This document shows, piece after piece, positions 1 through 64,000 of a DNA stretch of 64,000 nt. The notes under the pieces were generated by a model. That model did no database searches and was not told the origin of the DNA. It saw only the letters and a list, made by a program, of their open reading frames with translations. A program made the position numbers and the translations under genes. The stretch spans positions 2,012,272 to 2,076,271 of the forward strand of contig OZ245018.1 in assembly GCA_965223825.1 (NCBI GenBank), written 5' to 3'. The DNA comes from Gammaproteobacteria bacterium (GTDB taxonomy: Bacteria > Pseudomonadota > Gammaproteobacteria > CAJXQU01). Numbering within the stretch: the first letter of the stretch is position 1; every line of letters starts with the position of its first letter.

Positions 1-2848
1 ACCGCTTTGGATCGTCCTGCAGATCTTACCGATCATGTTTATTGTTCAGCATGAAAGCGCCGCTATTCAAAGCTGGATGGCATATGACGGCATCAATGCA
101 AAAGGTGAAGATACAAGTGCAGGTGGCTTTGATATTTTATTGTTTGGTGGGGCAGCAGCGGTGCTTTTCTCCCTGATCGCACAAATCGGTGAGCAGGTCG
201 ATTTTCTTCGTTTTATGCCTGAGAAAACGCATGAAAATCGCGTACGTTGGTGGACAGCCTTGATCCTTTCTGGGCCGGGCTGGGTTGTCTTTGGAATGTT
301 TAAAATCTTACTGGGATCTTTTCTAGCCTACCTCGCGCTAAGTCATGGCATCGATGCCGTATCTGCGATCGATCCCAGTCATATGTATCAGATCGCATTC
401 AATTACGTCTTCGAAAACAAAGAAATTTCCTTGGTTGTCGCAGCAATCTTTGTCATCGTTTGTCAGTTAAAAATTAATGTCGCAAATGCTTATGCTGGCT
501 CTCTAGCTTGGTCAAACTTTTTTTCCCGGTTAACCCATCACCATCCGGGGCGTGTCGTTTGGGTGGTTTTCAATGTTTCGATCGCATTACTGTTGATGGA
601 ACTAGGTGTTTATCAAGCGCTTGAACAAATCTTACAAACCTATTCTGCATTGGTTCTGGCTTGGATAGGCTCAATGGTGGCCGATCTCATCATTAATAAA
701 CCCCTGGGTCTTAGTCCGCCGAAAATCGAGTTTAAACGATCAAAACTCTACGATATCAACCCCGTTGGCGTCTGCTCTATGGCGATCGCATCATTGTTAG
801 GTATCATTGCGCATTTAGGCATATTCGGTGATCTTGCCATGGCAATGTCACCTTTCATCGCGTTATTTTTACCATTTCTAACCGTTCCGCTGATCGCACT
901 TATCACTCGCAGTCGTTATTACCTCGTGAATGAAGCACCGGATCTACCAGTAGGTGTTCAAACAATTAAATGTTCCATTTGTGAACACACATTTGATCAT
1001 GAAGACATGGCCACCTGCCCCGCTTATGGTGGTTTTATTTGTTCGCTTTGTTGCTCGTTGGATTCACGCTGTGGTGATCAATGCCGTCCTGGTGCACGTT
1101 TTTCAGATCAAATGATGAAGGTTTTACGCACTCTATTACCAAATGCATTTTTAAATAAATTCAGTCCAACTTTAGGCCATTTCTTTTTAGTTTTCCTTTG
1201 TGTCAGCGCCGTAGTATCCGGTTTGCTTGCATTGGTTTATTTTCAAATCCCATTCAGTGATGCCGCCGATCAGCGTTTTGTTTCAAGTATTTTGATCAAA
1301 GCATTTTTATTATTACTGATTGTGTTAGGTGTACTCACTTGGTTATACGTATTAAGTCAACAAAGTCGTGACACCGCCCTAAAAGAATCGCAGCAACAAA
1401 CACAATTATTAGTTGATGAGATCGACGCGCACGAAAAAACCTACCTCGCCCTGCAGCAAGCAAAAGAAACAGCAGAAGCTGCGAACCAAGCAAAAAGTCG
1501 TTATCTCACGGGTATCAGTCACGAATTACGCACGCCGTTAAATGTCGTGCTTGGTTATGCACAAATTTTAGAAGGCAGTGACGAAATTTCGGATAAGCAC
1601 AAACAATCGATCGGACTTATGCGACGGAACAGTGAACATTTAACCGACCTGATCGAAGGTTTACTCGAGATTTCAAAAATAGAAGCCGGTCGTTTGGAGT
1701 TACAAAAAGACAAAGTCCGCTTGACAACATTACTTGATCAAATTGTCACTATGTTCCGTTTACAAGCACGCCATAAAAGTCTTGAGTTTCGTTATGAGTT
1801 TCCGAAGTATTTACCAGAATATGTTTATGTCGATATCAAGCGCTTAAGACAAATTTTATTTAATTTATTATCCAACGCGATCAAGTTTACTGAAAAAGGT
1901 ACGATCACATTTCGCGTCATTTATCGAAACCAAGTGGCTTATTTTTCTGTTTCAGATACGGGTATTGGTATCGAGCCGATCGATCAAGCGCGCATATTCG
2001 AACCCTTTGAGCGTGTCCGTACGCGCGCAACACAATCGATATCAGGAACCGGTATCGGTTTATCAATTACACGTTTATTAGCGGATCTTATGGGGGGTGA
2101 AATTTCTGTTAAAAGTCAACCCGATCAAGGCAGCACATTCACATTAAGTTTATTGTTATCCAAAGTTGAGTCTGCGCATGCGCCGATCAACATTCCTGAT
2201 AAAAAGATTACCGGTTATAGCGGCGAGAAAAAAACCATTATGGTGGTCGATGATGATTTGCATCATCGTCGCCTCATGAGTGATTTTATAAGTAATTTAG
2301 GGTTTAACTTTTTTGATGCAGATCATGCGGAAAGCTGCCTACGCCTACTTGAAAATATTCATGTCGATCTCTTTGTTTTAGATGTCGCCATGCCAGAAAT
2401 TGATGGCTGGCAACTTGCAGAAAAATTACGCGACAGGGGAAATACGCAACCGATTATTATGCTGTCTGCCAGTCAACGTGAAAAAAACCATGTTCAACTT
2501 TCAGAAAAACTGGGGATAGAAAATATCACCAAACCGGTACAGCTCGCATATTTACAAGAAAAACTCGGCACATTGCTTAGTTTGGAATGGCAATACACCA
2601 TGCAAGAGAAGCCGTTCAATGATCAAATAGAAATTAATGAAGTGGTGACCGATCTTCCTCACGAAAAATACCGCGAATTAATTCGTGTTGCTGAAATTGG
2701 TTATTTAAGTGGATTGAACGATCAGCTCGCCAGTCTCACCCAACAAGGTTACATCTCTAATGATCTTTTTGAACGTTTGAATAAATCTTTATCTATTTGC
2801 GATTTCGGCGAGTTTATCACCACTCTTAAACAGGAATTTGAAAAATGA
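1..2848 (+). CDS. Hybrid sensor histidine kinase, 5'-partial. The N-terminal region is a multi-TM permease-like (NCS1-like?) domain, followed by a Cys-rich cluster, HisKA, HATPase_c and a C-terminal receiver domain.
   Basis: The ORF is open to the window edge, with no stop between nt 2 and 34. About 300 aa of hydrophobic helices come first. The Cys cluster reads CSICEHTFDHEDMATCPAYGGFICSLCCSLDSRCGDQC. The H-box is SHELRTPLNVVLGYAQIL. The G-box region is GTGIGLSITRLLADLMGGEISVKS. The REC domain reads MVVDDDLHHRRLMS...DLFVLDVAMPEIDGWQL. Confidence 0.8.
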   Translation, partial: PLWIVLQILPIMFIVQHESAAIQSWMAYDGINAKGEDTSAGGFDILLFGGAAAVLFSLIAQIGEQVDFLRFMPEKTHENRVRWWTALILSGPGWVVFGMFKILLGSFLAYLALSHGIDAVSAIDPSHMYQIAFNYVFENKEISLVVAAIFVIVCQLKINVANAYAGSLAWSNFFSRLTHHHPGRVVWVVFNVSIALLLMELGVYQALEQILQTYSALVLAWIGSMVADLIINKPLGLSPPKIEFKRSKLYDINPVGVCSMAIASLLGIIAHLGIFGDLAMAMSPFIALFLPFLTVPLIALITRSRYYLVNEAPDLPVGVQTIKCSICEHTFDHEDMATCPAYGGFICSLCCSLDSRCGDQCRPGARFSDQMMKVLRTLLPNAFLNKFSPTLGHFFLVFLCVSAVVSGLLALVYFQIPFSDAADQRFVSSILIKAFLLLLIVLGVLTWLYVLSQQSRDTALKESQQQTQLLVDEIDAHEKTYLALQQAKETAEAANQAKSRYLTGISHELRTPLNVVLGYAQILEGSDEISDKHKQSIGLMRRNSEHLTDLIEGLLEISKIEAGRLELQKDKVRLTTLLDQIVTMFRLQARHKSLEFRYEFPKYLPEYVYVDIKRLRQILFNLLSNAIKFTEKGTITFRVIYRNQVAYFSVSDTGIGIEPIDQARIFEPFERVRTRATQSISGTGIGLSITRLLADLMGGEISVKSQPDQGSTFTLSLLLSKVESAHAPINIPDKKITGYSGEKKTIMVVDDDLHHRRLMSDFISNLGFNFFDADHAESCLRLLENIHVDLFVLDVAMPEIDGWQLAEKLRDRGNTQPIIMLSASQREKNHVQLSEKLGIENITKPVQLAYLQEKLGTLLSLEWQYTMQEKPFNDQIEINEVVTDLPHEKYRELIRVAEIGYLSGLNDQLASLTQQGYISNDLFERLNKSLSICDFGEFITTLKQEFEK

Positions 2849-3741
2849 ATAAAATTCCTGAACCCAATACTGTTGTTCTCGTCGTCGATGATTCACCAGA
2901 ATCATTAGGGATGTTGAATATTGCCTTAGGTCAAGCGGGCTTTACCGTGCTGGTGGCATTAAATGGGCCACAGTCCCTTTCCATTATTGATAAAGTTGAA
3001 CCGGATGTAATCCTGCTCGATGCGGTTATGCCGGAAATGGATGGCTTCACCACTTGTAAAAAAATCAAAGAAAAGCTACCGAATACGCCGGTGATCTTCA
3101 TGACAGGGTTGTCTGATCTTGAACATATCGTAGCCGGCTTTGATTCTGGTGGAGTCGACTATGTAACCAAACCCATCACGCCGGATGAAGTGATCGCGCG
3201 AATTAAAGTCCATGTGGTCAACGCACGAATGACCAACAGTGCTCGTGCGGCATTAGATACGACTGGCCAACATATTTTTTCCATAGATGATCGTGGGCAC
3301 ATTCTTTGGGCAACACGACAAGCGCAGAACTTGTTTGCATCCGATCCACCTGTTACCGATATGTTACCGGCGTTTACCCAAGCATTGGCCGAATGGGTGG
3401 CTCAAGATCAACATACAGATCTTGTCTTCGATCAATTTAAAGACAAAGTACGTGTCGTTTATATTGGTCAACAAAATAGTCACGAGCACTTGGTTAAGAT
3501 CATGGTGCAAGCGGTCGAACCGAGTGCGGACTTGTTACTGGAAAAACTCCCACTGACTAAACGAGAAGCGGAAGTATTGCTGTGGGTCTCTTTAGGAAAA
3601 ACCAATTGGGAAATAGGTCAAATTCTTAAGATCAGTCCACGCACTGTCAATAAACACCTTGAGCAAGTTTATAAAAAAATGCAGGTGGATAATCGAACCG
3701 CCGCCGCAGCCTTAGCGATTAAAATTCTTAACAATAGCTAA
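2845..3741 (+). CDS. Response regulator with a REC domain, a central domain of unknown type and a C-terminal LuxR/FixJ HTH.
   Basis: Its ATG overlaps the upstream stop (ATGA), indicating translational coupling. The REC signature is VVLVVDDSPESL...ILLDAVMPEMDGF...TKP. The LuxR HTH reads LTKREAEVLLWVSLGKTNWEIGQILKISPRTVNKHLEQVYKKM. Confidence 0.85.
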   Translation: MNKIPEPNTVVLVVDDSPESLGMLNIALGQAGFTVLVALNGPQSLSIIDKVEPDVILLDAVMPEMDGFTTCKKIKEKLPNTPVIFMTGLSDLEHIVAGFDSGGVDYVTKPITPDEVIARIKVHVVNARMTNSARAALDTTGQHIFSIDDRGHILWATRQAQNLFASDPPVTDMLPAFTQALAEWVAQDQHTDLVFDQFKDKVRVVYIGQQNSHEHLVKIMVQAVEPSADLLLEKLPLTKREAEVLLWVSLGKTNWEIGQILKISPRTVNKHLEQVYKKMQVDNRTAAAALAIKILNNS

Positions 3742-3843
3742 TTTAAGGACACTTTAAAGTTTTAAATCAAACCGTCGATACCATTGCACGCAGACAATAC
3801 AAACTTATCCAGTAGTTTCGTAGATAAGTCGTGCGAGGTGGCG

Positions 3844-5943
3844 ATGAAAGCATTTAAAGAACTCTCGATTATCAAACAAACCGTGGCGCTTATGCTCTGC
3901 CTAACGATCGTAGGCAGTATCTTTATTACAACGTTAATCACGCTCTACACAGATCACGTTTTGTTGAAAAATGCAGAAAAAGGCTTACAAGAACAAGTCT
4001 CCGCCATTACACGCATGTTAAATTCTTATGATAAAAGCATGCGATCACAGACGGATCACTTAAAACAAATTTTTTCTGGACTATTCCCCGGCCAATTTTA
4101 TTTGGAAACGGATCAGACCATTAAGATCAACGGTCGGACAACGCCCACACTTCGTTACGAAGAAGAAACTGTCAATATGAACTTCGATATTGTCGATATG
4201 TTCACTGATCTGACCAATGCTGATGCGACAATTTTCGCGAAAATTGGTGATGATTTCGTCCGTGTCACCACCACGATTTTAGATCTGACAGGTGAACGCG
4301 CTGTCGGCACCACACTCGACAAAATGCATCCCGGCTATCAAAAGCTTATCGCAGGTGAAGATTATGTCGGTTATGCCCGCCTCTTTCATCGTGATTACAT
4401 GACGCAGTACAAACCCATACATGCGAAAAACGGGGACGTGATCGGCATCCTTTTTTTTGGTCGTGATGTTTCTGAGCAAATGACCATCCTTAAGCAAGAA
4501 ATGCTCAATGTACGTTTTGGTGAAACGGGTTACATTTATGTCTTAAACGGCACGAATACGGACGATCGAGGCAAGCTTTTAGTCCACCCTTATCTGCAGG
4601 GTGAAAAACTCACCGATATGTCTGATCAAGATGGCGAATTCTTATTTTCCAAATTATTAGAAAACAAGCATGGAACCTTAGCGTATCACTGGCGCACCAA
4701 CGAGATTGATGCACAAACAAAAGAAAAACACGTCGCTTATGAACGTTTTGATCCGTGGGATTGGATCATCGTCGGCGGTGCGAACACAGAAGAAATAACT
4801 GAGATTACCGATCAGCTTCAACTTATCTTCATCATTATGAGCGCCATCAGCTGCACACTTTTCGCCCTGATTATCAACTACATCATCAAGTTGCAATTCG
4901 CCCCAGTTGAGGCGATCAATCACGCATTAGAAGTCGCGAGTACTGGGAACCTTGTCCATCAAATTGAATTAAAAGGTACGGTCTTAACCGAAGACTCACG
5001 CTCATCCAAAAATGAGATCGTCAGTATCGCTGCCAACTTCAATTTTATGTTGAAAAGTTTTAAAGAACTCGTGATCAACTTATCCCAATCCACGCATAAC
5101 CTGATTAGCGCAGCCAACAAGTTACACCTCGTCTCACAACACAATACAGACGGCACACAAAAGCAGCAGGCTGATACAGATCAACTCGCTGAGTCGATCA
5201 CATCGGTTGCAAGTATGTCAGAAGGCGTTACTCAAAATGCTGTTTCTACTTCCGAACGGAGCCAAGAGGCGGATCAACTCGCCAGCGATGGGTTAACCGT
5301 CATGGATGAAACCTTGAAAGCCATTAATGATCTTGCCAGTGAAATTTCACAAACCACTGACGTTGTACTGAAAGTGCAAGATCAGAGCGGCGTGATCAGT
5401 AAAGCGGTCAATACGATTCAGGATATTGCCGAACAAACGAATTTACTCGCACTGAATGCCGCGATCGAAGCGGCTCGTGCAGGTGAGCAAGGCCGTGGAT
5501 TTGCCGTGGTGGCAGATGAAGTTCGTGCATTGGCGACACGCTCTCAAGAATCCGCAAAGCATATCCAAAAAATCATCGAAGAATTACATTCCGGTGCGCA
5601 GAATGCCGCAGTGACAATGGAGCATGGCAAACTTAAAAGTGAGCAAAGCGTTGATGTCGCCATGCAAGCAAAAAACGTCTTAAATTCGATCACACAAACG
5701 GTTTCCCAAATCGCTAGCATGAACGGCCAGATTGTCCTCGCCACCGAGCAACAAACCAGTGTCACCAATGAAATTCGCGATAACATCAGCCGCATTCGCG
5801 AAGTTGCGGTTGAAGCGATCGAAAATAGCGGTCAAATCGATGCGTCTGCTCGAGAATTAAATCAACTCTCCAACCAGCTATTAGGCGATATATCGCGCTT
5901 TACTGTACGTAACGAAGCCGAAGAAGATGATGTTTTATTTTAG
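3844..5943 (+). CDS. Methyl-accepting chemotaxis protein with a periplasmic dCache_1-like sensor.
   Basis: The first in-frame ATG (MKAFKEL) has a GAGGTGG RBS; the track's earlier start is TTG. It has two TM segments, a HAMP domain and the MCP signalling hairpin motif [31 protein letters not shown]. Confidence 0.85.
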
Positions 5944-6113
5944 TGACTGCTGAGTGACGGCTTCATAAATACCGCTATTTTCGCAACGCGAAGTGCGAGC
6001 AACTGACCCCACATCGTAAACATTTGCATGCTCAGTCGTGAAGAACGATCTGTGGCACGAATTTCGTATGACCAAATCCATCTTGTGCTCACGCTCACCA
6101 TGAAGGAGTTTGT

Positions 6114-9038
6114 ATGACAGCGATTATGGAAATGCCGGACATTAACGATACGGAATTCAAAAAAGATCTATTAATGGCGCACCTAAACGATACGGTAAGC
6201 CAACTTTTCCCCGACTTTTCCTCGCAGATGACGGCTGATTATTTTAACGCCGTCGACGTCAGCGATCAGGTTGCGCACTTATGTGCACTCACCACCACTG
6301 AGATCGCAGGTATTAACCAAGAGTTGCTTCTTACCAGTAATGAAGGTCAAACCCATACATTTATAAATCGAAATAGTTACAGTGGCTTACTAAGCAAACT
6401 GATCAAACAATTACCGACAGAAAAACCATTACAATCAGCAAAAATCTTTACCTCATTGAATGGCGATATCGTCATCGACATCTTTGATTTTGCACCACAA
6501 CGCCGTTTCGACACGACCAATCTCGATCATCGTGAACGCCTCGATCAACTAATCGATTCGATCACAGAATATGAACCCGAACTTGCCATCGAGGATCTGA
6601 TCACGCTGTTACACACTTGTAGTGAAGATTATGTGCTAACCACCAGTGATCGCCGTTTATGTCGTCACTTCCGCATGGTACAAAGCCTTTGGGGCAATGA
6701 TGATGTGAAAATTGACGTCTTATCTCACCGTGATGATCCTTATACCGATATCACGATCGGCTTCGGTAATGGCGATCCGCGGCAAGTTTTTGAACGCGTT
6801 TGTCAGTATCTTGGACGACATCAAATCGATATTCACCGTGCGCACTTCGAAACATTTGAGCATACAGATAACAGCCGCGTTTCATTGATCGGCTTACTCG
6901 TCTCAAATGCGGATGGCGAAAGCATTAAAACCGATACTCCAGCATGGCAAGAACATCGACACAACCTCGTCCACGTCCCTTTAATGAGCGATGAGACGAT
7001 GGCTTTGTATGACGATCAGAAGCAAATGAGTCTCTTACAAGCTGAGCTCCTCTGCGCAATGGGTGCGCTCATTCACCAGCGCCTGTGCAAAGTCGATTCG
7101 TATCGCTACACCTTAGAACGGATCACCGATGTTTTGCATAAACATCCCGAGTTTTCCTGCACCATTTTTGACTACCTGATCAATAAATTTGCACCAGAAA
7201 GCGGCAAAAGCACCGAAACGAAAACGCATCTCCTATCTGATCATGATATTCACAGCATGACTGAAACCGATGCAGCAATATTACGCACGCTAGAACTGGC
7301 CGCCTTTAGTATTCTAAAAACGAACCTACACTTTCCAACGCGTTACGCACTCGCCTTTCGACTAGAACCTGACTTTTTTTGCATTGCTGATCGCACCACC
7401 ATACCGCACGGCGCTTTTTTCTTTTACGGCAAAAACTTCTCTGCCAGTCACGTACGTTTTCGCGATATTGCCCGTGGCGGCATGCGTATCGTTCGGCCGC
7501 GCAATATGGATGATTATATTTTTGAAACAAGTCGCTTGTTCGACGAAAACTACGCTCTCGCCTACGCGCAACAGTTAAAAAACAAAGACATTCCCGAAGG
7601 TGGATCAAAAGGGGTTTTACTGGTTAAACCCGGTCGTGATTTTGAACAATGTGGTCGTGCGTATGCCGACAGCTTGCTCGATCTGATCACGCCGGACACA
7701 GAAACGGCGGCACTACGTATCGACTACCTTGAACACGATGAGCTTATCTACCTTGGCCCGGATGAGAATGTCTCACCGAATTTGATTAACTGGATTATTC
7801 ATCGCGCGGAATCACGTGGCTATCCGATGCCGAATACCTTTATGAGCTCAAAAGCTGCCAGCGGCATAAATCATAAAGAATATGGTGTGACGAGCGAGGG
7901 TGTAACGGTCTTTCTCGATACCGCTTTAAAAGAATGTGGTATTGATCCGAAAAATATGCCTTTTACAGTAAAAATCACTGGCGGCCCCGACGGCGATGTA
8001 GCCGGTAATGAAATCCTCATTTTGCATCGCGAATACGGTGAAAATGCAAAAATTATCGGTATCGCTGACGGCTTCGGAACAGCCGAAGATCCAGAGGGTC
8101 TTGATCATGCGGAGCTGATCAGACTGGTTAAAGCCAGTTTACCGATCACGGATTTCTCAGCCGATAAACTGGGGCCACAAGGCACGCTGACGAATATAGA
8201 AACAACAGAAGGCGTACAAGCACGAAATTCTCTGCATTTCCGTCTAAAAGCAGATGCTTTTGTCCCAGCAGGTGGTCGACCGCAAGCGATCAACATGCTC
8301 AATTGGCATCATTATTTAGATGAAACGAATCAGCCATCGAGCCGCATTATTGTTGAAGGTGCAAACCTCTTCATCACCGCCGAAGCACGAGAAAAACTCT
8401 CCGCGGCGGGTGTGTTGATTATTAAAGATAGTTCTGCGAATAAATGTGGCGTGATCTGCTCAAGCATGGAAATTCTTGCCGGGATGCTGGTCTCAGAAGC
8501 AGAATTTATATCCATTAAACCGGATTATGTTGAGGACGTATTAAAACGACTGCGTGACCTCGCCGCATTAGAAGCCAAAGCCCTCTTGCGCGCGCACCAA
8601 CATCACCCTTATGAATCGTTGCCTGAGTTAAGTAAACAAATGAGTTTGCAAATTAATCGTTTACACGATGCAGTCGCGGCCTTTCTAATGCAATCACCCG
8701 ATTGCCAACCAGACATGTTGAATGCACTTGTCGAAAACTATATTCCTCAATCCTTAATGCAATTAATTGGGCGTGATGCGATCGCTCGAATCCCCGCCGC
8801 GTATTTTCGTCAGATCATTGCGTCTGTGTTAGCGAGCCGTATGATCTATCACGAAGGCATCGATTATTGTCGTCATATGAGCGAAGAAAAAATGGCGGAA
8901 CTGGCCCTAGCTTATCTACAAGAAGAACGAAATATTGCAGATATGATTCACGCACTGGATACCAGCCAAGTAGAACATAAAGAACAGATCATCAACTTGC
9001 TCCGATCAGCCGGCGCTGGGGCGGCATTAAGAGCGTAA
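6114..9038 (+). CDS. NAD-specific glutamate dehydrogenase of the large bacterial GDH family (about 110 kDa class).
   Basis: An AAGGAG RBS lies 6 nt upstream. Motifs GSKGVLLVKPGRD, ITGGPDGDVAGNEI and IVEGANLFITAEAREKLSAAGVLIIKDSSANKCGV are typical of Bac_GDH large NAD-GDH. Confidence 0.8.
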   Translation: MTAIMEMPDINDTEFKKDLLMAHLNDTVSQLFPDFSSQMTADYFNAVDVSDQVAHLCALTTTEIAGINQELLLTSNEGQTHTFINRNSYSGLLSKLIKQLPTEKPLQSAKIFTSLNGDIVIDIFDFAPQRRFDTTNLDHRERLDQLIDSITEYEPELAIEDLITLLHTCSEDYVLTTSDRRLCRHFRMVQSLWGNDDVKIDVLSHRDDPYTDITIGFGNGDPRQVFERVCQYLGRHQIDIHRAHFETFEHTDNSRVSLIGLLVSNADGESIKTDTPAWQEHRHNLVHVPLMSDETMALYDDQKQMSLLQAELLCAMGALIHQRLCKVDSYRYTLERITDVLHKHPEFSCTIFDYLINKFAPESGKSTETKTHLLSDHDIHSMTETDAAILRTLELAAFSILKTNLHFPTRYALAFRLEPDFFCIADRTTIPHGAFFFYGKNFSASHVRFRDIARGGMRIVRPRNMDDYIFETSRLFDENYALAYAQQLKNKDIPEGGSKGVLLVKPGRDFEQCGRAYADSLLDLITPDTETAALRIDYLEHDELIYLGPDENVSPNLINWIIHRAESRGYPMPNTFMSSKAASGINHKEYGVTSEGVTVFLDTALKECGIDPKNMPFTVKITGGPDGDVAGNEILILHREYGENAKIIGIADGFGTAEDPEGLDHAELIRLVKASLPITDFSADKLGPQGTLTNIETTEGVQARNSLHFRLKADAFVPAGGRPQAINMLNWHHYLDETNQPSSRIIVEGANLFITAEAREKLSAAGVLIIKDSSANKCGVICSSMEILAGMLVSEAEFISIKPDYVEDVLKRLRDLAALEAKALLRAHQHHPYESLPELSKQMSLQINRLHDAVAAFLMQSPDCQPDMLNALVENYIPQSLMQLIGRDAIARIPAAYFRQIIASVLASRMIYHEGIDYCRHMSEEKMAELALAYLQEERNIADMIHALDTSQVEHKEQIINLLRSAGAGAALRA

Positions 9039-9435
9039 CTATTATCACCACCGTCTTTGCATTTGCGAAGGCGGTGATCGTCCCTCCTCCAGCACAGTTC
9101 TAATGCCCTCTCTTGGATTTGATCATAAAACGTTCACAGATTTGTCATAATAAAACGACATCCCAACATAAAAAGCGGTAACTAAAACTATAAACTAGTT
9201 AAATAACTACATATAAACTATTGTATTTTAAAGGAGTTTATTTTTAGTAAAAACCTGGCCCCGTGCTTGCTATCAATGCCCTAACGTCAGAACCAAAGTT
9301 ATAAATACAAAGTAGTGTCATACAACCACCTTTGATTCTGAATAATATCAACGAATTAGCGTAGCTTTTTAAAGTCACAAAGGATTCTGTCGACACAAGA
9401 GCTACTTTACGTTAATTCCGGCAAGGACAAAGAGA

Positions 9436-12400
9436 ATGGAATATCTCGCTGGACCAAGGAACACATACATGCCAAATCACCTCTTCTCAGGCAGCGCGCT
9501 CAAGCGTTTTGCTCTTTACTGTTTTTTCAGTTTAATCACTATCACAGCCCATGCTGAAGACTACACGCTCGTATACAGCGAGACGTGGGATCGAGCAGGC
9601 GCCATCCCTCTAGAAGGAGCCACCGTCAGCGGTGATTTATATGGCCGACTCATTCCTGAAACGGGTGGCATCACACGCGTTTATTATTATCTTGATGGCG
9701 CTAGTCGCCAATTTAAGAATGAACTATCACCGCCTTATGATCTCAATGGTGGTCCATCAAGCAGCGCGGTCCCTTATGACACTACGGACTTAACTGATGG
9801 CTCACATACAATCCGTGCAGAAATCCTTTTAGATACTGACGAAATTATCAACATCAATACCAGTTTTATTGTTGCGAATAATGTGGCTCTCGAGAATGTC
9901 GCACCAGTATTAAGCACCATTGGTAATCAGAGCGTCGATGCCGATTCAATTCTCAACCTATCCATTACAGCAAGTGACTTAAACGACGATCCGCTTAGTA
10001 TCACCGTTGATGACCTACCCACCTTCGCAAGTTTTTCGGATAACGGCAATGGCACAGCAACGCTGGGCTTTACCCCGTTAGAAGGTGATATCAACACGTA
10101 CGCGATCACTGTCAACGTCACCGACGGTGAATTTACTGATAATGAAACATTCCAACTCACCGTTGGTGAAGCGGGAAGCCAACCCTATCGCTTGGTTTAC
10201 TCAGAAACGAATGATCGCGCCGGTCAAATCCCACTTAATGGTGCCGTTGTAGGTGGTGATTTATTCGGTCGACTAATTCCAGAGTCAGGCGGCATTACAA
10301 GCATTCTTTACTATCTTGATGGCTCAAATAACCATTTCAAAACGGAAACCCAAGCACCTTACGATATCAATGGTGGTTCCAGCACTGCGAATGCATTTGA
10401 CACGACAGCATTAAGCGATGGTGTCCATACTATCCGTGCGAAAGTGACGTTCAGTGGTAGCGACATCATCAACTTCAACACAAGTTTCACTGTCGATAAC
10501 GGTACCGTGACTGAGAATCAAGCACCGGTACTCAACGCGATAGGTTCACAATCTCTTGAAGTAAATAACAGCTTGTCGATTAGCATCAGCGCAAGTGACA
10601 GTGATGTTGATCCGATAAGTTTCAGCACGATTAACTTACCGGCATTTGCCAGCTTTACTGACAATGGCAACGGCACAGCAACACTCAATATCAACCCCGC
10701 AACTGGCGACGCAGGATCGTACAGCATGACAGTGAATGTCACTGACGGCCTGTTGAGCGACAGTGAAGTGATCCAAATTCACGTGACCGATCCGGTGGTT
10801 GTGGAAAACATCCCGCCGGTACTCTCCTCGATCGGGTCACAAACCGCGTTTGTTGATGAATCGTTTACGATAAACCTCAGCGCGTCAGATGCGAATTCTG
10901 ACCCGCTGACGATCTCACTCACCAATGGCCCCTCGTTTGTTAGTCTCACAGACAATGGTGACGGCACTGCGAGTCTTAGTGGTCTCGCAAGCTCCACCAG
11001 TATTGGTCAACACAGCTTGACAGTGCTTGTCTCCGACGGTGCGCTGTCTGATAGCGAAACGTTCCAACTTCAAATCATAGAACCTGTTATTGAAAACGAA
11101 GCACCGGTTCTTTCGCCTATCGGTACACAGACAGTTGAAGTCGGTGAAAGCTTTAACCTGTCGATCTCCGCTAACGATGTAAACGGTAATGCTGGCCTAA
11201 TAATTAGCTCAACAGATGCACCTAGCTTCGTCACATTGACAGACTTAGGTGATGGATCCGCTAGCTTGGTTGCGACCCCAGGCAATGCTGACATCGGTCA
11301 ACACAGTATGACGATCACCGTTTCTGACGGTGAATTGTCTGATACTGAAACCGTGACGTTCAACATCAATGCAGCCAGCACACATCCATACAGCTTGGTC
11401 TACAGCATGACCTCCGACCGAGCAGGTCAAATCCAACTAGAGGGGGCAACGATTTCAGGTGATTTGTTTGCACGATTACTGCCCGAATCTGGCGGCGTTT
11501 CAAACGTTCAATATTTCTTGGACGGTAGCAGTTCTGCTTTCAAGTTTGAATCCAGCGCACCTTATGATGTTAACGGTGGCAGCTCAACGGCTCGTGCTTA
11601 CGATACAACAGCACTGACTGATGGCTTGCATACGATCAGAACGCTCATGTACTTAAACACAGGCGAAAGCATTACCTTCGATACTCAATTCATCATCGCA
11701 AACAATGCTCCGCAAGAAAATGTTGCACCCGTTCTTAACCCGATCAGCAACGTTAGCTTGCTGGCCGAAACCAGCCAAACGATCACGATCAATGCCTCTG
11801 ATGTGAATGGCGATGTATTAACTATGACGGCGACAGGCTTGCCTGCATTTGCCAGCCTGACAGATAACGGCAACAACACAGGCTCTCTGCTGATCCAACC
11901 AACAGCGGTCGATGTTGGTAGTTATCCTGTGAGTATTAGCGTTGCCGATGCAGAATTCTCTGATACAGAAAACTTTACGATCGTGGTAACAGAGGAAATC
12001 GAACAACCGTATTACCTCGTTTACAGCGCATCATGGGATCGCAATGGCCAAAACTTACTCGATGGCACTGTCGTCAGTGGTAATTTGTATGGTCGAATGC
12101 TGCCTGAATCAGGTGGTATCACACGCGTCTATTATTACTTGGATGGATCAAACTCGCGTTTTAAATCTGAAGCCTCAGCACCCTATGATCTCAATGGTGG
12201 ACCATCGAGTAGTGCTGTGCCTTACGACACAACGCAGTTGAGTGATGGACCACATGTGATTAGAGCCGAAGTGTTTTTAAATTCTGGTGAGCTGATCAAC
12301 TTTGATACCACCATCATTGTTGCGAATAATGGTCCGGTGAATACTGCACCGGTATTGAGCGCAATTGGCAATCAAACCGTTTTAGCTGGTACTTCATCGA

Positions 12401-15400
12401 GCATCACTGTTTCAGCAACGGATGCGCAAGGTGATAACCTAAACTTCACGCCTTCTGGTTTCCCTGCTTTCGCACAGTTAACTAACAACAGCAACAACAC
12501 AGCGACCATCAATTTCACACCGTCTGTTGCAAATGTTGGATCAACCAACGTCAGCGTGTCGGTTTCTGATGGCTTACTGCAGGATGCTGAAACATTCCAA
12601 ATTACCGTCACAGCGCCAGCATCGGGTGGTGGGAATGTCATTCTCAATGAATTCGTTGCGGGTAACGACAGTGACTATCTAGATGGAGAAGATTGGATTG
12701 AGTTACATAACAATGGTGACCAAGCCGTCGATTTGACGGGCTGGTGTCTCACTGACGATGTCACCGTTCCAAACATGTGGTGTTTCACTAGCGGTAATAT
12801 TGCTGCGGGTGGTTATCTCATCATCACGGCGGATGATCCAGATGTGCCTGCGGATCTGCACGCAAACTTTAAATTGGGTAAGGGTGGAGAGTACTTAGGC
12901 TTGTTCAAACCGGATGGCAGCGTTGCGACTGAATTCGCACCTGAATTTCCGCAGCAATACGATAATGTTGCCTACGGTTTGAACACTGAGGGTGAAGCAC
13001 GTTATTTCCCAACGCCAACACCTGGCGCGGCAAATAGCGAAGGCGTCACTGACTTCTTCAGTTTTGATCCTGATCAAACCACGTTTAACAGCGCTACAGG
13101 CAACTTGAGCGCACAAGCAACCCTTTCAACTTTAGGGACGGTCTCTGAAGCCTATACACTAAGTACTGATGATGGCGGCATGGGCTGGTTATCCGCGAGC
13201 ACGATGGCTGATGAAGATGGTGTAACACCGGATCTCATCGAAATACTGGCTGATCCCTCAGGTCTTGCTGAAGGCACCTATGCGGGTACTGTCTCTGCGA
13301 GTGCGACAGGCATCGGTGAAGGTTCTATGGCAATTACGTTAATCGTTACAGAAAGCAGCACCCCAACCGGCTCACTCATCCTTAACGAATTTGTTGCTAG
13401 CAACAAATCGGATTATGTTGATGGCGAAGACTGGTTGGAAATCTATAACGACGGTGCAACAGCCGTTGATCTGACTGGCTGGTGCTTGACTGACGACGAA
13501 ACGAACCTCAGCCAATGGTGCTTCGCTAACGGATCGATTGCTGCGGGTGAATACTTGGTTGTGATCGCAGATTCACCGGATGTTCCAACCGATCTGCACG
13601 CGAACTTTAAACTGGGCAAAGGTGGCGAATATCTTGCGCTGATTAAACCAGATGGTTCAATTGCAACGGCGTATGCACCTGAATTTCCACAACAATACGA
13701 TGATATTTCCTACGGTCTGGATAGTTCGGGTGCTGAAAGCTACTTCACAACCCCGACTCCCGGTGCAGCGAATGGTGAAGGCGTCACGGATTTCTTAAGC
13801 TTCGCACCAGACTCGTTAACACTGATTGTAAGTTCTGGCAGCGCAACGTCGGAATCTGTACTTTCAACTGTCGCGACAGCAATCACAGGCTATGCCCTGT
13901 CAGTTGATGATGCTGGCCTTGGCTGGCTTTCTGCAACAGCAGGTTCAGGTGAAGATGATCAAACACCGGATGCGATCAGCATTACGGCTGACTCGAATGG
14001 TCTTGCTGCTGGTACATACACCGGGACGATCACGGCATCTGCTTCGGGCTTTGGAGCGGGCCAATTGACCGTCACGCTCTCTGTCACTGAGGGAGGTGGT
14101 TCAACTGGTACGCTGACCCTGACTGAGTTTATGGCTTCAAATGGTTCCACTTATCTTGACGGCGAAGACTGGTTTGAAATTCACAACCCAGGTTCGAGCG
14201 CTGTTGACCTCGCGGGGTGGTGTGCGACTGACGATGTAACCGATTTAGGAAAATGGTGCTTCACCAGTGGCCAGGTTGCAGCGGGTGAATACTTGGTTGT
14301 GATCGCAGACAACCCTGACGTACCGGATAACCAACACGCAGGTTTCAAACTCAGTGCGGGTGGTGAGTATTTTGGTTTGATTAGCCCAACAGGTGTCATC
14401 ACCACGGAATATGCACCCGAGTATCCTGAACAGAGTTCTGATATTTCTTATGGTCTGAATCCAGATAACGAGTTGCGTTACTTCACCGTACCAACACCTG
14501 GTGCGGCGAATAACGATGGTGTCAGCACACTTAATAGCCTGATCACCTTAAGCCATACACGTGGTTTTTATACTGCACCTTTTGATTTGACATTAAGTGT
14601 TGATGCGAATGCTGATAGCGTACGTTACACGCTGGATGGCTCTGAACCTACGTCATCAAATGGCTCGGTTTATAGCTCCCCTATTTCAATTAACAGTACA
14701 ACCATTGTGCGTTTCGCGGTCATCGTTGCAGGTGAAGTCGCTGAAAAAGTAACAACAAACAGTTACTTCTTCTTAGATGACATTTTGCAACAAGCTGATA
14801 TGGATCAATCCGTCATTTCGGCATACAGCGATGAAATCATTGAAGCCATGCAAGCTGTACCAACCATGTCCGTTGCGGCTAACCCAGATGAAATATCCGG
14901 AAGTAGCGGCTTTTATGGTGGTGACAATGTCGAAAAAGCGGTTTCTGTTGAAGTGCTCTATGCAGACGATCCTGCAGCAAGCCATCAAGCAAACTCGGGT
15001 ATCGAATCACATTCACATTTGCGAGCGAAACGGTCATTAAGACTCAACTTCCGCGCGGAATATGGTGACTCGAAATTCAATACTGACTTGATGGAAAAAG
15101 CTCCGCTTAACGGCGACACCGCAAGCAATAAACTGGATAAAATCATCCTCCGTGGCGGTAACAACCGTTGCTGGTGTCGTGATTTCAACCCCGATAAAAC
15201 AACATACACGATTGATCAGTTCTATCGCGATACACAAATTGCAGCAACCGGTAGTGGTATGCGTGGTACCTACGTTCACCTCTACATCAATGGTGAGTAT
15301 CACGGCCTGTATAATGCCGTTGAGCGAGCAGACAAGCATTTCCTCGCGGACTATTTTGATGGTGATGATGCTGACTGGTTCTCAACCAACCACGGGATTG

Positions 15401-16101
15401 TCCATGATGGGTCTGATCCTTTAAACGGTGATCGCACTCGCTATGACTACTTAACCACTACGCTTATCAACAAAGACATGAGTCAAGCGGCCAACTATGC
15501 AGAGCTGCAAGAGTATCTTGAGATAGATCATTTCATCGATTACTTGTTGGTAAGTTGGTGGACGGGTGTTGGCGATTGGCCAGATAACAACTGGTACGCC
15601 GGAAGCCGCAACCCATCATCACCAGAAGGATCAACTGGTTTACTGTTCTTCGCATGGGATGGAGAATGGTCATGGGATGCGCCAGCGGATTTCTCCAACG
15701 ATGGAAAACGGGCAAAAATTCACCCTGCCTTCCGCGGTAATAAAGACATTTCAGACTATGGCGCTTCTGCACCGGACAATCCATTTATCATTGCTCAAAT
15801 CTGGCACGCTGCTCGTCAAAATGCGGATTTCTTAGCGCGAGTGCAAGCACGTGCCGATGCACTGTTAGGCACCGGTGGTGCACTATCCGACGGAGTAGCA
15901 CGTGATCGCTGGTTAATGCTGGCTGATTACGTTAATCAGGCCGTCATTGGTGAATCAGCGCGTTGGGGGGGTGAGGTCAGCAGCCCAGCGAGAACGCGTG
16001 ACATCGATTGGCAAAATGAAGTCAATGTGATTTACGACCTGCTCGATGGGAACGCAGAAGAACTACGCACCCAACTTCGAGAAGAAGGCTACCTACCTTA
16101 A
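9436..16101 (+). CDS. Giant secreted multidomain protein with a signal peptide. It carries 4 copies of a roughly 125-aa module (YxLVYSETxDRAG...YYLDGS...HTIRA), 5 cadherin/He_PIG-like domains (APVLSxIGxQ...TDNGNGTATL...VTDG), 3 lamin-tail domains (LTD), a chitobiase-C-like Ig domain and a C-terminal CotH-like domain.
   Basis: It is a continuous 2221-aa ORF. A Sec-type signal (KRFALYCFFSLITITAHA) follows the alternative start at 9469, which has an AAGGAA RBS. The LTD signature GEDWIELHNNG...DLTGWCLTDD...FKLGKGGEYLGL occurs three times. The CotH-like tail reads LRLNFRAEYGD...YVHLYINGEYHGLYNAVERADKHFLADYF...IDHFIDYLLVSWWTGVGDWPDNNWY. Confidence 0.8.
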   Translation: MEYLAGPRNTYMPNHLFSGSALKRFALYCFFSLITITAHAEDYTLVYSETWDRAGAIPLEGATVSGDLYGRLIPETGGITRVYYYLDGASRQFKNELSPPYDLNGGPSSSAVPYDTTDLTDGSHTIRAEILLDTDEIININTSFIVANNVALENVAPVLSTIGNQSVDADSILNLSITASDLNDDPLSITVDDLPTFASFSDNGNGTATLGFTPLEGDINTYAITVNVTDGEFTDNETFQLTVGEAGSQPYRLVYSETNDRAGQIPLNGAVVGGDLFGRLIPESGGITSILYYLDGSNNHFKTETQAPYDINGGSSTANAFDTTALSDGVHTIRAKVTFSGSDIINFNTSFTVDNGTVTENQAPVLNAIGSQSLEVNNSLSISISASDSDVDPISFSTINLPAFASFTDNGNGTATLNINPATGDAGSYSMTVNVTDGLLSDSEVIQIHVTDPVVVENIPPVLSSIGSQTAFVDESFTINLSASDANSDPLTISLTNGPSFVSLTDNGDGTASLSGLASSTSIGQHSLTVLVSDGALSDSETFQLQIIEPVIENEAPVLSPIGTQTVEVGESFNLSISANDVNGNAGLIISSTDAPSFVTLTDLGDGSASLVATPGNADIGQHSMTITVSDGELSDTETVTFNINAASTHPYSLVYSMTSDRAGQIQLEGATISGDLFARLLPESGGVSNVQYFLDGSSSAFKFESSAPYDVNGGSSTARAYDTTALTDGLHTIRTLMYLNTGESITFDTQFIIANNAPQENVAPVLNPISNVSLLAETSQTITINASDVNGDVLTMTATGLPAFASLTDNGNNTGSLLIQPTAVDVGSYPVSISVADAEFSDTENFTIVVTEEIEQPYYLVYSASWDRNGQNLLDGTVVSGNLYGRMLPESGGITRVYYYLDGSNSRFKSEASAPYDLNGGPSSSAVPYDTTQLSDGPHVIRAEVFLNSGELINFDTTIIVANNGPVNTAPVLSAIGNQTVLAGTSSSITVSATDAQGDNLNFTPSGFPAFAQLTNNSNNTATINFTPSVANVGSTNVSVSVSDGLLQDAETFQITVTAPASGGGNVILNEFVAGNDSDYLDGEDWIELHNNGDQAVDLTGWCLTDDVTVPNMWCFTSGNIAAGGYLIITADDPDVPADLHANFKLGKGGEYLGLFKPDGSVATEFAPEFPQQYDNVAYGLNTEGEARYFPTPTPGAANSEGVTDFFSFDPDQTTFNSATGNLSAQATLSTLGTVSEAYTLSTDDGGMGWLSASTMADEDGVTPDLIEILADPSGLAEGTYAGTVSASATGIGEGSMAITLIVTESSTPTGSLILNEFVASNKSDYVDGEDWLEIYNDGATAVDLTGWCLTDDETNLSQWCFANGSIAAGEYLVVIADSPDVPTDLHANFKLGKGGEYLALIKPDGSIATAYAPEFPQQYDDISYGLDSSGAESYFTTPTPGAANGEGVTDFLSFAPDSLTLIVSSGSATSESVLSTVATAITGYALSVDDAGLGWLSATAGSGEDDQTPDAISITADSNGLAAGTYTGTITASASGFGAGQLTVTLSVTEGGGSTGTLTLTEFMASNGSTYLDGEDWFEIHNPGSSAVDLAGWCATDDVTDLGKWCFTSGQVAAGEYLVVIADNPDVPDNQHAGFKLSAGGEYFGLISPTGVITTEYAPEYPEQSSDISYGLNPDNELRYFTVPTPGAANNDGVSTLNSLITLSHTRGFYTAPFDLTLSVDANADSVRYTLDGSEPTSSNGSVYSSPISINSTTIVRFAVIVAGEVAEKVTTNSYFFLDDILQQADMDQSVISAYSDEIIEAMQAVPTMSVAANPDEISGSSGFYGGDNVEKAVSVEVLYADDPAASHQANSGIESHSHLRAKRSLRLNFRAEYGDSKFNTDLMEKAPLNGDTASNKLDKIILRGGNNRCWCRDFNPDKTTYTIDQFYRDTQIAATGSGMRGTYVHLYINGEYHGLYNAVERADKHFLADYFDGDDADWFSTNHGIVHDGSDPLNGDRTRYDYLTTTLINKDMSQAANYAELQEYLEIDHFIDYLLVSWWTGVGDWPDNNWYAGSRNPSSPEGSTGLLFFAWDGEWSWDAPADFSNDGKRAKIHPAFRGNKDISDYGASAPDNPFIIAQIWHAARQNADFLARVQARADALLGTGGALSDGVARDRWLMLADYVNQAVIGESARWGGEVSSPARTRDIDWQNEVNVIYDLLDGNAEELRTQLREEGYLP

Positions 16102-16116
16102 AAAGTAGGCTCTATA

Positions 16117-16160
16117 AAAACGGCCATTCAAGTTTGTCTTGAATGGCCGTTTTTGTTTGA
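16117..16160 (+). terminator. Rho-independent terminator after the giant gene.
   Basis: A perfect 14-bp stem (AACGGCCATTCAAG / CTTGAATGGCCGTT) has a tttgt loop and is followed by TTTTGTTT. Confidence 0.75.
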
Positions 16161-16279
16161 GGGTTCGGTGTCTTTCTGGTTTAAATCGAATTGAATTTTT
16201 GAACCCAAAATTATAAACCTTTGGGATTTTTCGTTAGATCAGCTTAAGTTTCCTCAGCCTATAAACAAATACATTCACC

Positions 16280-17494
16280 TCAATCCAGTTTTTTTAATTG
16301 GCAACGAAAACCCTTAGTTAATTTTTGAGGATAGACATTTACTAAAGAGACTGAATCACAGTTTTGGAAACGCTTAAATGTGTCGATAGCTTTTACAAAC
16401 GTATTTATGATCTGCTCTTCATCAAATTTACGCTGCTCTATAAATAATGACTTAATCTCTAAATGCCTGCTTTTGCGATGTGCTTTACAATCCATGCGCC
16501 CAATAAACTGGTCTCGGTACAAAAGCGGAAGACTGAAATACCCATATCGGCGCTTCGCCTCAGGTACATAACATTCCAACTGATAGTCAAATTGAAAAAG
16601 CGCTTTTAACCGATCACGCAAAATCACACTATTATCAAAGGGAGAGAGAATACAGAGCCGATTATTAAGTCGGGGTAAGGAACGTTCAAGCGCTCCCGCT
16701 TCAATAAGAAATCTCTCACCACTGATCAATTGCACCTCCTCCAATAAACCTGCAGAAATTCTCTCTTCAACCAATACCTTTACAGCCTGGCGCAAACCGG
16801 TGTTTCGCCGCTGATGTGTCAGGCCTTTCATCGATACCACACCATGACAGCGTAAATTCTTTGCAAGTAAATGATCAGCAAACTCTGCCATAGATGGAAC
16901 CGATGTCCTCACGCCCGTTGGTAAAACCCGCTCAGTCAGATCGTACGTTTTCTGAAACCCTTCCCGATCACTGATCATCAAATCGCCTTGCATATACAAC
17001 TGCTCAAGCGCCTTCTTCGCCGGTTTCCAATCCCACCAACCAGCTCGCTTTTTCGTATTCGACTCCAGATCACGTGATCGTAGTGGACCATCTGAACGTA
17101 CACGGGCTAACAGCTCCTCCATGAGTTTCCTATCCGGATTCTTATACCAATGTGTTTGGCCAGATTTAATCGCATGTTTGTAAGGTAATGAGAATCGAAA
17201 ATCATCCATTGGCAAAAACGCCGCCGCATGCGCCCAATATTCAAAAACCTCCCCCTTTACTAACAATTGATTAGTCATTTCAGCTGAAAAACCCGGCACT
17301 CTTGAAAAAAGTACATGATGGTGCGCGCGCTCCACCACCGAGATAGTATCGATCTGCACATAGCCCAAATGCTTGATCGCTTCATACGCACCCGATAAAC
17401 CACGACCAAAAAATGAAGTTGAAAATAAGCCTTGGGACGCTAAGGCAAGACGGCGAAGCTGCGTCAATTCTCGAGGACTTTTGATGTCAATCAT
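16280..17494 (-). CDS. YcaQ/AlkZ-like winged-helix protein (DUF1006; DNA glycosylase-like).
   Basis: It is 404 aa. The motif GYVQIDTISVVERAHHHVLFSRVPGF and the overall length fit the YcaQ family. Confidence 0.6.
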   Translation of the reverse strand: MIDIKSPRELTQLRRLALASQGLFSTSFFGRGLSGAYEAIKHLGYVQIDTISVVERAHHHVLFSRVPGFSAEMTNQLLVKGEVFEYWAHAAAFLPMDDFRFSLPYKHAIKSGQTHWYKNPDRKLMEELLARVRSDGPLRSRDLESNTKKRAGWWDWKPAKKALEQLYMQGDLMISDREGFQKTYDLTERVLPTGVRTSVPSMAEFADHLLAKNLRCHGVVSMKGLTHQRRNTGLRQAVKVLVEERISAGLLEEVQLISGERFLIEAGALERSLPRLNNRLCILSPFDNSVILRDRLKALFQFDYQLECYVPEAKRRYGYFSLPLLYRDQFIGRMDCKAHRKSRHLEIKSLFIEQRKFDEEQIINTFVKAIDTFKRFQNCDSVSLVNVYPQKLTKGFRCQLKKLD

Positions 17495-17636
17495 GTTTCA
17501 CTTATCTGTGCGGCGAGTATTGCTGAGTGAATATAAGGGCGTCCGAAGTATAAATAGAGAATTTACAATAGCGAAATTTTTCAAGTACTCAACTCCAGAT
17601 TTCCAACAACTCAAACAGCGACATAGTTTTGAATGG

Positions 17637-18344
17637 TTATGCGGCACCGCCTGATCGCCTAGAAAACCAAGCGTGGACAAAGCCTGCCTGATAAAACTGA
17701 ACAGGTAAGTCAAAACCACCGCGTTGGATTATTGACTCAATGTCACTCGGAGGCAGTATTGCAAGATCATTTGCCCATGCGGAGTGGGTTTTTTCTATGG
17801 CATCGACGGGCACGTTTGCAGCATGCAACATACTGACCCATACCTTAAGTAAGGCTTCGTATTCAGGTGAACCTACCGCTGCCGATAAGTCAGCACTGAC
17901 GAAGATTCCGTTAGGCTTCATTCTCTCTGAAATGGCATAAAAAAAGTTGGACCGCGCCTCATTATCGAGAATGAATTGAGAAACCATAAAACAAGTAGCT
18001 GCATCGAAAACCGCAATACCTGGCAATGACTCCACGTAGCCTTCATGAAAGGTACAACGAGAAATAAAACCTTCCTGCTCTGCTCTTTGGTGACATACTT
18101 CAAGCATTGCACTTGAAGGTTCAACAGCAGTAAAACTCCAACTTGGAAACCTACTCGCCAAATAGGAAAGCTCCGCACCAGTACCCAACCCAACACAAAG
18201 TATGTGAGCGACTTGTGGCAGCTCTGAAAAAACCCATTCGAGCTGAAAATAAAGACCATTGTGAACTGGCGCAAGTTTGTTTTGCTGCACGTCATAGCCA
18301 GAAGCCTGTTTATCAAAAACAGCTTTGAGTTCTTCTTGGTTCAT
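17637..18344 (-). CDS. Class I SAM-dependent methyltransferase (small-molecule type).
   Basis: It has the glycine-rich motif I, ILCVGLGTGAELSYL, and a Rossmann-fold layout. Confidence 0.7.
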   Translation of the reverse strand: MNQEELKAVFDKQASGYDVQQNKLAPVHNGLYFQLEWVFSELPQVAHILCVGLGTGAELSYLASRFPSWSFTAVEPSSAMLEVCHQRAEQEGFISRCTFHEGYVESLPGIAVFDAATCFMVSQFILDNEARSNFFYAISERMKPNGIFVSADLSAAVGSPEYEALLKVWVSMLHAANVPVDAIEKTHSAWANDLAILPPSDIESIIQRGGFDLPVQFYQAGFVHAWFSRRSGGAA

Positions 18345-18541
18345 CTAATAGCGACTCCTAAACTGCACAAATAACAACGTTATAAAGTATAAAGATGCGA
18401 GTAAGTGAGTGAATCAATTTACCGTAAAAACGTGGATTCATCTTTAAATAATATGTGTGCGAATGAGATCCCGTTCAACTTCTGACGGTAATCGCTGCAC
18501 AGTCTCAGGGTAATTGAAAACCTTCTTCTGTCCATTCGACA

Positions 18542-18563
18542 CGAATTAAGCCGGCTTAATTCG
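18542..18563. promoter_or_regulatory. Perfect 22-bp palindrome, CGAATTAAGCCGGCTTAATTCG, in the divergent promoter region upstream of the RND efflux operon. It is a candidate operator.
   Basis: The palindrome is exact and lies about 125 bp upstream of the OMF start. No T-tract follows it, so a terminator is unlikely. Confidence 0.3.
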
Positions 18564-18688
18564 ATCTTAATCCCCTCATCGATAAAGTAGCCTCACGAAT
18601 CGTCACGATCACCGTGATTTTTGCTGTTGAGAAAAACTTTTGAAGATTTTTTTGCTAATTCCAATGATGACACGTAGGCGCTAATGTG

Positions 18689-20077
18689 ATGAAAATCAGC
18701 ATTAATCGTCCACTCAGCCGAAGCGTTTCTTTGTGCCTGCTGATCTTGATCGCTGGTTGTACACATAGACCTGCGGATCAACCCGATTTTACCGATCAGG
18801 CACAGCGTCAAACACAGCAAGTCACGAATTGGACAAAAATAAATCAAACTGGTGAAGAAACAGCCTCTCTCACCGCACTCATTGATGCCGATGAATTAAC
18901 TCGTCTGATCACGCGCGCGCTTGATCAGAATCCTTCATTACAACAACGCTGGTGGAATTTGAAAATCAGCGAGGCGCAAGCGCGTATCAGCAAATCTGAT
19001 CGCTTACCCAGCGTTGATGGCAGCATCGACATCGAAAAAAGTGAAGGTGCTGACACGGGTTTTGCAACGGGACTCTCGATCAGTTGGGAAGCGGACATCT
19101 GGCGCAAACTGGATGATCGCTATCTAGCTTCGATCAAAGACGTCGGCGAACAAAAAATGCTTTACCGTGCAGCGCGTGATCTGCTCGCAGCGAATATCAT
19201 GAAAAGTTGGTTGGGAATAATTCAGCAGCAGATCGCCATTCAGATCGAAACCGAACGCTTAAACAGTCTTCAAACAAATGAAAACTTTATTCTACAACGT
19301 TACCGCATTGGTCTTGGGACGCTCGAAGATCTTGATAGTGCGCGCAGTAATGTGGCGAGTTCACGCGCTACACTTGTTGCCTATAACGAAACTCTTGACC
19401 AACTAACGCGATCATTAAAACAGTTGTCTGGCGACATCCCTCAACTGAACGATCTGACCCCATTTAAACAGATAGAAAACTACCCTGCCGTGATCACATC
19501 ATTGGCTAATCTCCCTGAGCAAACATTGCAACGCCGCCCTGATCTGATCGCGGCCTATCTCGCAATCGAAGCCAATGATTATCGAAACCAAGCTGCCTAT
19601 AAAGACATGTTGCCGTCGTTGAATCTTTCTGCCGCACTGTCTGATCTGGCCAGCAATCCAACCGATGCATTGATGACAAACCCAGTTTGGACATTACTCG
19701 CACAACTCACCGCACCACTCTATCGCGGTGGCGAACTGGATGCGGCGGCAGATATTTCACGCTATCAAACTGCGCAAAGTTATCAGGTTTACCGGGAAAC
19801 ATTGTTAACCGCGGTACAAGAAGTCGAAGACACACTGGGCCAAGAGCGATCGTTAACCCGTCAACTTGAACACATCGACGTTGCACTAAACAGCGCACAA
19901 AACAATCTAGTGCAATATGAAAAACGTTATCGTGCAGGTTTGGTCGACATACTCGACCTGCTTTTAATTCAGCAGCAAACCTACGATTTGCAAGCGCAAA
20001 AAAATCAATTACTCGCTGCCCGTCTGACCAACCGTGTCGACCTGGGGCTAGCATTAGGATTAGGAGTTTCCGAATAA
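18689..20077 (+). CDS. RND efflux outer-membrane factor lipoprotein (NodT/TolC family).
   Basis: It has a lipobox, LLILIAGC, and the two-repeat OEP architecture. The track's start is GTG; the first ATG is at 18689. Confidence 0.85.
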   Translation: MKISINRPLSRSVSLCLLILIAGCTHRPADQPDFTDQAQRQTQQVTNWTKINQTGEETASLTALIDADELTRLITRALDQNPSLQQRWWNLKISEAQARISKSDRLPSVDGSIDIEKSEGADTGFATGLSISWEADIWRKLDDRYLASIKDVGEQKMLYRAARDLLAANIMKSWLGIIQQQIAIQIETERLNSLQTNENFILQRYRIGLGTLEDLDSARSNVASSRATLVAYNETLDQLTRSLKQLSGDIPQLNDLTPFKQIENYPAVITSLANLPEQTLQRRPDLIAAYLAIEANDYRNQAAYKDMLPSLNLSAALSDLASNPTDALMTNPVWTLLAQLTAPLYRGGELDAAADISRYQTAQSYQVYRETLLTAVQEVEDTLGQERSLTRQLEHIDVALNSAQNNLVQYEKRYRAGLVDILDLLLIQQQTYDLQAQKNQLLAARLTNRVDLGLALGLGVSE

Positions 20078-21252
20078 TGCGTCAACTTTCTCGCATACTT
20101 GTCTTTGTTGTTGCAGCCTGTTTGTTCGCGACCATAGTTGCCATCACGTTAAAAAAAATGGATGCGTTTGCTAACCGTCCGTTACCGACACCACCGACCA
20201 ATGTTCAAACACCTGAAGTTACTGTAACTCGCGTTTTACCACAAACTTATACCGCAAACGTGATCGGCTATGGCAGTGCAAAAGCCCATTTTTCGATCAC
20301 TCTAACCGCACAAGTTGCCGGGCGCGTTATCGCCTTAGCCGACGAATTTGAAAACGGTCACCGCGTTGCTGAAGGAACCGTTCTCGCACACATCGACGAC
20401 ACCGAATATCGCGCAGCCGTCGCTAGTGCAGAAAGCGACCTCGCTGAAGCACGCGTCGCCCTACTTGAAGAAGAGCGCGAATCGTTACAAGCGCAAGCAG
20501 AATGGTCCGCTTCTGGATTATCTGGAAAACCTGACTCTGATCTCGTCTTACGCAAACCCCAGCTCGCGAGCAAACGCGCTGCGTTAAAAAATGCACAAGC
20601 CATATTAGATAATGCACGTCAGAATCTTGAATACACCAAAATCATCGCACCGTTTGACGCGGTGATCACAACGCGTGAAATAGCACCTGGAAGCTACCTA
20701 AATAGTGGCGCGAATATCGCTGAATTAAGCAGTACTGATCGAATAGAAATTACACTGGCATTATCTGATCAAGAATGGCAAAACCTCACCGGTGAAAACA
20801 GTCAACAGACCAATCTCATCGGAAAAACCGTCAACTTAACAAGTGTTGAAGGCACGCATGGCTGGCAGGGTCAGATTTTACGAACACTGCAACATGTTGA
20901 TACAGAAACCCGCCAACGTGGCTTAATTATCAGTGTTGAAGATCCACTTTCCGAGACAATCCCCCTCTTTCCAGGCACATTTTTACAAGCTGAAATAACG
21001 GGCCAGGAACGTTCACAACTTTGGAAATTACCCAGCTCAGCCCTGAGCCAACGGGGAGAGATCTGGTATGTGAAGGAAGATAAGACATTAATGAACCTTG
21101 AAGTCGATCCAGTATTTACGGACAAAACATTTATTTATATTCACGCACCGGATGCTTTCGCCGACACAGAGCACCAAATCGTCAACCACCCATTGAATAG
21201 TTATTTACAAGGGATGGTTGTCACCGCAACCGAGGTAAAACCGGATGTCTAA
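20077..21252 (+). CDS. RND efflux periplasmic adaptor (membrane fusion protein, HlyD family).
   Basis: It has an N-terminal TM anchor and a coiled-coil/lipoyl/beta-barrel layout. It abuts the OMF gene and overlaps the RND pump by 8 nt. Confidence 0.85.
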   Translation: MRQLSRILVFVVAACLFATIVAITLKKMDAFANRPLPTPPTNVQTPEVTVTRVLPQTYTANVIGYGSAKAHFSITLTAQVAGRVIALADEFENGHRVAEGTVLAHIDDTEYRAAVASAESDLAEARVALLEEERESLQAQAEWSASGLSGKPDSDLVLRKPQLASKRAALKNAQAILDNARQNLEYTKIIAPFDAVITTREIAPGSYLNSGANIAELSSTDRIEITLALSDQEWQNLTGENSQQTNLIGKTVNLTSVEGTHGWQGQILRTLQHVDTETRQRGLIISVEDPLSETIPLFPGTFLQAEITGQERSQLWKLPSSALSQRGEIWYVKEDKTLMNLEVDPVFTDKTFIYIHAPDAFADTEHQIVNHPLNSYLQGMVVTATEVKPDV

Positions 21253-24200
21253 TTCCGATCTTAACCATCGTGGCATCATCCCTTGGTTTGCAACCAATCC
21301 TGTCGCTGCAAATTTATTATTAATGCTGGTGATCGCGCTGGGTGTTTTACAAATTAAAAACACACAAAAAGAAGCTTTTCCCAGTATGGAACCGGACAGC
21401 TTAACGATTTCCGTTGAATACATTAGTGGTTCAGCGCAGCAATCAGAAGAAGGGATTGCGACTAAAATTGAAGATCAACTCGAAGGGTTGATGGGTATTA
21501 AAACCATCACCAGCACATCAACGGGTACGGGTGTCACCGTCACGATTGAAAAACAAAGTGAATATGATCTGGATGTGTTGTTTCGAGATGTTAAAACCCG
21601 CGTTGATGGGATCTCCACTTTCCCAACCGAAGCGCGGAACCCTGTCATTGAAAAAGCCGAACGTGAAGAACACTCGTTATGGATTCAATTACATGGTGAT
21701 ACTGATCGCTATACGTTACAGCGTTTAGCCGATAATTTAAAAACTGATCTTCTCGCACATTCTGATATAAGCAGCGTGACGGTTTCGGGTTGGCTGGATC
21801 CGATGATGGTCATTGAAATCAACGAGACGCAACTGCAAGCGTATGGTCTGACCCTATCGGATGTTGAAGATATTGTGAATCAATATTCAAGCAATACAAA
21901 AACGGCCGTGTTGCGCAATGAACAAACTTACTTACAGCTCAAAGCCTCAGAACAAGCGTATTTAAAAGAAGACTTTGCTGCAATCCCACTCTTAGCGACC
22001 AACAGTGGCGAAAGTATTTTACTCGGCGATATTGCTGATATTCGTGATACTTATGATGACTCGACATCATCACTTTCGCTATTCCAAGGAGAAGCCAGCG
22101 TTGGCCTGCAAGTCATCACCAAAGGCAAAGATGACATTAGTCGTTCTGTCGCCAGTGCGCGTGAAGTGATTCAAGACTGGGAAAATAACGGCCGACTTCC
22201 TGCAAATGTTGAAATGAGTACCTGGTACGACCGCAGTGTCTCGATTACGCAGCGGCTTCAACTTCTGGTCAAAAATGCTGGCACCGGAATTTTATTGGTC
22301 TTTTTATTATTAGCGATTTTTCTCAATTTACGTGTCGCATTTTGGGTTGCAGCGGGGTTACCGTTTATTTTTTTCGGCACCATCTATTTTATGGGCGAAA
22401 ATTTCGTCGGTCTCAGTTTAAATGAGTTCACCACCTTCGGCTTCATAATGGCGCTGGGTATTGTTGTTGATGATGCTGTTGTTGTTGGTGAAAGTGTTTA
22501 TGCAGTGCGACGTGAAAAAGGTGACACGCTTGAAAGTACGATCGAAGGTACGATGCGTGTTGCGCTGCCCACCTTATTTGGTGTCTTCACAACCATCGCT
22601 GCATTTTTAGCGTTATCACAAATTAGTGGCCGTTTAGGCCATCTTTATAGTCAGTTTGCAGCCATCGTTGCCATCTGTTTAACGCTATCCATTATTGAAT
22701 CGAAATTAATATTACCCGCACATTTAGCGCATTTAAAAACACAGATAACGCCAGGTAAAAACCCACTTTCACGTTTATGGTCTGCTATTCAAACAGGGGC
22801 GGATAATGGTCTTAAATGGCTCACCGAAAGTATTTATTTACCGGTAATGCATCAAGCACTCAAACACCGTTACGCCGTTATCATGCTTTTCTTAAGTATT
22901 TTTATTTTAGTTATGAGTATGCCGTTTACAGGTGTCGTGAGAATGAGTTTTTTCCCATCTATTCCGGGCGAAACCGTTCGCGCTGAACTGACCATGCAGA
23001 ATGATGCAAGCGTCGGGCAAACTCATCGAAACTTACTCTTAATGGAAAACAAAGCGATCGAGCTTGATCGCACTTTGCGTGATAACAACAAAACTGATCA
23101 GGACGCTGGCGAATCAAATATCAAGAACTTACAGATCTTATCCGAAGCGGATCAAAGCGGACGTGTGACTGTCGAATTAGTTGATGACGTGCCTTACGAT
23201 ATAACAACATTTACACGTGAATGGCGAAAAAGTATTGGCTTACTTGAAGGGGCACGAACGATACGTATTCAAGAACGTCGTGGATCCGTTGATGCGCTTC
23301 GCATAGAGTTACGTGCTTCGGATGACGATGTTTTAAGTGCCGCCGGTGAAACCTTACGCAAGCAACTTAAACAAGTCCCCGCCGTCAGTGGTATTGAAGA
23401 TAATCTCTCACCAGGGCAACCGCAATTACACCTCAAATTAAATGCCCAAGGTGAAGCGCTTGGCTTGACGACCGACCAACTCGCGACACAAGTCCTGCAA
23501 GCATTTAATGGGCAAATCGTACAGCGCTATCAACGCAACCGCGATGAAATTGAAGTAAAAGTACGCTATCCAGAAGAAGATCGACAAAACCCGTTTGACG
23601 TGATCAAAGCCAAAGTCCGCACGCCAGACGGGAATGTCGTGTCCCTCACCAGCGTTGCCACTGTCACCTCAGGTTATACACGTGAAACGATTACGCGAAT
23701 TGATAACCAACGCGCTGTCTATCTCGCGGCGGATATGGATAAAGATCTGCTCTCACCGATGGAATTAGTCGCACAACTAAAACGCGATGTCATCCCCTCA
23801 CTGCAAAAGCAATACCCTGGCTTGGGCGTACATTTCGCTGGCGAAGCACAAGAGCAAGCTGAAACGGCATCTTCCATGGAAGAAAAATTCGCCCTCGCCA
23901 TGCTGGTTATTTACATGTTGCTGGCGATTCCACTGAAATCATACACACAACCGATCATCATAATGATGGCGATCCCATTTGGTGTAGTTGGTGCCGTACT
24001 TGGCCATTGGATGAACGATCTGTCCCTCGGTATTTTATCCTTCAACGGCATCATTGCCCTAAGCGGTGTGGTCGTCAATGACAGTTTATTATTGGTATCG
24101 CGTTTTAATGAACTTCAGAAAAAAATGGATAACATCGAAGACGCCATTCGACAAGCAGGACGCGATCGTCTTCGTGCCGTGTTACTCACCTCTTTTACCA

Positions 24201-24418
24201 CCTTCGCAGGTTTAATGCCGCTGCTGGGTGAGACAGAACGACAAGCACAATTTTTAATCCCAGCCGCCGTTTCATTATCCTACGGGATTATGTTTGCGAC
24301 CGTGATCACATTGATACTTATCCCCACCCTATTGTTAATACAGCAAGATATCCGAAAAGGACTAAACTCTGCAGGACGATGGTTGCTGACAAACCAAGGA
24401 GATTCAAAACCATGTTAA
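21245..24418 (+). CDS. RND family efflux transporter permease (AcrB/CzcA superfamily).
   Basis: It is 1057 aa with a 12-TM topology and two large periplasmic loops. Conserved TM4-like segments include GIVVDDAVVVGE and VVNDSLLLVSRF. Confidence 0.9.
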   Translation: MSNSDLNHRGIIPWFATNPVAANLLLMLVIALGVLQIKNTQKEAFPSMEPDSLTISVEYISGSAQQSEEGIATKIEDQLEGLMGIKTITSTSTGTGVTVTIEKQSEYDLDVLFRDVKTRVDGISTFPTEARNPVIEKAEREEHSLWIQLHGDTDRYTLQRLADNLKTDLLAHSDISSVTVSGWLDPMMVIEINETQLQAYGLTLSDVEDIVNQYSSNTKTAVLRNEQTYLQLKASEQAYLKEDFAAIPLLATNSGESILLGDIADIRDTYDDSTSSLSLFQGEASVGLQVITKGKDDISRSVASAREVIQDWENNGRLPANVEMSTWYDRSVSITQRLQLLVKNAGTGILLVFLLLAIFLNLRVAFWVAAGLPFIFFGTIYFMGENFVGLSLNEFTTFGFIMALGIVVDDAVVVGESVYAVRREKGDTLESTIEGTMRVALPTLFGVFTTIAAFLALSQISGRLGHLYSQFAAIVAICLTLSIIESKLILPAHLAHLKTQITPGKNPLSRLWSAIQTGADNGLKWLTESIYLPVMHQALKHRYAVIMLFLSIFILVMSMPFTGVVRMSFFPSIPGETVRAELTMQNDASVGQTHRNLLLMENKAIELDRTLRDNNKTDQDAGESNIKNLQILSEADQSGRVTVELVDDVPYDITTFTREWRKSIGLLEGARTIRIQERRGSVDALRIELRASDDDVLSAAGETLRKQLKQVPAVSGIEDNLSPGQPQLHLKLNAQGEALGLTTDQLATQVLQAFNGQIVQRYQRNRDEIEVKVRYPEEDRQNPFDVIKAKVRTPDGNVVSLTSVATVTSGYTRETITRIDNQRAVYLAADMDKDLLSPMELVAQLKRDVIPSLQKQYPGLGVHFAGEAQEQAETASSMEEKFALAMLVIYMLLAIPLKSYTQPIIIMMAIPFGVVGAVLGHWMNDLSLGILSFNGIIALSGVVVNDSLLLVSRFNELQKKMDNIEDAIRQAGRDRLRAVLLTSFTTFAGLMPLLGETERQAQFLIPAAVSLSYGIMFATVITLILIPTLLLIQQDIRKGLNSAGRWLLTNQGDSKPC

Positions 24419-25098
24419 ATGTAATGTTGATCGAAGACGACATTGATTTGGCGCAAACCATTGTTCAATACCTCGAGCTAGAAGATATTAATTGCGATCA
24501 TGCTGCTAATGGCATGTCAGGGCTCGAATTGATCCAGCACGAAAATTACGATGTGATCATTCTCGATATTAACTTGCCACGCATGGATGGCTACACGGTG
24601 TGTCAGACCTTGCGTGAACAAGGTAATGATACCTCGGTGATCATGTTGACTGCGCGTGATCAACTTGATGATAAGCTCGAAGGTTTTGAAGCTGGAACGG
24701 ATGATTTCTTAGTCAAACCATTCGAAATGAAAGAACTGATCGTTCGTTTACATGCGCTCTCTCGACGTCGCAGTGGTCAAGCTAAACGGTTAAAATTCGC
24801 CGATCTGGAAATGAATGTACGAAAACGCATCGTTACTCGCGCTGGAAAAGAGTTACATTTATCACCGACATGCTGGAAGTTACTAGAAGTCTTAATTCGA
24901 ACAGCCCCAGCGGTCATCTCAAGACAGGACTTAATGGAATCGGTTTGGGGTGAGGATTTACCAGACAGTAATAGTCTGCACGTACATTTATTTAATTTGC
25001 GCAAAGCCGTCGATAGCCCATATTCGACAACACTAATCCATACAATCCCAGGCCATGGTTTTGTATTAAAAGAGCAAAAGAATGAAGCCAAAGATTAG
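24412..25098 (+). CDS. OmpR-family response regulator (REC domain plus winged helix).
   Basis: An AGGAG RBS is present and the ATG overlaps the RND stop. The REC signature is MLIEDDIDLA...IILDINLPRMDGY. The C-terminal wHTH reads LSPTCWKLLEVLI...LRKAV. Confidence 0.85.
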   Translation: MLNVMLIEDDIDLAQTIVQYLELEDINCDHAANGMSGLELIQHENYDVIILDINLPRMDGYTVCQTLREQGNDTSVIMLTARDQLDDKLEGFEAGTDDFLVKPFEMKELIVRLHALSRRRSGQAKRLKFADLEMNVRKRIVTRAGKELHLSPTCWKLLEVLIRTAPAVISRQDLMESVWGEDLPDSNSLHVHLFNLRKAVDSPYSTTLIHTIPGHGFVLKEQKNEAKD

Positions 25099-26380
25099 CC
25101 TTAAATGGCTGCTAGCCATACTGATCCCAAGTTTACTGATCGCGATAGTGTTCGGTTACTCCATGATCAGTGCAAATTATTTTGTACGCGGAATGGACAA
25201 TATCATCTCCGCAAATATGGCACGTGCGGCTGAGACATATATCCAAACCGTATCAAATGATCAACGAACGAAAGTTAACGAATTCAGTGGTTATACGATG
25301 TCGCCGAGTTGGGACGATTTGCCAAAATCAATGACTGAGAATTTTAATCACGCTCCCAAAGTTTCTGGTGACTTTCTAAAATATGATCCTTCTGGTCTGC
25401 TCGATCGACCCGATAAATTGGTATTCATTTTGTTATACGGCGAGCACAAAGGTCAGCCAGTGGAACCAATATATATCGCCCGTGTATTAACCGCGAAAGA
25501 AGCGCTACCTATGGTCGGACGAAATATAAACCATAATATGTATCGTTTAATCATCTATAGCAGTATCGTGGTATTAGCAGTCTGTGGATTACTTTGGATT
25601 GTGTATCGCCGTATTTCACAACCGGTTAAAGGCTTGTATCAATGGACGCGCAGTTTGGACAAAGATAATTTACAAACCGACGTGCCAGATTTTTCATATC
25701 CAGAATTAAATGGTTTAGCACAGCTCATTCAACAGAGTTTCTATTCAGTAAATGAAAGCTTAGAACGTGAGCAACGCTTTTTACGTCACGCCAGTCACGA
25801 ACTGCGCACACCGATCAGCGTTATTCGCAGTAATATTGAACTCGCTAGAAAGATCAATAGCAAAGAGAATAACTTCAACGCTGCTTGTCCTGAGGCACAA
25901 ATTGTTGATCGTATTGATCGTGCAAGTTTAACCATGAAGCATTTAACTGAAACCTTGCTCTGGTTAAATCGCGATAAAGAAGATGAAGTGTTAGCAAAAG
26001 TCACGATACCGCTTGATCAAACGGTCGAAAACTTAGTTGAAGAAATGCGTTACTTATTAAACGATAAATCAATTGAATTAACCGTCGATACATCACCCTA
26101 TCAAATCGAGAACGCAGAACAACCTACTCGGATCGTGATCGGAAACTTAATCAGAAACGCCTTTCAACACACTTGGGAAGGCCGTATTTTTATTCGTCAA
26201 GAAAATAATCAGATCAGTATAGAAAACACCTTGAGTAAAACAGAAGAAACGCAAAAGGATCTTGGCTTTGGCTTAGGACTAAAACTGATCGATCAACTAA
26301 CTCAGAAACTTGGTTGGGCATATAAAAAATCAACAAATGATGAAACCTACTCTGTCACCGTCACGATTGGATCCGCATAA
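25082..26380 (+). CDS. Sensor histidine kinase, partner of the OmpR-type regulator.
   Basis: It has two TM segments flanking a periplasmic domain. The H-box is LRHASHELRTPISVIRSNIELA. A C-terminal HATPase_c region is present. Confidence 0.8.
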   Translation: MKPKISLKWLLAILIPSLLIAIVFGYSMISANYFVRGMDNIISANMARAAETYIQTVSNDQRTKVNEFSGYTMSPSWDDLPKSMTENFNHAPKVSGDFLKYDPSGLLDRPDKLVFILLYGEHKGQPVEPIYIARVLTAKEALPMVGRNINHNMYRLIIYSSIVVLAVCGLLWIVYRRISQPVKGLYQWTRSLDKDNLQTDVPDFSYPELNGLAQLIQQSFYSVNESLEREQRFLRHASHELRTPISVIRSNIELARKINSKENNFNAACPEAQIVDRIDRASLTMKHLTETLLWLNRDKEDEVLAKVTIPLDQTVENLVEEMRYLLNDKSIELTVDTSPYQIENAEQPTRIVIGNLIRNAFQHTWEGRIFIRQENNQISIENTLSKTEETQKDLGFGLGLKLIDQLTQKLGWAYKKSTNDETYSVTVTIGSA

Positions 26381-26412
26381 CGCTCGCTCTAAACATTCTG
26401 CTAGTTAACGTT

Positions 26413-27024
26413 CTAACTCAGGTACGTATTGTGTAATGTTTTAAACCAAGTAAAAAGTTTGGGGTGATCGCTTGTCACCCCAACAGCGTATTTTTCAGCA
26501 AGCACAAAGCGAGGTAACAATGCCGTATCTGCCCAAGAAAAGCCTGCTTTAAAAAAACTCTCACTCGACTCAATCTTGTTTTCTAAATAATCGAGCGTGT
26601 TGTTCCATTCAACTTCGCCATCTGAAATACGATCACGATCCCATTCGTTTTCCGCTTTCGATCGTTTTTCGAAAATCACCTCACGCAAACCACGACCCGC
26701 AATCTGATTACTGTAAATGGCTAATTGACGTATTTGATGTCGCTCGGCCAACGTACCAGGTAATAGGCTTTGACCTGCTGTCACAGCATGATCTTGTAAA
26801 TAGAGCATGATCGAGACCGAATCCCAAATCGTTTCACCCGTTTCGTCGTTTAATAAAATGGGTAAGGTTGTTTGTGGAGCCAACTTACGCAATGCGGCAT
26901 GATCAACGTCTTTTTTCTCAAGTAAATCGTATTGAATATTAAGATAAGACAAGGCAATTTTAACTTGCCAGCAAAATGGACAGTCGTATTTTGAGTAAAG
27001 TGTAAATGTCACAATAATGATCAA
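26413..27024 (-). CDS. Glutaredoxin 2-like protein (GST fold with an N-terminal CPFC redox motif).
   Basis: It is 203 aa. The CPFC motif sits at residues 15-18 and a GST-like C-terminal domain follows. Confidence 0.65.
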   Translation of the reverse strand: MIIIVTFTLYSKYDCPFCWQVKIALSYLNIQYDLLEKKDVDHAALRKLAPQTTLPILLNDETGETIWDSVSIMLYLQDHAVTAGQSLLPGTLAERHQIRQLAIYSNQIAGRGLREVIFEKRSKAENEWDRDRISDGEVEWNNTLDYLENKIESSESFFKAGFSWADTALLPRFVLAEKYAVGVTSDHPKLFTWFKTLHNTYLS

Positions 27025-27050
27025 CTCTGATTTTGTTTAAAAAATACACA

Positions 27051-27644
27051 CTAAATTCTACGCGCACGCAGCTCATCAAGGTGTTCGTGTACAAAATCGA
27101 TCCGATCATTTCCCCAAAAGATCGCTTCACCAATAACAAACGTCGGCACGCCAAAAACGCCTAAACTGTCCGCTTCCGCCTTATTCGCTGCTAGTGTATT
27201 TTTATACGCCTCTGACTGTAATGCATTCAGCATGTCATTTTTACCCAGGCCAACCTTTTCACCGACATCTAAAATAACCTGCTCTTCACCAATATCTAAA
27301 CCGTAAGACCACTCTGCCCGCATCATCTCAACAATGTAATCTCGTAATACATCCTGCTCCTGCGCAAGTAAGGAGACGAGCCCAGCATGGGTTGGATCCG
27401 TTGTAAGCGGTGGAGGATTAAGCGGTACACCCATTCGGCGCGCCCAACGCGCAACGTCTTGACGGGTTAAGGGAATTTTTATCTTGGCACGTTCTGGTGC
27501 TGAGCGCCCATCCCAGCCACCAAATGGACGCCAGATCAGGTTCGTGTGATAGTCATCGAAGATACTCCAAAGCCGTTTCGATGCCAGATAACAATACGGA
27601 CTCCGAAAGTTGAAAAAAAGTTTAACATCTACCGACTCGTTCAA
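27051..27644 (-). CDS. DsbA-like thioredoxin-fold protein of the 2-hydroxychromene-2-carboxylate isomerase family.
   Basis: It has the N-terminal motif FNFRSPYCYLA, which is the SPYC-type active site. It is 197 aa. Confidence 0.7.
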   Translation of the reverse strand: MNESVDVKLFFNFRSPYCYLASKRLWSIFDDYHTNLIWRPFGGWDGRSAPERAKIKIPLTRQDVARWARRMGVPLNPPPLTTDPTHAGLVSLLAQEQDVLRDYIVEMMRAEWSYGLDIGEEQVILDVGEKVGLGKNDMLNALQSEAYKNTLAANKAEADSLGVFGVPTFVIGEAIFWGNDRIDFVHEHLDELRARRI

Positions 27645-27766
27645 AATTTATTTCTCCCAAAATAGGTGTATTATCAAATGATTAATTCAATACTAATGCA
27701 ATATCATATGCTTGATAACAATCATCAATAGCAAAACACTTATGAATAATATTCACAGGATGTGTT

Positions 27767-28660
27767 ATGGATAAAATGACGGAGATGAGCGTCTTTGTCG
27801 AAGTCGCCCGCAGTGATAGTTTTTCCTCTGCAGCACGTCGTTTACGGTTGTCGCCCTCCTCTGTCAGTAAAATCATCACACGCCTCGAAAGCCGACTCGG
27901 TGTCCGTTTATTCAACCGCACCACACGCACATTACACTTAACTGAAAGTGGTGAATTATTTTTTAGTCAATGCCTGGATATTCTTGATAAAGTTGATCAA
28001 GCTGAAGATTTAATCGCGAAAGAAACTCACGCCCCGAAAGGAATATTAACCATAAATTGCTCGCCTGGTTTTGCGAAATATCAACTTGCAAGTAAGATTC
28101 CGGCCTTTCTTGATCAACATCCCGAACTGGAACTCAACGTCCAATTAAACGGCGAACAGATTGATCTGATCAAAGCCGATGTGGACCTCGCGATCAGACT
28201 CGGCCCTCTACAAGACTCTAACCTAATCGCTCGAAAACTTGGGGAATGTCGTCGCGTCGTCTGTGCTAGCCCTGCTTATTTAAAAAAATATGGCGAGCCA
28301 GAATTACCCGCTGATCTGAAAAAACATAACTGCTTATCGATCTCAACGAATGTGTCTTTTAATCACTGGAACTTCACTGTCGGACGACGCAAACGAACCA
28401 TTTCTGTTAACGGAAACGTCGTGACGGATAATGTCGACTTACTACGCGATTTGGCCTTAAAGGGCTTGGGTATTGTGCGATTATCTGAATTCATGATCGG
28501 GAAAGATTTACAAAAAGGAAAACTCATACCGATCTTGTCAAAATACAATAACGAAATGCAGTACGTACATCTTGTTTATCCTCACCGCCAACAACTACCA
28601 ATAAAAACTAAAATTTTCATCGAGTACTTAGTCGAGACCTTCCAAAATAATAACTGGTAA
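27767..28660 (+). CDS. LysR-family transcriptional regulator.
   Basis: It has an N-terminal HTH (FSSAARRLRLSPSSVSKIITRLE) and a LysR substrate-binding domain. It is divergent from the redox genes. Confidence 0.85.
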   Translation: MDKMTEMSVFVEVARSDSFSSAARRLRLSPSSVSKIITRLESRLGVRLFNRTTRTLHLTESGELFFSQCLDILDKVDQAEDLIAKETHAPKGILTINCSPGFAKYQLASKIPAFLDQHPELELNVQLNGEQIDLIKADVDLAIRLGPLQDSNLIARKLGECRRVVCASPAYLKKYGEPELPADLKKHNCLSISTNVSFNHWNFTVGRRKRTISVNGNVVTDNVDLLRDLALKGLGIVRLSEFMIGKDLQKGKLIPILSKYNNEMQYVHLVYPHRQQLPIKTKIFIEYLVETFQNNNW

Positions 28661-28664
28661 AAGA

Positions 28665-29270
28665 TCAAACCTCATGCTTACCCGCTGTCCAACCTTTATC
28701 CGCTAACAGTTCCGTCGCGATCGACAACGGCTCCTCTTCTAACGGCGTTGCCATCGAATCATTCCATCGATTAAAAAAACCGAACATACCGACCACACCA
28801 AGGATCTCGACAATCTGATCATCCGCCCAATAACTAGCGAGTTTTTCATATAACTCATCCGTCACCGCATTCGGTGAGGACGCTGCCGCTAAGGCAAAAT
28901 CCAATGCAACACGCTCTTTATCTGAAAACAATGGATTACTTGAATATTCATAGATAGCAGACATTTTCTCATCACTAATTCCTAATCGCGTGGCGCTCAC
29001 TGACGTATGCGCTTTGCAATACAAACAACCCGACGCATGACTAGCGATATGTGCAACAAGACGCTTAAAACCTAAATCGACATGACTGTCCGGTGCAAAA
29101 ACCGCCTTATTCATTTGAATCACCGCTAACGCGATCGCAGGGACGCGTTGCATCGTAAGCAAACTGTTAGGAACAAAACCCAATGTATTAACAAAATGAT
29201 CAAACGCCACTTTAAGATCATCATTCTGACAATCATCGATAGTTAATGGTGACATACGACTCATACTCAA
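28665..29270 (-). CDS. AhpD-like protein of the carboxymuconolactone decarboxylase family (peroxidase-related).
   Basis: It contains the motif CLYCKAHT, a CxxC..H signature typical of the AhpD-like core. Confidence 0.65.
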   Translation of the reverse strand: MSMSRMSPLTIDDCQNDDLKVAFDHFVNTLGFVPNSLLTMQRVPAIALAVIQMNKAVFAPDSHVDLGFKRLVAHIASHASGCLYCKAHTSVSATRLGISDEKMSAIYEYSSNPLFSDKERVALDFALAAASSPNAVTDELYEKLASYWADDQIVEILGVVGMFGFFNRWNDSMATPLEEEPLSIATELLADKGWTAGKHEV

Positions 29271-29417
29271 CTCCTCCTGTTTTTTTACATCATATAAACA
29301 GCGGCATTAATTACATAGAGGAATAAAATAAAAACACTTGTGAAATTAATTCATAAAATAAAGCATGCAAACACTTAAACAGTGGCGGATAGATCAACCA
29401 ATAATGTTATCTAATTA

Positions 29418-29885
29418 TTGTTCAGAAAGTCAGAATTAGCACTGCCTTGGGTTAATAAGTATGAAAGAAGTAAAGTAAAAATAAAAGGACGGGAAGTCTG
29501 GCAATATCATTTCGCCGAGGAAGTGTACCCTGACGAGTTAATAAAGCTTTCTGAAGGTAAGTCATATCAAGAAGGTGCATTAAAGAAAGTTACGGTAAAT
29601 AGCTACGAACGTAACCCAAGGGCGAGACAGGAATGTATTCAAATTTATAAAGCTATATGTTCTTGCTGTGGTTTTGACTTTCATTCCGTATACGGAGATA
29701 TTGGATTTGGGTTTATACATGTACACCATATAAAGCCAGTTTCCGAAATAGATGGAGAATATGAGGTAAGTCCAAGGGAAGACTTAAGGCCAGTTTGTCC
29801 TAATTGCCATGCAATGCTTCATCGGAAAACACCTCCTTACAGCATTAATGAAGTTAAAGAATTCATTGAAAAAAATCGTACCTAG
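29418..29885 (+). CDS. HNH endonuclease-domain protein with an unusual N-terminus. It has no in-frame ATG before the domain, so it may use a TTG or GTG start.
   Basis: The motifs CSCCGFDF, GFIHVHHIKP and CPNCHAMLH form the zinc-knuckle and H-N-H core. It is isolated on the + strand between minus-strand genes. Confidence 0.6.
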   Translation: MFRKSELALPWVNKYERSKVKIKGREVWQYHFAEEVYPDELIKLSEGKSYQEGALKKVTVNSYERNPRARQECIQIYKAICSCCGFDFHSVYGDIGFGFIHVHHIKPVSEIDGEYEVSPREDLRPVCPNCHAMLHRKTPPYSINEVKEFIEKNRT

Positions 29886-29895
29886 CAATTGCATT

Positions 29896-29968
29896 CAGCC
29901 GCCCCATTATTGCGACATTTCGTTTGTGGCTATTGCCACAAACCTTACGTCGCAATAATGGTCGGCTG
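29896..29968. repeat. Nested inverted-repeat element. A roughly 20-bp outer stem (CAGCCGCCCCATTATTGCGAC / GTCGCAATAATGGTCGGCTG) encloses an inner 9-bp hairpin (GTTTGTGGC tatt GCCACAAAC).
   Basis: I read it directly from the sequence. It lies just downstream of the HNH gene and the convergent prpC gene. Confidence 0.55.
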
Positions 29969-30152
29969 ATGCTGGGCATTATGTTCCTCTCTAGATACTG
30001 AACAATGGGCGAAAGAGACAGGCAAGCATGGTGAATTCCAAGGAGTGAATTAAGGAGTCAACCAACTAAATCCACTCCAGCAAATGTTTTTACCGTAACC
30101 ACCTGCATTTCAATTAAACCTTACCCGACTAACATAGTTCGAGTTCATTTAT

Positions 30153-31301
30153 TTATTCTCGTTCAGATATCGTTTTAAACGTGAGGTTTTCTGGGCCGGT
30201 ATAATTCGCGCTTGGTCGTATAATTTTGCCATCTTCACGTTGTTCGATAACATGCGCTGCCCAGCCGGAGGTTCTGGAGATTACAAATAATGGGGTGAAC
30301 ATCGCTGTCGGTACATTCATTAATGAATAGGATACGGCGGAGAACCAGTCGAGGTTGGGGAACATTTTTTTCTCTTCCCACATGACGCTTTCGATGCGTT
30401 CTGCGATGTTGTACATCTTCAAATTATTTGCTGCTTCGCCTAATTCTTTTGCGACCGATTTGATCACGCGGTTACGTGGATCACCAGTCGTGTAGACAGG
30501 ATGGCCAAAACCGATCACGATTTCTTTGCGTGCCATGCGTTCACGAATATCCGCTTCTGCTTCATCGGCTTTTGAATATCGTTGTTGAATATCAAACGCG
30601 ACTTCGTTTGCGCCACCATGCTTCGGGCCACGCAGTGCACCGATCGCGCCTGTGATGCAAGAAAACATATCAGAACCTGTTCCGGCGATCACACGTCCGG
30701 TAAATGTGGAGGCATTAAACTCATGTTCTGCATAGAGAATCAATGAAGTATGCATCGCACGAACCCAAAGATCCGATGGCTTCTCACCATGCAATAAATG
30801 CAAGAAATGTCCCCCGATAGAATCGTCATCGGTTTCTACTTCGATGCGTTTTCCATTCACAGAAAAGTGATACCAATACAATAACATTGATCCGAAACAG
30901 GCCATTAAGCGATCCGCAATGTCACGCGCACCAGCCATGTTGTGATCTTCTTTTTCAGGTAATAACGCACCCAGTAGTGAGCAACCAGTGCGTAGAACAT
31001 CCATCGGATGTGCTGATGGTGGAATTTGTTCAAGACCATTTTTTACGGCAACCGGTAAACCGCGCATGCTGCGTAATTTTGTTTTGTACGCATCAAGTTC
31101 TGCTTGGACGGGTAATTGCCCATGCACTAATAAATAGGCAATTTCTTCAAACTCACATGTCTCAGAAATATCAAGAATGTCATAACCACGATAATGCAGA
31201 TCATTACCTGTTAGACCAACAGTACACAGCGCTGTATTTCCCGCAGCAGTGCCACTTAATGCGACGGATTTTTTTGCTTTTGGTTTGTTTTCTTGTGTCA
31301 T
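30153..31301 (-). CDS. prpC: 2-methylcitrate synthase.
   Basis: It belongs to the citrate synthase family. The N-terminus, [29 protein letters not shown], is typical of PrpC, and the gene sits directly downstream of prpB. I moved the start to the ATG that avoids overlap with prpB. Confidence 0.85.
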
Positions 31302-31314
31302 TTTCTTTCCCACA

Positions 31315-32211
31315 TTATGCATTTTTTTGATCGAATAATTGATCGAGTTTTTCTTCGTAATCGTGATATCCGAGGTAATCATAGAGATCATCACGTGTCT
31401 GCATTAAATGTAATGCATCGGCTTGTGATCCGGTTTGACGCAGTGTTGAATACACTTTTAATGCTGCGGCATTCATGGCGCGAAAGGCTGATAGTGGATA
31501 CAGCGCCATACTCACTTTCGCCGACGCCAGCTCTTCAGTGGTGAATAATGGCGTCGATCCGAACTCCGTAATATTTGCTAAAACCGGCACGTTGACAGCT
31601 TCAACAAATTGTTCGTACATGGCAAGCTCCGTCATGGCTTCTGGAAAAATCATATCCGCACCTGCTTCGACGCAGGCACAGGCACGATCAATCGCGGCAT
31701 CCAAGCCATCTACTGCGAGTGCGTCGGTGCGCGCCATGATCACGAAATTAGGGTCAGTTTTTGCATCTACAGCAGCTTTAATCCGATCAACCATTTCATC
31801 TTGCGAGACGATTGCCTTATTCGGCCGATGTCCACAACGTTTTTGCTGTACTTGATCTTCGATATGAACCGCCGCCGCACCCGCTTTGATCATCGAACGA
31901 ACCGTGCGTGCAATATTAAAAGCCCCACCCCAACCTGTATCGATATCGACCAGGACGGGCAGATCCGTCACGTCGGTTATTCGCCGAACGTCGATCAATA
32001 CATCTTCCATCGAGGTGATACCCAAGTCTGGTACGCCACACGATCCTGCAGCAACGCCACCACCGGAAATATACAACGCTTTAAAACCTGACGCTTCGGC
32101 GAGGCGTGCGTGATAAGCATTGATCGCACCGACAACTTGTAAGGGACTCTCTTCGTTAACGGCCTGTCTAAAGCGTGATCCTGCTGATGAAATTAGCGGT
32201 GTTTTTGGCAT
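31315..32211 (-). CDS. prpB: 2-methylisocitrate lyase.
   Basis: Motifs [35 protein letters not shown] and the KRCGH catalytic loop are present. Confidence 0.9.
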
Positions 32212-32212
32212 A

Positions 32213-32932
32213 TTATTCTTCCGTATTGTTCAGGCTTTGTTCGACATTTTCGCGCGATAAACGGATATGTCGGGCCATATGAAATTGCGCCATCTCAGCA
32301 TCGCGCTGACTGATCGCATCGACAATATATTCATGCTCGGTAAATGCTCGTGGGACGCGTTTACTGACCATGCCGAACTGGTAGCGATATAAACGGATCA
32401 GATGATAAAAATCATGACAAAACATCTCGATCAAGCGTGAGTTTTTACTACCTTTGACAATACGAAAATGAAAATCCATATCGCCTTCTTTTTGAAAATA
32501 ATTCTGATCGTTAACAACTTGAGTTTTATGTTGTTGTAGAAGTAATTGTAGATCTGCGATTTCTTCGTCGGTCATGTTTTTCGCGGCAAGTCCGGCTGCC
32601 AACCCTTCCAGCGATTCGCGAATTTGATAAATCTCAATTAAATGTTGGCGAGATAATTTGACAACACGTGCGCCAACATTCGGTTTTCTTTCGATTAAAT
32701 GACACGCTTCAAGGCGGCTCAATGCTTCACGTAATGGCCCGCGACTCACACCATACTGACGTGAAATAACCGGTTCACTGATCTTACTACCCGCTGAGAT
32801 CTCACCTTCAACAATGGCTTTTTGCAGTTTATGAAAAACGGTTTCAGCAATGGTTTCGTTTGCTGGCGCTGATGTAGTAAGAACGTCAATCGGTAAATCA
32901 GGGATCGTTAGCTTATTCGAAGATTTAGTCAC
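32213..32932 (-). CDS. GntR-family regulator (FadR/FCD subfamily), probably the prp operon regulator.
   Basis: It has an N-terminal wHTH ([18 protein letters not shown]) and an FCD domain. It is the first gene of the prp cluster and has a GTG start. Confidence 0.8.
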
Positions 32933-32945
32933 ACCAAAACCTTTT

Positions 32946-33017
32946 TTGTCGACAATATATCAATAAATTAGAGTATATATCGATTAAATTTATATTTAAA
33001 TCAATTATTGTCAACAA
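32946..33017. promoter_or_regulatory. Two copies of a GntR-type operator, TTGTCGACAATATAT (32946-32960) and TTGTCAACAATATAT (33008-33022), upstream of the prpR-type gene.
   Basis: The sequence tTGTcgACAa fits the FadR-subfamily consensus t.GT...AC.a. The repeat is duplicated 62 bp apart in the promoter/5'UTR. Confidence 0.45.
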
Positions 33018-33192
33018 TATATGAAAGCCATGTTTAAAGAATATTCGCCGGATTTATATATACGACGAAAAATGGACAACGATATGAAACGAAAAACGAA
33101 GTTAGTACAGATTTATCGAGGTCAAACACGACCGAGAAGACAATAGAACATTGCCCTCTCGGTGTGTCCAAAAATTGAGGTTGGATATTCTT

Positions 33193-33726
33193 TTATTCGA
33201 GGTTTGCGTGGCGTTCGCGCATTTCCTCTTCAGGAATATCCTTCTCGTGGATTAAGTGAGAAACGACCGCTTCAAGAAAAATCAGCGTCGATAACTCAAA
33301 CATGGTACCCATTGGCATGCCTTTGGTCGGGTTGTATTGTGACTCTTCTCCAATCTGCAAAACTTCATCTGCCAGATCAGCGATTGATGAGCTGTCGCGA
33401 GAACTAATGAGTAAAATCCTCGCGCCAACGGATTTCGCTTTTCGAGTAAAACCGATCAACTGCTCAGTTTCACCCGATCCGGAAATCACCACAAATACAT
33501 CGCCGTTGCCAATACTCGGCGTCACAACTTCACCGATCACACTGACCTCATAACCACCGTGCATCAGCCGCATGGCGAGGAAGTTACCGACAAGTTTTGA
33601 ACGCCCAGCACCGCACACGAAAATCCGCCTTGCCTGATCTAAACAGGTGATCAGTTTTGCTTCATATTCGTCCGGAGTGACAGCTAACACATTTTCAATT
33701 TTTTCCAGAATTTGCTGTCGATGCAT
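33193..33726 (-). CDS. hxlB: 6-phospho-3-hexuloisomerase (SIS domain).
   Basis: It has the SIS motif VCGAGRSKLVGNFLAMRL...VISGSGETEQ. It is 177 aa and sits directly downstream of hps. Confidence 0.8.
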   Translation of the reverse strand: MHRQQILEKIENVLAVTPDEYEAKLITCLDQARRIFVCGAGRSKLVGNFLAMRLMHGGYEVSVIGEVVTPSIGNGDVFVVISGSGETEQLIGFTRKAKSVGARILLISSRDSSSIADLADEVLQIGEESQYNPTKGMPMGTMFELSTLIFLEAVVSHLIHEKDIPEEEMRERHANLE

Positions 33727-33732
33727 AGCACG

Positions 33733-34374
33733 TTACCCTTTCGCAAGATTGACAAGTTCGCGTAATTCTCGTGCAGAATCTGCTGGTGAATCCGCTCCAT
33801 AAATTGCCGCGCCGACAACCACAATATCTGCGCCTGCTCTCACCGTGCCTTGAATCGTGTCACGGTTAATCCCACCAGCAACTGACACTTTTACGGGTAA
33901 ATTCAGATCCGCAATGGTTTTTAAATCCTGGAAAGGTGTTTGTCCAGATGCCTGCGCATCCAGACCCGTGTGTACACCAATGATATGTGCACCGTTTGTC
34001 ACCGCGTCTTTTGCGACGGCAACTTTATCTTTAACACCGATCAGATCAACCTGTGCTTCGCCCGCATTTGCATTTGCCGCTTTGATCACGCCTTTAATCG
34101 TTGCCATATCCGCAGCACCCAGTACCGTCGTGATTCTGCCGCCTGCTTTAAAAAACGGTGCGGCTTCATATTCACCGGCGTCCATGGTTTTCAGATCAAC
34201 TAAAATCTTTTTATCTGGATGCGCTGCTTTTAATGCGTGCACAATTTTTTCACCATTAAATTTAATGCATGGTGTACCGATCTCAATAATATCAATATAC
34301 GGTGCTGCCTGAGCAGCAAGTGCCAGCGTAGTGTCAAAGTCTAATGAATCCAATGCTAATTGAATTTCAGCCAT
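33733..34374 (-). CDS. hxlA: 3-hexulose-6-phosphate synthase (OMPDC-fold).
   Basis: Motifs IIEIGTPCIKFNG and VDLKTMDAG are present, and it is 213 aa. Confidence 0.85.
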   Translation of the reverse strand: MAEIQLALDSLDFDTTLALAAQAAPYIDIIEIGTPCIKFNGEKIVHALKAAHPDKKILVDLKTMDAGEYEAAPFFKAGGRITTVLGAADMATIKGVIKAANANAGEAQVDLIGVKDKVAVAKDAVTNGAHIIGVHTGLDAQASGQTPFQDLKTIADLNLPVKVSVAGGINRDTIQGTVRAGADIVVVGAAIYGADSPADSARELRELVNLAKG

Positions 34375-34485
34375 TTTTTATTACTCCATTTAAGTTTAAA
34401 AATTTTCCCCATTATAGGGAAAGTGTTACAGATTCAGTCAATAGAAGTATGACAATCTGTTGTCTTTTGCCTTATTTCAGACAAA

Positions 34486-34512
34486 AAGATGCCTTTACCG
34501 TCAGGTGTAAAA
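34486..34512 (-). terminator. Hairpin downstream of tal, a putative terminator.
   Basis: A perfect 11-bp stem (TACCGTCAGGT / ACCTGACGGTA) has a 5-nt loop. T-rich runs flank both sides. Confidence 0.4.
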
Positions 34513-34558
34513 CCTGACGGTATCTGTTTTCTGTTTATTATTTTGGTGAAAAAGTGGG

Positions 34559-35542
34559 CTAAGCCCAGAGTGCGTTTACACGCTCGGAGAGTTGCTCTTC
34601 CAATGTTTTTTGTGCATCAATAAAGCTGTTAATGCCTTCGGAAAGTTTTTCTGTTGCCATGCGATTTTCGGAGTGCATACGATCAAATGTTGATTTATCC
34701 ACTGTGATTTCTTCGATCGTCATTGCTTGAGATTTATCGATAGACAGTTTTCGTTCAAGCGGCTGAACGGTATTTTTTAATTCGTCTAACAAAGCTGGTG
34801 AGATGGTTAACAGATCAACACCTGCGAGTTCAAGGATCTCACCACTATTACGGAAACTTGCGCCCATCACTTCGGTCTTGAAACCGAACTTTTTGAAGTA
34901 ATGATAAATTTCAGTCACCGATAACACACCGGGATCTTCCGCTGCCGGATACGCATCACGGCCACTTTCTTTTTTGTACCAATCAAGAATTCGTCCAACA
35001 AAGGGGGAGATTAGAGTAATGCCGTGTTGTGCACACGCAATGGCTTGGTGTGATCCGAATATCAAGGTCAGGTTGCAATGAATGCCCTCTTTCTCAAGCA
35101 CTGTGGCGGCTTGAATACCTTCCCACGTTGCGGCGATCTTAATCAGAATCCGATCGCGTGAAATCCCTGCGGCATCGTATTGCGCGATCACCTTACGTGC
35201 TTTTTCAATTGTCGCGCCAGTATCATAAGAAAGTCGTGCGTCAACTTCCGTTGAGATCCGGCCCGGAATAATCGCTAATATTTTCAATCCAAACGCGATC
35301 GCAAGTTGATCAGCCGCTTGTGAAATAATGGCTTCTTCACTAGCGTCAGCACCCAGCTCGCCTCTAACTTTAGCGAGCGTCTCGTCCACAATCGTTTGAT
35401 ATTCCGGCATTTTAGCCGCTGCTGTGATCAAGCTTGGATTTGTTGTTGCGTCACGCGGCGTAAATTGTTCGATCGACAAAATATCGCCCGTATCTGCAAC
35501 AACGGTGGTCATGGTTTTTAATTGTTCAAGTAAGTTCGTCAT
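34559..35542 (-). CDS. tal: Transaldolase.
   Basis: It aligns along its whole length with the TalB pattern ([36 protein letters not shown]). I set the start at MTNLLEQLK by alignment with the TalB N-terminus. Confidence 0.9.
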
Positions 35543-35896
35543 GGTCATCAATTCTTCAATTCATAGAGTTAATTGCACTGCAATTCGCAAAAACGAATGA
35601 CAATGCCCGAATCATTTCTTTCAGGCAAGTAACTTGCCATATGTAAAGGTAATAATTCGAAACAAGCGTATAAGGAAATAAATCGCCTTTAACGCAATTC
35701 TATTTGGAAATTAGGATGGCCAGCGTCGCCAGCAATAGGCGAGAGGAAGAGTGACACGGGAACGTGTCGAGCTAGAAACTGAAAATTTATGTGAGGTCAG
35801 TGGACTCTCTGTAAGAGGCCCAAAGCATTCAACTCGATCAGACATCATCAAACCCTGATATGGTGTAAATGGTGCAACGCACTATATCGGAGATAT

Positions 35897-35923
35897 TTTC
35901 AAAAAGGAATACCCTTTTTGAAA
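35897..35923 (-). terminator. Hairpin downstream of the SDR gene.
   Basis: A perfect 11-bp stem (TTTCAAAAAGG / CCTTTTTGAAA) has a 5-nt loop. It is AT-rich, with no clean U-tract. Confidence 0.3.
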
Positions 35924-35949
35924 ATAATTTTATTCTCCGCTGTAACTAA

Positions 35950-36744
35950 TCAGAATGCGCTTTTCACAACGCCACCATCAACACGCACTGCTGCACCATT
36001 GGTTGCTGATGCTAGCGGGCTACTTAGGTAGGTGATCATATTCGCGACTTCATCGACACTTGCGAAACGTTGAATTAATGACGTTGGCCGCGCGGATTTA
36101 AAAAATTCCGTTTCCATTTCTTCAAATGTAACGCCTTGTTGTTCACAGAGCTTGCCGACGAAATCATCAACGCCTTCTGATCGCGTTGGTCCTGGCAAGA
36201 CTGAATTGACCGTAATGTTCGTGCCTTTTGTGGTTTCGGCCAATCCACGTGCGATCGCAATTTGTGCTGATTTTGTCATACCGTAATGAATCATTTCTTC
36301 AGGGATTTGCATGCCCGATTCACTGGAAATAAAGATCACCCTGCCCCAATTATTCTTCCGCATGTTACGAATATAATAGCGCGATAAACGCACGCCGCTC
36401 ATGATGTTGGTATTAAAAAATTCCAACCATTCCTGATCAGCAATTTCATCAAACTCAACGGGGTTGAAAATGCCTAAATTATTAATCAGGATATCGACTT
36501 CCGGCACCGCTTGAAACAAGCATTCACAGCCCGCTGCGGTGGAAAGATCGGCCGCCATACCAACAATATTCGCATCCGGCACTTGCGCTTTTATTTCCTC
36601 AACGGCCGCATTCACGGAGGCATCGCTTCGGCCATTCAGAATCACTTTTGCGCCTTCTTGTGCTAAACGACTTACCGTTGCGAAACCAATCCCTTTTGTT
36701 GAACCACTAACCAACGCTGTTTTATCCGCCAGTTGTAAATCCAT
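35950..36744 (-). CDS. SDR-family oxidoreductase.
   Basis: It has a TGxxxGxG-like N-terminus (SGSTKGIGFA) and a YxxxK catalytic motif. Confidence 0.85.
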   Translation of the reverse strand: MDLQLADKTALVSGSTKGIGFATVSRLAQEGAKVILNGRSDASVNAAVEEIKAQVPDANIVGMAADLSTAAGCECLFQAVPEVDILINNLGIFNPVEFDEIADQEWLEFFNTNIMSGVRLSRYYIRNMRKNNWGRVIFISSESGMQIPEEMIHYGMTKSAQIAIARGLAETTKGTNITVNSVLPGPTRSEGVDDFVGKLCEQQGVTFEEMETEFFKSARPTSLIQRFASVDEVANMITYLSSPLASATNGAAVRVDGGVVKSAF

Positions 36745-36783
36745 TATCCTCTCCTCATAAAATTGTTAAGTGCAGAATACGAC

Positions 36784-38079
36784 CTACGTCATCTGTCTGA
36801 GTTCTTTTATTAAAAAATCAATTTCACTTGATGTATTAAAATGTGCAAATGAAATCCGTAACACGCCAGACGTGGGGTCAAGTTTTAACGCCTGTAAACA
36901 TCGCCATGCGTAAAAGCAACCGCCTTGCACTGCGATATTTTTCGCCGCTAATTTTTGTGCAAGCTCTAAGGGCGTTTGATCATTCAGTATTCGGAAACTG
37001 TACGTCGGTGATCGCTGCGCGGTGTTGGAATCTGACTTTCCAATTAATTGAAGCTGATCAAGCGCAGGTATTTGTTGCAAGAACTGTTCGGCCAACTGAG
37101 TTTCGTAAGCGGTGATTAAGGCGAAAACCTGCGTAACAACATCATGAAAATGTGTTATCTCATTATCAAAATGATGTTTATGTAAAGCATTAAAATAATT
37201 CACCAGACCGATCAAACTTGCGACAGACTCATGATTCACTAAGCCAGGGTTTAAGGCGATCCGTAAGTAATTCGGTGCGCCCGGTGTCGTTTTGCTGGCA
37301 TATAACTCCGGCATAAAGTCGAGAGATTGGTTTTGTAATTTATCGTGATGTGTTTGCTTCACATACAATAACCCTAAATGCGGGCCGAAAACTTTATATA
37401 AACTCAGTGTGTAAAAATCGACACCAAGTGCTTGCATATCCAACGCATGGTGTGGCGCGTAAGAAACACCATCGACCAGCAACATGGCATCACATTCATG
37501 CACGAGTCCAGCGATTCGTTTTACGTCGTTGACTGATCCGACAATATTAGAACTGTGAGGTATGCAGACCAGTTTTGTATCCGTCGACAGTAACGCGATT
37601 AAATCATCAACTTCCAGCTCGCCAGTTATCGGATTCAGCTGCCATTCATTGATCACCGCACCACAGCGCTCTAAACGACGCCAAGGAGAAATGTTGGATT
37701 CGTGATCTTGGTTGGTAACAATCACTTCATCGCCCGGTTTGAAATGCGGTCGCAACGCTTTCGCCAGCATCACCAGATTCATCGTCGTGCTATGCCCGAT
37801 AACAATCTCAGACGCGTCGGCATTGATCATCTCAGCCATCGCGACCGTGGCGGTCTCAATCATGTTCGTGGCTTCTTCCGACATCGCATACGGACCATAC
37901 GGCTGGACTTTGGTGTTGATCAGAAAATCTTCCATCTGATCAATCACCTGCTTAGGTACGTAAGTCCCACCGGCATTTTCAAAAAATGCGATATCTTTAT
38001 AACGACCTTCAGTCAGCGCTGGATATTGTTGCCGAACAAAATCACTATCCAACGTCTCACGTACCGCTACTTCCGTCAC
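36784..38079 (-). CDS. Class V (cysteine desulfurase-like) PLP-dependent enzyme.
   Basis: The PLP-lysine motif SLYKVFGPHLG is present. It is 431 aa. Confidence 0.7.
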   Translation of the reverse strand: MTEVAVRETLDSDFVRQQYPALTEGRYKDIAFFENAGGTYVPKQVIDQMEDFLINTKVQPYGPYAMSEEATNMIETATVAMAEMINADASEIVIGHSTTMNLVMLAKALRPHFKPGDEVIVTNQDHESNISPWRRLERCGAVINEWQLNPITGELEVDDLIALLSTDTKLVCIPHSSNIVGSVNDVKRIAGLVHECDAMLLVDGVSYAPHHALDMQALGVDFYTLSLYKVFGPHLGLLYVKQTHHDKLQNQSLDFMPELYASKTTPGAPNYLRIALNPGLVNHESVASLIGLVNYFNALHKHHFDNEITHFHDVVTQVFALITAYETQLAEQFLQQIPALDQLQLIGKSDSNTAQRSPTYSFRILNDQTPLELAQKLAAKNIAVQGGCFYAWRCLQALKLDPTSGVLRISFAHFNTSSEIDFLIKELRQMT

Positions 38080-40466
38080 TATTTGGCCTCAACACCTGCC
38101 ATGTACAACCACGTGTCGATCACCGTATCGGGATTCAACGACATGCTTTCAATGCCTTCATCGAGTAACCATTTGGCTAAGTCAGGGTGATCAGATGGGC
38201 CTTGTCCGCAAATACCCACGTATTTACCGGCTTTCTTGCATGCAGCGATTGCGCGAGAGAGCATGAACTTGACCGCTTCATCACGCTCATCAAACAGTTC
38301 GGAGACCAGTCCTGAGTCGCGATCAAGCGCGAGGGTCAGTTGTGTCATGTCGTTGGAACCGATGGAGAAGCCATCAAAGTATTCAAGGAATTTATCCGCA
38401 AGAATGGCATTACTCGGCACTTCGCACATCATGATGAGCTTGAGGCCGTTCTTGCCACGTTCTAGTCCGTATTTGGCGAGTAGTTCAACCACCGCTTTGG
38501 CTTGGCCGACGGTGCGCACAAACGGCACCATGACCCAGACGTTTTGCAGATTCATGTTGTCGCGCACGTAGCGCAGCGCACGGCATTCCAGCTCAAAGCA
38601 CGGTTCAAAATCAGCGGATAAATAGCGTGAGGTACCGCGATAGCCGATCATGGGGTTTTCTTCTTCCGGCTCAAAGTCGGGACCGCCAATGAGGTTCGCG
38701 TATTCGTTGGATTTAAAATCCGAAAGCCGCACGATGACCGGATTCGGCGCAAATGCCGCACCAAGCGTCGAGATACCTTCGATGAGCTTTTGTACGTAAA
38801 ATTCTACTGGATCGGCATACGCAGCGATGCGCGGTGCGATGTTGGCTTTCAGTTCATCACTGATGTTGTCGTATTCGAGTAAGGCCCGCGGGTGAATGCC
38901 GATCTTGTTGTTGATAATAAATTCGAGTCGAGCCAAACCAACACCGGCATTTGGGATCTGTGCAAAAGACATGGCTTTGCCGGGGTTGCCGACGTTCATC
39001 ATGATCTTCAGCGGTGCTGGTGGCATGTTGTCAAGTTCGACGCGGTTCACGACAAAGTCAACGTCACCATCAAATATTTGTCCGACTTCGCCTTCTGAAC
39101 AAGCAACGGTGACGGCTTGATCTTGTTGTATGACTTGCGTCGCATCACCACAGCCCACAACGGCCGGAACGCCGAGTTCACGTGCAATGATCGCCGCATG
39201 GCAGGTTCGTCCACCCCGATCTGTGACGATCGCGGAGGCGCGTTTCATGACGGGCTCCCAGTCCGGATCGGTCATTTGTGTGACCAACACGTCGCCGTCT
39301 TGCAGGTCGTCCATGTCTTCCAATCGGTGAATCACTTTGGCGTTACCTGCGCCGATCTTTTGGCCTATCGCCGCGCCAGTGATAATAACGTCCGCTTGAC
39401 CTTTTAATTCAAAACGTTCGATCACATTAACATTGCCGCGACTTTGCACCGTTTCAGGACGCGCCTGCACGATGTAGACCTTTTTGTCTTCGCCGTCCAA
39501 CGCCCATTCAATGTCCATAGGACGACCATAGTGTTTTTCAATAATCATGGCTTGGCGAGCCAGATCTTCAAGGTAGTCATCTGTTAAACAAAACTGTGCA
39601 GCATCAGCTGGATCAACGTCGATGGTTTTCACCAACTCGCCAGCGTCATCATCGTTGTAGATCATTTTGATCAGTTTGCTGCCGAGGCTGCGGCTTAAAA
39701 CGGCGGGATGATCCGAAACAAGATTTGGTTTATAGACGTAGTATTCATCGGGATTGACCGCGCCTTGAACGACGGTTTCACCGAGGCCGTAACTGCCGGT
39801 GATAAATACGGCTTGGTCGTAACCGGATTCGGTATCGAGGGTGAACATGACGCCGCTGACGCCAATGTCACTGCGCACCATGCGTTGCAGGCCCGCAGAG
39901 AGCGCGACCTCTTCGTGTTTAAAGTCGTGATGCACACGATAAGCAATGGCGCGATCGTTGTATAATGAGGCGTAGACTTCTTTCACGCGCAGCAGCACAT
40001 CGTCGATGCCACGTACGTTGAGGAAAGTTTCTTGTTGACCGGCGAAGCTGGCATCGGGTAAATCTTCAGCGGTAGCAGAGGAGCGCACGGCGATGGAGGC
40101 GCCATTAGCCGTGCCTTCGGATAGGCTGGCGTAAGCGGTTTTAATCGCGTCATCTAAATCGGGTTGAAACGGTGCCTCAATAATCCACTGACGAATATCG
40201 GCACCTGCGGCGTTGAGATCGCTCACCTTGTTGGTATCCAATCCGACCAAGCGTGTTTGAATGCGTTCGCGCAACTTGTTGTGATCGAGAAAATCCCAGA
40301 ATGCTTGTGCGGTGGTTGCATAACCATCCGGTACGCTCACGCCGGCATTGGCCAAATGGCTGATCATTTCACCGAGGGAGGCGTTCTTCCCACCGACGAT
40401 GCCGACATCGTCCATACCCAGTTCGCGAAACGGTTTGACGTACGCATTTGAGACGAGGTTTTTCAT
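38079..40466 (-). CDS. ppsA: Phosphoenolpyruvate synthase.
   Basis: It is 795 aa. Motifs [34 protein letters not shown] and the C-terminal PEP-utilising domain are present. Confidence 0.95.
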
Positions 40467-40508
40467 AAGGTTTACCTATCATTTAGACGGTCCATTCCTT
40501 GGGCCGCA

Positions 40509-41351
40509 TTATTTTCGTTTTAGTAGATTTTTTTCTTTTGCAATTTTGACCGCGATCTCTTCAATCGAGATACTGGTTGAGTCGAATACCGTTAAACCTG
40601 ATCTGGCCATCATCTTATCGGCCTGTTTCAATTCTTTTTTACATTGATCTAACGACGCATAGGGTGAATTTGGTCGGCGCTGTTGTCGGATCGCACTAAG
40701 CTGATCAGCGCGGATCGTCAGCCCAACGGTTTTATCCAAATGTTTTTGTAAGAAATCGGGAAGCTCAGTGTGATGCAGATCATCATCCGTGAGCGGATAA
40801 TTCGCCGCTTTAATGGAGAAGTTCATCGCGAGATATAAACACGTCGGTGTTTTTGCACAACGCGACACACCAACCAGAATAATGTCCGCTTCCTCAAACT
40901 GAGTCGTCAACATGCCATCATCATTACGCAGAGTAAAATCAATCGCGTCGATGTGTTCGCTGTATTCGCGATCATCAAATTCTTCGTGAGGTTGGCCGGT
41001 GCTGTGCGACGATTCAATATTCAGATGTTTTTCTAATGGATCAATAAATTCATTAAATAAACTCACCAGGCAGGCGTCTGTATTAGCAATTATTTTTTCG
41101 ACAGATTCATCCACAATCGTACTGATCACGATCGGGGCTGTTCCGTTGCGAGTGGTGATGGACTGAATGTCGTTTACGATCTGTTCAGCATCAGCTTGAT
41201 TCGTGACAAAGGAGTAGGTTTTGTGTTCAAAATCGACCGATCCAAACTGCGATAATAAACTCAACCCGATAGATTCTGCTGTTTTGCCGGTGCGATCTGA
41301 AACAAAAAAGACACTGTTTTTCGCGATTTTTTCAGTCATGCGATTTTCCAA
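40509..41351 (-). CDS. ppsR: PEP synthase regulatory protein (bifunctional kinase/pyrophosphorylase).
   Basis: The N-terminus reads FFVSDRTGKTAE. A P-loop-like GVSRCAKTPTCLYLA is present. It is 280 aa. Confidence 0.8.
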   Translation of the reverse strand: MENRMTEKIAKNSVFFVSDRTGKTAESIGLSLLSQFGSVDFEHKTYSFVTNQADAEQIVNDIQSITTRNGTAPIVISTIVDESVEKIIANTDACLVSLFNEFIDPLEKHLNIESSHSTGQPHEEFDDREYSEHIDAIDFTLRNDDGMLTTQFEEADIILVGVSRCAKTPTCLYLAMNFSIKAANYPLTDDDLHHTELPDFLQKHLDKTVGLTIRADQLSAIRQQRRPNSPYASLDQCKKELKQADKMMARSGLTVFDSTSISIEEIAVKIAKEKNLLKRK

Positions 41352-41377
41352 CGTGATAAGTCTTGCTCAGGTCATCG

Positions 41378-42193
41378 TCACTCAGCGAGAAAATCTGAAA
41401 CCAATTGGTTAAATCGATCTGCATGTTCTATCTGCGTCCAGTGACCACATTGCCCAAACAAGTGGAGTTGTGATCGTTCGATCAATGAGAACAAGCGTAA
41501 CGCATTTTCATGTGGAATAACGTGATCTTCTCGACCATGTAGAATTAATGTGTCTTGCTGAAGTGCCTGAATGTCCGCTTCCGAACTGGCCATGGCCTTG
41601 ATCGCATTCTGCCGTGGTGCAGGAAACATTTTCTCGAACGATTCCTGAAACCCAGGACGAATGCTGGCCTGATACCGAAGTTCGGCTAATTCATCGGTAA
41701 CCAAGTTCCGATCATACGCAAAAATATCAAGTAATTTCCGCATATTCGCGAGTGAAGGTTGATATCCCCAAGTTTTATCTAGGCCATCTGTCAATTGGAA
41801 CTCTAAACCAACACTGCCCATCAGCACCAGTTTTTTTACCCGATCAGGATGTTGGATAGCCAGGGCCAAAGCCAACGCACCACCAAACGAATTGCCGATG
41901 ATCGGTGCCGATTCAATACTCAACGCATCCATCACGCCGATGAGCTGATCAACCCAGTTTTGCATGGTGTAGTTATAATCATCAGGTCGTTCAGTAAAAC
42001 CAAAGCCCACCATATCCGGTGCGATCACGCGATATTTTTTCGCTAAAACTGGCAAGCTCAAGCGCCAGTTTGCCCATGCACTCACACCGGGGCCAGAGCC
42101 ATGAATCATTATGACCGGTTCACCTTTCCCGAGATCATGATAATTCGTTTGAATACCATTAGCCTGAATTGACAAACTGATTTCTGGGTTCAT
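41378..42193 (-). CDS. dmpD: 2-hydroxymuconate-semialdehyde hydrolase (alpha/beta hydrolase, meta-cleavage product hydrolase).
   Basis: Motifs HGSGPGVSAWANW and the GNSFGG nucleophile elbow match DmpD/XylF. I chose the first ATG; the track's start is GTG at 42214. Confidence 0.8.
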   Translation of the reverse strand: MNPEISLSIQANGIQTNYHDLGKGEPVIMIHGSGPGVSAWANWRLSLPVLAKKYRVIAPDMVGFGFTERPDDYNYTMQNWVDQLIGVMDALSIESAPIIGNSFGGALALALAIQHPDRVKKLVLMGSVGLEFQLTDGLDKTWGYQPSLANMRKLLDIFAYDRNLVTDELAELRYQASIRPGFQESFEKMFPAPRQNAIKAMASSEADIQALQQDTLILHGREDHVIPHENALRLFSLIERSQLHLFGQCGHWTQIEHADRFNQLVSDFLAE

Positions 42194-42263
42194 ACCGATC
42201 GCCTCATATGACACTTTATGTTAATGATCGAAAATATATAATTCATATACGTGAATTTTATCT

Positions 42264-42291
42264 ATTCTTTTTTTAATTCTTAATTCTTAAT
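42264..42291. repeat. Heptanucleotide tandem repeat (TTAATTC)x4 in the promoter region of the hydrolase gene.
   Basis: I read it directly: ttaattc ttaattc ttaattc ttaattc. Confidence 0.6.
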
Positions 42292-42374
42292 TCTTAATTC
42301 TTTTAAATAATTTTTCTTAAAAATTTAAACAACACTATTATTAAATTTTAGTTGAACTGATCAAGTCGACAGAT

Positions 42375-42413
42375 AAAAAAATGCGGGTTAAAGATATAAA
42401 ATCAATAACCCGC
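42375..42413 (-). terminator. Rho-independent terminator (minus strand) between the 4-oxalocrotonate decarboxylase and hydrolase genes.
   Basis: On the minus strand it reads GCGGGTTA ttgattttatatctt TAACCCGC followed by ATTTTTTT. Confidence 0.55.
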
Positions 42414-42595
42414 CAATACTGGGACGTCAAATGGCTAGAGAGTTAAAGGAAGTCACAATCATCCTGATTGTCGTGCTGTCATCCTTGCGAAGATTAAATG
42501 AACTCTAGAATCACTTAATCCACATTCGTTACATTACATCCTTCACTTTTCTCAACTCTGCCCAGTCTACTGTTAACGACTTACTTCACTTCAAA

Positions 42596-43384
42596 TCAAA
42601 CAAACGTCATCGAAATCGTACCTAAATCCTGATAGCGAACAGTGACAGCATCCCCTTTCTCTACCGTGACGGCAGCGGTCATACCACCGGTCATAATAAA
42701 TGTACCTGCCGGAATATGTTCACCACGTTCCGCTAACATATTTGCCAACATCGCAACGCTCGCTGCAGGGTGCCCAAGCACTGCTGCACCGGCACCGACT
42801 TCAACCACTTGGCCATTTTTTTCCATGACAACGCCCAAGGTTTTTAGATCCAAGTCTTTCACATCACGAACATTACCACCCGTGACAAAACGTGAGGACG
42901 ACGCGTTGTCCGCAATCACACTTTTTAAATCAAATTTAAAATCACGATAGCGTGAATCGATCACCTCAACGGCTGGTACAACACTGTCAATCGCGGCAAG
43001 TACATCACCAACATGACAACCTGGACCGTAAAGTGGTTTGCTCGTAATCACGGCAACTTCCGCTTCCACTTTCGGGTGAATTAATTCATCTGTTTTCACT
43101 TCGCAACCATCAGATAAGGCAAAATAATCGGCGAGAAATGCATAGATTGGTGTTTCAACGCCCATCTGTTTCATTTTTGCAAATGATGTCAGCCCCATTT
43201 TCAAACCAACAATCCGGTTACCTCGGGCAATTTTGCGCTCCCGAATTGCCCATTGAATGTCATAGGCATCTTTCCAATCCATAGCAGGATAATCGTCGGT
43301 AATTTTGACGACGTCATGTGCTTGCAATTCTGCATTTTCAAGCCGTTCTGCAAGTTCGTTGATTGTATTCGTATCTAATGACAT
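42596..43384 (-). CDS. dmpH: 4-oxalocrotonate decarboxylase.
   Basis: It belongs to the MhpD/XylI/XylJ superfamily. The motif NAELQAHD...IVGLKMGLTSFAKMKQMGVETPIY matches the decarboxylase branch. Its ATG overlaps the upstream stop by 1 nt. Confidence 0.75.
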   Translation of the reverse strand: MSLDTNTINELAERLENAELQAHDVVKITDDYPAMDWKDAYDIQWAIRERKIARGNRIVGLKMGLTSFAKMKQMGVETPIYAFLADYFALSDGCEVKTDELIHPKVEAEVAVITSKPLYGPGCHVGDVLAAIDSVVPAVEVIDSRYRDFKFDLKSVIADNASSSRFVTGGNVRDVKDLDLKTLGVVMEKNGQVVEVGAGAAVLGHPAASVAMLANMLAERGEHIPAGTFIMTGGMTAAVTVEKGDAVTVRYQDLGTISMTFV

Positions 43385-44439
43385 CAGGCAGATTCTCGCA
43401 TTTTTGTTCCACGCTCACGCAGAATATCCAGGGCCACATCTTCGATCATATCTTCCTGACCGCCGACGGTTTTTCGTTTACCAAGCTCGACTAAAATATC
43501 TCTCGCCGATACACCGTGTTTCGCTTCGGCGCGTTTTGCATGCAAGAGAAATGAGGAATACACACCGGCATAGCCCAACATGAGTGAATCGCGATCAACC
43601 CGGGTCGGTGTCTCCATCATTGGTACGGCAATGTCTTCCGCTGCATCCACTAATTTGTCCAGCTCAACACCACAATCTATCCCCATGCGATCACACACGG
43701 CGGCGAATACTTCGAGCGGTGTATTACCTGCCCCCGCACCCAATCCCGCGACTGATCCATCAATACGGCGTGCACCAGCTTCGACCGCTGCGATCGAATT
43801 CGCAACGCCCATCGCCAAGTTATGGTGACCATGAAATGCGATCTCAACATCCTCTGGCAAACCGTCTCGTAATGTACCTATACGCTCACGCACACCTTCC
43901 GGTAATAAATAACCCGCCGAGTCTGTGGCATATATACAATTTGCACCGTAGGAGACCATCAGCTTTGCTTGCTCGAGTAATTTTTTACCGTCCACCATAT
44001 GCGCCATCATAAGAAAACCAACTGTATCTAAGCCGAGTTTTCGCGCATGACTAATATGCTGCTCACTCACATCCGCTTCCGTACAATGTGTCGCAACGCG
44101 AATGGTATGAATGCCACAATCGTGTGCCATTTCTAAATGCTTAACGGTACCGATGCCGGGAATTAATAATGCCGAAATTTTCGCGTGTTTCATTTCTGGA
44201 ACCACCGCACGCAAATATTCCTCGTCGGTATTTTTCGGAAAACCATAATTCACCGACGCACCGCCTAAGCCATCACCATGGGTGACTTCGATCAGATCCA
44301 TTTTTGCGTCGTCCATCGCTTTCGCTAAGGTCACCATCTGATCAACACTGAACTGATGTGCAACGGTATGCATGCCATCGCGTAACGCGTTGTCATGCAA
44401 CTTAATTTTGATACCTCGTAAATCTTTTGTTGTACTCAT
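43384..44439 (-). CDS. dmpG: 4-hydroxy-2-oxovalerate aldolase.
   Basis: It has a TIM-barrel aldolase fold. The motif [11 protein letters not shown] matches DmpG/MhpE. Its start lies 10 bp after the acetaldehyde dehydrogenase stop and has a GAGGG RBS. Confidence 0.9.
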
Positions 44440-44449
44440 GCTTAAGCCC

Positions 44450-45355
44450 TCAATGATTCGCCGCTTTTTCCGCTTGATCTGCAAGCATCTGCTCTGCGAA
44501 CATTTCCGCCGTCCGCGCACCGGCTGCCGTCATAATGTCGAGATTGCCAGCATGTTTGGATAAGTAATCACCACGGCCTTCAACCTCAAGAAAAATACTG
44601 ACGCGATTACCATCAAAAACGGGACCATTTTTAATGCGATATCCCGGTACATACTTTTGAACTTCTTTTTCCATTTCCAACACGGATTTAGTGATCGCGG
44701 CCTCGTTTGGTTTATCTTTCGTCAAACAATGTACTGTGTCTCGCATCATGATCGGTGGTTCAGCAGGATTTAAAATGATGATCGCTTTACCCTCATCCGC
44801 CACACCAATTTTTGCAACCGCATTTGATGTGGTTTGAGTAAACTCATCAATATTTTTTCGCGTTCCAGGACCCGCTGATGCGGATGCTGCTGTGGCAATA
44901 ATTTCAGCGTATTTTAAATCTTGAATTCGACTAACTGCGCGAACCATAGGAATTGTTGCTTGCCCGCCGCAAGTGACCATATTGACATTCATTTCCCCTT
45001 TACCAATATGTTCAGCCATATTCACTGGTGGTACGCAAAAGGGACCAATCGCTGCTGGGGTCAGGTCTATCATTACCACGCCATGCTCTTGTACTTTGCG
45101 ACTATTTTCCGCATGGACATAAGCAGATGTCGCATCAAATGCAATGCGTACATTGTCTCCTGCCATATTTGCGATCAAACCATCTACACCTTCGTGAGTA
45201 CATTTCATGCCTTCTTTCGCAGCACGCGCCAAGCCGTCAGATTTTGGATCTATTCCAACCATCCAAACCGGCTCGAGCACCTCGCTACGTTTTAGCTTGT
45301 ACATAAGATCGGTGCCGATATTGCCCGATCCAATAATTGCACATGCGATTTTCAT
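44450..45355 (-). CDS. dmpF: Acetaldehyde dehydrogenase (acetylating).
   Basis: The N-terminus [20 protein letters not shown] matches MhpF/DmpF. The catalytic Cys region [10 protein letters not shown] is present. Confidence 0.9.
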
Positions 45356-45433
45356 TTTTCTATCCTCTTACCAACCTGGTCATTAATTTAGTCGTTTGGT
45401 TGGTCATTTTTTTAATTTGATCATTATTTTTAT

Positions 45434-46225
45434 TTATTCAAAACACAGCGAAGCGTTTCCCATCCCACCAACATGCACGGTCATATGATCACCCGGTTTA
45501 ATCGGAATGAGTGGGACAAGTGATCCAGATAAAATCACGTCACCAGCTTGCAGTGGAATCTCAAACTTGCCGAGTGTATTGGCTAACCATGCAACGCAAG
45601 TTAACGGTGAACCTAACGCCGCTGCTCCAGCACCGGTTGCAACGATCTCCCCATTTTTTTCTAACACCATACCGACCGTGGTTAAATCTAATTTCCGTGG
45701 GCTGATCGCTTGATGTCCGAGTGCAAAGTATCCGCACGAAGCATTGTCCGCGATGGTGTCTTGAATTTTGATTTTCCAGTCTCGGACACGTGAATCGACA
45801 ATTTCAAAACATGGCACAACAAAGTCCGTTGCGCGCAAGACGTCCGCAGCCGTCACACCGGGACCGGTTAAATCTTTTTTTAATACAAATGCGATTTCAC
45901 CTTCCGCACGTGGTTGAATCATCTTTTCACTGATCGGAATCGTTTGACCCGTTTCATAAACCATCTGATCGGTTAAATAACCAAAGTCCGGTTGATGCAC
46001 ACCCAGCATGTTTTGGACGGCTTTACTGGTCACACCGATTTTTTTACCGATGACTTTTTCGCCGGACTCTAATCGGTTATCAAGCAAGCGGGTGGAAATC
46101 GCATAAGCATCTTCAATGCTCATTTCAGGTTCACGATCAGTAATCGGTTCGATCACCTCACATGAACGTAATGCGGCAAAAAGATCATCACCGTATTGTT
46201 TAATTTTTTTCTTTTCCATGCTCAT
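45434..46225 (-). CDS. dmpE: 2-oxopent-4-enoate (2-hydroxypentadienoate) hydratase.
   Basis: The motif IGKKIGVTSKAVQNMLGVHQPDFGYL matches the MhpD/DmpE/XylJ hydratase branch. Its ATG at 46225 overlaps the HMS dehydrogenase stop (ATGA). Confidence 0.75.
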   Translation of the reverse strand: MSMEKKKIKQYGDDLFAALRSCEVIEPITDREPEMSIEDAYAISTRLLDNRLESGEKVIGKKIGVTSKAVQNMLGVHQPDFGYLTDQMVYETGQTIPISEKMIQPRAEGEIAFVLKKDLTGPGVTAADVLRATDFVVPCFEIVDSRVRDWKIKIQDTIADNASCGYFALGHQAISPRKLDLTTVGMVLEKNGEIVATGAGAAALGSPLTCVAWLANTLGKFEIPLQAGDVILSGSLVPLIPIKPGDHMTVHVGGMGNASLCFE

Positions 46226-47682
46226 AGTTTCACGCAAATATTTTTAAGCTCGGTATAAAACTCGAGTGAATGAACACCGCCTTCACGACCAATACCGGAA
46301 CGTTTCATGCCACCAAATGGAGTACGTAAATCACGTAAGAACCAACTATTTACCCACACAATGCCGGCTTCAATTTTACTCGCGACACGATGCGCTCTTG
46401 ATGAGTTTTCTGTCCAGATCGCAGCACATAATCCGTACTCTGTATCATTCGCCAGTGCGATCACTTCCTCTTCAGAATCAAATGGGCGGATATGGCAGCA
46501 AGGGCCAAAGATTTCTTCTTGAACCACCGCAGCATCGTCCGGTAAATCTGTCCAGATTGTTGGTTCGATCCACGCGCCATTTTGCATTTCACCTGGCATG
46601 TCGGGTATACCACCACCGATTACGACGGTTGCGCCCTCTTCCACAGCTTTTTTGTAATACGAAACGACTTTATCGCGATGCCCTTTACTAATCAGTGGGC
46701 CAAGGTTTGTTTCCGCATCTTTCGGATCACCGAGTTTAAGTTTTGTTACCTCGTCTTTTAATCGACGAACAAATTCTTCATAAATTGGACGTTCAACGTA
46801 AACTCGCTCTGTGCCAAGGCAGACTTGTCCGCAGTTAACAAATGTTGATCGCATCGTGCCTTCAATCGCTTTATCCATGTCGCAATCAGCGAAAATAATG
46901 CCTGGGTTTTTCCCCCCCATTTCCATGGAGACAGGTCGTGACCCTGTCGCTGCCGCACGCATGATAATTTCTCCGGTGACTGTTTCACCGGTAAACGTGA
47001 TCGCATCGACATCTCGATGTTCTGTCAGGAATGCACCAGCAGAATCACCACCAAAACCATTCACGACGTTATAGACACCTTTCGGTACGCCTGCCTCATT
47101 CATAACTTCACCTAACAAGGTCGTTGTGAGTGGTGTTTCTTCCGAGGGTTTGACAATGACGGTATTACCACACGCGAGTGCTGGCCCGACTTTCCACGTC
47201 ATCAACAACAGTGGCAAGTTCCACGGTGAGATCACGGCTATAACACCTTGAGGGACGCGGGTCGCATAATTGATCGCGCCGGTGCCATCTGGTGTCGCCA
47301 TTTCAAACGCTTCTGTGGGTACATTTTTTATCGTGTCAGCAAACACTTTAAAATTTGCTGCGCCCCGTGGGATATCGATGTGACGGGCGAGTGAATAAGG
47401 TTTACCAGTATCAAGGCACTCGGCTTCGAGAAAATCGTCAAAACGCGCATCAATTCCGTCCGCAATTTTGTACAAAATCGCTACGCGATCTTGCAAAGTC
47501 ATTTCTCCCCAAGGGCCATTTAAGGCTGCTTTTGCTGCTGCGACGGCAGCATCGACCTCGGCGCGCCCACCTTCATGCACGCGCGCAATGACACTACCGT
47601 CTACAGGTGAAATATCATCAAACATTTTTCCATTTGACGAACCGACGAATTCCCCACCAATAAAATGTTTTATTTCTTTCAT
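46222..47682 (-). CDS. dmpC: 2-hydroxymuconic semialdehyde dehydrogenase (NAD+ aldehyde dehydrogenase).
   Basis: It is 486 aa. ALDH motifs include EMGGKNP (as SMEMGGKNPGII) and a catalytic Cys in FVNCGQVC. Confidence 0.9.
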   Translation of the reverse strand: MKEIKHFIGGEFVGSSNGKMFDDISPVDGSVIARVHEGGRAEVDAAVAAAKAALNGPWGEMTLQDRVAILYKIADGIDARFDDFLEAECLDTGKPYSLARHIDIPRGAANFKVFADTIKNVPTEAFEMATPDGTGAINYATRVPQGVIAVISPWNLPLLLMTWKVGPALACGNTVIVKPSEETPLTTTLLGEVMNEAGVPKGVYNVVNGFGGDSAGAFLTEHRDVDAITFTGETVTGEIIMRAAATGSRPVSMEMGGKNPGIIFADCDMDKAIEGTMRSTFVNCGQVCLGTERVYVERPIYEEFVRRLKDEVTKLKLGDPKDAETNLGPLISKGHRDKVVSYYKKAVEEGATVVIGGGIPDMPGEMQNGAWIEPTIWTDLPDDAAVVQEEIFGPCCHIRPFDSEEEVIALANDTEYGLCAAIWTENSSRAHRVASKIEAGIVWVNSWFLRDLRTPFGGMKRSGIGREGGVHSLEFYTELKNICVKL

Positions 47683-47710
47683 AGGATGTTTATTCTCTAT
47701 TTATTGTTTT

Positions 47711-48130
47711 TTATGTAATTGCGTCTAAACCGGCTTGAGCGCATAACTCGTCTTGCTCTTCCGATGCACCTGAAACACCTATGGCGCCAACACAATCATC
47801 TCCTAACCTGATCGGAACACCTCCACCGAAGGCGACAAACCGATCACGCTGCACAATGCCTTCACGTAGTAACGATCCTTGTGGTAACACCTCACGCCAC
47901 TGACTTGTTGGAATGCTAAAACTGGCCGAGGTATAGGCTTTATCGATCGCGATATTGATGGACATGTACGGTGCATTTTCACTGCGTAAAAACGCCACCA
48001 ACTGCCCACTGCTATCCACAACAGCAACGGCTATGTGCACCCCTAATTCAGAGGCCTTCGCGATTGCTGCCTTGACAGAAACCTGTGCTGACTGCCAATG
48101 AATCAATTGTTTTTTATGTGTAATAACCAT
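47711..48130 (-). CDS. GlcG/HbpS-like (DUF336) protein, first gene of the lower-pathway operon.
   Basis: It is 139 aa. The region AVVDSSGQLVAF...GGGVPIRLGDDCVGAIGVSGASEEQDELCA fits DUF336. Confidence 0.6.
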   Translation of the reverse strand: MVITHKKQLIHWQSAQVSVKAAIAKASELGVHIAVAVVDSSGQLVAFLRSENAPYMSINIAIDKAYTSASFSIPTSQWREVLPQGSLLREGIVQRDRFVAFGGGVPIRLGDDCVGAIGVSGASEEQDELCAQAGLDAIT

Positions 48131-48210
48131 TTATTTAAAAAGAAATATCAGTTGTTCCGCATTTTCTATAAAATGTGTTTTACCTACTATTAACTACACA
48201 ACTAAATAAT

Positions 48211-48240
48211 ATCGATATTTTATATTTTGTCGATATTTTA
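48211..48240. promoter_or_regulatory. Copy A of the shared operator-like motif ATATCGATATTTTATATTTTGTCGATATTTTAT, in the divergent promoter between the lower-pathway operon and the GntR gene.
   Basis: It matches copies B and C at nearly every position. Confidence 0.5.
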
Positions 48241-48316
48241 TGCAAGGTATGAATTACTGTATTTCTGTCTATAATTCACACCTAATTACAAAAATAAAAA
48301 GGCTTAAATAACGTCA

Positions 48317-49000
48317 ATGACCGAACCTAAATCTAAAACGCTCTTTGAATCTGTTTTTAACCGAATTCGTGCCGATATTATTGATGGCAAACTTGATCCG
48401 GATTCCAAACTTCGCATTGAAGAATTACGCGAAAAATATGAAACAAGTGCCAGTCCTTTGCGTGAAGCATTAAACCGATTGGCTGGCCAAGGTTTTGTGA
48501 TCGTGACCGGTCAACGCGGCTTTCGTGTCTCGCCTGTTTCCATGGCCGACATAGAGGACATCACGCGCATGCGTATCATGCTGGAATGTGAAGCCTTAAA
48601 AGAAAGCATCGAAAAAGGCGATGATGAATGGGAAGCCAATATTATTGCCTCTTATCATCGGCTCACCAAAGCACATGAAATTAGAGAAGCGAATTTTCAA
48701 GAATGGGAGATCCGTAATAACGATTTCCACGAAACATTGATCGCCGCCTGCTCTTCTACTTGGCTACTCAATTTCAGACATGTTCTCTACGAACAACATA
48801 AACGCTACCGACTCATTTCTATTTTGGAACATGATTACAGTCGAGATATTCGTGCAGAACATGAAGCCATTAAAGAAGCGACTATCGAACGCGATGTTGA
48901 TCGTGCACTTGAAGAAACACGTAAACACATTCAACGCACGCTAGATTCAACAAAACTCAAAATCTCACAGCATGATGAAGAGTTAAAGAACCGAGCCTGA
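48317..49000 (+). CDS. GntR-family regulator (FadR/FCD subfamily), divergent from the meta-pathway operon.
   Basis: It has an N-terminal wHTH (ELREKYETSASPLREALNRLAGQGFV) and an FCD-like helical C-terminal domain. Confidence 0.8.
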   Translation: MTEPKSKTLFESVFNRIRADIIDGKLDPDSKLRIEELREKYETSASPLREALNRLAGQGFVIVTGQRGFRVSPVSMADIEDITRMRIMLECEALKESIEKGDDEWEANIIASYHRLTKAHEIREANFQEWEIRNNDFHETLIAACSSTWLLNFRHVLYEQHKRYRLISILEHDYSRDIRAEHEAIKEATIERDVDRALEETRKHIQRTLDSTKLKISQHDEELKNRA

Positions 49001-49058
49001 TCGTGATCACGTTTCGTGATCACGACCGACTCGTTGATACCTTTCCCAAATCAATAAA

Positions 49059-51419
49059 TTAGTTACTATTCGTTCCAGACTTCGCTTCGAGAATAAAGCT
49101 CGGACGAAAAGTTCGGATCCATGCTGGAATAATAAACATCGCAGCGATCGCATTAAGAATTAACATCACGATCAACAATAATGCCGCATCTGCTTGAAAG
49201 CGCATTGTCGAAATAAAGACCCACATCACCACGCCACAAATCAATGTCATGGCAGTAAAGCCGATGGCGATTCCCGTAGTATTCATCGCTTCTTTAATTG
49301 CTTCATTCAAATCACCGATGCGAATAAATTCCATCCGAATGCGATCCATAATGTAGATTGAATAATCGATACCAACACCGATACCAACAGCAATGATCGG
49401 CACAGTGTTTACATTGATACCAATTCCAGAAATACCCATATAGCCATACGTTAATGTGGTCGCAAATGACATGGCGAGTAACATCAACCAACCCGCATGG
49501 AAGGACCAATAAAATAAAGTAACGAAAACCAGAATTAATAAGAAAACGAGAGGAATAACAATAATATTCGTTTCATACGCGGCTTCATTAATCGCCGCCG
49601 TTACCCCGATCACACCTCCCGCCAGTTTAAGCGTGAAACCCTCAACCTGAGCGGCAGCAGAATGGGACCATTCTTTAACCATGTGAATCGCTCGACGAAT
49701 CGTTTCACCTTTATGATCTTTATAATAAAAAACCATATTGGCATTTTGTTCATCCGTATCAATAAACTCGAGCAACGCACCCGGTACTGGACTGGACATC
49801 ATATAGGTGAACATTAAACCGCCCGTTTCGAGATTATCCACGGGGTAACTTAACCACCTTGGATCGTTATTGTGGATTGTTGTACGTACTTGTTTTACCA
49901 AGTTTGGTAAACCTTTCGCCCCCCCTAGTTCCGGATCCATCAACATATAATTTTGAAAATCCGTCAGTGCACGGATCACATCTGGGTTTTTAAGACCGGC
50001 TTTTTCCTCAGTATGCGCAATAATGTAGAGTTCTTCTGAGCCCGGAAATAATTCATTCGTTGCTTTGGAAGAAATGTTGTAATCGTGATCTGGATAGAGC
50101 AACGGTGAACCCGGTTCTGACTCACCAATCTGTACCCAAGAACTAAAATACACACCAACGCACATCATCACCAACACACCGAATAACGTCGATTTTGCAC
50201 GATTCCTTGTCGCCGTTAATCCGGAAAGATCCGGCAATAGTTTCTGTAAAAAGTTTTGCTTTTGTTCGAAGTTTTTTGGTACAGGTAATAACTCAAGAAG
50301 GACGGGAACAAGAATTAATACCGTAAAGATCACACTACCTGCCCACAATGATGCGTAAATGGCCAGTTTGTCATTGATCGGCACAGAGCCGAGTGAAATC
50401 AACAATAAACCAATCGCATCGGAAATAACCCCAAGAGAACCAGGGCGAAACAAATCTTCAAATGTTTTACGAGCAGCTTTTTGTTTATCTTTAACTCGTG
50501 CAAGTTCATGGTAAAAACGTTCAACGAGTTGAATACCATGCGACATTGCTCGTGCAGAAATTAAAAATGGTACAACCATCATTAATGGATCGAGGTTGTA
50601 ACCGAGTAAGGAAAGAATCCCCAAACCCCATAAAGTCGTTAATAAAATACCAATACTCGGGAGTAACACACCATAGAGTTTTCGAAAATATAATGTCAGC
50701 AAAGCCAACATGATCAAAACGGTGTATAAAAAGATTTGTAGTATTTCGTTAACGTAGCTAGAAACCCAACCGACTAGTACGGGCTGACCGGTAGCGTAGA
50801 TTTCTATGCCTTCAGCCGCCTCAGAATCACGAATATCTTTTAATTCATTGAAAACTTGTTTGTAGTTTAATTCGCCCTCATTCAAAGTTCCGCGAATAAG
50901 TGCTGCACTAAGGTCCGGCGAAACTAATAAACCATAAACGCGCGGATTTGCGATCACATCATTTTGAATACCAGTGAGTTCTTCCTCTGAATAGCTGTCT
51001 TGTAATGGATCGTAATACGGCGTGGATTCAACCGTGCCCATTTCATTCAACCAGATTTTCCGTGTTGTTCTATGCGTTAAACTGGTCACCAAATTATGGT
51101 TTATGCCTGTTAATTCATCCACTTTTTGCGTTATGCGATGAATACGGGCCAGTGTCTCTTCATTAAAAATAGTGCCTTCATTCACTTTGAGTGAGACGAT
51201 AACATTATTTGCACCACCGAATGTGTCACGAATAATGTTATGTGTTTTGATGTATGAATGTTCTTGTGGGAGCAGATCTGCATAGTCTGACACCATTCGA
51301 ACGCCCGGCACTTGTATCGCAAAAATTGCTGTGATCAATAAAATAATTGACGCGGTAATTTTCGGGTGAGCGAACACGATTTTATCGATTTGTTTTAGTT
51401 TTTTTATTAGGTTAATCAT
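49059..51419 (-). CDS. RND-superfamily transporter of the MMPL/HpnN-like type (two 6-TM bundles).
   Basis: It is 786 aa with 12 predicted TM segments in a 1+5 / 1+5 arrangement and large periplasmic loops. It is the last gene of the DUF1302 module. Confidence 0.75.
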   Translation of the reverse strand: MINLIKKLKQIDKIVFAHPKITASIILLITAIFAIQVPGVRMVSDYADLLPQEHSYIKTHNIIRDTFGGANNVIVSLKVNEGTIFNEETLARIHRITQKVDELTGINHNLVTSLTHRTTRKIWLNEMGTVESTPYYDPLQDSYSEEELTGIQNDVIANPRVYGLLVSPDLSAALIRGTLNEGELNYKQVFNELKDIRDSEAAEGIEIYATGQPVLVGWVSSYVNEILQIFLYTVLIMLALLTLYFRKLYGVLLPSIGILLTTLWGLGILSLLGYNLDPLMMVVPFLISARAMSHGIQLVERFYHELARVKDKQKAARKTFEDLFRPGSLGVISDAIGLLLISLGSVPINDKLAIYASLWAGSVIFTVLILVPVLLELLPVPKNFEQKQNFLQKLLPDLSGLTATRNRAKSTLFGVLVMMCVGVYFSSWVQIGESEPGSPLLYPDHDYNISSKATNELFPGSEELYIIAHTEEKAGLKNPDVIRALTDFQNYMLMDPELGGAKGLPNLVKQVRTTIHNNDPRWLSYPVDNLETGGLMFTYMMSSPVPGALLEFIDTDEQNANMVFYYKDHKGETIRRAIHMVKEWSHSAAAQVEGFTLKLAGGVIGVTAAINEAAYETNIIVIPLVFLLILVFVTLFYWSFHAGWLMLLAMSFATTLTYGYMGISGIGINVNTVPIIAVGIGVGIDYSIYIMDRIRMEFIRIGDLNEAIKEAMNTTGIAIGFTAMTLICGVVMWVFISTMRFQADAALLLIVMLILNAIAAMFIIPAWIRTFRPSFILEAKSGTNSN

Positions 51420-51436
51420 TTTTATATAAACCGTGT

Positions 51437-52384
51437 TTAATTTGATTCATTCAAATTGATCAAGCTCAACATACCCGCTCCTCCAACCAAGAATTTTTCT
51501 TGATTGACAGCCTCGGTCAGCTTGAAGAAAAAACGTGACTGAACGGGTAATTCCATTGGCGTCCATTCATCTGCATTGCCAATTTTTTTCTGTATAACTG
51601 TTCCATAGTCACCAACAGCGATGATGTAATCTCCCATCATCGTCATACCGAATAATGGTGCAGTAGTATTCGTTGTTTCTTTATTCCAGCTTTGTCCGCC
51701 ATCGTGTGTTTCATAGATAATGCCGCTTAATCCCGCAATCCAACCGACTGAACTATCTCGAAACGTACTGGTTAGGGGGGAGAAATCATTTGGTACAGGA
51801 TCAGCAAAATTCCACGTTTGGCCACGATCATTTGTGATCAGCACCGTACCGAATTCACCGGTAATAAATCCATTATCCTGATCAACAAATTCCACGGTGC
51901 TCAAAATGACATCTTCACCCAATGAACTGTCTTTCCAACTTTTTCCAACATCATCACTTGATAAGATGGTGCTGAAACTACCGACTACCCATAGTGTGTT
52001 GTGTTGATCACAATCAATTGCTTGCGGAACTTCTGGTGTCCCTAAAGGATGATTTACCCATTCAGATAAATTCTCTTTCGCTGTCCAAACGTCACCTTCC
52101 ATAGATAAAGCTGCAAACGTGCCATTTGGACAAAGCGTAATTTCGATTAAAGAAGGTTTGGCTGATATTTGATGACGCTGCCATTTATCAGTACCTTTTG
52201 CAGCATGTAAAATAATGCCTTCTGATCCAACAGCAACCGTTGTCGTATCAGAATCGATCGCGGACATGAAAATATCCGTTCGACGAACTGATTGTTTTTC
52301 AGTGACGTCAAGCCCATCCAATGTGAGTGGCGCTTCGCATCCCATCAGTATTAACGGTGCGAATAAAATAAATAAATTACGCAT
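51437..52384 (-). CDS. BNR/Asp-box repeat beta-propeller lipoprotein (Ycf48-like).
   Basis: It has a lipobox (LILMGC). Asp-box motifs SxDxGxSW (DVGKSWKD), GQTWN and GGQSWN are present. Confidence 0.7.
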   Translation of the reverse strand: MRNLFILFAPLILMGCEAPLTLDGLDVTEKQSVRRTDIFMSAIDSDTTTVAVGSEGIILHAAKGTDKWQRHQISAKPSLIEITLCPNGTFAALSMEGDVWTAKENLSEWVNHPLGTPEVPQAIDCDQHNTLWVVGSFSTILSSDDVGKSWKDSSLGEDVILSTVEFVDQDNGFITGEFGTVLITNDRGQTWNFADPVPNDFSPLTSTFRDSSVGWIAGLSGIIYETHDGGQSWNKETTNTTAPLFGMTMMGDYIIAVGDYGTVIQKKIGNADEWTPMELPVQSRFFFKLTEAVNQEKFLVGGAGMLSLINLNESN

Positions 52385-52513
52385 GTTTATTAACCGTTCA
52401 TCAACACCCTGTCGAAAAGCAACAGTTTAAAAAATACCTGTCGAGCAGTTATTGAATTATTTTAATTATGAAATAAAAAAGTGCCCTCATTATTGAGGGC
52501 ACTTGCTCGCAAA

Positions 52514-53818
52514 CTAACGACCACTACTGCGCATGTTTTGCACAGAAAATTTACTTTGTGGATTCAACTTAGGATCAACCTGTCCTTTAAATTGTCCCGT
52601 TGTGCAGTGACCTGCTTGTACGTCAACCATACTGAAGCTGTCATCAACAGAAACACCGGTGCCTTTATTAACTGGCAAGTGATGATCTGGATGTGCTTGG
52701 CCGATATACCATGATTTCCAGTATTTTCCTGCGCGGTCATAAATGATCGTACGTGGGAAAGTGAACGTCTGTGCATCGACATAATGAACACGTTTGCCAA
52801 TGGGGTGGTTACCATCAACCGGGACAGATTCAAGAACATACGCTTTACGTAATTGCCATGTCACATTTGCGAAACAGCCACCTTGTCCACCAAAATCAAC
52901 AAACTTGTATTCTGGATCGTTAAACTCATCTGTCAGAGGCATGTCGTTGTGATTATAAAAAGGCAGCAACACTGTTTTTGTCCCTTTATATGTCCACTTC
53001 ATATCTGAAATCCGACCGTTATAACCTTCAAAATCTTCGATCATTAAATCAGCACCAAGAAATGAATCCGTCGTTTGACCAGAAGCAAGACGACGAACAC
53101 GACGCTGGAAACCAAGATACAACCAGGCATCATCACGTTTTAAATCGTCTTCATAACGATGAATTAAAAGCTGGGTGTTTTTTACGTCGAACGGTTCTTC
53201 AACCATCGCGTAAATTGATCGGAAAATTTCAGATGGGTTTGGAGAAACTTCAGGTAATGGTTCGTAGTTAACGCGATGCTTCCAATTAAGAAAGTGGAAG
53301 TTGATTTTAATTTCACGCTCTACTTTACCGCTTTGCAGATCACGATAGCGCCAATAGAAAGGATAGATTGCAGCAGTATCCCCCCAGTTATAACCATATT
53401 TAAAATTCCATGCGAGTTTTTCACCTGCACGAGGATCACTCATATCCGGCTCTTCCGGAAAAGGACGCCCGGCTAGGAAACCAGAAATTTCACCTGGCTG
53501 GCTACCCAATGTGGTTTTATTTAAGTTTTCTTTTGTAGCATTTATGTAACCATCATGAAGGATGTAGTCCGTGGTTTCACCAACTTTAATTTCTAACCAA
53601 CCATCCTTTACGTGCTTATACATTTCAGGATCGAGTACATCTTTTGCAGCATCAACATTACCGGCATTGATGACCATTCCTGGTGTAACGCCATCTACTG
53701 TAGGAAATCCATTTTTATAAGGATAAAACGAATTTTCTATATCTTCTGGCGATGCAGCCTGTACTGTAGCGATCGGCAAAAAAGCTGCCAGCATGATCGC
53801 GATTCTCTTTAATTTCAT
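52514..53818 (-). CDS. DUF1329-family periplasmic protein (LolA-like fold family).
   Basis: It has a signal peptide (MKLKRIAIMLAAFLPIATVQA) and is 434 aa. A GAGGAG RBS is present. It is adjacent to the DUF1302-like gene. Confidence 0.7.
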   Translation of the reverse strand: MKLKRIAIMLAAFLPIATVQAASPEDIENSFYPYKNGFPTVDGVTPGMVINAGNVDAAKDVLDPEMYKHVKDGWLEIKVGETTDYILHDGYINATKENLNKTTLGSQPGEISGFLAGRPFPEEPDMSDPRAGEKLAWNFKYGYNWGDTAAIYPFYWRYRDLQSGKVEREIKINFHFLNWKHRVNYEPLPEVSPNPSEIFRSIYAMVEEPFDVKNTQLLIHRYEDDLKRDDAWLYLGFQRRVRRLASGQTTDSFLGADLMIEDFEGYNGRISDMKWTYKGTKTVLLPFYNHNDMPLTDEFNDPEYKFVDFGGQGGCFANVTWQLRKAYVLESVPVDGNHPIGKRVHYVDAQTFTFPRTIIYDRAGKYWKSWYIGQAHPDHHLPVNKGTGVSVDDSFSMVDVQAGHCTTGQFKGQVDPKLNPQSKFSVQNMRSSGR

Positions 53819-53945
53819 GGGTCTCTCCTCTTGCTTATTTATTGCTGTTTTCTAATTTCAGCAATTTTCAGAATCCTGTCAGGACATCTTTTATTATGAT
53901 CTGCAAGAGCTAACTAAATAGGGTCAGCTCTTGCAGGGGGTTACT

Positions 53946-55942
53946 TTAAAAACGATAACGAACTAACAGTTGAACTTGATCTTCATTTTGCGCCATACCA
54001 ATTGGGCCAGAGCGGAATCGGCCTAATGGTTCAAAACCACTTAAACCAAGACTTTGGCTTGGTGCGCCTGTTCCAGTAAATGGAGGAAAAGGATCAGCAC
54101 TTCTTGCATCATCAAATGGTCGCGCACCTGTACCGAACTTAAAGTTCGCACCTAACGTGACACGCCAGTTGTCATTCACAAGCCAATCGATAGACGGTGC
54201 AACTGCTGCGGCTTGTGCACGAACATCGTACGCGGTGATGATTTGCGGGCTAAGTCGATCGTTCATGTACCAACCTTTTACCAATAACGTCGTGATAAAG
54301 TTATCTTTCCAGTCGGGATACCAATCTTACCTAACGGTCCGTCTTCCAGATCGTGCTCAAGAATATGTTGACCAAATACTTGTGCAGAAAATAAGAAAGC
54401 ACGCGTTTTGTTTAAGAAAGGAATGAAAGTTGGTCGATCTGCGCCGACAACCCAACGGATAACATCAGACTCTGAATACATTTCCGGTTTTGAGGTATTC
54501 GCAAACTCTTCACCAGTTGTCCATGCAGCTTCAACCCGAAAAGCTGTTTTCAAGCTATCCACATAAAAGTCCGCTGAACCACCGAGTAAACCGACACGTG
54601 GAAAATGAATGTCGAATGCGATCAGATAATCACGATTTAATTCAACACCGCCGGTACCGACTCCCGGAACGGTTACACCGGGTGCAATAAAAGGATTCAC
54701 TGCAGCCACATTACCCGCTCTCAGCGATGGAAGTTGTGAGCGGTAGTACAATCCGTTAAGTGAGAAACCCACGCCTTTATAAACACCCTCTAAGCGCATA
54801 CCGACTTCGGTTTCATCCAATTCCCAATCAGGCATCACTGCTTCACGAATACCGATACTGTGAGCTGGGAAATCCGTTTGTGCACCGCCACCGGCAAAGT
54901 TAGAAACAGAACAGCCATTTTCCCAACAATTATTCAGCGCGCGGAATAAGGAACCTGCATCGAGAATGGAGTTTGGTGTACCACCCTGGCCAAGGTTACT
55001 AGGACGAAATTTTTCGAACTTCCACAAGAACTGTAAGTTCAGATCATCAAATGTTTCTGTCGCACCCCAACGGTATTCCGCGGTTGCGATCCCCATTGGA
55101 ATACGAATATCTTCCAATTCGTCATAGATATTATTTCGTGAATAATCCACTGGGTTGATAACATCTAAAACACGGAATAAATCCGTACGGCCCCACACGA
55201 CCTGTTGGCGACCAAAGGTTAAATCTAATTGACGGCCGTTGGCTAATGGGATGGTGCCCGAGACATACGCTTCACGAATGACATCCGCTCGGCTATTAAA
55301 CTCCGGGTTTTGTAGATCGCTTTCTTCATAATCCAAATAGCCATCAATACAACCACGCGGATCAATATTGCACGGCCTCACTGGAACGCCGATTAACACA
55401 CCACCGTCATCTCCGTGTAATTGTGAGCCCAATTGAACCAAGCCTTCATTTGGATTCTAAGTGACATCAAAACCGAAGCCACCGCCTCCCGGTAAGCCTG
55501 GATTACCGGCAGTCACCAATGAGTTACCCCAAGGTGTGGTAATACCCGCAGGCACAGCCGATGGACCTAATACTCCGGCTGGAACACCGGCAGACGTATA
55601 TTCAACAGAGCCACCCGCATTTCTACCGTATTCATCATCGTTCAGATCATAAACCGCATCGTAGCTCGCACGAAGTGTGCCGTTGAATTGAAAGTTTTTG
55701 AAAATACCCACATCACCTAATGTTTTTGAAATTTCCAGGTTTAGGGTGTTGCGCATTTTAGATAACCCTTCTCCGTGTAAACGGACATGGGTGTCAGTCT
55801 CGAAATAACCGTGGATCTCCGCTTCTTCCGCATTCACTCCAGCACTTGCCGCTGTGAGTATTCCTGCAACCAGAAGCGATGTGGGCGTCATATTACTGGA
55901 AATATGAGCGTTCCCCTCCTGCATTCGCTTACGAACAGACAT
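53946..55942 (-). pseudogene. DUF1302-family outer-membrane protein gene, apparently disrupted. It is split into three ORFs by an in-frame TAG (55457-55459) and a +1 frameshift near 54280-54330.
   Basis: ORF 55457..55942 carries the signal peptide. ORF 54278..55441 is in the same frame as the first, with only a TAG and five sense codons (NPNEGL) between them. ORF 53946..54284 is in a different frame and ends ...LLVRYRF, a typical beta-barrel C-terminus. The three fragments total about 660 aa, which fits DUF1302. Confidence 0.55.
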
Positions 55943-56072
55943 GCTTAGCCTCCTCTTTTTTATTGTTTAAACAACTCGTTTTACAGAGTTGTCCTGCACC
56001 GCTTATTTATGTATTTTTAGAAATACTTATTTATATCTATTTTTATTTTTAAATCTTACGCAGACTAATTAT

Positions 56073-56102
56073 ATCGATATTTTTATTAATGTCGATATTT
56101 TT
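56073..56102. promoter_or_regulatory. Copy B of the shared motif, ATATCGATATTTTTATTAATGTCGATATTTTT, about 130 bp upstream of the DUF1302 gene.
   Basis: I read it directly; it aligns with copies A and C. Confidence 0.5.
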
Positions 56103-56203
56103 TTATTTTTGCGTTGAACTTAATTATTTTTGATTTATTTCAATAGGTTGGATATAGGATCAGAGAATGGCTTTATATAAAACCATTCTCTGATCAACCA
56201 AGA

Positions 56204-57253
56204 TCAAGCGCGATGTTCTTGTTCTATCATCTGTTTCAAGCGTCGACGAACCCGTACATTGCCGACATCGCTGGATAACAAAACAGGATTCAGTGAAAAG
56301 AGATCGGTGATCTCAATCTCTTCTTGTTGCAGATCAATCACGGGTTTATCTTCATCAGCAAACGCGGCTTGCAAGCCTTCCTTATGCATAGCGTTATATT
56401 CCGCATCATGCTGCCTGTAGTTACGTGCTGATCCAAAAAAGTAGTGCGTTGTTTTCGCCGTTTCTGGTGTCATTAAATGGAAGTCATACAGTACAACCCC
56501 GTCGTTTTCATAATCCTGACTGCCTTGCACCGCTCCGACCTGTAAATGCATATTCGACGGTGCGCGCCATTTAACAGTCAGGTATTGATCAGCCGTACCT
56601 TCAGGTTCTTTTAAATGATTCCCCAACAGTGGCATTGCCGGATCCGCTTCCCACAACCAATTGATGTAGATGTCATCCCCATCATCTTTCACATCAGGAA
56701 TGATCGGGCTCAGCTTACCTTTGGTGTTGATCAGTGGACCGTGTAAGTGATCAATATGCGAAAGATCCATAATGTTATCGGTGATCAACTCGTAGTTCGC
56801 GTTGTTGTGCAGCACGAAATAAAACACTGCATCCTTCGGACTATTAGTCAAAATACTGCAATCCAGAATTTTATCTTCATCGGCCAGATCAGCATCGCCC
56901 ATCCAGATCCACAAAAAACCATCACGCTCAACTAATGGGAAGGATTGCACCACAGCTGCTTTAGGGATTTTGCCGTCACCATGCGGACTGTGTACGCACT
57001 TGCCAGTGCAATCAAACGTTAGGCCGTGATACTTACACGTAATGTCATCGCCATGACGTTGCCCAGCGGATAAAGGTAAAAACCGGTGTGGACAACGATC
57101 ACGTAAGGCAACCACCTCACCATTTTCTTTACGATAAATCAGAACGGATTGATCGAGAATTTTTCGTCTAAATAAATCCATTCCATTAATTTCTGTCACC
57201 AGTGCAGCCACATACCAGGCATTACTCAAAAAAATATTTTTATCTTCACTCAT
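56204..57253 (-). CDS. Rieske non-heme iron oxygenase, VanA/TsaM-type alpha subunit (O-demethylase/monooxygenase-like).
   Basis: The Rieske motif is CPHRFLPLS...CKYHG. A mononuclear iron region HNNANYELITDNIMDLSHIDHLH is present. It is 350 aa. The first ATG (MSEDK) has a GAGGAG RBS. Confidence 0.85.
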   Translation of the reverse strand: MSEDKNIFLSNAWYVAALVTEINGMDLFRRKILDQSVLIYRKENGEVVALRDRCPHRFLPLSAGQRHGDDITCKYHGLTFDCTGKCVHSPHGDGKIPKAAVVQSFPLVERDGFLWIWMGDADLADEDKILDCSILTNSPKDAVFYFVLHNNANYELITDNIMDLSHIDHLHGPLINTKGKLSPIIPDVKDDGDDIYINWLWEADPAMPLLGNHLKEPEGTADQYLTVKWRAPSNMHLQVGAVQGSQDYENDGVVLYDFHLMTPETAKTTHYFFGSARNYRQHDAEYNAMHKEGLQAAFADEDKPVIDLQQEEIEITDLFSLNPVLLSSDVGNVRVRRRLKQMIEQEHRA

Positions 57254-57558
57254 GCTGGTTCTCCTCACACGATTTATTTCAAGCCTCGACCTCTTTTGGG
57301 TCGATGAATAGGGAAAATAGTTTTAGAAAAATCCATCCGTCGCGTTAACAAAGCTCGACAAACACCGACGGGTAATTTTCCTGTATGAGGACTATACGAG
57401 GGCGCACTATGACGTTCACCAACCTTTAGGATGGTCGTCTTAATTGGTTGAAATACTGTGATATTTTAGAAATTCATCGTAAAGCATGAATGAAACGGAT
57501 GGCGATCAGGCAGCGTTCAAAACAAACACCGATCAGGCTGCTGTATAAATGGGTGGGA

Positions 57559-60375
57559 TTATTGCAAAAACCCAAGTTCACGCGCTTTAGAAACGGCACT
57601 GCCGCGACGGTGGACATCGAGCTTGGTAAAAATTTGTTGCCAGTACCACTTAACCGTATTTGGTGAAAGTGACAATCGCGTTGCTATTTCAGAATTAGAA
57701 CGATCATCCGCCGCCATCTCTAAAATTTCCACTTCGCGCTCTTTTAATAAAGCTTCCTGCAAACTAAAATCCATTGTTTGCGATCGTGGAAAATGTTGCA
57801 TTGGATCATTAGAAAAAGCAGTCAGCAACCGGGTGATCAGATCTGCAGAATCTGAAGCGTTTTCTGATTGCAGCTCACGCAAAAGCTTTTGTATCGGCTG
57901 TCCTTCATCAAGAAAAAAACGAACTGAATGTTCTGCACCTTTTAAATGCAAACACGTTTGCAGCACACCACGTGCTGCGGAGTGATCACCATTTTCCGCT
58001 GTGATCGCCGTCAAACAGAGTCCTGTTTGTAAAGCCGGTTCCCAACAACCGCGATCAGATAAAAACTGCCACCATTGTTTAAGCAAACGAATAGCCACCG
58101 CCGATTGTCCGCGCAACGTCGCTAATCTCGACCACGCAATCGCCATAACGCAGGTCGCTGTCGAGGCATTTTCATCGGGTTTGAGATTGATTGGCGGCCC
58201 CATTAAGCCACTCTGTCGGCCACATTCTGCAGCTTGTTGCGCATCACCCAATAAGCAATGAAGTCGGACCCGTTCCGCGATCAGATGTGTTTCTAAACGC
58301 GAAAAAGCAAAACGTGCTGCCTGTTTTATTCCTTCGTTTAAACATTCGAATGCAACATCCAAATTGCCATCAAAGACATGCACACGCGTCTTCGTTAAAT
58401 AGCCTGCAATCAACTGATCAGACAGCCCAAGTTTTTCACAGTGGCCTAAATGCTCGTTCACCAAATCACGCGCAAACTCAATTCGATTTTGCGTGTAGTA
58501 CAGATCTGCTAACAGCAAACCCGGTGTAGAAGAAATGGAGGAAAGTCGTCCATGCAATTCCGTGGCATCATTCAGCGCATTTTTAAATAATGCTTGCGCT
58601 TCGGTGTATTCCGCTTGCATTCGCAAAGTAATACCGACCAAGGCATCATGATAAACACTACCGTAAAGCACATTATGCTCAACACAAATTTCATGCATGG
58701 CTGCGGCCAAGCCCAGTGTCTCCCCCACTTCGAAATGATCGCGTCGTGCACTTTGTAATAAAATTTGTACAGAAGTCAGCATGTGCATCGCTGGATCAGA
58801 TGGGTAATTCGCAGACAGCCACGCTTCACACGCGATTTTAGTTTTCGCGAGATCGTCAGAAATCGCCGCTAACATCATTTCTCGGTGTTTCAATTTGCCT
58901 TCAAGATAGTGTAACTGCTTTGGTGCAAGACCTGACTCGACTAATAATATTTTTTTATCGGAAATAGTCGCGTGGAGCTCTCGATGTCTCGCCAGTTCTT
59001 CACTGATCAGATCGAGCATGGCGGCTCCCTTTTCGAAATCCCAGCGCATGATATGTTGCCACGCGAGATCTAACATTAAACGCGGCTGACGTTTCAAAAC
59101 ATCGTATGGAATACGGGCTGCTTGCTCTTCTAATGTGGTCACATGTCCGGTGGAAAACAACGTTTCACTGACATGATCTAAAAGCGCAGCAGCACGGGCT
59201 TTATCTTCAGCACAACAAGCATGATGGATCGCATCCAAATAAAAATGATGTTGTTCAAACCACAACGATGCGCGACTGTGAAAGACGCGGTATTTATCCG
59301 GATCGGCCTCACGCAAGCGCCTATCGAGAAACTCCGCAAACAGATGATGGTAGCGATACCAATCATCCGTCTCGTCTAAAGAAAAAATAAAAATATGGGA
59401 TGCAATCACCTGTTCAAGCAATGCATGACAATCTTTCATTTCCGTGACCGCCGCGCACAAACCGCGGTTTAACCGTGTCAGTATGGACGTTTGCAGTAAA
59501 AACTCGCGCACAGGTTCATCCAGCGTACGCAACACTTCTTCGGTTAAAAAATTTGCAATGTCACGATATTCACCGGAAAGATCGTGAATCCAATGTTGTG
59601 GGTTTTGTACTTTCTGCAAAGACAACGAGGCGAGTTGTAAACCTGCGACCCAACCTTCTGTACGATCAGCAAGTAACGCCAGATCAGGGTTTCGTAAAGG
59701 AATTTTAGTGGTCTTAGCAAAAAACTCGCGCGACTCGGCTAATGTAAAACGCAGATCATCGACATCCAGCTCATGCAAGCGTCCAAGGGCTCGCAATCGG
59801 CCTAACGACACGCCCAACGGCGCATGGCGCATGGCGACAATCCATTTCACACTGGCTGGACTACGCATGAACAATTCACTAACAGTGTCGAGTAGATCAG
59901 AATTCGTAATCAGATGAAAGTCATCAATAAAAATCCTCACCGGCTGATCTAGCTGGGCAATCTCATTAATAAATAAGGTCATCAACGTATCCGATGACGG
60001 ATTCGCACCACGCTCGATCAGGCCCAGAATATCGCGCCCGAAACCGGCAGAAGATTTGCGCACGGCTTCCACTAACGCATGCGCAAAGCGCACCATGTCG
60101 TTATCGGTTTTATCTAACGTAAACCAAGCGCAGATGCTTTGTTCTGATTGCGCTTGCGTAAATATTTGTGCGAGTAAGCTGGTTTTGCCATAACCGGCCG
60201 GCGCGGTAACCGTGAGAACAGAACAGCTTTCTGTCGCGCTAAACACACTTGCTAGACGTGGCCGTGCGATCAGCAGCCCGCGCTGCGACGGTGGCTTGAG
60301 TTTGGTCTCTAGTACAACAGATAAATAAGGCATCAGGTGCGTCGTGAAGTGTTTGTTTATTATTTTCTCAGACAC
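57559..60375 (-). CDS. MalT-type large LuxR-family regulator (STAND/AAA ATPase plus helical repeats plus C-terminal LuxR HTH).
   Basis: A Walker A motif (TAPAGYGKTSLL) is present. The C-terminal HTH reads REVEILEMAADDRSNSEIATRLSLSPNTVKWYWQQIFTKL. The track's start is GTG; an alternative ATG lies at 60333. Confidence 0.85.
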   Translation of the reverse strand: MSEKIINKHFTTHLMPYLSVVLETKLKPPSQRGLLIARPRLASVFSATESCSVLTVTAPAGYGKTSLLAQIFTQAQSEQSICAWFTLDKTDNDMVRFAHALVEAVRKSSAGFGRDILGLIERGANPSSDTLMTLFINEIAQLDQPVRIFIDDFHLITNSDLLDTVSELFMRSPASVKWIVAMRHAPLGVSLGRLRALGRLHELDVDDLRFTLAESREFFAKTTKIPLRNPDLALLADRTEGWVAGLQLASLSLQKVQNPQHWIHDLSGEYRDIANFLTEEVLRTLDEPVREFLLQTSILTRLNRGLCAAVTEMKDCHALLEQVIASHIFIFSLDETDDWYRYHHLFAEFLDRRLREADPDKYRVFHSRASLWFEQHHFYLDAIHHACCAEDKARAAALLDHVSETLFSTGHVTTLEEQAARIPYDVLKRQPRLMLDLAWQHIMRWDFEKGAAMLDLISEELARHRELHATISDKKILLVESGLAPKQLHYLEGKLKHREMMLAAISDDLAKTKIACEAWLSANYPSDPAMHMLTSVQILLQSARRDHFEVGETLGLAAAMHEICVEHNVLYGSVYHDALVGITLRMQAEYTEAQALFKNALNDATELHGRLSSISSTPGLLLADLYYTQNRIEFARDLVNEHLGHCEKLGLSDQLIAGYLTKTRVHVFDGNLDVAFECLNEGIKQAARFAFSRLETHLIAERVRLHCLLGDAQQAAECGRQSGLMGPPINLKPDENASTATCVMAIAWSRLATLRGQSAVAIRLLKQWWQFLSDRGCWEPALQTGLCLTAITAENGDHSAARGVLQTCLHLKGAEHSVRFFLDEGQPIQKLLRELQSENASDSADLITRLLTAFSNDPMQHFPRSQTMDFSLQEALLKEREVEILEMAADDRSNSEIATRLSLSPNTVKWYWQQIFTKLDVHRRGSAVSKARELGFLQ

Positions 60376-60464
60376 AAAGAACGCTCCCGCTGTTATCGAC
60401 TCATTTCATTGATTGCAATGCCACTACGACACGGAGTTGCACTTATTCACCTTCGACCAGAAAA

Positions 60465-61427
60465 TTACAGATCTAACACCAACACTGGCGACTTCGAACG
60501 TGAGCAACACGGCGTGAACTGGTCATTTAACGCTTTCTCTGCATCCGTTAAATACATATCACGGTGATCCGGCGTACCTTCCAAAACGCGCGTGAGACAC
60601 GTACCGCAAATTCCTTGCTCACAAGAAAGCGGAATATCAACACCCTGTGCTTCCAGCGCTTCAATAATTGTTTTATCCGGCGGGATTATGTAAGTCGCTC
60701 CGGTACTGGCGACTTTGATGGTAAATGCTTGATCACCCTCTTCACTGAGATCAATCGCACCGAACGATTCCGTATGGATCACATCATCTGTCCAACCAAA
60801 CTGATCGCGCGCGGTTGAGGTGACAAAATTCATAAAACCATCGGGCCCACAAACGTACAGATGTGTATCTGCTTCCGTCGATGCAAAAAGTGTCCCCAAC
60901 GCCAACTTTTGATCAGCCGCACCATCATCAAAATGAAAATGAATAAACGGCTTCAAACTACCGTCGATAAGTTCATTGTGAAAAGCCGCATGCAAACGAC
61001 TACGACAACAGTAATGCAATTCGAACGATTGAGAGTGATCAAATAAATGTTGTGCCATCGCCAGCATCGGCGTGATCCCAATCCCTCCGGCGATAAGGAT
61101 AGAATGTGCCGCTTCGCGTAATGGAAAATTATTCCGTGGTGCACTTATGGTGATCTGATCACCCTCATTGATTTTCGCGTGAACGGCTTTGGATCCTCCG
61201 CGCCCCGCATCTTCTAACTTGATCGCGAGGCGGTAATGATTCCGTTCTGAAGGTGAAGAACAAATAGAATATTGACGAACAAACCCATCAATATGCAAAT
61301 CAATATGTGAACCGGCTTCGAAGCTGGGTAAAACCTGACCCTCACCAGGCGAAAGTTCAAGACAAAGAATATCTTCCGCAGCGAGAAACTTGCGAGAAAC
61401 AGTAACGGTTAAGGTGTGATCATTCAT
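60465..61427 (-). CDS. VanB/PDR-family oxidoreductase (FMN-binding FNR-like domain plus C-terminal plant-type 2Fe-2S).
   Basis: An FNR-like N-terminus (RQYSICSSP) is present. The C-terminal ferredoxin reads LSCEQGICGTCLTRVLEG. It is 320 aa. Confidence 0.85.
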   Translation of the reverse strand: MNDHTLTVTVSRKFLAAEDILCLELSPGEGQVLPSFEAGSHIDLHIDGFVRQYSICSSPSERNHYRLAIKLEDAGRGGSKAVHAKINEGDQITISAPRNNFPLREAAHSILIAGGIGITPMLAMAQHLFDHSQSFELHYCCRSRLHAAFHNELIDGSLKPFIHFHFDDGAADQKLALGTLFASTEADTHLYVCGPDGFMNFVTSTARDQFGWTDDVIHTESFGAIDLSEEGDQAFTIKVASTGATYIIPPDKTIIEALEAQGVDIPLSCEQGICGTCLTRVLEGTPDHRDMYLTDAEKALNDQFTPCCSRSKSPVLVLDL

Positions 61428-61548
61428 GATTTATTCGCTTTTATAGTATTTTTTAGAAAATTGACTGGTCTAACCTGATAGATTAAATCATCAAGGTTTT
61501 TCCGTTTCAATTACTTTGGGTGGAACAATAATCAGCGAGTAAAAGAAT

Positions 61549-61572
61549 GACACCATCCTTTCGGATGGTGTC
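61549..61572. terminator. Hairpin GACACCATCC tttc GGATGGTGTC followed by TTTATCTTT, downstream of the C23O gene.
   Basis: It has a perfect 10-bp stem. T-rich sequence on the + side and ATTCTTTT on the minus side mean it could act bidirectionally. Confidence 0.55.
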
Positions 61573-61587
61573 TTTATCTTTCATAAA

Positions 61588-62508
61588 TCAAGTTGTAACA
61601 GAAAGGAAACGTTCATTGAGTTTCTGATCATGATAGAAAATCGCGCCACCGAGCTCTTCAGCCGTCCAAGTGATCGGTTCATGATCGGGATACCAACTAT
61701 AGTCACCACAAAATACTTCGTTACGGTTACCGGAAGGATCAAAAAAGTATATGGTTCTACCGCGCGTAATACCATGACGGGTTGGGCCAATATCAATGGG
61801 TATACGATAGCGCCCCATTAAATCCGCCGCGTGAAGCACTTCTTCCCAACTGTTCAGTAAAAAAGACACATGGTGCAAACGACCTTTTTCTTCATTTCTT
61901 ACGAACGCAATATCATGCGCCTTCATACCGCAACTCATGAATGAACTGATCTTAAAATCACCATCCATAACGCGTTCGGTTTCTTGAAAACCCAAGACCT
62001 CTGTGAAAAGTTTCACCACGCCATCCAGATCATCTCCGTATAGCAAACAATGATCAAACCGTTGTGCTTTCATGCCTTTTAAATTGTCTGGAAATGGGTG
62101 CGGGTTTAAGCGTCCCATTTCTGTACCTTTTATGTCTTTTTCAGCAAATAATTCAAATGCATGACCGGTTGGGGCAATAAAGCGAACGCGCTCGCCACAA
62201 TGCTTTAATTCACCGGCAGGAATCTGTTCCACATCAAGACCAAAGTCGATCAGATCTTGGGTTAATTTGCGCAATGTCTCCGCACTATCAACCTTGAATG
62301 CCATGAAATCCATGCCTGGAGAATCTGCTTCACGTAGCACGATTGAGAAATAATCTTGCTCATCCCAACCTTTGAGATAAACACGACCTTGATCATCGCG
62401 ATCAACCTCCTCCAGTCCGAGTCGTTCGCAGTAATGCACCAAACCTTCTTCAAGATCCAATAAGCGCACGCTGACATGACCCGGGCGTAACACACCTTGT
62501 AATGGCAT
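61588..62508 (-). CDS. dmpB: Catechol 2,3-dioxygenase (extradiol, type I).
   Basis: The N-terminus [68 protein letters not shown] is very close to the XylE/DmpB pattern. A GGAGGAGG RBS is present. It is 306 aa. Confidence 0.92.
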
Positions 62509-62681
62509 AAAGTACCTCCTCCATGCTTCGATTTATCGAATTATTATGGTTACCGATCCGAAAGCGACGATTGCCGACCTCACTCGGAATTTTTATATTT
62601 TTCTAATTTAAGCGAATGATTTTTCAATATTTTTAAGAAATACCAGTCACATTAAACGGTCATTGTTATTTTTCTGATTAT

Positions 62682-62711
62682 ATCGATATTTTTATAAATG
62701 TCGATATTTTA
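62682..62711. promoter_or_regulatory. Copy C of the shared motif, ATATCGATATTTTTATAAATGTCGATATTTTAT, between the ferredoxin and C23O genes.
   Basis: I read it directly. It lies about 175 bp upstream of the C23O start and about 28 bp after the ferredoxin stop. Confidence 0.5.
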
Positions 62712-62738
62712 TATTTTCATCTACCTTAATTTGTACCA

Positions 62739-63050
62739 TTAGATTTTCTTGTTTAAACACTTTTTCAACTTGCCGTTCACTTCCAGCGTGAGATCACTCT
62801 CAGGATGACAACGACAAGCCAGTACGTAACCTTCAGCTTGCTCAGCCTCAGTAATGTGCTCACGACTCATTTTTCGAGCGTGATAATTCCCATTGAGAAC
62901 GCGCACTTTGCACACACCACAGCCGCCTCCACGACAGCCGGACATGATGCCTTTCTTACCGACCCGCTCCATGCTGGAAAGCAGGTTTTGATCATCCGAG
63001 CAGGCATACTCAACCTGAATATCCTGTAAATAGATCGCATACTTTTTCAT
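62739..63050 (-). CDS. dmpQ: Plant-type [2Fe-2S] ferredoxin of the XylT/DmpQ type (C23O-reactivating ferredoxin).
   Basis: It is 103 aa. The motif CRGGGCGVCKVRV...LACRC is present. It sits between the phenol hydroxylase reductase and C23O, as in dmp/xyl operons. Confidence 0.8.
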   Translation of the reverse strand: MKKYAIYLQDIQVEYACSDDQNLLSSMERVGKKGIMSGCRGGGCGVCKVRVLNGNYHARKMSREHITEAEQAEGYVLACRCHPESDLTLEVNGKLKKCLNKKI

Positions 63051-63055
63051 GGCGA

Positions 63056-64000
63056 TTAAATACTTTTAAATAAAGGACTTTTCGATTGCTCATTTTTATT
63101 TTCATTGGTGAAAAAGTTTTCAACATAAATATCTTTTTCAAATAAACGGCCCTTCATCAACGTATTAATGCACGCATCTACCATCGGCGGCGGACCGCAG
63201 ATATACGCTTTATGACCATCAAACCTTCCACCAAAATGCTCCATCGCCGCTTCATGTACATATCCTCTTAGACCTTGCCAATCAGAGTCGTGTGGTTCAT
63301 CAGACACTGCGGGTACAAAGGTAAAGTTCGAATATTGCTTCGTCAGCGAAACGAACAAATCGTGATAGTAGAGTTCATCTTGATTACGCGCACCGTATAT
63401 AAGGGTGGTAGGACGTTTGTCATTTTTTTCTAGTAGATCGAGCACCATCGATTTAGGGCTGGATAAACCTGATCCACCGGCAAGAAAGATGAATGGTTGC
63501 GGTGCAGACTTGCGAATGAAGAAACGACCATACGGTCCGGAAAAGCGCAGCTCATCACCGACCTTTAATTCATTGTGCACATACGTTGTTCCCTTGCCGT
63601 TTTCGACAAGGCACACATTCAATTCAATTAAATTGGATTCGGACGGGGGATTCGCGATCGAAAATGCACGAGGATGATCATCAATTCCGGGAATATGTAA
63701 ATTAATATATTGCCCCGCTTGAAAGTCCATACCGCCATTTTCAATCGCCAAAAAGATCGCCTTAATACGTGGTGTAAAGGATTCAATTTTAGAAACCACA
63801 CCAACAAAATCGCGGACCGCATGCGACTCAGCATCCGGTTCCTCATCGATATCTGCTTCGATAACGAGATCCGATTCCGGAGTCGCGCAACAGGCCAGGC
63901 ATTTTCCTTCATCACGCTCCATATCCATTAAAGCAAACGGTGATGGACTACCGTGATCAATCTCACCTTCGACCACATCGACTTTACACGTCGCACATAA
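63056..64000 (-). CDS. dmpP: Phenol/toluene multicomponent monooxygenase reductase component (2Fe-2S plus FAD/NAD), N-terminus beyond the window.
   Basis: The frame stays open to nt 64000 and reads ...LCATCKVD VEGEIDHG..., matching the DmpP ferredoxin domain. The FNR-like motif RAFSIAN is present. The upstream hydroxylase genes presumably lie beyond the window. Confidence 0.85.
   Translation of the reverse strand, partial: LCATCKVDVVEGEIDHGSPSPFALMDMERDEGKCLACCATPESDLVIEADIDEEPDAESHAVRDFVGVVSKIESFTPRIKAIFLAIENGGMDFQAGQYINLHIPGIDDHPRAFSIANPPSESNLIELNVCLVENGKGTTYVHNELKVGDELRFSGPYGRFFIRKSAPQPFIFLAGGSGLSSPKSMVLDLLEKNDKRPTTLIYGARNQDELYYHDLFVSLTKQYSNFTFVPAVSDEPHDSDWQGLRGYVHEAAMEHFGGRFDGHKAYICGPPPMVDACINTLMKGRLFEKDIYVENFFTNENKNEQSKSPLFKSI

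Follow-up and report, generated by a model that had tools for sequence, protein, structure and literature searches.

The window examined here, a 64,000-nucleotide stretch of gammaproteobacterial DNA, carries at 9436..16101 of its forward strand an unbroken open reading frame (ORF) of 2221 amino acids (aa), which is a genuine and stably inherited gene whose product is very large. This protein belongs to the already known and widespread kind that combines lamin-tail domains (LTD) with CotH, an architecture that it extends with ordinary Ig-like modules. On balance, we favour the reading that it is a Sec-exported chain of binding modules with a C-terminal CotH kinase that would act on an extracellular target.

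Gene, neighbourhood and export

The true start is probably the second ATG (9469, M12; 2210 aa), since it is the one called on an independent contig and yields a 29-aa signal peptide (MPNHLFSGSALKRFALYCFFSLITITAHA, followed by EDY) equal in length to that of the orthologue P0002, as read by eye. The gene is a single-gene unit that shares an intrinsic terminator hairpin (ACGGCCATTCAAG / CTTGAATGGCCGT, with an A-run and a T-run either side) with a convergent AlkZ-like gene; the hairpin was read from the sequence and was not listed by a simple terminator scan. Among the neighbours, OEP, HlyD_3 and ACR_tran represent an RND efflux pump. No conserved adjoining gene indicates a substrate or a secretion system; in particular, no ABC transporter and no gene for polysaccharide synthesis or degradation lies beside the gene, and no CotB/CotG-like substrate is present nearby. 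The closest named relatives of the PEP synthase are metagenome-assembled genomes of Gammaproteobacteria (78-81% identity), in agreement with the gammaproteobacterial setting given in the earlier note.

Export through the signal peptide, also proposed in that note, is plausible, and the protein is probably extracellular or surface-associated. By eye, the cleavage site is not a lipobox. The orthologues P0002, P0005 and P0027 likewise have a signal peptide followed directly by the first A module (see below), and relatives bear signal peptides or, in P0007, a lipobox. A search of the protein for a membrane anchor, RTX, LPXTG and PEP motifs found none. The mature protein has eight Cys, six of them as one close pair in each of the three LTDs and two in a CxC motif of the CotH domain, and the protein is very acidic (D+E = 290 vs K+R = 78), a combination typical of extracytoplasmic Ca-binding proteins.

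Module architecture

The modules follow the order SP-A-C-A-C-C-C-A-C-A-C-L-I-L-I-L-H-K, where SP is the signal peptide, A a Big_7-type Ig module (four copies), C a cadherin-like/He_PIG module (six), L a lamin-tail domain (three), I a BACON-like module (two), H CHB_HEX_C and K CotH (Table 1). The domains named from the sequence alone were borne out, as LTD, CHB_HEX_C_1, CotH, He_PIG, Cadherin_5 and Big_9 all score above the curated Pfam cut-offs. LTD (PF00932) reaches 146 bits vs a cut-off of 34.3 over three stretches, with 42.9 bits for the third copy alone, and CHB_HEX_C_1 (PF13290) reaches 49.4-56.7 bits vs 22. For the C modules, Cadherin_5 gives 77.3 bits vs 26.5 over six stretches of the whole protein (C1 and C3 singly, at 25.3-26.0, fall just below 26.5), Big_9 gives 81.5 bits vs 23.6 (26.3-32 for C1 and C3 singly), and He_PIG gives 26.1-26.8 bits vs 24 when C1 and C3 are scanned singly. 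These modules also contain acidic motifs of Ca2+-binding type.

A divergent Big_7 subfamily is the most fitting description of the A module. Big_7 (PF17957) scores exactly at its cut-off for A1 (24.1 bits) and below it for A2 (19.9 bits); among the 42 closest proteins that bear an A module, 25 match it at E<=1e-5 (best 9.4e-25). The structure prediction suggested for this N-terminal module returned an Ig-like beta-sandwich (AF2, pLDDT 92.5), for which Foldseek retrieved generic Ig/Fn3-like accessory modules resembling those of glycanases. Sub-threshold matches to BACON_2 (PF19190) were obtained for the I modules in three of the six copies tested (16.5-18.9 bits vs 25, E=0.0014-0.0079), and a profile of I1 and I2 matches P0159 over the stretch assigned to BACON_2 by Pfam. 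The families of A and I modules occur beside carbohydrate-active or phosphatase domains. The four A copies of the originally described array stand, with two extra He_PIG modules instead of one, while the third Ig-like module placed after the LTDs has to be dropped: only two are present (~110 aa), both between LTDs, and LTD 3 is followed directly by CHB_HEX_C.

Table 1. Features of the gene and its product, in window coordinates
Feature	Residues or length	Coordinates	Strand	Basis or remark
Whole ORF	2221 aa	9436..16101	+	coordinates include stop codon; probable start ATG 9469, giving 2210 aa
Sec-type signal peptide, AHA↓ED cleavage motif	aa 12-40	9469..9555	+	read from sequence by eye
A1, Big_7-type Ig-like beta-sandwich	aa 41-150	9556..9885	+	Big_7 Pfam, AF2, Foldseek
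C1, cadherin-like/He_PIG/Big_9	aa 154-247	9895..10176	+	Pfam
A2	aa 249-358	10180..10509	+	
C2, C3, C4, consecutive cadherin-like	aa 362-452, 458-549, 554-646	10519..11373	+	Pfam
A3	aa 650-759	11383..11712	+	
C5	aa 762-856	11719..12003	+	Pfam
A4	aa 857-966	12004..12333	+	
C6	aa 969-1064	12340..12627	+	Pfam
LTD 1, Cys pair 1104/1116	aa 1067-1195	12634..13020	+	Pfam
I1, BACON-like Ig	aa 1201-1312	13036..13371	+	BACON_2 E=0.0035, under cut-off
LTD 2, Cys pair 1350/1362	aa 1313-1441	13372..13758	+	Pfam
I2, BACON-like Ig	aa 1447-1558	13774..14109	+	
LTD 3, Cys pair 1596/1608	aa 1559-1690	14110..14505	+	Pfam
CHB_HEX_C_1 / Fn3_assoc	aa 1709-1777	14560..14766	+	Pfam; beta-sandwich in AF2 model
CotH kinase-like domain and C-terminal helical extension	aa 1800-2221	14833..16098	+	Pfam E=1e-15, AF2, Foldseek
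Putative catalytic loop D2047-W-P-D-N-N2052 (CotH D228-x4-N233)	aa 2047-2052	15574..15591	+	conservation and hhalign
Putative metal-binding motif W2074-D2075-G-E2077 (CotH W-D251-x-D)	aa 2074-2077	15655..15666	+	conservation and hhalign
Intrinsic terminator hairpin		16116..16159	.	A-run and T-run either side; read from sequence

Age and stability of the repeats

Judged by their divergence, the repeats are old. Protein identity between copies is 57-65% for A, 39-54% for C and 60-70% for LTD (39-70% overall), so that the LTD copies share less than the three quarters of positions estimated by eye, and at the DNA level copies are 49-68% identical, with exact repeats of at most 29 nt within the gene. 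The same 2210-aa protein, 100% identical, is present in an independent metagenome assembly (Logan, SRR31366777), and another sample yielded P0001, with 99.3% identity and zero indels. P0002, a 72%-identical syntenic orthologue with the MCP-GDH neighbourhood in common, keeps the same 17-module order with only two internal indels of 1 aa each. The presence of four module types in four, six, three and two copies would fit an assembly chimera, or a collapsed or expanded repeat locus prone to copy-number variation, and the earlier note had raised both artefact and repeat-driven recombination. However, because the copies are so diverged, the independent assembly is identical and the orthologue has the same order, these worries are refuted for practical purposes.

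The CotH domain

CotH (PF08757) matches with 58.5 bits vs a cut-off of 23.8, covering only profile positions 66-262 of 322. The AF2 model of H-K (aa 1700-2221, pLDDT 90.1) has 5jda and 5jd9, the B. cereus CotH kinase, as its sole strong Foldseek matches in the PDB (E=1.3e-11, probability 1.00, target-normalised TM 0.70-0.72). CotH was not retrieved when the PDB was searched by sequence or by profile, and the identity to solved CotH is about 10%. Across 24 subfamily sequences, with 32-55% identity to the window protein, residues D2047, N2052, W2074, D2075 and E2077 do not vary. In the hhalign alignment that served to map residues, which has a low stand-alone probability (4.9%, E=0.008), D2047 pairs with the Asp of FDGFVHN in 5jd9 and the W-D-G-E motif with PWDYD, and the equivalence of N2052 to N233 hinges on the placement of a one-residue gap. 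The two motif Asp of 5jd9 are 23 residues apart, as are D228 and D251, and B. subtilis CotH is inactivated by D228Q and by D251A (PMC7821199). Given that the subfamily keeps both D-x4-N and W-D-x-D/E without variation, the domain is likely an active kinase. Fold match and conserved motifs thus uphold the CotH-like C-terminus of the atypical kinase family and, where a surface adhesin or a matrix-modifying kinase had been proposed, strengthen the reading of an adhesin-like stalk joined to a CotH kinase.

Distribution and known systems

CotH proteins with a signal peptide and LTD are abundant in environmental bacteria, with at least 600 such loci among species-representative genomes. Planctomycetota, Verrucomicrobiota and other phyla also have the L-H-K core, with CHB_HEX_C always preceding the kinase domain, and sizes of 2000-4000 aa are common. 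Size and architecture are therefore less unusual than first noted; only the joining of the N-terminal A-C array to this core is rare (about seven 90%-identity protein clusters were found), the array itself being lineage-specific. P0027 joins a closely related A-C array to CotH of a second, canonical subtype, so that the stalk-CotH pairing recurs.

Within this distribution, the LTD-CHB_HEX_C-CotH proteins of Planctomycetota, Verrucomicrobiota and Myxococcota (30-52% identity over H-K, often >2000 aa) share the L-H-K core and the CotH subfamily. Examples are P0095 from Pirellulales, titled "lamin tail domain-containing protein", and P0131 from Enhygromyxa salina, titled "CotH protein". These proteins differ in having Fn3, Calx-beta, extra C-terminal LTDs and others, without the N-terminal Big_7/cadherin array. 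Bacillus CotH has the same atypical kinase fold and motifs, but it is a single domain of ~360 aa acting in spore-coat assembly, whereas the window protein, from a non-sporulating gammaproteobacterium, adds a signal peptide, 16 further modules and a helical extension at the C-terminus. That LTD-CotH combinations are known, as the earlier note stated, is exemplified by the cellulosomal Cthe_0239 of C. thermocellum (LTD, LTD, Fn3, CotH) and by CseP (Cthe_0044) (PMC6083626). These proteins are extracellular and multidomain, with LTD, Fn3/CHB-type and CotH in the same order, but they are much smaller (117 kDa), lack the A-C array and are attached to the cellulosome, presumably through a dockerin.

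The best-scoring non-orthologous matches are giant proteins with tandem-95/cadherin-like repeats, the repeat type of the six C modules. Indeed, NF012211 (NCBIfam) gives 70.9 bits over five stretches, under its whole-protein cut-off of 90; such giants usually have dozens of repeats, without CotH or LTD. RTX/T1SS adhesins (LapA, MpIBP) are likewise giant, acidic Gram-negative proteins with Ig/cadherin-like repeats. Unlike them, the window protein has an N-terminal Sec signal and no C-terminal T1SS signal, and this class was rejected on the absence of a GGxGxD motif, a HemolysinCabind match and an adjacent ABC transporter, the RND pump standing there instead.

Proposed role and alternatives

In the reading that we favour, ten beta-sandwich modules, of which four are Big_7-type and six cadherin-like, make the N-terminal ~1000 aa an extended stalk, followed by three LTDs with two BACON-like modules between them as presumed binding modules, and then by CHB_HEX_C and a CotH domain that has the atypical-kinase fold of Bacillus CotH and keeps its catalytic Asp/Asn and metal-binding Asp. 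Most likely, the binding modules would dock the protein on an extracellular polymer, particle or cell surface, where the CotH domain would use a nucleotide to phosphorylate a target, which would be Ser/Thr of a protein or, possibly, a hydroxyl of a sugar. The conservation of the L-H-K core from a gammaproteobacterium to Planctomycetota counts for this stalk-kinase explanation, and the scarcity of ATP outside cells counts against an extracellular kinase. The same scarcity would suit a purely adhesive surface protein, which we consider unlikely, with CotH as a non-enzymatic ligand-binding head like fungal CotH3, which binds host GRP78. Modules typical of adhesins (Ig-like, cadherin-like and LTD) make up about 80% of the protein, and Mucorales CotH proteins are described as invasins or virulence factors (PMC9973265). 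However, the invariance of D-x4-N and W-D-x-E at 32-55% identity is the pattern expected of an enzyme rather than of a binding scaffold, and no cell anchor was found in the form of a T1SS retention module, autotransporter, lipobox or sortase signal.

We give similarly little credence to a CotH-fold kinase that would be active on a glycan or other matrix polymer instead of a protein, as for the secretory-pathway sugar kinases. It would agree with the constant position of CHB_HEX_C, a glycoside-hydrolase module, before the kinase, with the carbohydrate-active or phosphatase company of the A and I families and their resemblance to accessory modules of glycanases, and with the cotH-like genes that adjoin Pel polysaccharide loci in Gram-positives (PMC7112168). 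By contrast, the one CotH enzyme characterised so far phosphorylates Ser/Thr of proteins, the gene has no polysaccharide genes beside it, and glycan binding by the modules is putative.

Biological meaning

The gene is not surprising as a genomic finding. Its interest lies in the fact that CotH biochemistry so far comes only from Bacillus spore coats, and that this gene offers a clean example, inherited stably and with an active site that appears intact, for which aa 1700-2221 together with D2047Q and D2075A provide a defined construct and control mutants for the question of extracellular phosphorylation. More speculatively, and only as a tentative possibility, the protein could be a bacterial kinase that acts truly outside the cell, as a prokaryotic parallel to the animal secretory-pathway kinases; its LTD and cadherin-like modules would tether it to marine particles, biofilm matrix or another cell, where it would phosphorylate matrix proteins or glycans. 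If this is true, the LTD-CHB_HEX_C-CotH core would represent a widespread, unrecognised extracellular phosphorylation system in environmental bacteria.

Structure and expression of the CotH gene

The giant CotH gene reported in the earlier note is real, and its description there needs only small corrections. It is present in the window as a single ORF without interruption, with in-frame ATGs at 9436 and 9469, each preceded by a purine-rich stretch. Gene prediction made independently on another contig begins at the second ATG, for a product of 2210 aa; a start there yields a putative 29-aa signal peptide (MPNHLFSGSALKRFALYCFFSLITITAHA/EDY), and the length matches that of P0002, a syntenic orthologue with 72% identity. 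The first repeat module directly follows the AXA site in both proteins and in the homologues P0005 and P0027. Upstream of the gene lie about 400 nt of non-coding, AT-rich DNA, and downstream stands a strong hairpin that carries a T-run; thus, the gene is most likely transcribed alone. Rfam gave no match across the window or the 400 nt upstream of the gene, hence no c-di-GMP riboswitch, and a promoter scan returned a result below chance expectation. The G+C content of the big gene is 0.48-0.49 (14001-16000) against 0.43-0.44 in its flanks (16001-18000 and 8001-10000), and its GC skew becomes positive in the 3' half. Either amino-acid composition or transfer of the LTD-CHB-CotH part from a different lineage could account for these shifts.

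Features of the window and their positions
Feature	Coordinates	Strand	Remarks
Glutamate dehydrogenase (GDH)	6114-9038	+	974 aa; ELFV_dehydrog and partial match to the Bac_GDH catalytic-domain profile
CotH gene	9436-16101	+	2221 aa
Hairpin and T-run	16116-16159		3' of the CotH gene, common to the convergent downstream gene
OEP-HlyD_3-AcrB tripartite RND efflux operon	18686-26380	+	
2-Methylcitrate synthase (PrpC type)	30153-31394	-	
Phosphoenolpyruvate (PEP) synthase	38079-40466	-	
Co-oriented ORFs	41378-47682	-	
2-Hydroxymuconic semialdehyde dehydrogenase	46222-47682	-	TIGR03216, 883 bits
HAE3/MMPL-type RND transporter	49059-51419	-	786 aa
ORF	52514-53818		No NCBIfam match at E<=1e-10
ORF	54278-55441		No NCBIfam match at E<=1e-10
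MalT-like/LuxR-type regulator	57559-60375	-	938 aa

Module architecture

The protein was scanned with Pfam both whole and in excised segments; together with self-comparison and home-made module profiles, these scans give the order SP-A-C-A-C-C-C-A-C-A-C-L-I-L-I-L-H-K, where SP is the signal peptide. The domain list of the earlier note is thereby essentially borne out and its three lamin tail domains (LTDs) stand, whereas its five C modules become six and its three inter-LTD modules become two.

Modules of the protein and similarity between their copies
Module	Type	Copies	Score (cut-off), bits	Protein identity	DNA identity
A	Big_7-type			57-65%	58-68%
C	Cadherin-like/He_PIG/Big_9	six		39-54%	49-59%
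L	Lamin tail domain	three	146 (34.3)	60-70%	59-68%
I	BACON-like			51%	56%
H	CHB_HEX_C_1/Fn3_assoc				
K	CotH		58.5 (23.8)		

In most C copies there are acidic motifs, SASDxNxD and TDNGNGTA among them. The A module scores 24.1 bits against Big_7, exactly at the cut-off, and its AlphaFold model is a plain Ig/Fn3-like sandwich (pLDDT 92.5) that aligns with accessory modules of glycanases at a TM of about 0.5-0.6. An exhaustive profile search retrieved 2548 representative proteins at E<=1e-3 (1106 at E<=1e-10); the 42 closest include 25 with a Big_7 match and 17 with BACON_2, and their catalytic partners vary among Kelch propellers, purple acid phosphatases, GSDH and GDSL lipases. The A module is therefore best described as a diverged Big_7 subfamily, mobile and extracellular, whose fold is not new. 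The I module matches BACON_2 below threshold in three of the six copies tested (E=0.0014-0.0079), and its profile cross-matches a segment of the homologue P0159 that Pfam assigns to BACON_2; on these sub-threshold scores it can be described as BACON-like.

The module copies are old. The longest exact repeat within the gene is 29 nt, the copies have diverged, and the module order is unchanged in P0002, all of which speaks against the proposal that the repeats drive recombination or repeat-number variation. A chimera or collapse of repeats in the assembly had also been considered. In a separate metagenome assembly (Logan SRR31366777), the encoded protein is 100% identical; P0001, a homologue from a different sample, differs by 16 substitutions and no indel (99.3% identity); and P0002 has the same 17 modules with just two 1-aa internal indels and retains the chemoreceptor-GDH neighbourhood. 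As these three independent comparisons agree, chimerism and repeat-number instability are both unsupported, and the ORF is not an assembly artefact.

CotH domain and predicted catalytic residues

When the CotH region, the profile of the first A module (A1) and the CotH domain of P0027 were run against the PDB by sequence and profile, no CotH entry came back; fold search alone reached one. AlphaFold, supplied with 24 subfamily sequences that share 32-55% identity with the window protein, modelled aa 1700-2221 at a pLDDT of 90.1 and a pTM of 0.90; the only strong PDB match of the model is the CotH kinase of B. cereus (5jda/5jd9; E=1e-11, target-normalised TM 0.70-0.72). Residues D2047, N2052, W2074, D2075 and E2077 are among those invariant in the 24 sequences. 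These were related to CotH by an hhalign profile-sequence alignment with the 5jd9 chain sequence from the PDB, located by a CotH query match (E=4.7e-233). In this pairing, whose probability is low when taken alone, HLYINGEYHGLY is aligned with FIKINGQIQGVY, GDWPDNNWY with FDGFVHNY, and FAWDGEW with IPWDYDATW; the equivalence of N2052 to the Asn of CotH hinges on a 1-residue gap. Substitution of D228 or D251 inactivates B. subtilis CotH (PMC7821199). The two Asp residues of 5jd9 are 23 residues apart, as are D228 and D251, and it is by motif identity and this equal spacing that the numbering is tied to 5jd9. From the conserved residues we infer that the catalytic machinery of the CotH domain is intact in the window protein.

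Relatives and distribution of the core

The A-C array joined to the L-H-K core is rare, and module number differs between relatives. P0279 (1147 aa) has the order A-C-L-I-L-H-K, while P0005 (1615 aa) and P0003 (1485 aa, its first A cut by the contig end) share A-C-C-C-A-C-L-I-L-H-K. P0007 (2226 aa) is arranged as C-L-I-L-I-L-C-C-A-C-L-H-K; its N-terminus has Calx-beta modules and a lipobox-like signal (LVLSAC/SGS), which suggests that some family members are probably lipid-anchored to the envelope and not released. P0027 (1261 aa) combines a closely related A-C array, with A modules up to 67% identical to A1, with a CotH domain of another, canonical subtype (Pfam E=5e-48, match over the full length) and contains neither LTD nor CHB_HEX_C. 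Thus, one stalk type has been joined to two divergent CotH domains.

The L-H-K core is widespread and occurs in planctomycete proteins of 2200-2400 aa (P0062, P0095, P0111). A scan of contigs from species-representative genomes with the pattern HLY[ILV][ND]G[VLI]Y[WFE]G, outside which the window's own HLYINGEYHG falls, gave at least 600 confirmed H-K stretches in Planctomycetota, Verrucomicrobiota, Chloroflexota, Bacteroidota, Myxococcota, Acidimicrobiia and one Thiotrichaceae MAG. In 80 such loci the median CotH ORF is 1136 aa long and the longest reach 4000 aa, and clustering of neighbours across these loci found no conserved partner gene. The one recurrent cluster consists of ORFs of about 290 aa and is present in 40 of the 80 loci; the single example inspected lies on the minus strand, antisense to the CotH coding region and overlapping it. 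Most likely the cluster arises artefactually from the composition of high-GC genes and is no real gene.

A secreted LTD-CHB_HEX_C-CotH multidomain class is already known, and the window protein belongs to it. Cthe_0239 of C. thermocellum, which shares LTD and CotH with the window protein, has the order LTD-LTD-Fn3-CotH, and both it and the CotH protein CseP are cellulosomal (PMC6083626). In streptococci and clostridia, Pel loci are accompanied by cotH-like genes (PMC7112168). What sets the window protein apart is the lineage-specific N-terminal Big_7/cadherin array.

Neighbouring genes and host

The neighbours of the CotH gene are unrelated in function: a Cache-type chemoreceptor, the NAD-dependent GDH, an AlkZ-like glycosylase, a methyltransferase and the RND pump. 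The GDH falls in size between small hexameric GDHs and NAD-GDHs of about 1600 aa, and its gene also lies upstream of the CotH gene at the orthologous locus L081. Downstream of the RND operon come a 239-aa ORF, which shares 40 nt with the pump gene, and a sensor histidine kinase of 432 aa; the two resemble an efflux regulator pair of the BaeSR type. The TIGR03216 match within the co-oriented minus-strand run suggests a catechol meta-cleavage pathway for the degradation of aromatic compounds.

Proteins of uncultured Gammaproteobacteria MAGs, and a Tara Oceans sequence, share 78-81% identity with the PEP synthase, against only 67-68% for those of cultured genera. By this measure the host is an uncultured gammaproteobacterium, and the Tara Oceans match hints at a marine origin.

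Proposed function

The mature protein is strongly acidic (290 D+E against 78 K+R) and contains eight Cys, two of them close together in every LTD and the others in a CxC of the CotH domain; a scan of it found no hydrophobic anchor, lipobox, RTX, LPXTG or PEP motif. Taken together, these features fit Sec export followed by release or retention at the surface. Two other candidates were rejected: a T1SS/RTX adhesin, as there is no RTX motif and the neighbouring exporter genes encode an RND pump, and a lipoprotein, for want of a lipobox.

The best-supported reading is that a long stalk built of modules, binding modules among them, would place a CotH-type kinase on an extracellular target, where the kinase would be active. 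Extracellular ATP is scarce and there is no clue at all to the substrate, and these are the main weaknesses of this reading. The earlier note had proposed an adhesin-like kinase, which was reasonable and is somewhat strengthened by the CotH fold match and the invariant residues. A purely non-catalytic adhesin is argued against by the invariance of the catalytic residues. It is also plausible that the kinase targets glycans and not proteins, because CHB_HEX_C is an obligatory neighbour of CotH and because of the domains found alongside the A and I modules.

Follow-up and report, generated by a model that had tools for sequence, protein, structure and literature searches.

A conserved structured RNA element between the decarboxylase and hydrolase genes of a gammaproteobacterial catechol meta-cleavage cluster

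The lower meta-cleavage genes of an uncultured gammaproteobacterium lead into a decarboxylase-hydrolase junction that carries a structured RNA module, conserved in four lineages and ending in an intrinsic terminator, and the hydrolase gene that follows is packed against ppsR and ppsA, a gene order that at least six related lineages, all uncultured, have in common. As the best explanation of the region as a whole, we read it as the lower half of a chromosomal phenol-to-catechol meta-cleavage island of the AphS/AphR type, with a probability of about 0.6. The analysed stretch (the window) comprises 64,000 nt of Gammaproteobacteria bacterium (CAJXQU01; GCA_965223825.1, contig OZ245018.1, positions 2,012,272-2,076,271, forward strand), in which a first-pass annotation had described positions 41,378-48,130. 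The cluster consists of ordinary phenol/catechol-degradation genes, and its unusual order is inherited within the lineage; a displaced hydrolase and the loss of a linked tautomerase are both common. Genes are abbreviated as X (nahX-like), C (2-hydroxymuconic semialdehyde [HMS] dehydrogenase), E (hydratase), F (acetaldehyde dehydrogenase), G (aldolase), H (4-oxalocrotonate decarboxylase, 4-OD) and D (hydrolase); 4-OT is the tautomerase.

Gene content and predicted regulation

Enzyme identities were taken from curated NCBIfam equivalog models, with each score set against the model cut-off (Table 1). The nahX-like, dmpC, dmpE, dmpF, dmpG and dmpH genes form a tight leftward array, and the minus-strand gene order and identities given by the first-pass annotation were borne out by equivalog scores above the cut-offs and by PF03928. 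The latter applies to the first gene, rightly called a DUF336 heme-binding-like protein, whose closest solved structure is PDB 9jth 'NahX' (E 2.3e-36). For the hydratase and the aldolase, the longest ORF extends past the called start.

Table 1. Features of the window, in window positions
Feature	Positions	Strand	Evidence or remark
ppsA, PEP synthase	38079-40466	-	NF005057, 1220 bits; TIGR01418, 1163 bits
ppsR, PEP synthase regulatory kinase/phosphorylase	40509-41339	-	PF03618; NF003742, 278 bits (cut-off 225)
Meta-cleavage product hydrolase, CumD/DmpD-like, 271 aa	41378-42193	-	alpha/beta hydrolase, PF00561
AT-rich segment, species-specific, terminator to hydrolase	42194-42371	-	GC 10-30% per 50 nt
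Heptamer tandem repeat (TTAATTC)x4.3	42273-42302	.	TRF, 100% matches
Conserved structured RNA module, ~127 nt	42372-42498	-	alignment, RNAalifold, covariance model
Extra 5' hairpin of the RNA element	42491-42521	-	predicted fold; otherwise only in L097/L098/L180
2-Oxo-3-hexenedioate (4-oxalocrotonate) decarboxylase, DmpH type	42596-43384	-	TIGR03218, 465 bits (cut-off 351)
4-Hydroxy-2-oxovalerate aldolase, DmpG type	43384-44439 (351 aa by called start)	-	TIGR03217, 528 bits (cut-off 286)
Acetaldehyde dehydrogenase, acylating, DmpF type	44450-45355	-	TIGR03215, 451 bits (cut-off 282)
2-Oxopent-4-enoate hydratase, DmpE type	45434-46225 (called start)	-	TIGR03220, 423 bits (cut-off 409)
HMS dehydrogenase, DmpC/XylG type	46222-47682	-	TIGR03216, 883 bits (cut-off 693)
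nahX-like DUF336/HbpS-like protein, lower operon gene 1	47711-48130	-	PF03928, 131 bits
Predicted AphS-type operator box pair, TATCGATATTTT-N6-TGTCGATATTTT	48206-48239	.	overlaps sigma-70-like promoter
GntR/FCD-family regulator, predicted AphS/BphS-type repressor	48317-49000	+	PF00392 + PF07729; divergent from lower operon
Catechol 2,3-dioxygenase (C23O), feeds lower pathway	61588-62508	-	TIGR03211, 423 bits (cut-off 320)

No NCBIfam equivalog scored above its cut-off for the hydrolase. Among solved structures, the enzyme is closest to CumD (2d0d, E 3e-124), and the serine of GNSFGG, the Asp and the His all align; it is ~70% identical to hydrolases placed between C and E in canonical operons, and its JGI product name is 2-hydroxymuconate-semialdehyde hydrolase. 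The presumed substrate range is assigned only by homology. The ppsR start lies 38 bp past the hydrolase stop and ppsA follows ppsR after 42 bp, so the hydrolase is not isolated. A ppsR-ppsA tandem with unrelated genes upstream is found in L094-L096, and the tandem is native to the wider clade.

Homologs of the GntR regulator occupy the same position in L015, L018, L020, L021 and L023. The lower-operon promoter overlapped by the operator pair (minus strand) has a -35 TCGACA at 48233-48228 and a -10 TATTAT at 48211-48206. Within the window, the exact operator 12-mer is found at three places, all intergenic, and predicted operator pairs lie only at this promoter and at two others (56068-56101 and 62677-62710), with none in the gap ahead of the hydrolase. 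The predicted operators match the published AphS/BphS palindrome AwATATCGATATwT (PMC6449761). The same box pair precedes the C23O gene, upstream of which lie an XylT-type ferredoxin gene (62739-63050) and the pair at 62677-62710, and the DUF1302/DUF1329/BNR/MMPL genes; DUF1302/PF07044/COG4447/COG1033 genes are published members of the AphS/AphR regulon (PMC6449761). An XylR/DmpR-type activator gene and dmpKLMNOP lie just outside the window. By these sequence features, the cluster is predicted to be part of an AphS/AphR-type phenol regulon.

The decarboxylase-hydrolase junction and its conservation

The gap between H and D measures 381 bp if the hydrolase starts at GTG 42214 and 402 bp if it starts at ATG 42193, the start chosen by gene callers, which has GAGG upstream; its GC content is 31% vs. 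~44% for the window. These values agree with the AT-rich spacer of ~380 bp reported before, as do the minus-strand terminator at 42375-42413 (hairpin 42383-42413 followed by a U7 tract at 42375-42381; -16.8 kcal/mol, z -4.6, with none of 200 shuffles as stable) and the TTAATTC repeat, which TRF recovered. This repeat is polymorphic between samples: within it, the contigs of other samples end, with 0-4 additional AAATTAA units. The earlier statement that spacer ORFs reach at most 11 aa holds for those that begin with ATG (the longest, MIVTSFNSLAI, read by eye, has 11 aa), but the longest stop-free stretch on the minus strand of the spacer has 33 codons.

The gap is not a mere spacer; it contains a conserved structured RNA element. 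From its 5' side, the module comprises a CA-N-GGAUGA motif (GGA at 42482-42484) located 20 nt upstream of a GGA hairpin, the 7-bp hairpin itself (42455-42471, GGA loop at 42462-42464), a CU-rich tract pairing with the first of the two GGAs, and the intrinsic terminator as its 3' end. In an alignment of 5 sequences from only 4 lineages, RNAalifold predicted both hairpins, 98.7% of cells were paired (vs. 33-43% when slid), and 4 pairs had compensatory changes. In the 1.86 Mb scanned, the covariance model (R1) matched nothing but H-D junctions, and a search of Rfam gave no match. In the extra 5' hairpin, the alignment shows a compensatory change from U-A to C-G. Across 165 nt, the element is 89% identical to that of L097, against 71-78% for the flanking genes, and in the most divergent relative the terminator arm is all that is still conserved of the gap. 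The module, a long GGA-capped hairpin plus a strong intrinsic terminator, is new and absent from Rfam. By resemblance, its GGA motifs may be CsrA-like; a csrA gene was not seen in the sequence examined.

Between terminator and hydrolase lies the AT-rich segment (about 175 nt), which is missing in the sister lineages L097, L181 and L014, where the hydrolase starts only 33-66 nt from the terminator. The segment holds two weak sigma-70-like sites (TTGATC-16-AATAAT at 42364-42337 and TTAAGA-17-TAAAAT at 42283-42255, 9/12 matches each), and promoter-like hexamers in the AT-rich part of the window show no excess over chance (12 found vs. 17.9 expected).

The order X-C-E-F-G-H-D-ppsR-ppsA is common to at least six related uncultured lineages (L014, L015, L018, L097/L098/L180, L102 and L181). 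It is complete in L015, L018 and L097/L098, and runs from C to ppsA in L014, whose contig starts within C. In L102, D-ppsR-ppsA follows three tightly packed unannotated ORFs with the sizes of aldolase, decarboxylase and dehydrogenase, which we read from size as F-G-H; H-D is present in L180 and L181, in L180 also with ppsR. Because this order recurs in relatives and the hydrolases found in the H-D-ppsR-ppsA context form one clade, the arrangement is not a one-off rearrangement. Overall, the first-pass annotation was right in part: its gene assignments, the good terminator and the lack of a linked tautomerase stood, but the arrangement cannot be read as a one-off rearrangement, the hydrolase as isolated or the gap as mere spacer. 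In the sister lineages Thiothrix, Thiolinea and Thioalkalispiraceae, the place of this hydrolase is occupied by the 4-OT gene.

Expression of the hydrolase and the missing linked tautomerase

The RNA module would terminate most transcription of the AphS-controlled operon, probably also stabilising or regulating the transcripts, and the hydrolase, possibly with ppsR-ppsA, would be expressed at a lower level or under different control. Read-through is needed in L097, L181 and L014, because 33-66 nt is too short for a promoter, and would provide hydrolase expression in these sister species; in the window species, a promoter in the AT-rich segment with its polymorphic repeat may also contribute. 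Both the efficiency of the terminator and any promoter ahead of the hydrolase are what we infer. Separate transcription of the hydrolase, as suggested earlier, finds some support, as separate control, in the conserved terminator arm and the absence of AphS pairs from the gap, but the sister lineages and the chance level of promoter-like hexamers speak against it. The latter two observations would fit a single long operon with a leaky or conditional terminator, in which hydrolase, ppsR and ppsA depend solely on read-through from the AphS-controlled promoter and the gap is an internal attenuator that lowers hydrolase expression rather than the border of two transcription units. The H-D gap has just 62 bp in L015 and 35 bp in L018 and is terminator-free in both, and the hydrolase is therefore ancestrally or alternatively an operon member; the short terminator-hydrolase distances in L097, L181 and L014 leave no room for a promoter. 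However, the stability of the hairpin with its U7 tract and the extra 175 nt of the window species are at odds with a single operon, and a phenol-repressed promoter would hardly be the only one to serve ppsA, a housekeeping gluconeogenic gene. We consider the single operon unlikely, if still a serious contender. Far less probable is that the two GGATG motifs (GGATG-N16-GGATG) form a direct-repeat DNA site, spaced by two helical turns, at which a transcription factor would act on a hydrolase/pps promoter. The motifs do not vary, and in every lineage 20-21 bp separate them, but they lie upstream of a terminator, and the 7-bp stem at the second motif differs fully between lineages while staying complementary (ACAAUCA/UGAUUGU, GCGGCCA/UGGCUGC, GCAGUUA/UGAUUGC), which argues for an RNA helix and not an operator read by a protein. 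We give almost no credence to the gap as a decayed tautomerase gene, a remnant of a mobile element insertion or an assembly artefact. It does lie exactly at the 4-OT position of the sister lineages, and several assemblies break within it, but the 4-OT HMM found no residual similarity in any frame, neither the rest of the window nor 1.9 Mb of loci holds another copy of the gap, and several samples yielded the same sequence in independent assemblies. The assemblies break within the 30-bp heptamer repeat, which a k=31 graph, as used for Logan assemblies, cannot span.

That the window holds no tautomerase gene, as first reported, was upheld by tblastn, by the 4-OT HMM in six frames (best score 4.8 bits) and by a 4-round jackhmmer search of ORFs of at least 45 aa in the window and in same-species contigs that extend 8.5 kb past it; the latter search recovered 43 tautomerases in 80 related loci. 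A gene just outside the window was also looked for, and none was found within 8.5 kb upstream. The hydrolytic branch, from HMS to 2-hydroxypenta-2,4-dienoate and formate, can carry catechol carbon to pyruvate and acetyl-CoA with no need of a tautomerase. The dehydrogenase branch (C, then H) would need an unlinked tautomerase or slow non-enzymatic ketonisation of 2-hydroxymuconate; 4-OT assays routinely subtract a non-enzymatic ketonisation rate (PMC4141196). The odds are only slightly against a complete dehydrogenase branch, with a 4-OT family gene elsewhere on the 3.33-Mb chromosome, in which case the finding concerns gene placement only. C and H are intact, above equivalog cut-offs and conserved in all relatives, which argues that the branch is used, and the tautomerase lies more than 1 kb from H in 10 of 50 related loci. 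Against this, the 64-kb window and the further 8.5 kb upstream contain none, and a linked 4-OT is missing in 18 of the 39 related loci whose flanks reach at least 9 kb in each direction, absence here meaning none within ~9-10 kb either side.

Comparison with known systems

With the AphS/AphR regulon of Betaproteobacteria (Comamonas testosteroni TA441 aph; PMC6449761), the window shares a GntR-family repressor, multiple AwATATCGATATwT palindromes, an XylR/DmpR-type activator beside the phenol hydroxylase, the DUF1302/PF07044/COG4447/COG1033 genes and a lower pathway set apart from the upper genes. It differs in its gammaproteobacterial host, in an aphS divergent from the lower operon and not in an aphRS operon, and in having no tautomerase; nor did the window show an AphT (LysR) gene. 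The dmp operon of Pseudomonas sp. CF600 and the phe operon of P. pseudoalcaligenes C70 (dmpKLMNOPQBCDEFGHI; PMC5336314) encode the same enzymes for both branches, sharing with the cluster the multicomponent phenol hydroxylase, XylT-type ferredoxin, C23O, HMS dehydrogenase, hydrolase, hydratase, acetaldehyde dehydrogenase, aldolase and decarboxylase. In contrast to these operons, the window cluster is split into several transcription units, and its C23O gene is parted from the lower operon by regulatory, oxygenase and transporter genes. The lower operon begins with a nahX-like gene, the repressor operators are of the AphS type, the hydrolase follows H and does not stand between C and E, and there is no 4-OT gene. 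The nah lower (sal) operon (NAH7, P. stutzeri AN10, P. pseudoalcaligenes C70; PMC5336314) shares the DUF336 gene nahX, of unknown function, which is last there, after nahJ, and first in the window.

Like CsrA/RsmA-binding modules (CsrB/RsmZ-type hairpins), the RNA element has a GGA in a short hairpin loop and a second GGA at a distance of ~20 nt, in contexts (CA-N-GGAUGA and CAGGAUG) that resemble the SELEX consensus RUACARGGAUGU (PMC7652899); one GGA is paired with an anti-SD-like CU tract, in the way described for the psl leader (PMC7652899). Unlike those modules, it has only two candidate sites, and its position, 3'UTR or intercistronic, is immediately ahead of an intrinsic terminator. The hydrolase aligns end to end (residues 2-270) with CumD, the 2-hydroxy-6-oxo-7-methylocta-2,4-dienoate hydrolase (PDB 1iun/2d0d) of a cumene pathway; for the window enzyme, HMS and alkyl ketones are both candidate substrates. 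A detached hydrolase and an unknown ORF ahead of the dehydrogenase have already been published for the btx meta-pathway of Cupriavidus cauae PHS1 and the 'mixed' P/S-type orders (PMC10394343). Shared with the window is the order ferredoxin, C23O, unknown ORF, HMSD, hydratase, ADA, aldolase, 4-OD, and the HMS hydrolase (BtxW) is likewise separated from the C-to-H block. In PHS1, however, 4-OT directly follows 4-OD and the hydrolase lies behind the toluene monooxygenase genes, whereas the hydrolase of the window stands in the place of the tautomerase and lies directly against ppsR-ppsA.

Gene content and order of the lower operon

Between 48130 and 41378, read along the minus strand, the genes that the first-pass annotation had listed are present as the named open reading frames, and five of them score above NCBIfam equivalog cut-offs (see the table, which also gives the gene letters used below). 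The Pfam search additionally found the DmpG communication domain (PF07836) in the aldolase. For the product of the first gene, the nearest solved structure is 9jth, deposited as NahX (E = 2.3e-36, residues 3-138); NahX is encoded by an accessory gene of nah/sal meta operons, and its function has been called unknown or unclear (PMC5336314, PMC5796565). The hydrolase aligns with CumD at the nucleophile elbow and at the Asp and His of the catalytic triad, and it is ~70% identical to hydrolases whose genes are placed between C and E in the canonical operons of other bacteria. These alignments place it in the MCP-hydrolase group; its scores are below the cut-offs of all NCBIfam equivalogs, among them HsaD (215 vs. 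400) and BphD (183 vs. 462).

Coordinates of the lower-operon genes, the divergent regulator gene and the box pairs
Feature	Letter	Position	Strand	Match or location
nahX-like first gene	X	47711-48130	-	PF03928/DUF336 (HbpS-like), 131 bits vs. cut-off 25
HMS dehydrogenase, NAD-dependent	C	46222-47682	-	TIGR03216 equivalog, 883 bits vs. cut-off 693
2-oxopent-4-enoate hydratase	E	45434-46225	-	TIGR03220, 423 bits vs. cut-off 409
Acylating acetaldehyde dehydrogenase	F	44450-45355	-	TIGR03215, 451 bits vs. cut-off 282
4-hydroxy-2-oxovalerate aldolase	G	43384-44439	-	TIGR03217, 528 bits vs. cut-off 286
2-oxo-3-hexenedioate (4-oxalocrotonate) decarboxylase	H	42596-43384	-	TIGR03218, 465 bits vs. cut-off 351
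CumD-like alpha/beta hydrolase	D	41378-42193 (from the gene callers' ATG)	-	CumD, nearest solved relative, E 3e-124
GntR-family (FCD) regulator gene		48317-49000	divergent from operon	PF00392 + PF07729
Box pair 1		48206-48239		between the divergent GntR gene and the nahX-like gene
Box pair 2		56068-56101		ahead of the DUF1302 cluster
Box pair 3		62677-62710		ahead of C23O

The order in the window, X-C-E-F-G-H-RNA module-D, does not match the canonical order C-D-E-F-G-H-I, where I is the tautomerase (4-OT) gene. This order had been presented as non-canonical; in the synteny check, the same order recurs in related lineages. With the decarboxylase as the query against species-representative genomes, we collected 80 loci (top identity 84%) and annotated them by profile search; a metagenome scan (top identity 72%) added only the locus L102, and L097/L098/L180, L181 and L102 came from exact-protein look-ups and the metagenome scan. 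The 3 closest loci (84, 80 and 78% identity), all from uncultured Gammaproteobacteria, have the order C-E-F-G-H-D-ppsR-ppsA without 4-OT. In two of these, L015 and L018, the operon is also preceded by gntR(-)-X, and the contig of the third, L014, starts inside C. The hydrolases found in the H-D context form one clade. In the next relatives (Thiothrix, Thiolinea, Thioalkalispiraceae), the order is gntR(-)-C-E-F-G-H-I, so that the hydrolase gene of the window's clade sits in the tautomerase position.

The tandem of ppsR and then ppsA is native to a wider uncultured clade, in which the upstream genes are unrelated, and no similarity was found between the H-D gap and the native ppsR upstream regions of three loci of that clade (L094-L096). 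In the window (38079-41339) and in L094-L096, ppsR and ppsA are co-directional and adjoining, ~40 bp apart; in E. coli, the two genes are divergent. A hydrolase gene directly upstream of ppsR is seen only in the sub-clade with the meta operon. The meta operon is stably joined to ppsR-ppsA, the step from its product pyruvate to PEP. The ppsA stop is overlapped by 1 bp by the gene for a cysteine-desulfurase-like class V aminotransferase (36784-38079), followed by an SDR gene (35950-36744); in L097/L098, too, this aminotransferase gene comes after ppsA, and the tight array may therefore reach past ppsA.

Among 50 loci whose flanks were long enough for a census, 4-OT lies within 1 kb after H in 17 loci, elsewhere in the locus in 10, and is absent from 23; the hydrolase gene lies upstream, in C-D-E order, in 14 loci and just after H in 6, and 30 loci have none. 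The features labelled non-canonical are thus frequent, and the order ferredoxin-C23O-unknown ORF-HMSD as well as a detached hydrolase gene already occur in published clusters (PMC10394343; PMC7012976). Yet another placement is seen in the locus L099 (4001-4822) of a further metagenomic lineage, where a hydrolase gene, its product 74% identical, stands right after dmpP, with an aldolase gene converging on it from the other side. As a catabolic operon, the window's cluster is routine, a variant typical of its lineage within a well-known system; the displaced hydrolase and the lack of a linked tautomerase are lineage traits, not anomalies.

Tautomerase and pathway branches

The claim that no tautomerase gene is linked to the operon was upheld by tblastn, jackhmmer and six-frame HMM searches of the window and same-species contigs, all of which were negative. 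With XylH, DmpI and YwhB as tblastn queries, no 4-OT was found in the window, and the single match with E < 1 (58714-58917) lies in frame within a MalT/LuxR gene and is accordingly attributed to chance. Four rounds of jackhmmer over all ORFs of at least 45 aa, taken from the window and from same-species contigs that run to 8.5 kb past its right end, likewise recovered none; we consider this search sound because it recovered a 4-OT gene in 43 of the 80 related loci. An HMM built from these 43 relatives gave no signal in the six frames of the window. The possibility that the gap is a decayed 4-OT gene was rejected, as the gap retains no residual signal with this six-frame search, and so was the NahX-like protein as a tautomerase stand-in, given that its presence is independent of that of 4-OT (50 loci; cells 11, 9, 16, 14). 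The absence of a linked 4-OT is common: among the 39 related loci that have 9 kb or more of flank on each side, 18 carry no such gene.

In dmp/xyl biochemistry, C23O, hydrolase, hydratase, aldolase and acetaldehyde dehydrogenase suffice to convert (methyl)catechols to pyruvate and acetyl-CoA without C, I and H. The dehydrogenase branch is probably in use, since both C and H are intact and have been conserved. It would then need either a tautomerase encoded by an unlinked gene or ketonisation of 2-hydroxymuconate without an enzyme, which is slow and has a rate that is subtracted in 4-OT assays (PMC4141196). Among the closest related loci, almost half are without a linked 4-OT, which raises the question of how frequently the dehydrogenase branch operates in the absence of this enzyme, or whether flux goes through the hydrolytic branch.

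A predicted RNA module between decarboxylase and hydrolase genes

The main new item lies in the H-D gap, part of which (42372-42498), from its predicted fold and conservation, is a conserved RNA module composed of a GGA hairpin and a terminator. The gap was correctly described in the first-pass annotation as AT-rich, with an intrinsic terminator and a heptamer repeat (TTAATTC); it measures 381 bp from GTG or 402 bp from ATG, with 31% GC. The terminator is predicted to consist of a hairpin (42383-42413) with an 8-bp GC-rich stem and an inner stem, followed by a U7 tract (42375-42381), at -16.8 kcal/mol (z = -4.6), and its stem is kept in 4 lineages, with one compensatory pair. A long gap is present in 4 lineages besides L015 and L018. 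Compared with L097, the 165 nt of the gap up to the terminator are 89% identical, vs. 71-78% DNA identity for the flanking genes.

In an alignment of 5 sequences from 4 lineages, all 5 share a common order, in which CA-N-GGAUGA comes first, followed by a 7-bp hairpin whose loop is GGA, a CU-rich tract, a linker that varies and, last, the terminator. The hairpin stem reads, depending on the lineage, ACAAUCA/UGAUUGU, ACAAACA/UGUUUGU, GCGGCCA/UGGCUGC or GCAGUUA/UGAUUGC. Both hairpins were predicted unaided by RNAalifold, and in the two-helix structure 98.7% of cells are paired, vs. 33-43% with the partners slid. Compensatory changes occur in 4 pairs, with a covariation score that no shuffle matched; coming from five sequences, this covariation support is indicative. 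In single-sequence folds from 3 lineages, the first GGA pairs with the CU tract as well, which yields one long GGA-capped hairpin. In 4 of the 5 sequences, GGA occurs exactly twice per element, at fixed positions 20-21 nt apart and nowhere else; L014 has only the first GGA, with AGA at the second position. A covariance model of the element (R1), run over 1.86 Mb of sequence, matched at the H-D junctions of these lineages only, and no Rfam family matched the element at E <= 1 in the window or at E <= 5 in L102, L180 and L181.

Other explanations of the gap were rejected. Neither the window nor 1.9 Mb of loci contains a second copy, as would be expected of a repeat or mobile element, and the small ORFs starting from the GGAUG motifs, 7-16 aa long when read by eye, vary in sequence between lineages. 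The first-pass annotation had further suggested that the hydrolase gene is separately transcribed, which is supported only in part. The terminator is strong and conserved, no AphS-type box was found in the gap ahead of the hydrolase gene, even at 3 mismatches, and a species-specific 175-nt AT-rich segment contains two weak promoter-like sites; such sites, however, are not above chance (12 found vs. 17.9 expected). Conversely, the distance from the terminator to the hydrolase start is only 33-66 nt in L097, L181 and L014, so that read-through is required in those species. The H-D gaps of L015 and L018 measure only 62 bp and 35 bp, respectively, both without a terminator, and the hydrolase gene there lies plainly within the operon. 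Downstream of the hydrolase gene, ppsR follows after 38 bp and ppsA after a further 42 bp, with no terminator among the three. We conclude that the H-D junction is a putative internal terminator or attenuator module that is conserved across these lineages and behind which the window's species may have added a promoter.

The heptamer repeat, (TTAATTC)x4.3, occupies 42273-42302. Same-species contigs from other samples (L002-L006, L012, L013) start or stop exactly inside it and carry 0-4 extra AAATTAA units, and these differences in unit number between samples indicate that the tract is polymorphic. The contig ends are short-read assembly breaks, because a 30-bp repeat cannot be spanned by the k=31 graph that Logan assemblies presumably use. 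A change in copy number leaves a TTAAGA/TTAAAA hexamer equally far from a TAAAAT -10-like site (read by eye), and no switching effect is therefore evident.

The GGA loop on a covarying 7-bp stem, with a second GGA 20-21 nt upstream, constitutes a CsrA/RsmA-type layout; CsrA bridges sites over a range of 10-63 nt. The motifs are short, site 1 being (G/C)CA-N-GGAUGA in all lineages and site 2 CAGGAUG in 3 of the 5 sequences. CsrA/RsmA sites have the consensus RUACARGGAUGU / CAGGAUG and carry GGA in the loop of a hairpin (PMC7652899); the motifs resemble such sites well, and this resemblance is a lead. No csrA gene was found in the window or in the related loci collected. Under a joint reading, to which we assign a probability of roughly 0.15, the gap would encode an undescribed Csr/Rsm-responsive module in which two CsrA-type GGA sites on a long hairpin immediately precede an intrinsic terminator, and its role would be that of a sponge or sRNA derived from the 3'UTR, or else of an attenuator under protein control. 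In this uncultured gammaproteobacterial clade, the module would couple aromatic catabolism, with pyruvate as its product, to hydrolase-ppsR-ppsA and so to gluconeogenesis, and the hydrolase would have replaced the tautomerase in a pathway that is tautomerase-independent. Conserved and covarying, with CsrA-like motifs and no counterpart in Rfam, the RNA module at the junction is a concrete candidate for post-transcriptional control in an operon for aromatic degradation.

Regulator, predicted operator boxes and neighbouring genes

A repeat search identified the box pair TATCGATATTTT-N6-TGTCGATATTTT exactly 3 times in the window, in each case in an intergenic region, so that the pairs mark the promoters of gntR/nahX-like, the DUF1302 cluster and C23O; the exact 12-mer of the boxes is likewise present 3 times, vs. 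~0.01 expected for a random 12-mer. Box pair 1 overlaps TCGACA-16-TATTAT, which with 10/12 matches is the best promoter-like site in the region, and no sigma-54 promoter with up to 3 mismatches was found in the gap or ahead of the operon. The best plasmid-borne relatives of the GntR-family regulator are FCD proteins with 41-46% identity, one of them annotated as BphR. The same dual box is also seen near gntR homologs in L023 (5703-5730) and L034 (3260-3287), from Thiothrix eikelboomii and a Thiodiazotropha MAG.

Upstream on the operon's strand lie, in order, an MMPL/BNR/DUF1329/DUF1302 cluster, a VanA-like Rieske oxygenase gene, a MalT/LuxR regulator gene and a VanB-like reductase gene, and further upstream the genes for catechol 2,3-dioxygenase (C23O; TIGR03211, 423 bits) and a XylT-type ferredoxin, and the end of dmpP, with dmpKLMNO and an XylR/DmpR-type activator gene outside the window. 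The same-species contig L007 carries, just past the window, an activator with XylR_N, V4R, Sigma54_activat and HTH_8 domains, followed by dmpKLMNOP. The DUF1302 outer-membrane gene (53946-55942, minus strand) is split, with a nonsense change at 55459 and the loss of 1 bp near 54318 leaving three ORFs, and the allele in the same-species contigs L007-L010 is intact (665 aa); either this strain has a pseudogene here or the breaks are sequencing errors. The genes for the VanA-like oxygenase, the regulator, which is of the MalT/LuxR STAND type, and the VanB-like reductase are at 56204-57268, 57559-60375 and 60465-61427, between C23O and the transporter cluster. For these genes, no NCBIfam equivalog cut-off was reached; they may make up an O-demethylase that feeds catechol. 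The RuMP-pathway genes hps (TIGR03128, 240 bits) and phi (TIGR03127, 198 bits), together with a transaldolase gene, are found 8 kb downstream (33193-35551); they could detoxify formaldehyde from O-demethylation or be a sign of methylotrophy. Elsewhere in the window, a 2221-aa ORF (9436-16101) contains internal repeats of ~300 nt and 170 nt (12778-13811 and 9712-12331).

The AphS/BphS palindrome, published as AwATATCGATATwT / AAATmTCGAkATTT, is matched by all 3 box pairs with no more than 2 mismatches, and the published regulon includes DUF1302, PF07044, COG4447 and COG1033 genes (PMC6449761). With this cluster, the known phenol regulon of the AphS/AphR type, including its published operator and its accessory genes for transport, probably extends to an uncultured gammaproteobacterial lineage.

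Follow-up and report, generated by a model that had tools for sequence, protein, structure and literature searches.

Why should three intergenic regions of one phenol/catechol meta-cleavage island carry nearly the same short sequence, and which regulator would read it there? We addressed this question in a 64-kb stretch of DNA from an uncultured marine-type gammaproteobacterium, which we call the window.

Three double boxes and their neighboring genes

The pattern TATATCGATATTTT-N7-GTCGATATTTT occurs three times in the window, at 48207-48238 (copy A), 56069-56100 (copy B) and 62678-62709 (copy C). The copies share a single orientation, and each is intergenic and lies 5' of a minus-strand operon. 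A search of the window with the 21 specified bases of TCGATATTTT-N7-GTCGATATTTT, tolerating up to three mismatches, returned three plus-strand matches without any mismatch (48212-48239, 56074-56101 and 62683-62710); the number expected from shuffled windows was 0.01, and 0 of 100 shuffles gave three. Similarly, the extended half-site TCGATATTT has six occurrences in 64 kb, exactly the six half-sites of A, B and C. The first-pass annotation had described three near-identical copies, each built from two palindromic boxes centered 18 bp apart. These AT-rich copies are real, with sequences as first written, give or take 2-4 edge bases, and all three consist of two 14-nt palindromic boxes whose CG centers are 18 bp apart. 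Copies B and C share 89% identity over 44 nt and A is 68% identical to B; similarity among the three fades shortly past the motif.

The genes at these positions are also those originally named (Pfam). Copy A lies between the lower meta operon (HbpS-like/HMSD, start 48130, minus strand) and a GntR/FCD gene (48317, plus strand). The operon (41378-48130, minus; Pfam) encodes an HbpS-like protein, HMS dehydrogenase, hydratase, acetaldehyde dehydrogenase, aldolase, a 4-OD decarboxylase-like and an HMS hydrolase-like protein, and the same arrangement beside a GntR orthologue is seen in L036, L069, L132, L135, L141 and other related loci. Copy B lies 5' of a DUF1302/DUF1329/BNR/RND (MMPL) module (49059-55942, minus; Pfam), which comprises a DUF1302 gene that is disrupted here, DUF1329, a BNR/Ycf48-like gene and an RND/MMPL exporter; this module also follows a box in L028, L118 and L213. 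Copy C separates a dmpQ-like 2Fe-2S ferredoxin gene (62739-63050) from the catechol 2,3-dioxygenase (C23O) gene (61588-62508; TIGR03211, 423 bits). The genes 3' of it (56204-62508, minus; Pfam, NCBIfam) encode C23O, a VanB-like reductase, a MalT/LAL-type regulator and a VanA-like Rieske oxygenase. Just past the end of this set is a strong hairpin (56158-56195). A fourth site lies just outside the window (in L213), 5' of an ORF438-dmpR-type unit.

The operator family and a candidate regulator

The boxes resemble a published operator. Promoters under AphS/BphS carry multiple sites, whose consensus AwATATCGATATwT was refined to AAATmTCGAkATTT (PMC6449761). We scored the window with a matrix built solely from 56 published betaproteobacterial sites (PMC6449761 Table S3), and not from the window boxes. 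Among 64,000 window positions, the six boxes ranked 1-5 and 9, with scores of 12.6-18.6 bits; the published sites themselves span 7.1-21.7 bits. Each box is an even 14-nt palindrome with one to four mismatches to AAATmTCGAkATTT. In copy A, box 1 (TAATATCGATATTT, 48207-48220) has a single mismatch and the highest score in the window (18.6 bits, rank 1), and box 2 (TTTTGTCGATATTT, 48225-48238), 18 bp away, is weaker (12.6 bits, rank 9). Copy B consists of TTATATCGATATTT (56069-56082, 16.5 bits) and TAATGTCGATATTT (56087-56100, 15.8 bits), and copy C of TTATATCGATATTT (62678-62691, 16.5 bits) and AAATGTCGATATTT (62696-62709, 17.0 bits). A pair of boxes at every promoter, spaced 18 bp, also agrees with published pairs spaced 18-19 bp, such as those of Daro_2782 (-155/-137) and Pnap_4153 (-115/-96) (PMC6449761). 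Moreover, the AphS regulon contains C23O, lower-pathway genes and the gene for a DmpR/AphR-type activator (PMC6449761), and the sites described here lie 5' of the lower meta operon and the GntR gene, of C23O and of the dmpR-type unit. A full-text literature query with the bare ATATCGATAT returned irrelevant matches throughout.

The GntR/FCD gene beside copy A (48317-49000, plus) encodes the proposed binder, a putative member of the AphS/BphS family. It has an N-terminal GntR winged helix-turn-helix (PF00392, E 5e-17) and a C-terminal FCD domain (PF07729, E 3e-17), and among solved structures it comes closest to FCD-type GntR regulators. Its alignment with BphS of Polaromonas naphthalenivorans CJ2 spans 209 residues at 41% identity (E 2e-61); this comparator is of the LB400/KF707 type and was assigned by comparative genomics (Suvorova & Gelfand). 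Upstream of CJ2 bphS we read two boxes directly from the sequence, AAATGTCGATAGTA and CAATATCGACATCT, 19 bp apart. The bph cluster of pPNAP01 is within the first 30 kb of the plasmid. Homologues in aph- and bph-type clusters are 43-51% identical to the GntR protein. NCBIfam holds no dedicated AphS/BphS model, its best match being CsiR, below that model's cut-off, and the best 120 protein homologues carry generic names throughout, none being named AphS or BphS.

Does the box travel with this regulator? We examined 80 metagenome loci that had been selected by homology to the GntR protein alone, without reference to the motif. Within 400 bp upstream of GntR, box density was 30 times that elsewhere in these loci, and a box with at most two mismatches was present in 36 of 78. 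Meta-cleavage genes accompany about half of the GntR-selected loci (C23O in 49, HMSD in 38). The double box was seen near most of the closer GntR homologues examined (at least 56% identity), with the spacing conserved at 18-19 bp while the spacer sequence varies. Boxes are kept at orthologous positions even where the GntR protein is just 41-70% identical and flanks and spacer diverge, and plasmid homologues (43-46% identity) likewise have boxes in the divergent intergenic region.

The converse approach, a motif-only genome scan with an 18-base pattern, yielded at least 118 loci, most of which match by chance within coding DNA or tandem repeats. Among the matches listed, however, the motif lies beside GntR orthologues (47-69% identity) or meta-pathway genes in L028, L069, L118, L036 (Thiolinea), L110, L111, L029 and L050, and 5' of XylR/DmpR-type activators in two Thiothrix MAGs. 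Motif-like matches outside any aromatic context were found at ABC transporter genes of Roseibium, after purL in Azonexus and at a TonB receptor gene of Cellvibrio; these may be coincidental or may serve other FCD regulators. Overall, the motif accompanies GntR orthologues in Gamma-, Beta- and Alphaproteobacteria. The double box is retained in orthologous regions, and the first-pass proposal of a shared transcription-factor site gains support both from the match to the published AphS/BphS operator and from this co-occurrence.

Promoter overlap and the proposed mode of control

The position of the boxes relative to predicted promoters bears on the sign of regulation. For the lower meta operon, the predicted sigma-70 promoter (48206-48233, minus; 10 of 12 matches) has its -35 hexamer TCGACA within box 2 (48228-48233) and, after 16 nt, a -10 hexamer TATTAT that overlaps box 1 (48206-48211). 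The predicted promoters of the DUF1302 module (56068-56095, minus) and of C23O (62677-62704, minus) both consist of TCGACA, 16 nt and TATAAT (11 of 12 matches); for the module, the orthologous site in L028 has the identical arrangement. The scan returned no other promoter-like site in the copy A and copy B regions. Promoter-like hexamers overlap both boxes in all three copies, and 12 of 17 related loci show them in the same register; in AT-rich DNA such hexamers are weak evidence alone, and shuffles gave 1.5-1.9 matches per region. The earlier suggestion that C23O has a promoter separate from that of the phenol hydroxylase genes is supported at the sequence level: TCGACA-16-TATAAT is present at copy C, and the phenol hydroxylase genes have a sigma-54/DmpR-type control region, with DmpR-type repeats and a -24/-12-like element upstream of dmpK and no box there.

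Because a sigma-70-like promoter overlaps both boxes, the arrangement argues for repression. We consider it highly probable that the copies are promoter-operator units and that their boxes are predicted operators through which the GntR/FCD regulator represses; that GntR binds there, in which direction it regulates, to which effector it responds and where transcription starts are all inferred from sequence. The boxes would cover the -35 hexamer and the spacer plus -10 hexamer of a sigma-70-type promoter reading into the minus-strand operon, and two bound GntR dimers would therefore occlude RNA polymerase. The units repressed in this way would be the lower meta-pathway operon, the C23O unit and the DUF1302/DUF1329/BNR/RND module, together with the ORF438-dmpR-type activator unit at the fourth site. 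An effector would release GntR, so that all units would be co-induced. By analogy with BphS, whose effector is HOPDA, this effector is probably a ring-fission product, for example 2-hydroxymuconic semialdehyde.

GntR might instead bind the boxes as an activator or dual regulator, like BphR1 of KF707 or ORF0 of LB400, and we regard this as improbable. Those members of the same family are activators (PMC10282184), and the closest named comparator that we reached, CJ2 BphS, is of the LB400 type. However, in KF707 activation is associated with an operator lying clear of the promoter (PMC10282184), whereas here both boxes overlap the best -35/-10 candidates in every copy, which is the geometry of the KKS102 BphS and AphS repressors.

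We judge it very unlikely that the three promoters are activated by the MalT/LAL-type regulator (57559-60375) through binding to the motif. Repeated boxes are often bound by regulators of the LAL type, this one has a LuxR-type HTH domain, and its gene sits between copies B and C. Nevertheless, a MalT-type homologue was present in 0 of the 80 GntR-selected loci and in none of the listed motif-selected loci with the same double box. L028 and L118 keep the box 5' of DUF1302 and lack the VanB-MalT-VanA segment, and the motif fits the published GntR operator. With no co-occurrence of regulator and motif in those loci, we reject this binder. The first-pass annotation had named the divergent GntR protein, the MalT-type protein and a factor encoded outside the window as candidates; of these three, the published operator match, the co-occurrence with GntR orthologues and the absence of MalT from the selected loci single out GntR.

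The least credible reading, in which the copies are a REP-like or MITE-like dispersed repeat or a duplication remnant without regulatory role, could draw on the B/C identity, which extends slightly past the boxes and is compatible with recent duplication of one cassette, but we reject it, and with it the genome-wide REP-like repeat first considered, because just three copies exist in 64 kb, all at operon starts and in one orientation, because the boxes are conserved while spacer and flanks diverge, and because we found no extended similarity or terminal inverted repeats around the copies and no Rfam match, the last also ruling out a known RNA element.

Within the favored reading of GntR-repressed promoter-operator units, the 89% identity of B and C raises a further, quite speculative possibility. 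An AphS-type operator pair and its sigma-70 promoter might make up a portable, roughly 45-bp cassette, copied to rewire the pathway. Copying would have uncoupled C23O from the sigma-54 phenol hydroxylase operon and placed a newly acquired VanA/VanB-like pair and MalT/LAL gene under the repressor; the resulting cascades, from repressor to LAL and from repressor to DmpR, would be undescribed for AphS/BphS systems.

Relation to known regulons

The three motifs were rightly noticed, but they are best read as an ordinary kind of control site, an operator type already described for phenol and biphenyl degradation genes and met here in a new host; no new principle is involved. The operator family and its link to the DUF1302 module are both in the literature: an operon of COG4447, COG1033, PF07044 and DUF1302 in Dechloromonas aromatica was predicted in 2019 to be under AphS (PMC6449761). 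Our data independently support that prediction, which places this enigmatic DUF1302/DUF1329/BNR/RND module in aromatic-catabolism regulons. They also assign a specific, if predicted, regulator to three, probably four, promoters of the island, and extend the AphS/BphS regulon, so far betaproteobacterial, to Gammaproteobacteria (including Thiotrichaceae) and some Alphaproteobacteria. The 14-nt box should be a good marker for annotating AphS/BphS-type regulons in metagenomes.

The nearest parallel is AphS of Comamonas testosteroni TA441, with the betaproteobacterial regulons predicted from it (Arai 1999; Suvorova & Gelfand 2019, PMC6449761). There too a GntR-family protein regulates phenol and meta-cleavage genes through the same 14-nt palindrome, AAATmTCGAkATTT, with several sites per promoter (PMC6449761). 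In contrast to AphS, which is encoded in an aphRS operon, the GntR gene here is a solitary one that diverges from the lower meta operon and lies about 20 kb from the dmpR-type gene. The aphRS architecture, with dual AphS and AphR control of the phenol hydroxylase promoter, is absent from this locus, where no box directly precedes the phenol hydroxylase genes. Other differences are the strict 18-bp box pairs fused to a predicted sigma-70 promoter and the host, an uncultured gammaproteobacterium.

BphS of Acidovorax (Pseudomonas) sp. KKS102 and of Tn4371 (Ohtsubo 2001, as cited in PMC6449761 and PMC10282184) is likewise a repressor of the GntR family, and several ATATCGATAT-type operators for it overlap the promoter of the catabolic operon. 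The bphS gene diverges from that operon or lies next to it, and the meta-cleavage product releases the protein. It controls biphenyl genes, with four sites reported at one promoter, whereas the predicted targets here are phenol and catechol genes, with three or four promoters that have two sites apiece. CJ2 BphS (Pnap_4153-type, pPNAP01) resembles the present regulator in sequence and in having a box pair upstream of its gene. In this group, which also takes in ORF0 of LB400 and BphR1 of KF707, the last described as an activator (PMC10282184), the regulator is encoded by the first gene of the bph operon, whereas the gene here is divergent from the operon that it is predicted to repress.

The motif copies and their predicted operator type

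The first-pass annotation had described three near-identical copies of a motif of about 32 bp, and the sequences were indeed present as described (copy A, 48207-48238; copy B, 56069-56100; copy C, 62678-62709). The pattern TCGATATTTT-N7-GTCGATATTTT matched the window three times without mismatch, each time on the plus strand (48212-48239, 56074-56101 and 62683-62710); 0.01 matches were expected by chance from shuffled sequence, and none of 100 shuffles gave three. The 64-kb window contains six occurrences of the 9-mer TCGATATTT, which coincide exactly with the six half-sites, two palindromic boxes in each copy. Alignment of the three motif regions confined conservation to about 33-45 nt, and a repeat finder gave 89% identity over 44 nt for copies B and C and 68% for copies A and B. 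An Rfam scan of the whole window gave no match.

The gene map proposed around the copies was borne out by Pfam and NCBIfam. Copy A separates two divergent units: the lower meta-cleavage operon (minus strand; HbpS-like first, then HMS dehydrogenase (HMSD), hydratase, acetaldehyde dehydrogenase, aldolase, decarboxylase-like protein and hydrolase) and the gene of a 227-aa GntR/FCD regulator (48317-49000, plus strand). Copy B lies upstream of the DUF1302/DUF1329/BNR/RND (MMPL) genes (49059-55942, minus strand), and copy C within the 230 bp that separate a 2Fe-2S ferredoxin (dmpQ-like) gene from the catechol 2,3-dioxygenase (C23O) gene, 3' of which come a VanB-like reductase, a 938-aa MalT/LAL-type regulator (57559-60375) and a VanA-like Rieske oxygenase. 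The orientation of the motif relative to its target unit is identical in the three copies, all three units being on the minus strand.

AphS (phenol, Comamonas testosteroni TA441) and BphS (biphenyl) are GntR-family repressors that recognize the palindrome AwATATCGATATwT (Suvorova & Gelfand 2019, PMC6449761), with several sites at each promoter and a consensus refined to AAATmTCGAkATTT (PMC6449761). We scanned the window with a position weight matrix built from the 56 AphS/BphS sites of Table S3 of that paper, which were catalogued in Betaproteobacteria. Five of the six boxes took ranks 1-5 among the 64,000 window positions and the sixth took rank 9; their scores, 12.6-18.6 bits, fall inside the range of the published sites (7.1-21.7). 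These ranks and scores identify each copy, at the level of sequence, as a predicted operator made of two AphS/BphS-type boxes with an 18-bp spacing; published pairs with like spacing include Daro_2782 and Pnap_4153 (Table S3, PMC6449761). The earlier claim of a shared transcription-factor site is thus supported, both by this match and by enrichment of the boxes upstream of GntR homologues. Single boxes with moderate scores (12.7-14.4 bits) inside coding regions at 24558, 44533 and 1660 are probably chance matches.

A motif search of genome contigs gave, among the matches listed, mostly chance hits, but those resembling the full motif are not random in placement. Among the matches listed, the double box adjoins a GntR orthologue (47-69% identical) in five loci (L069, L118, L036, L110 and L111), L036 being Thiolinea disciformis, where it precedes a meta-pathway operon with the orthologue (1776-1807). 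Also among them, it lies between C23O and DUF1302 in L028, between HbpS-like and HMSD genes in L029 (Roseiarcus) and L050 (an alphaproteobacterial MAG), and before an XylR/DmpR-type activator in two Thiothrix MAGs (L073, 1002-1033; L086, 471-502). Its presence in Thiotrichaceae implies that the operator family reaches well beyond the Betaproteobacteria.

Several observations concern the genes themselves. The DUF1302 gene (53946-55942, minus strand) is disrupted by an in-frame stop (55457-55459) and by the loss of 1 nt from a C run, which puts the last ~112 codons out of frame. It is an intact 665-aa ORF in two 99.4%-identical contigs (L213, L002) and is broken at other points in strains L001 and L005 (74+477+106 aa); these disruptions could be recurrent pseudogenization or assembly errors. 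In the relative L219, with a 77%-identical GntR, an insertion of a transposase and a pyruvate dehydrogenase complex (E1, E2, E3) separates the GntR gene from the RND/BNR genes (10936-18055), implying that the island has been rearranged among close relatives.

The candidate regulator

The GntR protein, the MalT-type protein or a factor encoded outside the window had been put forward as the binder. Over 209 residues, the window GntR shares 41% identity (E 2e-61) with BphS (so named by Suvorova & Gelfand, PMC6449761), the GntR encoded at the start of the bph operon on plasmid pPNAP01 of Polaromonas naphthalenivorans CJ2; two boxes can be read directly from pPNAP01 upstream of its gene. Other plasmid-borne homologues, 43-46% identical, from Paraburkholderia, Cupriavidus and Simplicispira, are divergent from meta-cleavage genes, with boxes in the intergenic region. 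A second GntR/FCD regulator, at 32213-32932 (minus strand) and distant from the first, is 23-27% identical to the GntR orthologues in L069, L118, L036, L110 and L111.

As a motif-independent sample, 80 metagenome loci were picked by GntR homology alone (44-71% identity); they contained C23O in 49 cases, HbpS-like in 39, HMSD in 38 and DmpP in 32. In these loci, the 400 bp upstream of the GntR gene contained boxes with at most 2 mismatches at 30 times the density seen elsewhere (40 in 32 kb versus 23 in 560 kb), and at least one such box was found in 36 of the 78 evaluable loci. In most of the closer homologues examined, the two boxes stay 18-19 bp apart while the spacer sequence varies, a pattern that reads as a phylogenetic footprint. 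By contrast, none of the 80 loci contained a MalT-type gene, which effectively excludes MalT/LAL as the binder; furthermore, the VanB-MalT-VanA segment is missing in L028 and L118, although the box upstream of DUF1302 is kept. Among the proposed binders, these comparisons support GntR and not the MalT-type regulator.

Predicted overlapping promoters and a possible wider regulon

A consensus scan of the three intergenic regions found one minus-strand sigma-70-like promoter in each, coinciding with the motif. Box 2 contains its -35 hexamer, TCGACA (as the reverse complement, TGTCGA), and a 16-nt spacer leads to a -10 hexamer that overlaps the edge of box 1 (TATAAT in B and C, TATTAT in A); the predictions, which are consensus matches in AT-rich DNA, agree at 10-11 of 12 positions. 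This overlap would explain why orientation and the 18-bp spacing are fixed and why a G breaks the palindrome in box 2. The best promoter match is in the same register in 12 of 17 related loci, and in four others it is TTGAAA-16-TAAAAT, shifted by 11 bp and still overlapping the boxes.

The operators of the KKS102 repressor BphS are reported to cover the core promoter, whereas that of the KF707 activator BphR1 is described as clear of it (PMC10282184). Because the boxes here cover the predicted core promoter, as in KKS102, we infer repression; binding, effector and transcription start sites are likewise predictions. Two GntR dimers would sit at each promoter and repress it until released by an effector, possibly a ring-fission product, on the model of BphS and HOPDA.

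The near-identical contigs L213-L216 reach past the window end and show a 438-aa ORF without a Pfam match and a sigma-54 activator gene of the XylR/DmpR type ahead of dmpKLMNOP. The dmpK upstream region (L213, 4531-4801) contains TGATCAAATGAT-type repeats (a DmpR/AphR-like UAS) and a -24/-12-like TGGCAT-N7-TGCA element, TGGCATGACGTGTGCA; no AphS-type box was found there. Phenol hydroxylase therefore appears to be driven by DmpR and sigma-54, and C23O to have its own operator-controlled sigma-70 promoter, predicted at copy C, as had been suggested. Read-through into C23O from the upstream operon is also possible, since no terminator was found between them. A fourth strong AphS/BphS-type box, AAATATCGACATTT (L213, 1328-1341; 16.8 bits), lies ~8.7 kb past the right end of the window, upstream of the ORF438-dmpR unit; its position implies that GntR may also control the sigma-54 activator, forming a cascade.

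In the related genomes L028 and L118, C23O directly follows the ferredoxin gene with no copy C, and the double box and DUF1302 come immediately after it, without the VanB-like reductase, MalT/LAL and VanA-like oxygenase (56204-61427 in the window). Copy C and this segment are therefore lineage-specific, and the segment looks like an insertion; the closeness of B and C suggests that the promoter-operator cassette was duplicated. A LAL-dependent promoter may be located in the 290-bp gap at 57268-57559, which precedes the VanA-like gene. Directly after the VanA-like stop codon is a perfect 17-bp hairpin (56158-56195; -26.5 kcal/mol, z -6); none of 200 shuffles was as stable. It lacks a U tract, lies ~55 nt upstream of the copy B -35, and is likely a transcript end or stabilizer that sets a boundary between the C23O/VanB/MalT/VanA unit and the DUF1302 promoter.

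Comparison with known AphS and BphS systems

Operator, regulator family and regulon logic have all been described before. Even the link to the DUF1302 module is in print, since a COG4447/COG1033/PF07044/DUF1302 operon of Dechloromonas aromatica has been predicted to be under AphS control (PMC6449761). Unlike the known systems, this one is found in a gammaproteobacterium. Its regulator gene is solitary and divergent rather than part of an aphRS operon, the phenol hydroxylase promoter has no box, the boxes form a strict double box fused with a predicted promoter, and one site has a LAL regulator gene and VanAB-like genes downstream of it. These differences are variant traits on an otherwise known operator and regulator system.

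Follow-up and report, generated by a model that had tools for sequence, protein, structure and literature searches.

What does a quartet of envelope genes do in the middle of an aromatic catabolic island, and can it still do it in the strain that carries it here? The quartet lies in a 64-kb stretch of gammaproteobacterial DNA (the window), for which a sequence-only reading had proposed a same-strand module of four genes, set between a catechol lower-pathway operon and a Rieske oxygenase gene. A Pfam profile search recovered the four families (MMPL, PSII_BNR/Ycf48, DUF1329 and DUF1302) at the predicted positions, all on the minus strand. Both DUF assignments held, with E-values of 2e-72 for DUF1329 and 3.1e-35 for the middle fragment of DUF1302, and so did the placement. 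The module is not intact, however, as the DUF1302 reading frame is broken into three ORFs. The module and the catabolic genes around it, the latter all located by profile search, are:

41378-48130: meta-cleavage lower pathway
49059-51419, minus strand: HAE3/MMPL-type RND inner-membrane transporter, 786 aa, intact (Pfam MMPL, E=1.4e-22)
51437-52384, minus strand: Ycf48-like BNR beta-propeller, predicted lipoprotein, 315 aa, intact (Pfam PSII_BNR, E=9.5e-21)
52514-53818, minus strand: DUF1329 LolA-superfamily periplasmic protein, 434 aa, intact (Pfam DUF1329, 2e-72; LolA_like, 2e-17)
53901-53936, minus strand: strong stem-loop without a U-tract, in the gap separating DUF1302 from DUF1329 (predicted folding energy -24.2 kcal/mol, z=-8.2 versus shuffles)
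53946-55942, minus strand: DUF1302 outer-membrane beta-barrel pseudogene (TAG at 55457-55459; 1-bp deletion at ~54318)
56204-57268: VanA-like Rieske oxygenase
60465-61427: reductase
61588-62508: catechol 2,3-dioxygenase
from 62739 on: ferredoxin and DmpP-like reductase

The three intact genes encode what would be the inner-membrane and periplasmic parts of the system. For the transporter, the top NCBIfam match is HAE3 (TIGR00921, 3.6e-40), at 137.7 bits, under the curated cut-off of 351.9; against PDB sequences it gives weak matches only, to SecDF and MmpL3. Its hydrophobic segments (~20-43, 226-380, 408-429 and 619-764) and two periplasmic loops of ~180-190 aa are compatible with the RND plan of 12 transmembrane segments, the count of 12 being putative, with the helix expected near 640-660 sub-threshold. 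The propeller protein matches Ycf48 entries in the PDB (5ojp, 8am5, 2xbg) at ~1e-13, and its N-terminus, MRNLFILFAPLILMGC (...LILMGC), as read off the translation, fits a lipobox. The DUF1329 protein has a signal peptide ending ...ATVQA/AS and is ~70% identical to hundreds of proteins from three proteobacterial classes. Its AF2 model (pLDDT 74, pTM 0.78) confirmed, at the level of predicted structure, the LolA superfamily fold: the top PDB entries in Foldseek were 4z48 (DUF1329), LolA3 9tp6, 3bk5 and 3buu, with probability 1.0 and TM(target) of 0.57-0.67.

The DUF1302 gene is a pseudogene in this strain. Its three ORFs (161, 387 and 112 aa) are all recognized by an intact ortholog in phmmer (8.7e-75, 1.7e-247 and 1.7e-71), and the C-terminal fragment also has a Pfam DUF1302 match at 0.0056. 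Alignment to the intact 665-666-aa alleles of four relatives (L085, L087, L088 and L002) placed two lesions: a C>T change that turns CAG into an in-frame TAG at 55457-55459, and a CCC>CC loss of 1 bp near 54318. The contigs L085, L087 and L088 are 98-99% identical to the window and encode an intact barrel of 665 aa. The deletion is shared with L001, an independently assembled strain 0.3% diverged, which does not have the TAG and carries a separate 1-bp deletion of its own at the position equivalent to 55727; the TAG is found in the window strain alone. Since the outer-membrane component is lost, the proposed trans-envelope route is broken in this strain, and the working passage across the outer membrane, inward or outward, that had been suggested from the sequence does not stand here.

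The early translation stops may also lower expression of the three intact genes downstream, and loss of the barrel may leave the module without activity. In its strongest form this would make the whole module a functionless relic, its barrel lost first and the three downstream genes silenced by polarity and due to follow, a possibility that we hold tentatively and regard as rather unlikely. The stop at codon 162 would leave ~1.5 kb of untranslated mRNA before DUF1329, inviting Rho-dependent polarity, and the third, independent lesion in L001 adds to the two in the window. Moreover, the repaired DUF1302 compared with L087 has a pN/pS of 0.24, versus 0.04-0.09 for its neighbors. Against this, DUF1329, BNR and RND are free of lesions in both the window strain and L001, the RND protein keeps the length of the allele found in strains with an intact barrel, and differences are mostly synonymous (pN/pS 0.04-0.11), although counts are small and a divergence of ~0.3% is too low to decide. 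L085 has additional DUF1302/DUF1329 pairs and L002 additional DUF1329 copies; thus, the 3.3-Mb genome could hold, at another site, a paralogous barrel that substitutes for the lost one. The stem-loop between the barrel and DUF1329 genes might serve as an attenuator or an mRNA stabilizer.

The predicted control of the module ties it to its neighbors. A 32-bp motif had been noted as common to the module and the catabolic operons; judging from its sequence, it is a whole promoter-operator cassette, in which a predicted near-consensus sigma-70 promoter is combined with operator boxes. The regulatory features are:

48206-48236, minus strand: sister cassette of the lower meta-pathway operon (-35 TCGACA, 16-nt spacer, -10 TATTAT, at 48233-48206)
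48317-49000, plus strand: GntR/FCD regulator, candidate AphS/BphS-type repressor of the three cassettes (Pfam GntR 5e-17, FCD 3.2e-17)
56068-56098, minus strand: module promoter-operator cassette (-35 TCGACA at 56095-56090, 16-nt spacer, -10 TATAAT at 56073-56068)
56089-56098 and 56071-56080, minus strand: two AphS/BphS-type boxes of the module promoter, overlapping the -35 and -10 hexamers
56158-56195, minus strand: strong stem-loop between the module promoter and the vanA-like stop codon, which it follows directly (predicted folding energy -26.4 kcal/mol, z=-6.95)
57559-60375, minus strand: MalT-type STAND/LuxR regulator (Pfam TPR_MalT, GerE, AAA_22; NCBIfam MalT 7.4e-96, under cut-off)
62677-62707, minus strand: sister cassette of catechol 2,3-dioxygenase (-35 TCGACA, 16-nt spacer, -10 TATAAT, 11/12)

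The stem-loop upstream of the module promoter has no U-tract and would be a putative terminator. The cassettes fall within the three copies of one repeat family (48203-48246, 56065-56108 and 62674-62717), and the exact core ATATCGATAT occurs three times in the 64 kb, each time within one of these promoter regions; the motif is indeed shared by the module and the catabolic operons. With one mismatch allowed, we found 11 occurrences versus 2.6 expected, a number reached in 0/100 shuffles. In a promoter scan, the module promoter (56095-56068) matches the consensus at 11/12 positions. The lower-pathway cassette has an exact box at 48209-48218 and a second with 2 mismatches at 48227-48236, and the boxes of the dioxygenase cassette lie at 62680-62689 and 62698-62707. 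The ATATCGATAT boxes match the published AphS/BphS consensus AwATATCGATATwT (PMC6449761). The module cassette is also kept upstream of DUF1302 in L002 and L007, and at least 30 related loci have operator boxes ahead of the quartet or of the operon holding it.

Because the three units carry the same cassette, they should be co-repressed by the adjacent GntR/FCD protein and co-released when the pathway runs. BphS represses through operators that overlap promoters, and the meta-cleavage product HOPD relieves this repression (PMC10282184); by analogy, the effector of the GntR/FCD protein would likely be a ring-cleavage intermediate. Orthology to AphS/BphS is putative, the top NCBIfam match being CsiR-like and under cut-off. 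Homologs neighbor the quartet or the meta operon at 17 of the 54 long loci compared, where the divergent intergenic region often holds the boxes, and the best plasmid homolog (46.5% identity) diverges from the meta-cleavage operon of pBN2, with a ATCTCGATAT box between the two. Neither aphR nor dmpR occurs within the window. In the AphS/BphS regulons of Comamonas TA441 and Acidovorax KKS102 (PMC6449761, PMC10282184), the palindrome core, the multiple promoter-overlapping boxes and the GntR gene adjoining meta-pathway operons are as in the window; the module differs in belonging to a gammaproteobacterium, in the putative standing of its repressor and effector, and in having the boxes fused to a near-consensus sigma-70 promoter in a cassette present three times.

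The linkage extends well beyond this strain. Among 54 loci of at least 15 kb with the closest DUF1329 relatives, from Gamma-, Alpha- and Betaproteobacteria, 52 have the full quartet. Within 10 kb, at least two meta-cleavage genes are present at 42 of the loci, and genes for either meta-cleavage or phenol hydroxylase at 46; most of the others still have dmpR-like (XylR/DmpR), phenol-hydroxylase (Phenol_Hydrox) or C23O genes. Outside this sample, an IncP conjugative plasmid carries dmpKLMNOP..., dmpR and a YCF48-related gene, then DUF1329. The module clade, ~65-77% identical between classes, is thus strongly linked to aromatic catabolism, nearly always sitting beside meta-cleavage or phenol-hydroxylase genes. 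A co-occurrence with hydrocarbon catabolism had been suggested; the aromatic part of it is borne out by this conserved neighborhood, and the association is specifically with phenol/catechol meta-cleavage clusters rather than with hydrocarbons in general.

The quartet had also been described as having no defined function, which is outdated: it is already known as AmeABCD (PMC6394551), as RB-TnSeq cofitness clusters in several bacteria (bioRxiv 10.1101/072470; 10.1101/2020.07.04.188060) and, in several Betaproteobacteria, as a predicted member (COG4447, COG1033, PF07044, DUF1302) of the AphS/AphR/AphT regulons (PMC6449761). AmeABCD is a tetrapartite HAE3 RND system found in Castellaniella defragrans 65Phen, and deletion mutants tolerate monoterpenes less well and accumulate more Nile Red (PMC6394551). 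Its families and their order (DUF1302, DUF1329, COG4447/Ycf48-like, HAE3 RND) are identical to those of the module, a comparison of families and order rather than of sequence identities, and sizes are close (605, 451, 316 and 787 aa for AmeA-D versus 665 for the intact barrel allele, 434, 315 and 786 aa). Both lie inside an island devoted to catabolizing a growth substrate that is hydrophobic and toxic, although that of AmeABCD is a monoterpene island in an anaerobic betaproteobacterium and that of the module a dmp-type phenol/catechol meta-cleavage cluster in an uncultured-type gammaproteobacterium. Unlike AmeABCD, the module has AphS/BphS-type boxes at its promoter and a pseudogene for a barrel.

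By this analogy, we lean, on balance, toward the module being an AmeABCD-type tetrapartite system for pathway-induced, proton-driven export of, or tolerance to, membrane-partitioning aromatics. The RND pump would take phenolic or other such aromatics from the inner membrane or periplasm and hand them on, by way of the propeller and the LolA-like carrier, to the DUF1302 barrel, which would release them, and the module would act as an overflow valve that holds a toxic growth substrate under damaging levels. The presence of an RND pump argues for export: pumps of this superfamily are proton-driven exporters, and we know of no importer among them.

Growth phenotypes of homologs weaken the case for export. 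P. putida needs the homologs PP_0765/0766 to grow on Tween 20 and butyl stearate, and mutants of Delftia (DUF1329, phenanthrene) and Castellaniella (ameB::Tn5, monoterpenes) grow poorly on their own hydrophobic substrates. These defects fit uptake or envelope remodeling equally with efflux. Uptake would have the barrel and LolA-like protein carry poorly soluble aromatics to the catabolic enzymes, with BNR and RND accessory or recycling; we consider this improbable, although the AlphaFold contacts of the Foldy authors, a DUF1302-DUF1329 complex and a DUF1329-BNR-RND complex, led them to propose a substrate transport system. DUF1302/DUF1329 pairs frequently occur without BNR and RND genes, including in phenol-hydroxylase clusters (e.g., Zoogloea), and the two halves may therefore have separable roles. 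Furthermore, no FadL/TodX family member was found among the profiled ORFs at 41-64 kb (minimum length 80-120 aa). However, besides the outward direction of RND pumps, phenol and cresols dissolve and cross membranes readily and have less need of a dedicated importer, and the AmeABCD mutant was normal on oxygenated monoterpenoids, was rescued by acetate and accumulated more dye, all pointing to tolerance (PMC6394551).

Remodeling of envelope lipids or the outer membrane, in which the RND protein would export a lipidic component via the LolA-like carrier to the barrel and alter composition or vesiculation (nanopods) under hydrophobic toxic substrates, seems to us unlikely. It draws on the LolA-type fold found by the structure search on the DUF1329 model. 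LolA-like carriers and the characterized HAE3/MMPL relatives (HpnN, MmpL3) move lipids, among them hopanoids or trehalose monomycolate, not small aromatics, which also speaks against export. In addition, Delftia nanopods and outer-membrane vesicles contain DUF1302 and DUF1329 proteins, and Price et al., who reported cofit phenotypes of a pleiotropic kind, suggested that a cell-wall component is exported. Yet lipid biosynthesis genes are not among the companions of the module in its clade; the conserved neighbors are phenol/catechol genes with the same repressor boxes, a tie to the substrate and not to routine biogenesis of the envelope, and two wild strains have lost the barrel, which would thus seem dispensable for envelope integrity.

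The HAE1 solvent pumps TtgABC and SrpABC of Pseudomonas putida extrude membrane-partitioning aromatics by proton-driven transport, allowing growth or survival, the same physiological role as the export proposed for the module. Their architecture differs: an HAE1 trimer, a membrane-fusion protein and a TolC-like channel, versus the HAE3 pump, LolA-like protein, beta-propeller and DUF1302 barrel. AupA/AupB (Marinobacter) and PahS/PahP (Cycloclasticus) are envelope pairs required for hydrocarbon use in marine bacteria and are unrelated to the module; AupA/AupB were considered as DUF1302/DUF1329 proteins and rejected, AupA being FadL-like (and PahS a TonB-dependent receptor) according to the respective papers.

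The Pfam/COG quartet of the module is also that of Sama_1588-1591 in Shewanella amazonensis and of PP_0765/0766 plus PP_2018/2019 in P. putida (PMC10866462). Unlike the module, these copies have pleiotropic or fatty-ester phenotypes and are unlinked to aromatic pathways, and the Pseudomonas quartet is split into two separate loci. The MalT-type gene of the window is absent from L005-L084 and present only in the closest relatives (L001, L002, L085 and L087). LuxR-type regulators adjoin DUF1302/DUF1329 pairs elsewhere (10.1101/2020.07.04.188060; PMC13499233), and a LuxR/MalT-type regulator lies near the quartet genes in P. putida as in the window; by this association, the MalT-type protein is a possible second regulator of the module.

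The module lies on the minus strand at 49059-55942, where we found open reading frames (ORFs) of 786, 315 and 434 aa, then 112, 387 and 161 aa:

786-aa ORF, minus strand: RND transporter (Pfam MMPL, 1.4e-22)
315-aa ORF, minus strand: BNR protein (Pfam PSII_BNR/Ycf48, 9.5e-21)
434-aa ORF, minus strand: DUF1329 protein (Pfam DUF1329, 2e-72; LolA_like, 2e-17)
112-aa ORF, minus strand: C-terminal piece of DUF1302 (Pfam DUF1302, 0.0056)
387-aa ORF, minus strand: middle piece of DUF1302 (Pfam DUF1302, 3.1e-35)
161-aa ORF, minus strand: N-terminal piece of DUF1302 (N-terminus of the intact ortholog matched at 8.7e-75; the Pfam search gave no match)

The profile matches confirm the DUF1302 (387-aa piece) and DUF1329 assignments made in the sequence-only reading. 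Of the four-gene module described there, the families and the common strand stand and three genes are intact, but the DUF1302 gene is a pseudogene. Four adjacent same-strand genes of the DUF1302, DUF1329, COG4447/Ycf48-like and HAE3 RND families (Pfam, NCBIfam) constitute the gene set of AmeABCD, the tetrapartite HAE3 RND system of Castellaniella. Gene families and gene order are alike in the two systems; they differ in the DUF1302 gene, broken in the window strain and intact in relatives at 98-99% identity.

The top NCBIfam match of the RND protein is HAE3 (TIGR00921), at 137.7 bits and thus under the curated cut-off of 351.9. Its hydropathy is compatible with a 12-TMS 1+5/1+5 plan, with one expected helix under threshold, and with two periplasmic loops of ~180-190 aa each. 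The BNR protein begins with a lipoprotein lipobox, MRNLFILFAPLILMGC, and DUF1329 has a cleavable signal peptide. For DUF1329, both Pfam and a Foldseek search with an AF2 model of moderate quality (pLDDT 74) point to a LolA-like open beta-barrel fold, the structural matches (4z48, 9tp6, 3bk5 and 3buu, all of the DUF1329/LolA superfamily) having probability 1.0. Residues 189-268 (window 53015-53254) form the sole long low-confidence run of this model (pLDDT <50). The best-conserved stretch of the protein, WLYLGFQRRVRRL...MIEDFEGYNGRISD, largely invariant among 18 sequences, falls within these same residues, which may fold only against a partner. PDB sequence searches returned no matches for DUF1302 and only distant relatives for RND, with no close solved structure for either; an exact look-up of the window DUF1329 found no record.

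The quartet had been taken to have no defined function, a view overtaken by published mutant phenotypes, cofitness and predicted regulon membership. Price et al. found the four genes cofit in several bacteria and proposed the export of a cell-wall component (bioRxiv 10.1101/072470). In Pseudomonas putida, growth on Tween 20 and butyl stearate requires PP_0765/0766 and PP_2018/2019, and a LuxR-type regulator lies near these genes (Thompson et al., 10.1101/2020.07.04.188060). In Castellaniella, the same cassette of genes sits in a monoterpene island, and deletion of AmeABCD lowers tolerance and raises Nile Red accumulation (PMC6394551). Suvorova and Gelfand predicted the four genes in AphS/AphR/AphT regulons and suggested a role against toxic aromatics (PMC6449761), and a DUF1302/DUF1329 pair is present in a phenol-hydroxylase cluster of Zoogloea. 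AlphaFold contact maps have suggested a DUF1302-DUF1329 complex and a DUF1329-BNR-RND complex, and a 2026 study modelled DUF1302 as an 18-strand barrel. Two candidate relatives were rejected: AupA of the Marinobacter AupA/AupB pair, considered as possible DUF1302/DUF1329 proteins, is FadL-like in the paper describing it, and in Cycloclasticus PahS is a TonB-dependent receptor and its partner PahP a binding protein. The phenotypes of the homologues leave room for two functions other than export of aromatics. The module may serve in substrate uptake, a proposal that fits these phenotypes but is spoken against by the RND pump, or it may remodel envelope lipids, which fits them too; a lipidic cargo is further favoured by the LolA-like carrier and the lipid-moving relatives of HAE3.

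The 161-aa and 387-aa pieces of DUF1302 share one frame and are split by a TAG at 55457-55459; the 112-aa piece is in another frame. A relative at 85% identity (L002) has a single 666-aa DUF1302 gene, and alignment to it places a 1-bp deletion near 54318. Three closer relatives (L085, L087 and L088; DUF1329 98-99% identical) carry intact 665-aa DUF1302 genes ending in ...LLVRYRF. Compared with these, the window has lost one C at 54318 (CCC>CC), and a C>T substitution at 55459 has made a CAG codon into TAG. Although the family match is clear, the window gene does not encode a full-length barrel with signal peptide and C-terminal aromatic beta-signal: its reading frame ends at codon 162 and shifts near codon 542. 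Since the frameshift costs the protein its ~123 C-terminal residues, with the LLVRYRF end among them, no barrel can form. L001, a sister strain assembled independently, is separated from the window by 64 differences in ~21.3 kb (63 substitutions and a single 1-bp indel). Its DUF1302 gene has the 54318 deletion, CAG in place of TAG, and a 1-bp deletion of its own at the equivalent of 55727. As read from these alignments, the history of the gene is one ancestral frameshift followed by two independent later lesions, which argues for a genuine pseudogene of recent origin and against a sequencing artefact. We considered sequencing error as the main cause of the split and rejected it, because the 54318 deletion occurs in two independent assemblies (it is absent from three others) and the TAG is a substitution. 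Recoding at the lesions was likewise discarded: reading of the sequence revealed no slippery heptamer at 54318, and programmed frameshifting is thus unsupported.

In the window strain and its sister alike, the DUF1329, BNR and RND genes retain their full length. Their differences are mostly synonymous (pN/pS 0.04-0.11), with counts too small to serve as proof of continued selection. The module of the window strain is, on its sequence, predicted to be disabled at the outer-membrane step. The three intact genes may still work in this strain, subject to polarity and to any paralogous barrel that the rest of the genome might encode; within the window we found no second DUF1302, and extra DUF1302/DUF1329 copies are present in relatives. 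In L085 (7435-13305, compared with window 49059-52384), DUF1302 and DUF1329 are near-identical to those of the window (pS ~0.05-0.065), whereas BNR and RND are far more diverged (pS 0.25-0.40). This indicates a putative recombination breakpoint inside the module, with its halves exchanged. In the same relative, a second DUF1302-DUF1329 pair occupies the position of the window GntR gene.

The catabolic surroundings are as first described, with a meta-cleavage operon, a Rieske oxygenase and phenol-hydroxylase genes around the module (Pfam):

41378-48130: meta-cleavage lower pathway
56204-57268: VanA-like Rieske oxygenase
57559-60375: MalT/LuxR regulator
60465-61427: reductase
61588-62508: catechol 2,3-dioxygenase (C23O)
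to the window end: ferredoxin and DmpP-like reductase

The module is thus flanked by the meta-cleavage operon, C23O, a phenol-hydroxylase reductase and the VanA-like oxygenase, a catabolic island for hydrophobic or toxic substrates. This linkage extends to related loci. A DUF1329 alignment scan with one genome per species confirmed 582 relatives. We kept the best 80 of them (65-77% identity; Gamma-, Alpha- and Betaproteobacteria), labelled their ORFs by phmmer with window proteins as queries, and counted linkage in the 54 loci of this set with at least 15 kb of sequence. The full quartet was present in 52 of the 54; 42 had at least two meta-cleavage genes within 10 kb, and 46 had meta-cleavage or phenol-hydroxylase genes within that distance, which upholds the linkage to aromatic catabolism. 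Several of the remaining eight still had DmpR-like, DmpL-like or C23O genes, and in ten low-scoring loci the Pfam families of the flanking ORFs included Phenol_Hydrox, XylR_N/Sigma54 and UbiD. As the loci were picked by protein similarity alone, the linkage describes this clade and not all DUF1302/DUF1329 systems; copies in Shewanella, Kangiella and Pseudomonas are found in other genomic contexts.

The usual order among the loci is BNR-RND-DUF1302-DUF1329, and the closest relatives of the window have the ame-like order DUF1302-DUF1329-BNR-RND. In Halieaceae the quartet is within an operon, C23O-DmpC-DmpH-BNR-RND-DUF1302-DUF1329-...-DmpEFG. In Pseudomonas veronii from an aniline-contaminated site, dmpKLMNOP-Fd-C23O-...-dmpH are located on an IncP conjugative plasmid; on the divergent side are dmpR and a YCF48-related gene, followed at some distance by a DUF1329 gene 65.5% identical to that of the window. 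In Candidatus Thiodiazotropha, sulfur-oxidising symbionts of lucinid clams (L019, L024, L027, L039, L051-L055, L061 and L068), the quartet directly follows the dmp lower pathway, with AphS-type boxes between RND and DUF1302.

The sequence-only reading had also proposed an operator shared between the module and the catabolic operons. We recovered it as a cassette in front of the module, the lower meta-pathway operon and C23O, close to a candidate regulator and two stem-loops:

48203-48246, 56065-56108 and 62674-62717: three copies of the shared repeat family
48317-49000: GntR/FCD regulator, candidate repressor, divergent from the meta operon (Pfam)
56158-56195, minus strand: stem-loop between the vanA-like stop codon and the module promoter (-26.4 kcal/mol, z ~ -7.0)
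53901-53936, minus strand: stem-loop between DUF1302 and DUF1329 (-24.2 kcal/mol, z = -8.2)

Every copy of the cassette has one exact ATATCGATAT and a near-identical second box 18 bp off. The exact ATATCGATAT occurs three times, always in promoter regions; with one mismatch allowed we counted 11 matches against 2.6 expected, a number reached in 0 of 100 shuffles. On the minus strand, each cassette contains a -35 hexamer TCGACA, a 16-nt spacer and a -10 hexamer TATAAT or TATTAT (10-11 of 12 consensus matches), and at all three promoters the two boxes overlie the two hexamers. This arrangement, two boxes at each of three promoters, agrees with the multi-copy palindromic operator AwATATCGATATwT published for AphS/BphS, the GntR-family repressors of phenol and biphenyl catabolism (PMC6449761). 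BphS represses through promoter-overlapping operators, and the meta-cleavage product HOPD relieves this repression (PMC10282184). In at least 30 loci, operator-like boxes precede the quartet or the operon containing it, and GntR/FCD homologues co-occur with such boxes in related loci. The top plasmid homologue of the window regulator (46.5% identity, on pBN2) holds a BphS-like position, divergent from a meta-cleavage operon with a ATCTCGATAT box in the intergenic region. The top NCBIfam match of the window protein is CsiR-like and under cut-off, and NCBIfam naming does not resolve AphS/BphS orthology.

Both stem-loops are of high predicted stability and lack a U-tract, and the 5'-UTR fold of the module leader (z = -1.0) is no better than shuffled sequence. 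A further ATATCGATAT-like site lies at 47372-47381, ~300 bp into the 2-hydroxymuconic semialdehyde dehydrogenase coding sequence. It recurs across distant taxa in many loci (e.g., L001:16438, L032:652, L064:2506), reflecting either coding constraint or an internal operator.

The best-supported reading of these sequence data is that the module would be an envelope system of the AmeABCD (HAE3-RND) type, under joint control with the phenol/catechol meta pathway through a candidate repressor of the AphS/BphS type. Its role would most likely be the export of membrane-partitioning aromatics, as a tolerance valve. The tight coupling to catabolic genes at the level of the repressor disfavours a housekeeping role in the envelope. 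We consider it rather improbable that the clade represents a dedicated, pathway-gated machine for handing off aromatics, by import or in both directions, in which the LolA-like carrier moves a phenolic substrate and not a lipid. The carrier would then shuttle between the 18-strand barrel and the HAE3 RND/propeller complex, and the system would control how much substrate is present in the periplasm for the phenol hydroxylase pathway. If so, the repeated natural loss of the barrel among sister strains would point to the pore being a burden in certain settings, possibly by letting toxic compounds in or by serving phages as a receptor.

Under the preferred reading of an AmeABCD-type export system, the locus is an extension of published ideas and not a new kind of system. 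The quartet is widespread and has strong mutant phenotypes, and this locus and its relatives give it a defined physiological setting, namely dmp-type phenol/catechol clusters in Gamma-, Alpha- and Betaproteobacteria and on a conjugative plasmid. The AphS/BphS-box promoter cassette common to the module and the catabolic operons offers a regulatory handle, and strains with intact or broken barrel genes are natural isogenic material. With these, the hypotheses of efflux, uptake and envelope remodelling can be tested directly. The system is relevant, too, for the engineering of phenol and solvent tolerance.

Other features of the region deserve mention. On comparison with L005-L007, the 56204-61427 block (VanB-like reductase, MalT/LuxR regulator and VanA-like oxygenase) separates C23O from the module in the closest relatives of the window only, which suggests that it was inserted into an older dmp cluster in this lineage alone; in the related loci L006 and L007, operator and DUF1302 come directly after C23O. 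GntR and RND are convergent, and their coding regions contain the arms of a 21-nt inverted repeat (48861-48881 and 49286-49306, 95% complementary); each arm encodes the peptide EAIKEA, and the repeat is probably due to chance. PpsA (38079-40466) has homologues in Plasticicumulans and Stutzerimonas that reach 67-68% identity. Finally, ribulose-monophosphate pathway genes on the minus strand, for a hexulose-6-phosphate synthase-like protein of the OMPdecase family and an SIS/PHI protein (33193-34374 and 32213-32932), adjoin a second GntR/FCD regulator and a transaldolase. A formaldehyde-handling unit at this place would fit with O-demethylation by the VanA-like enzyme at 56204-57268.
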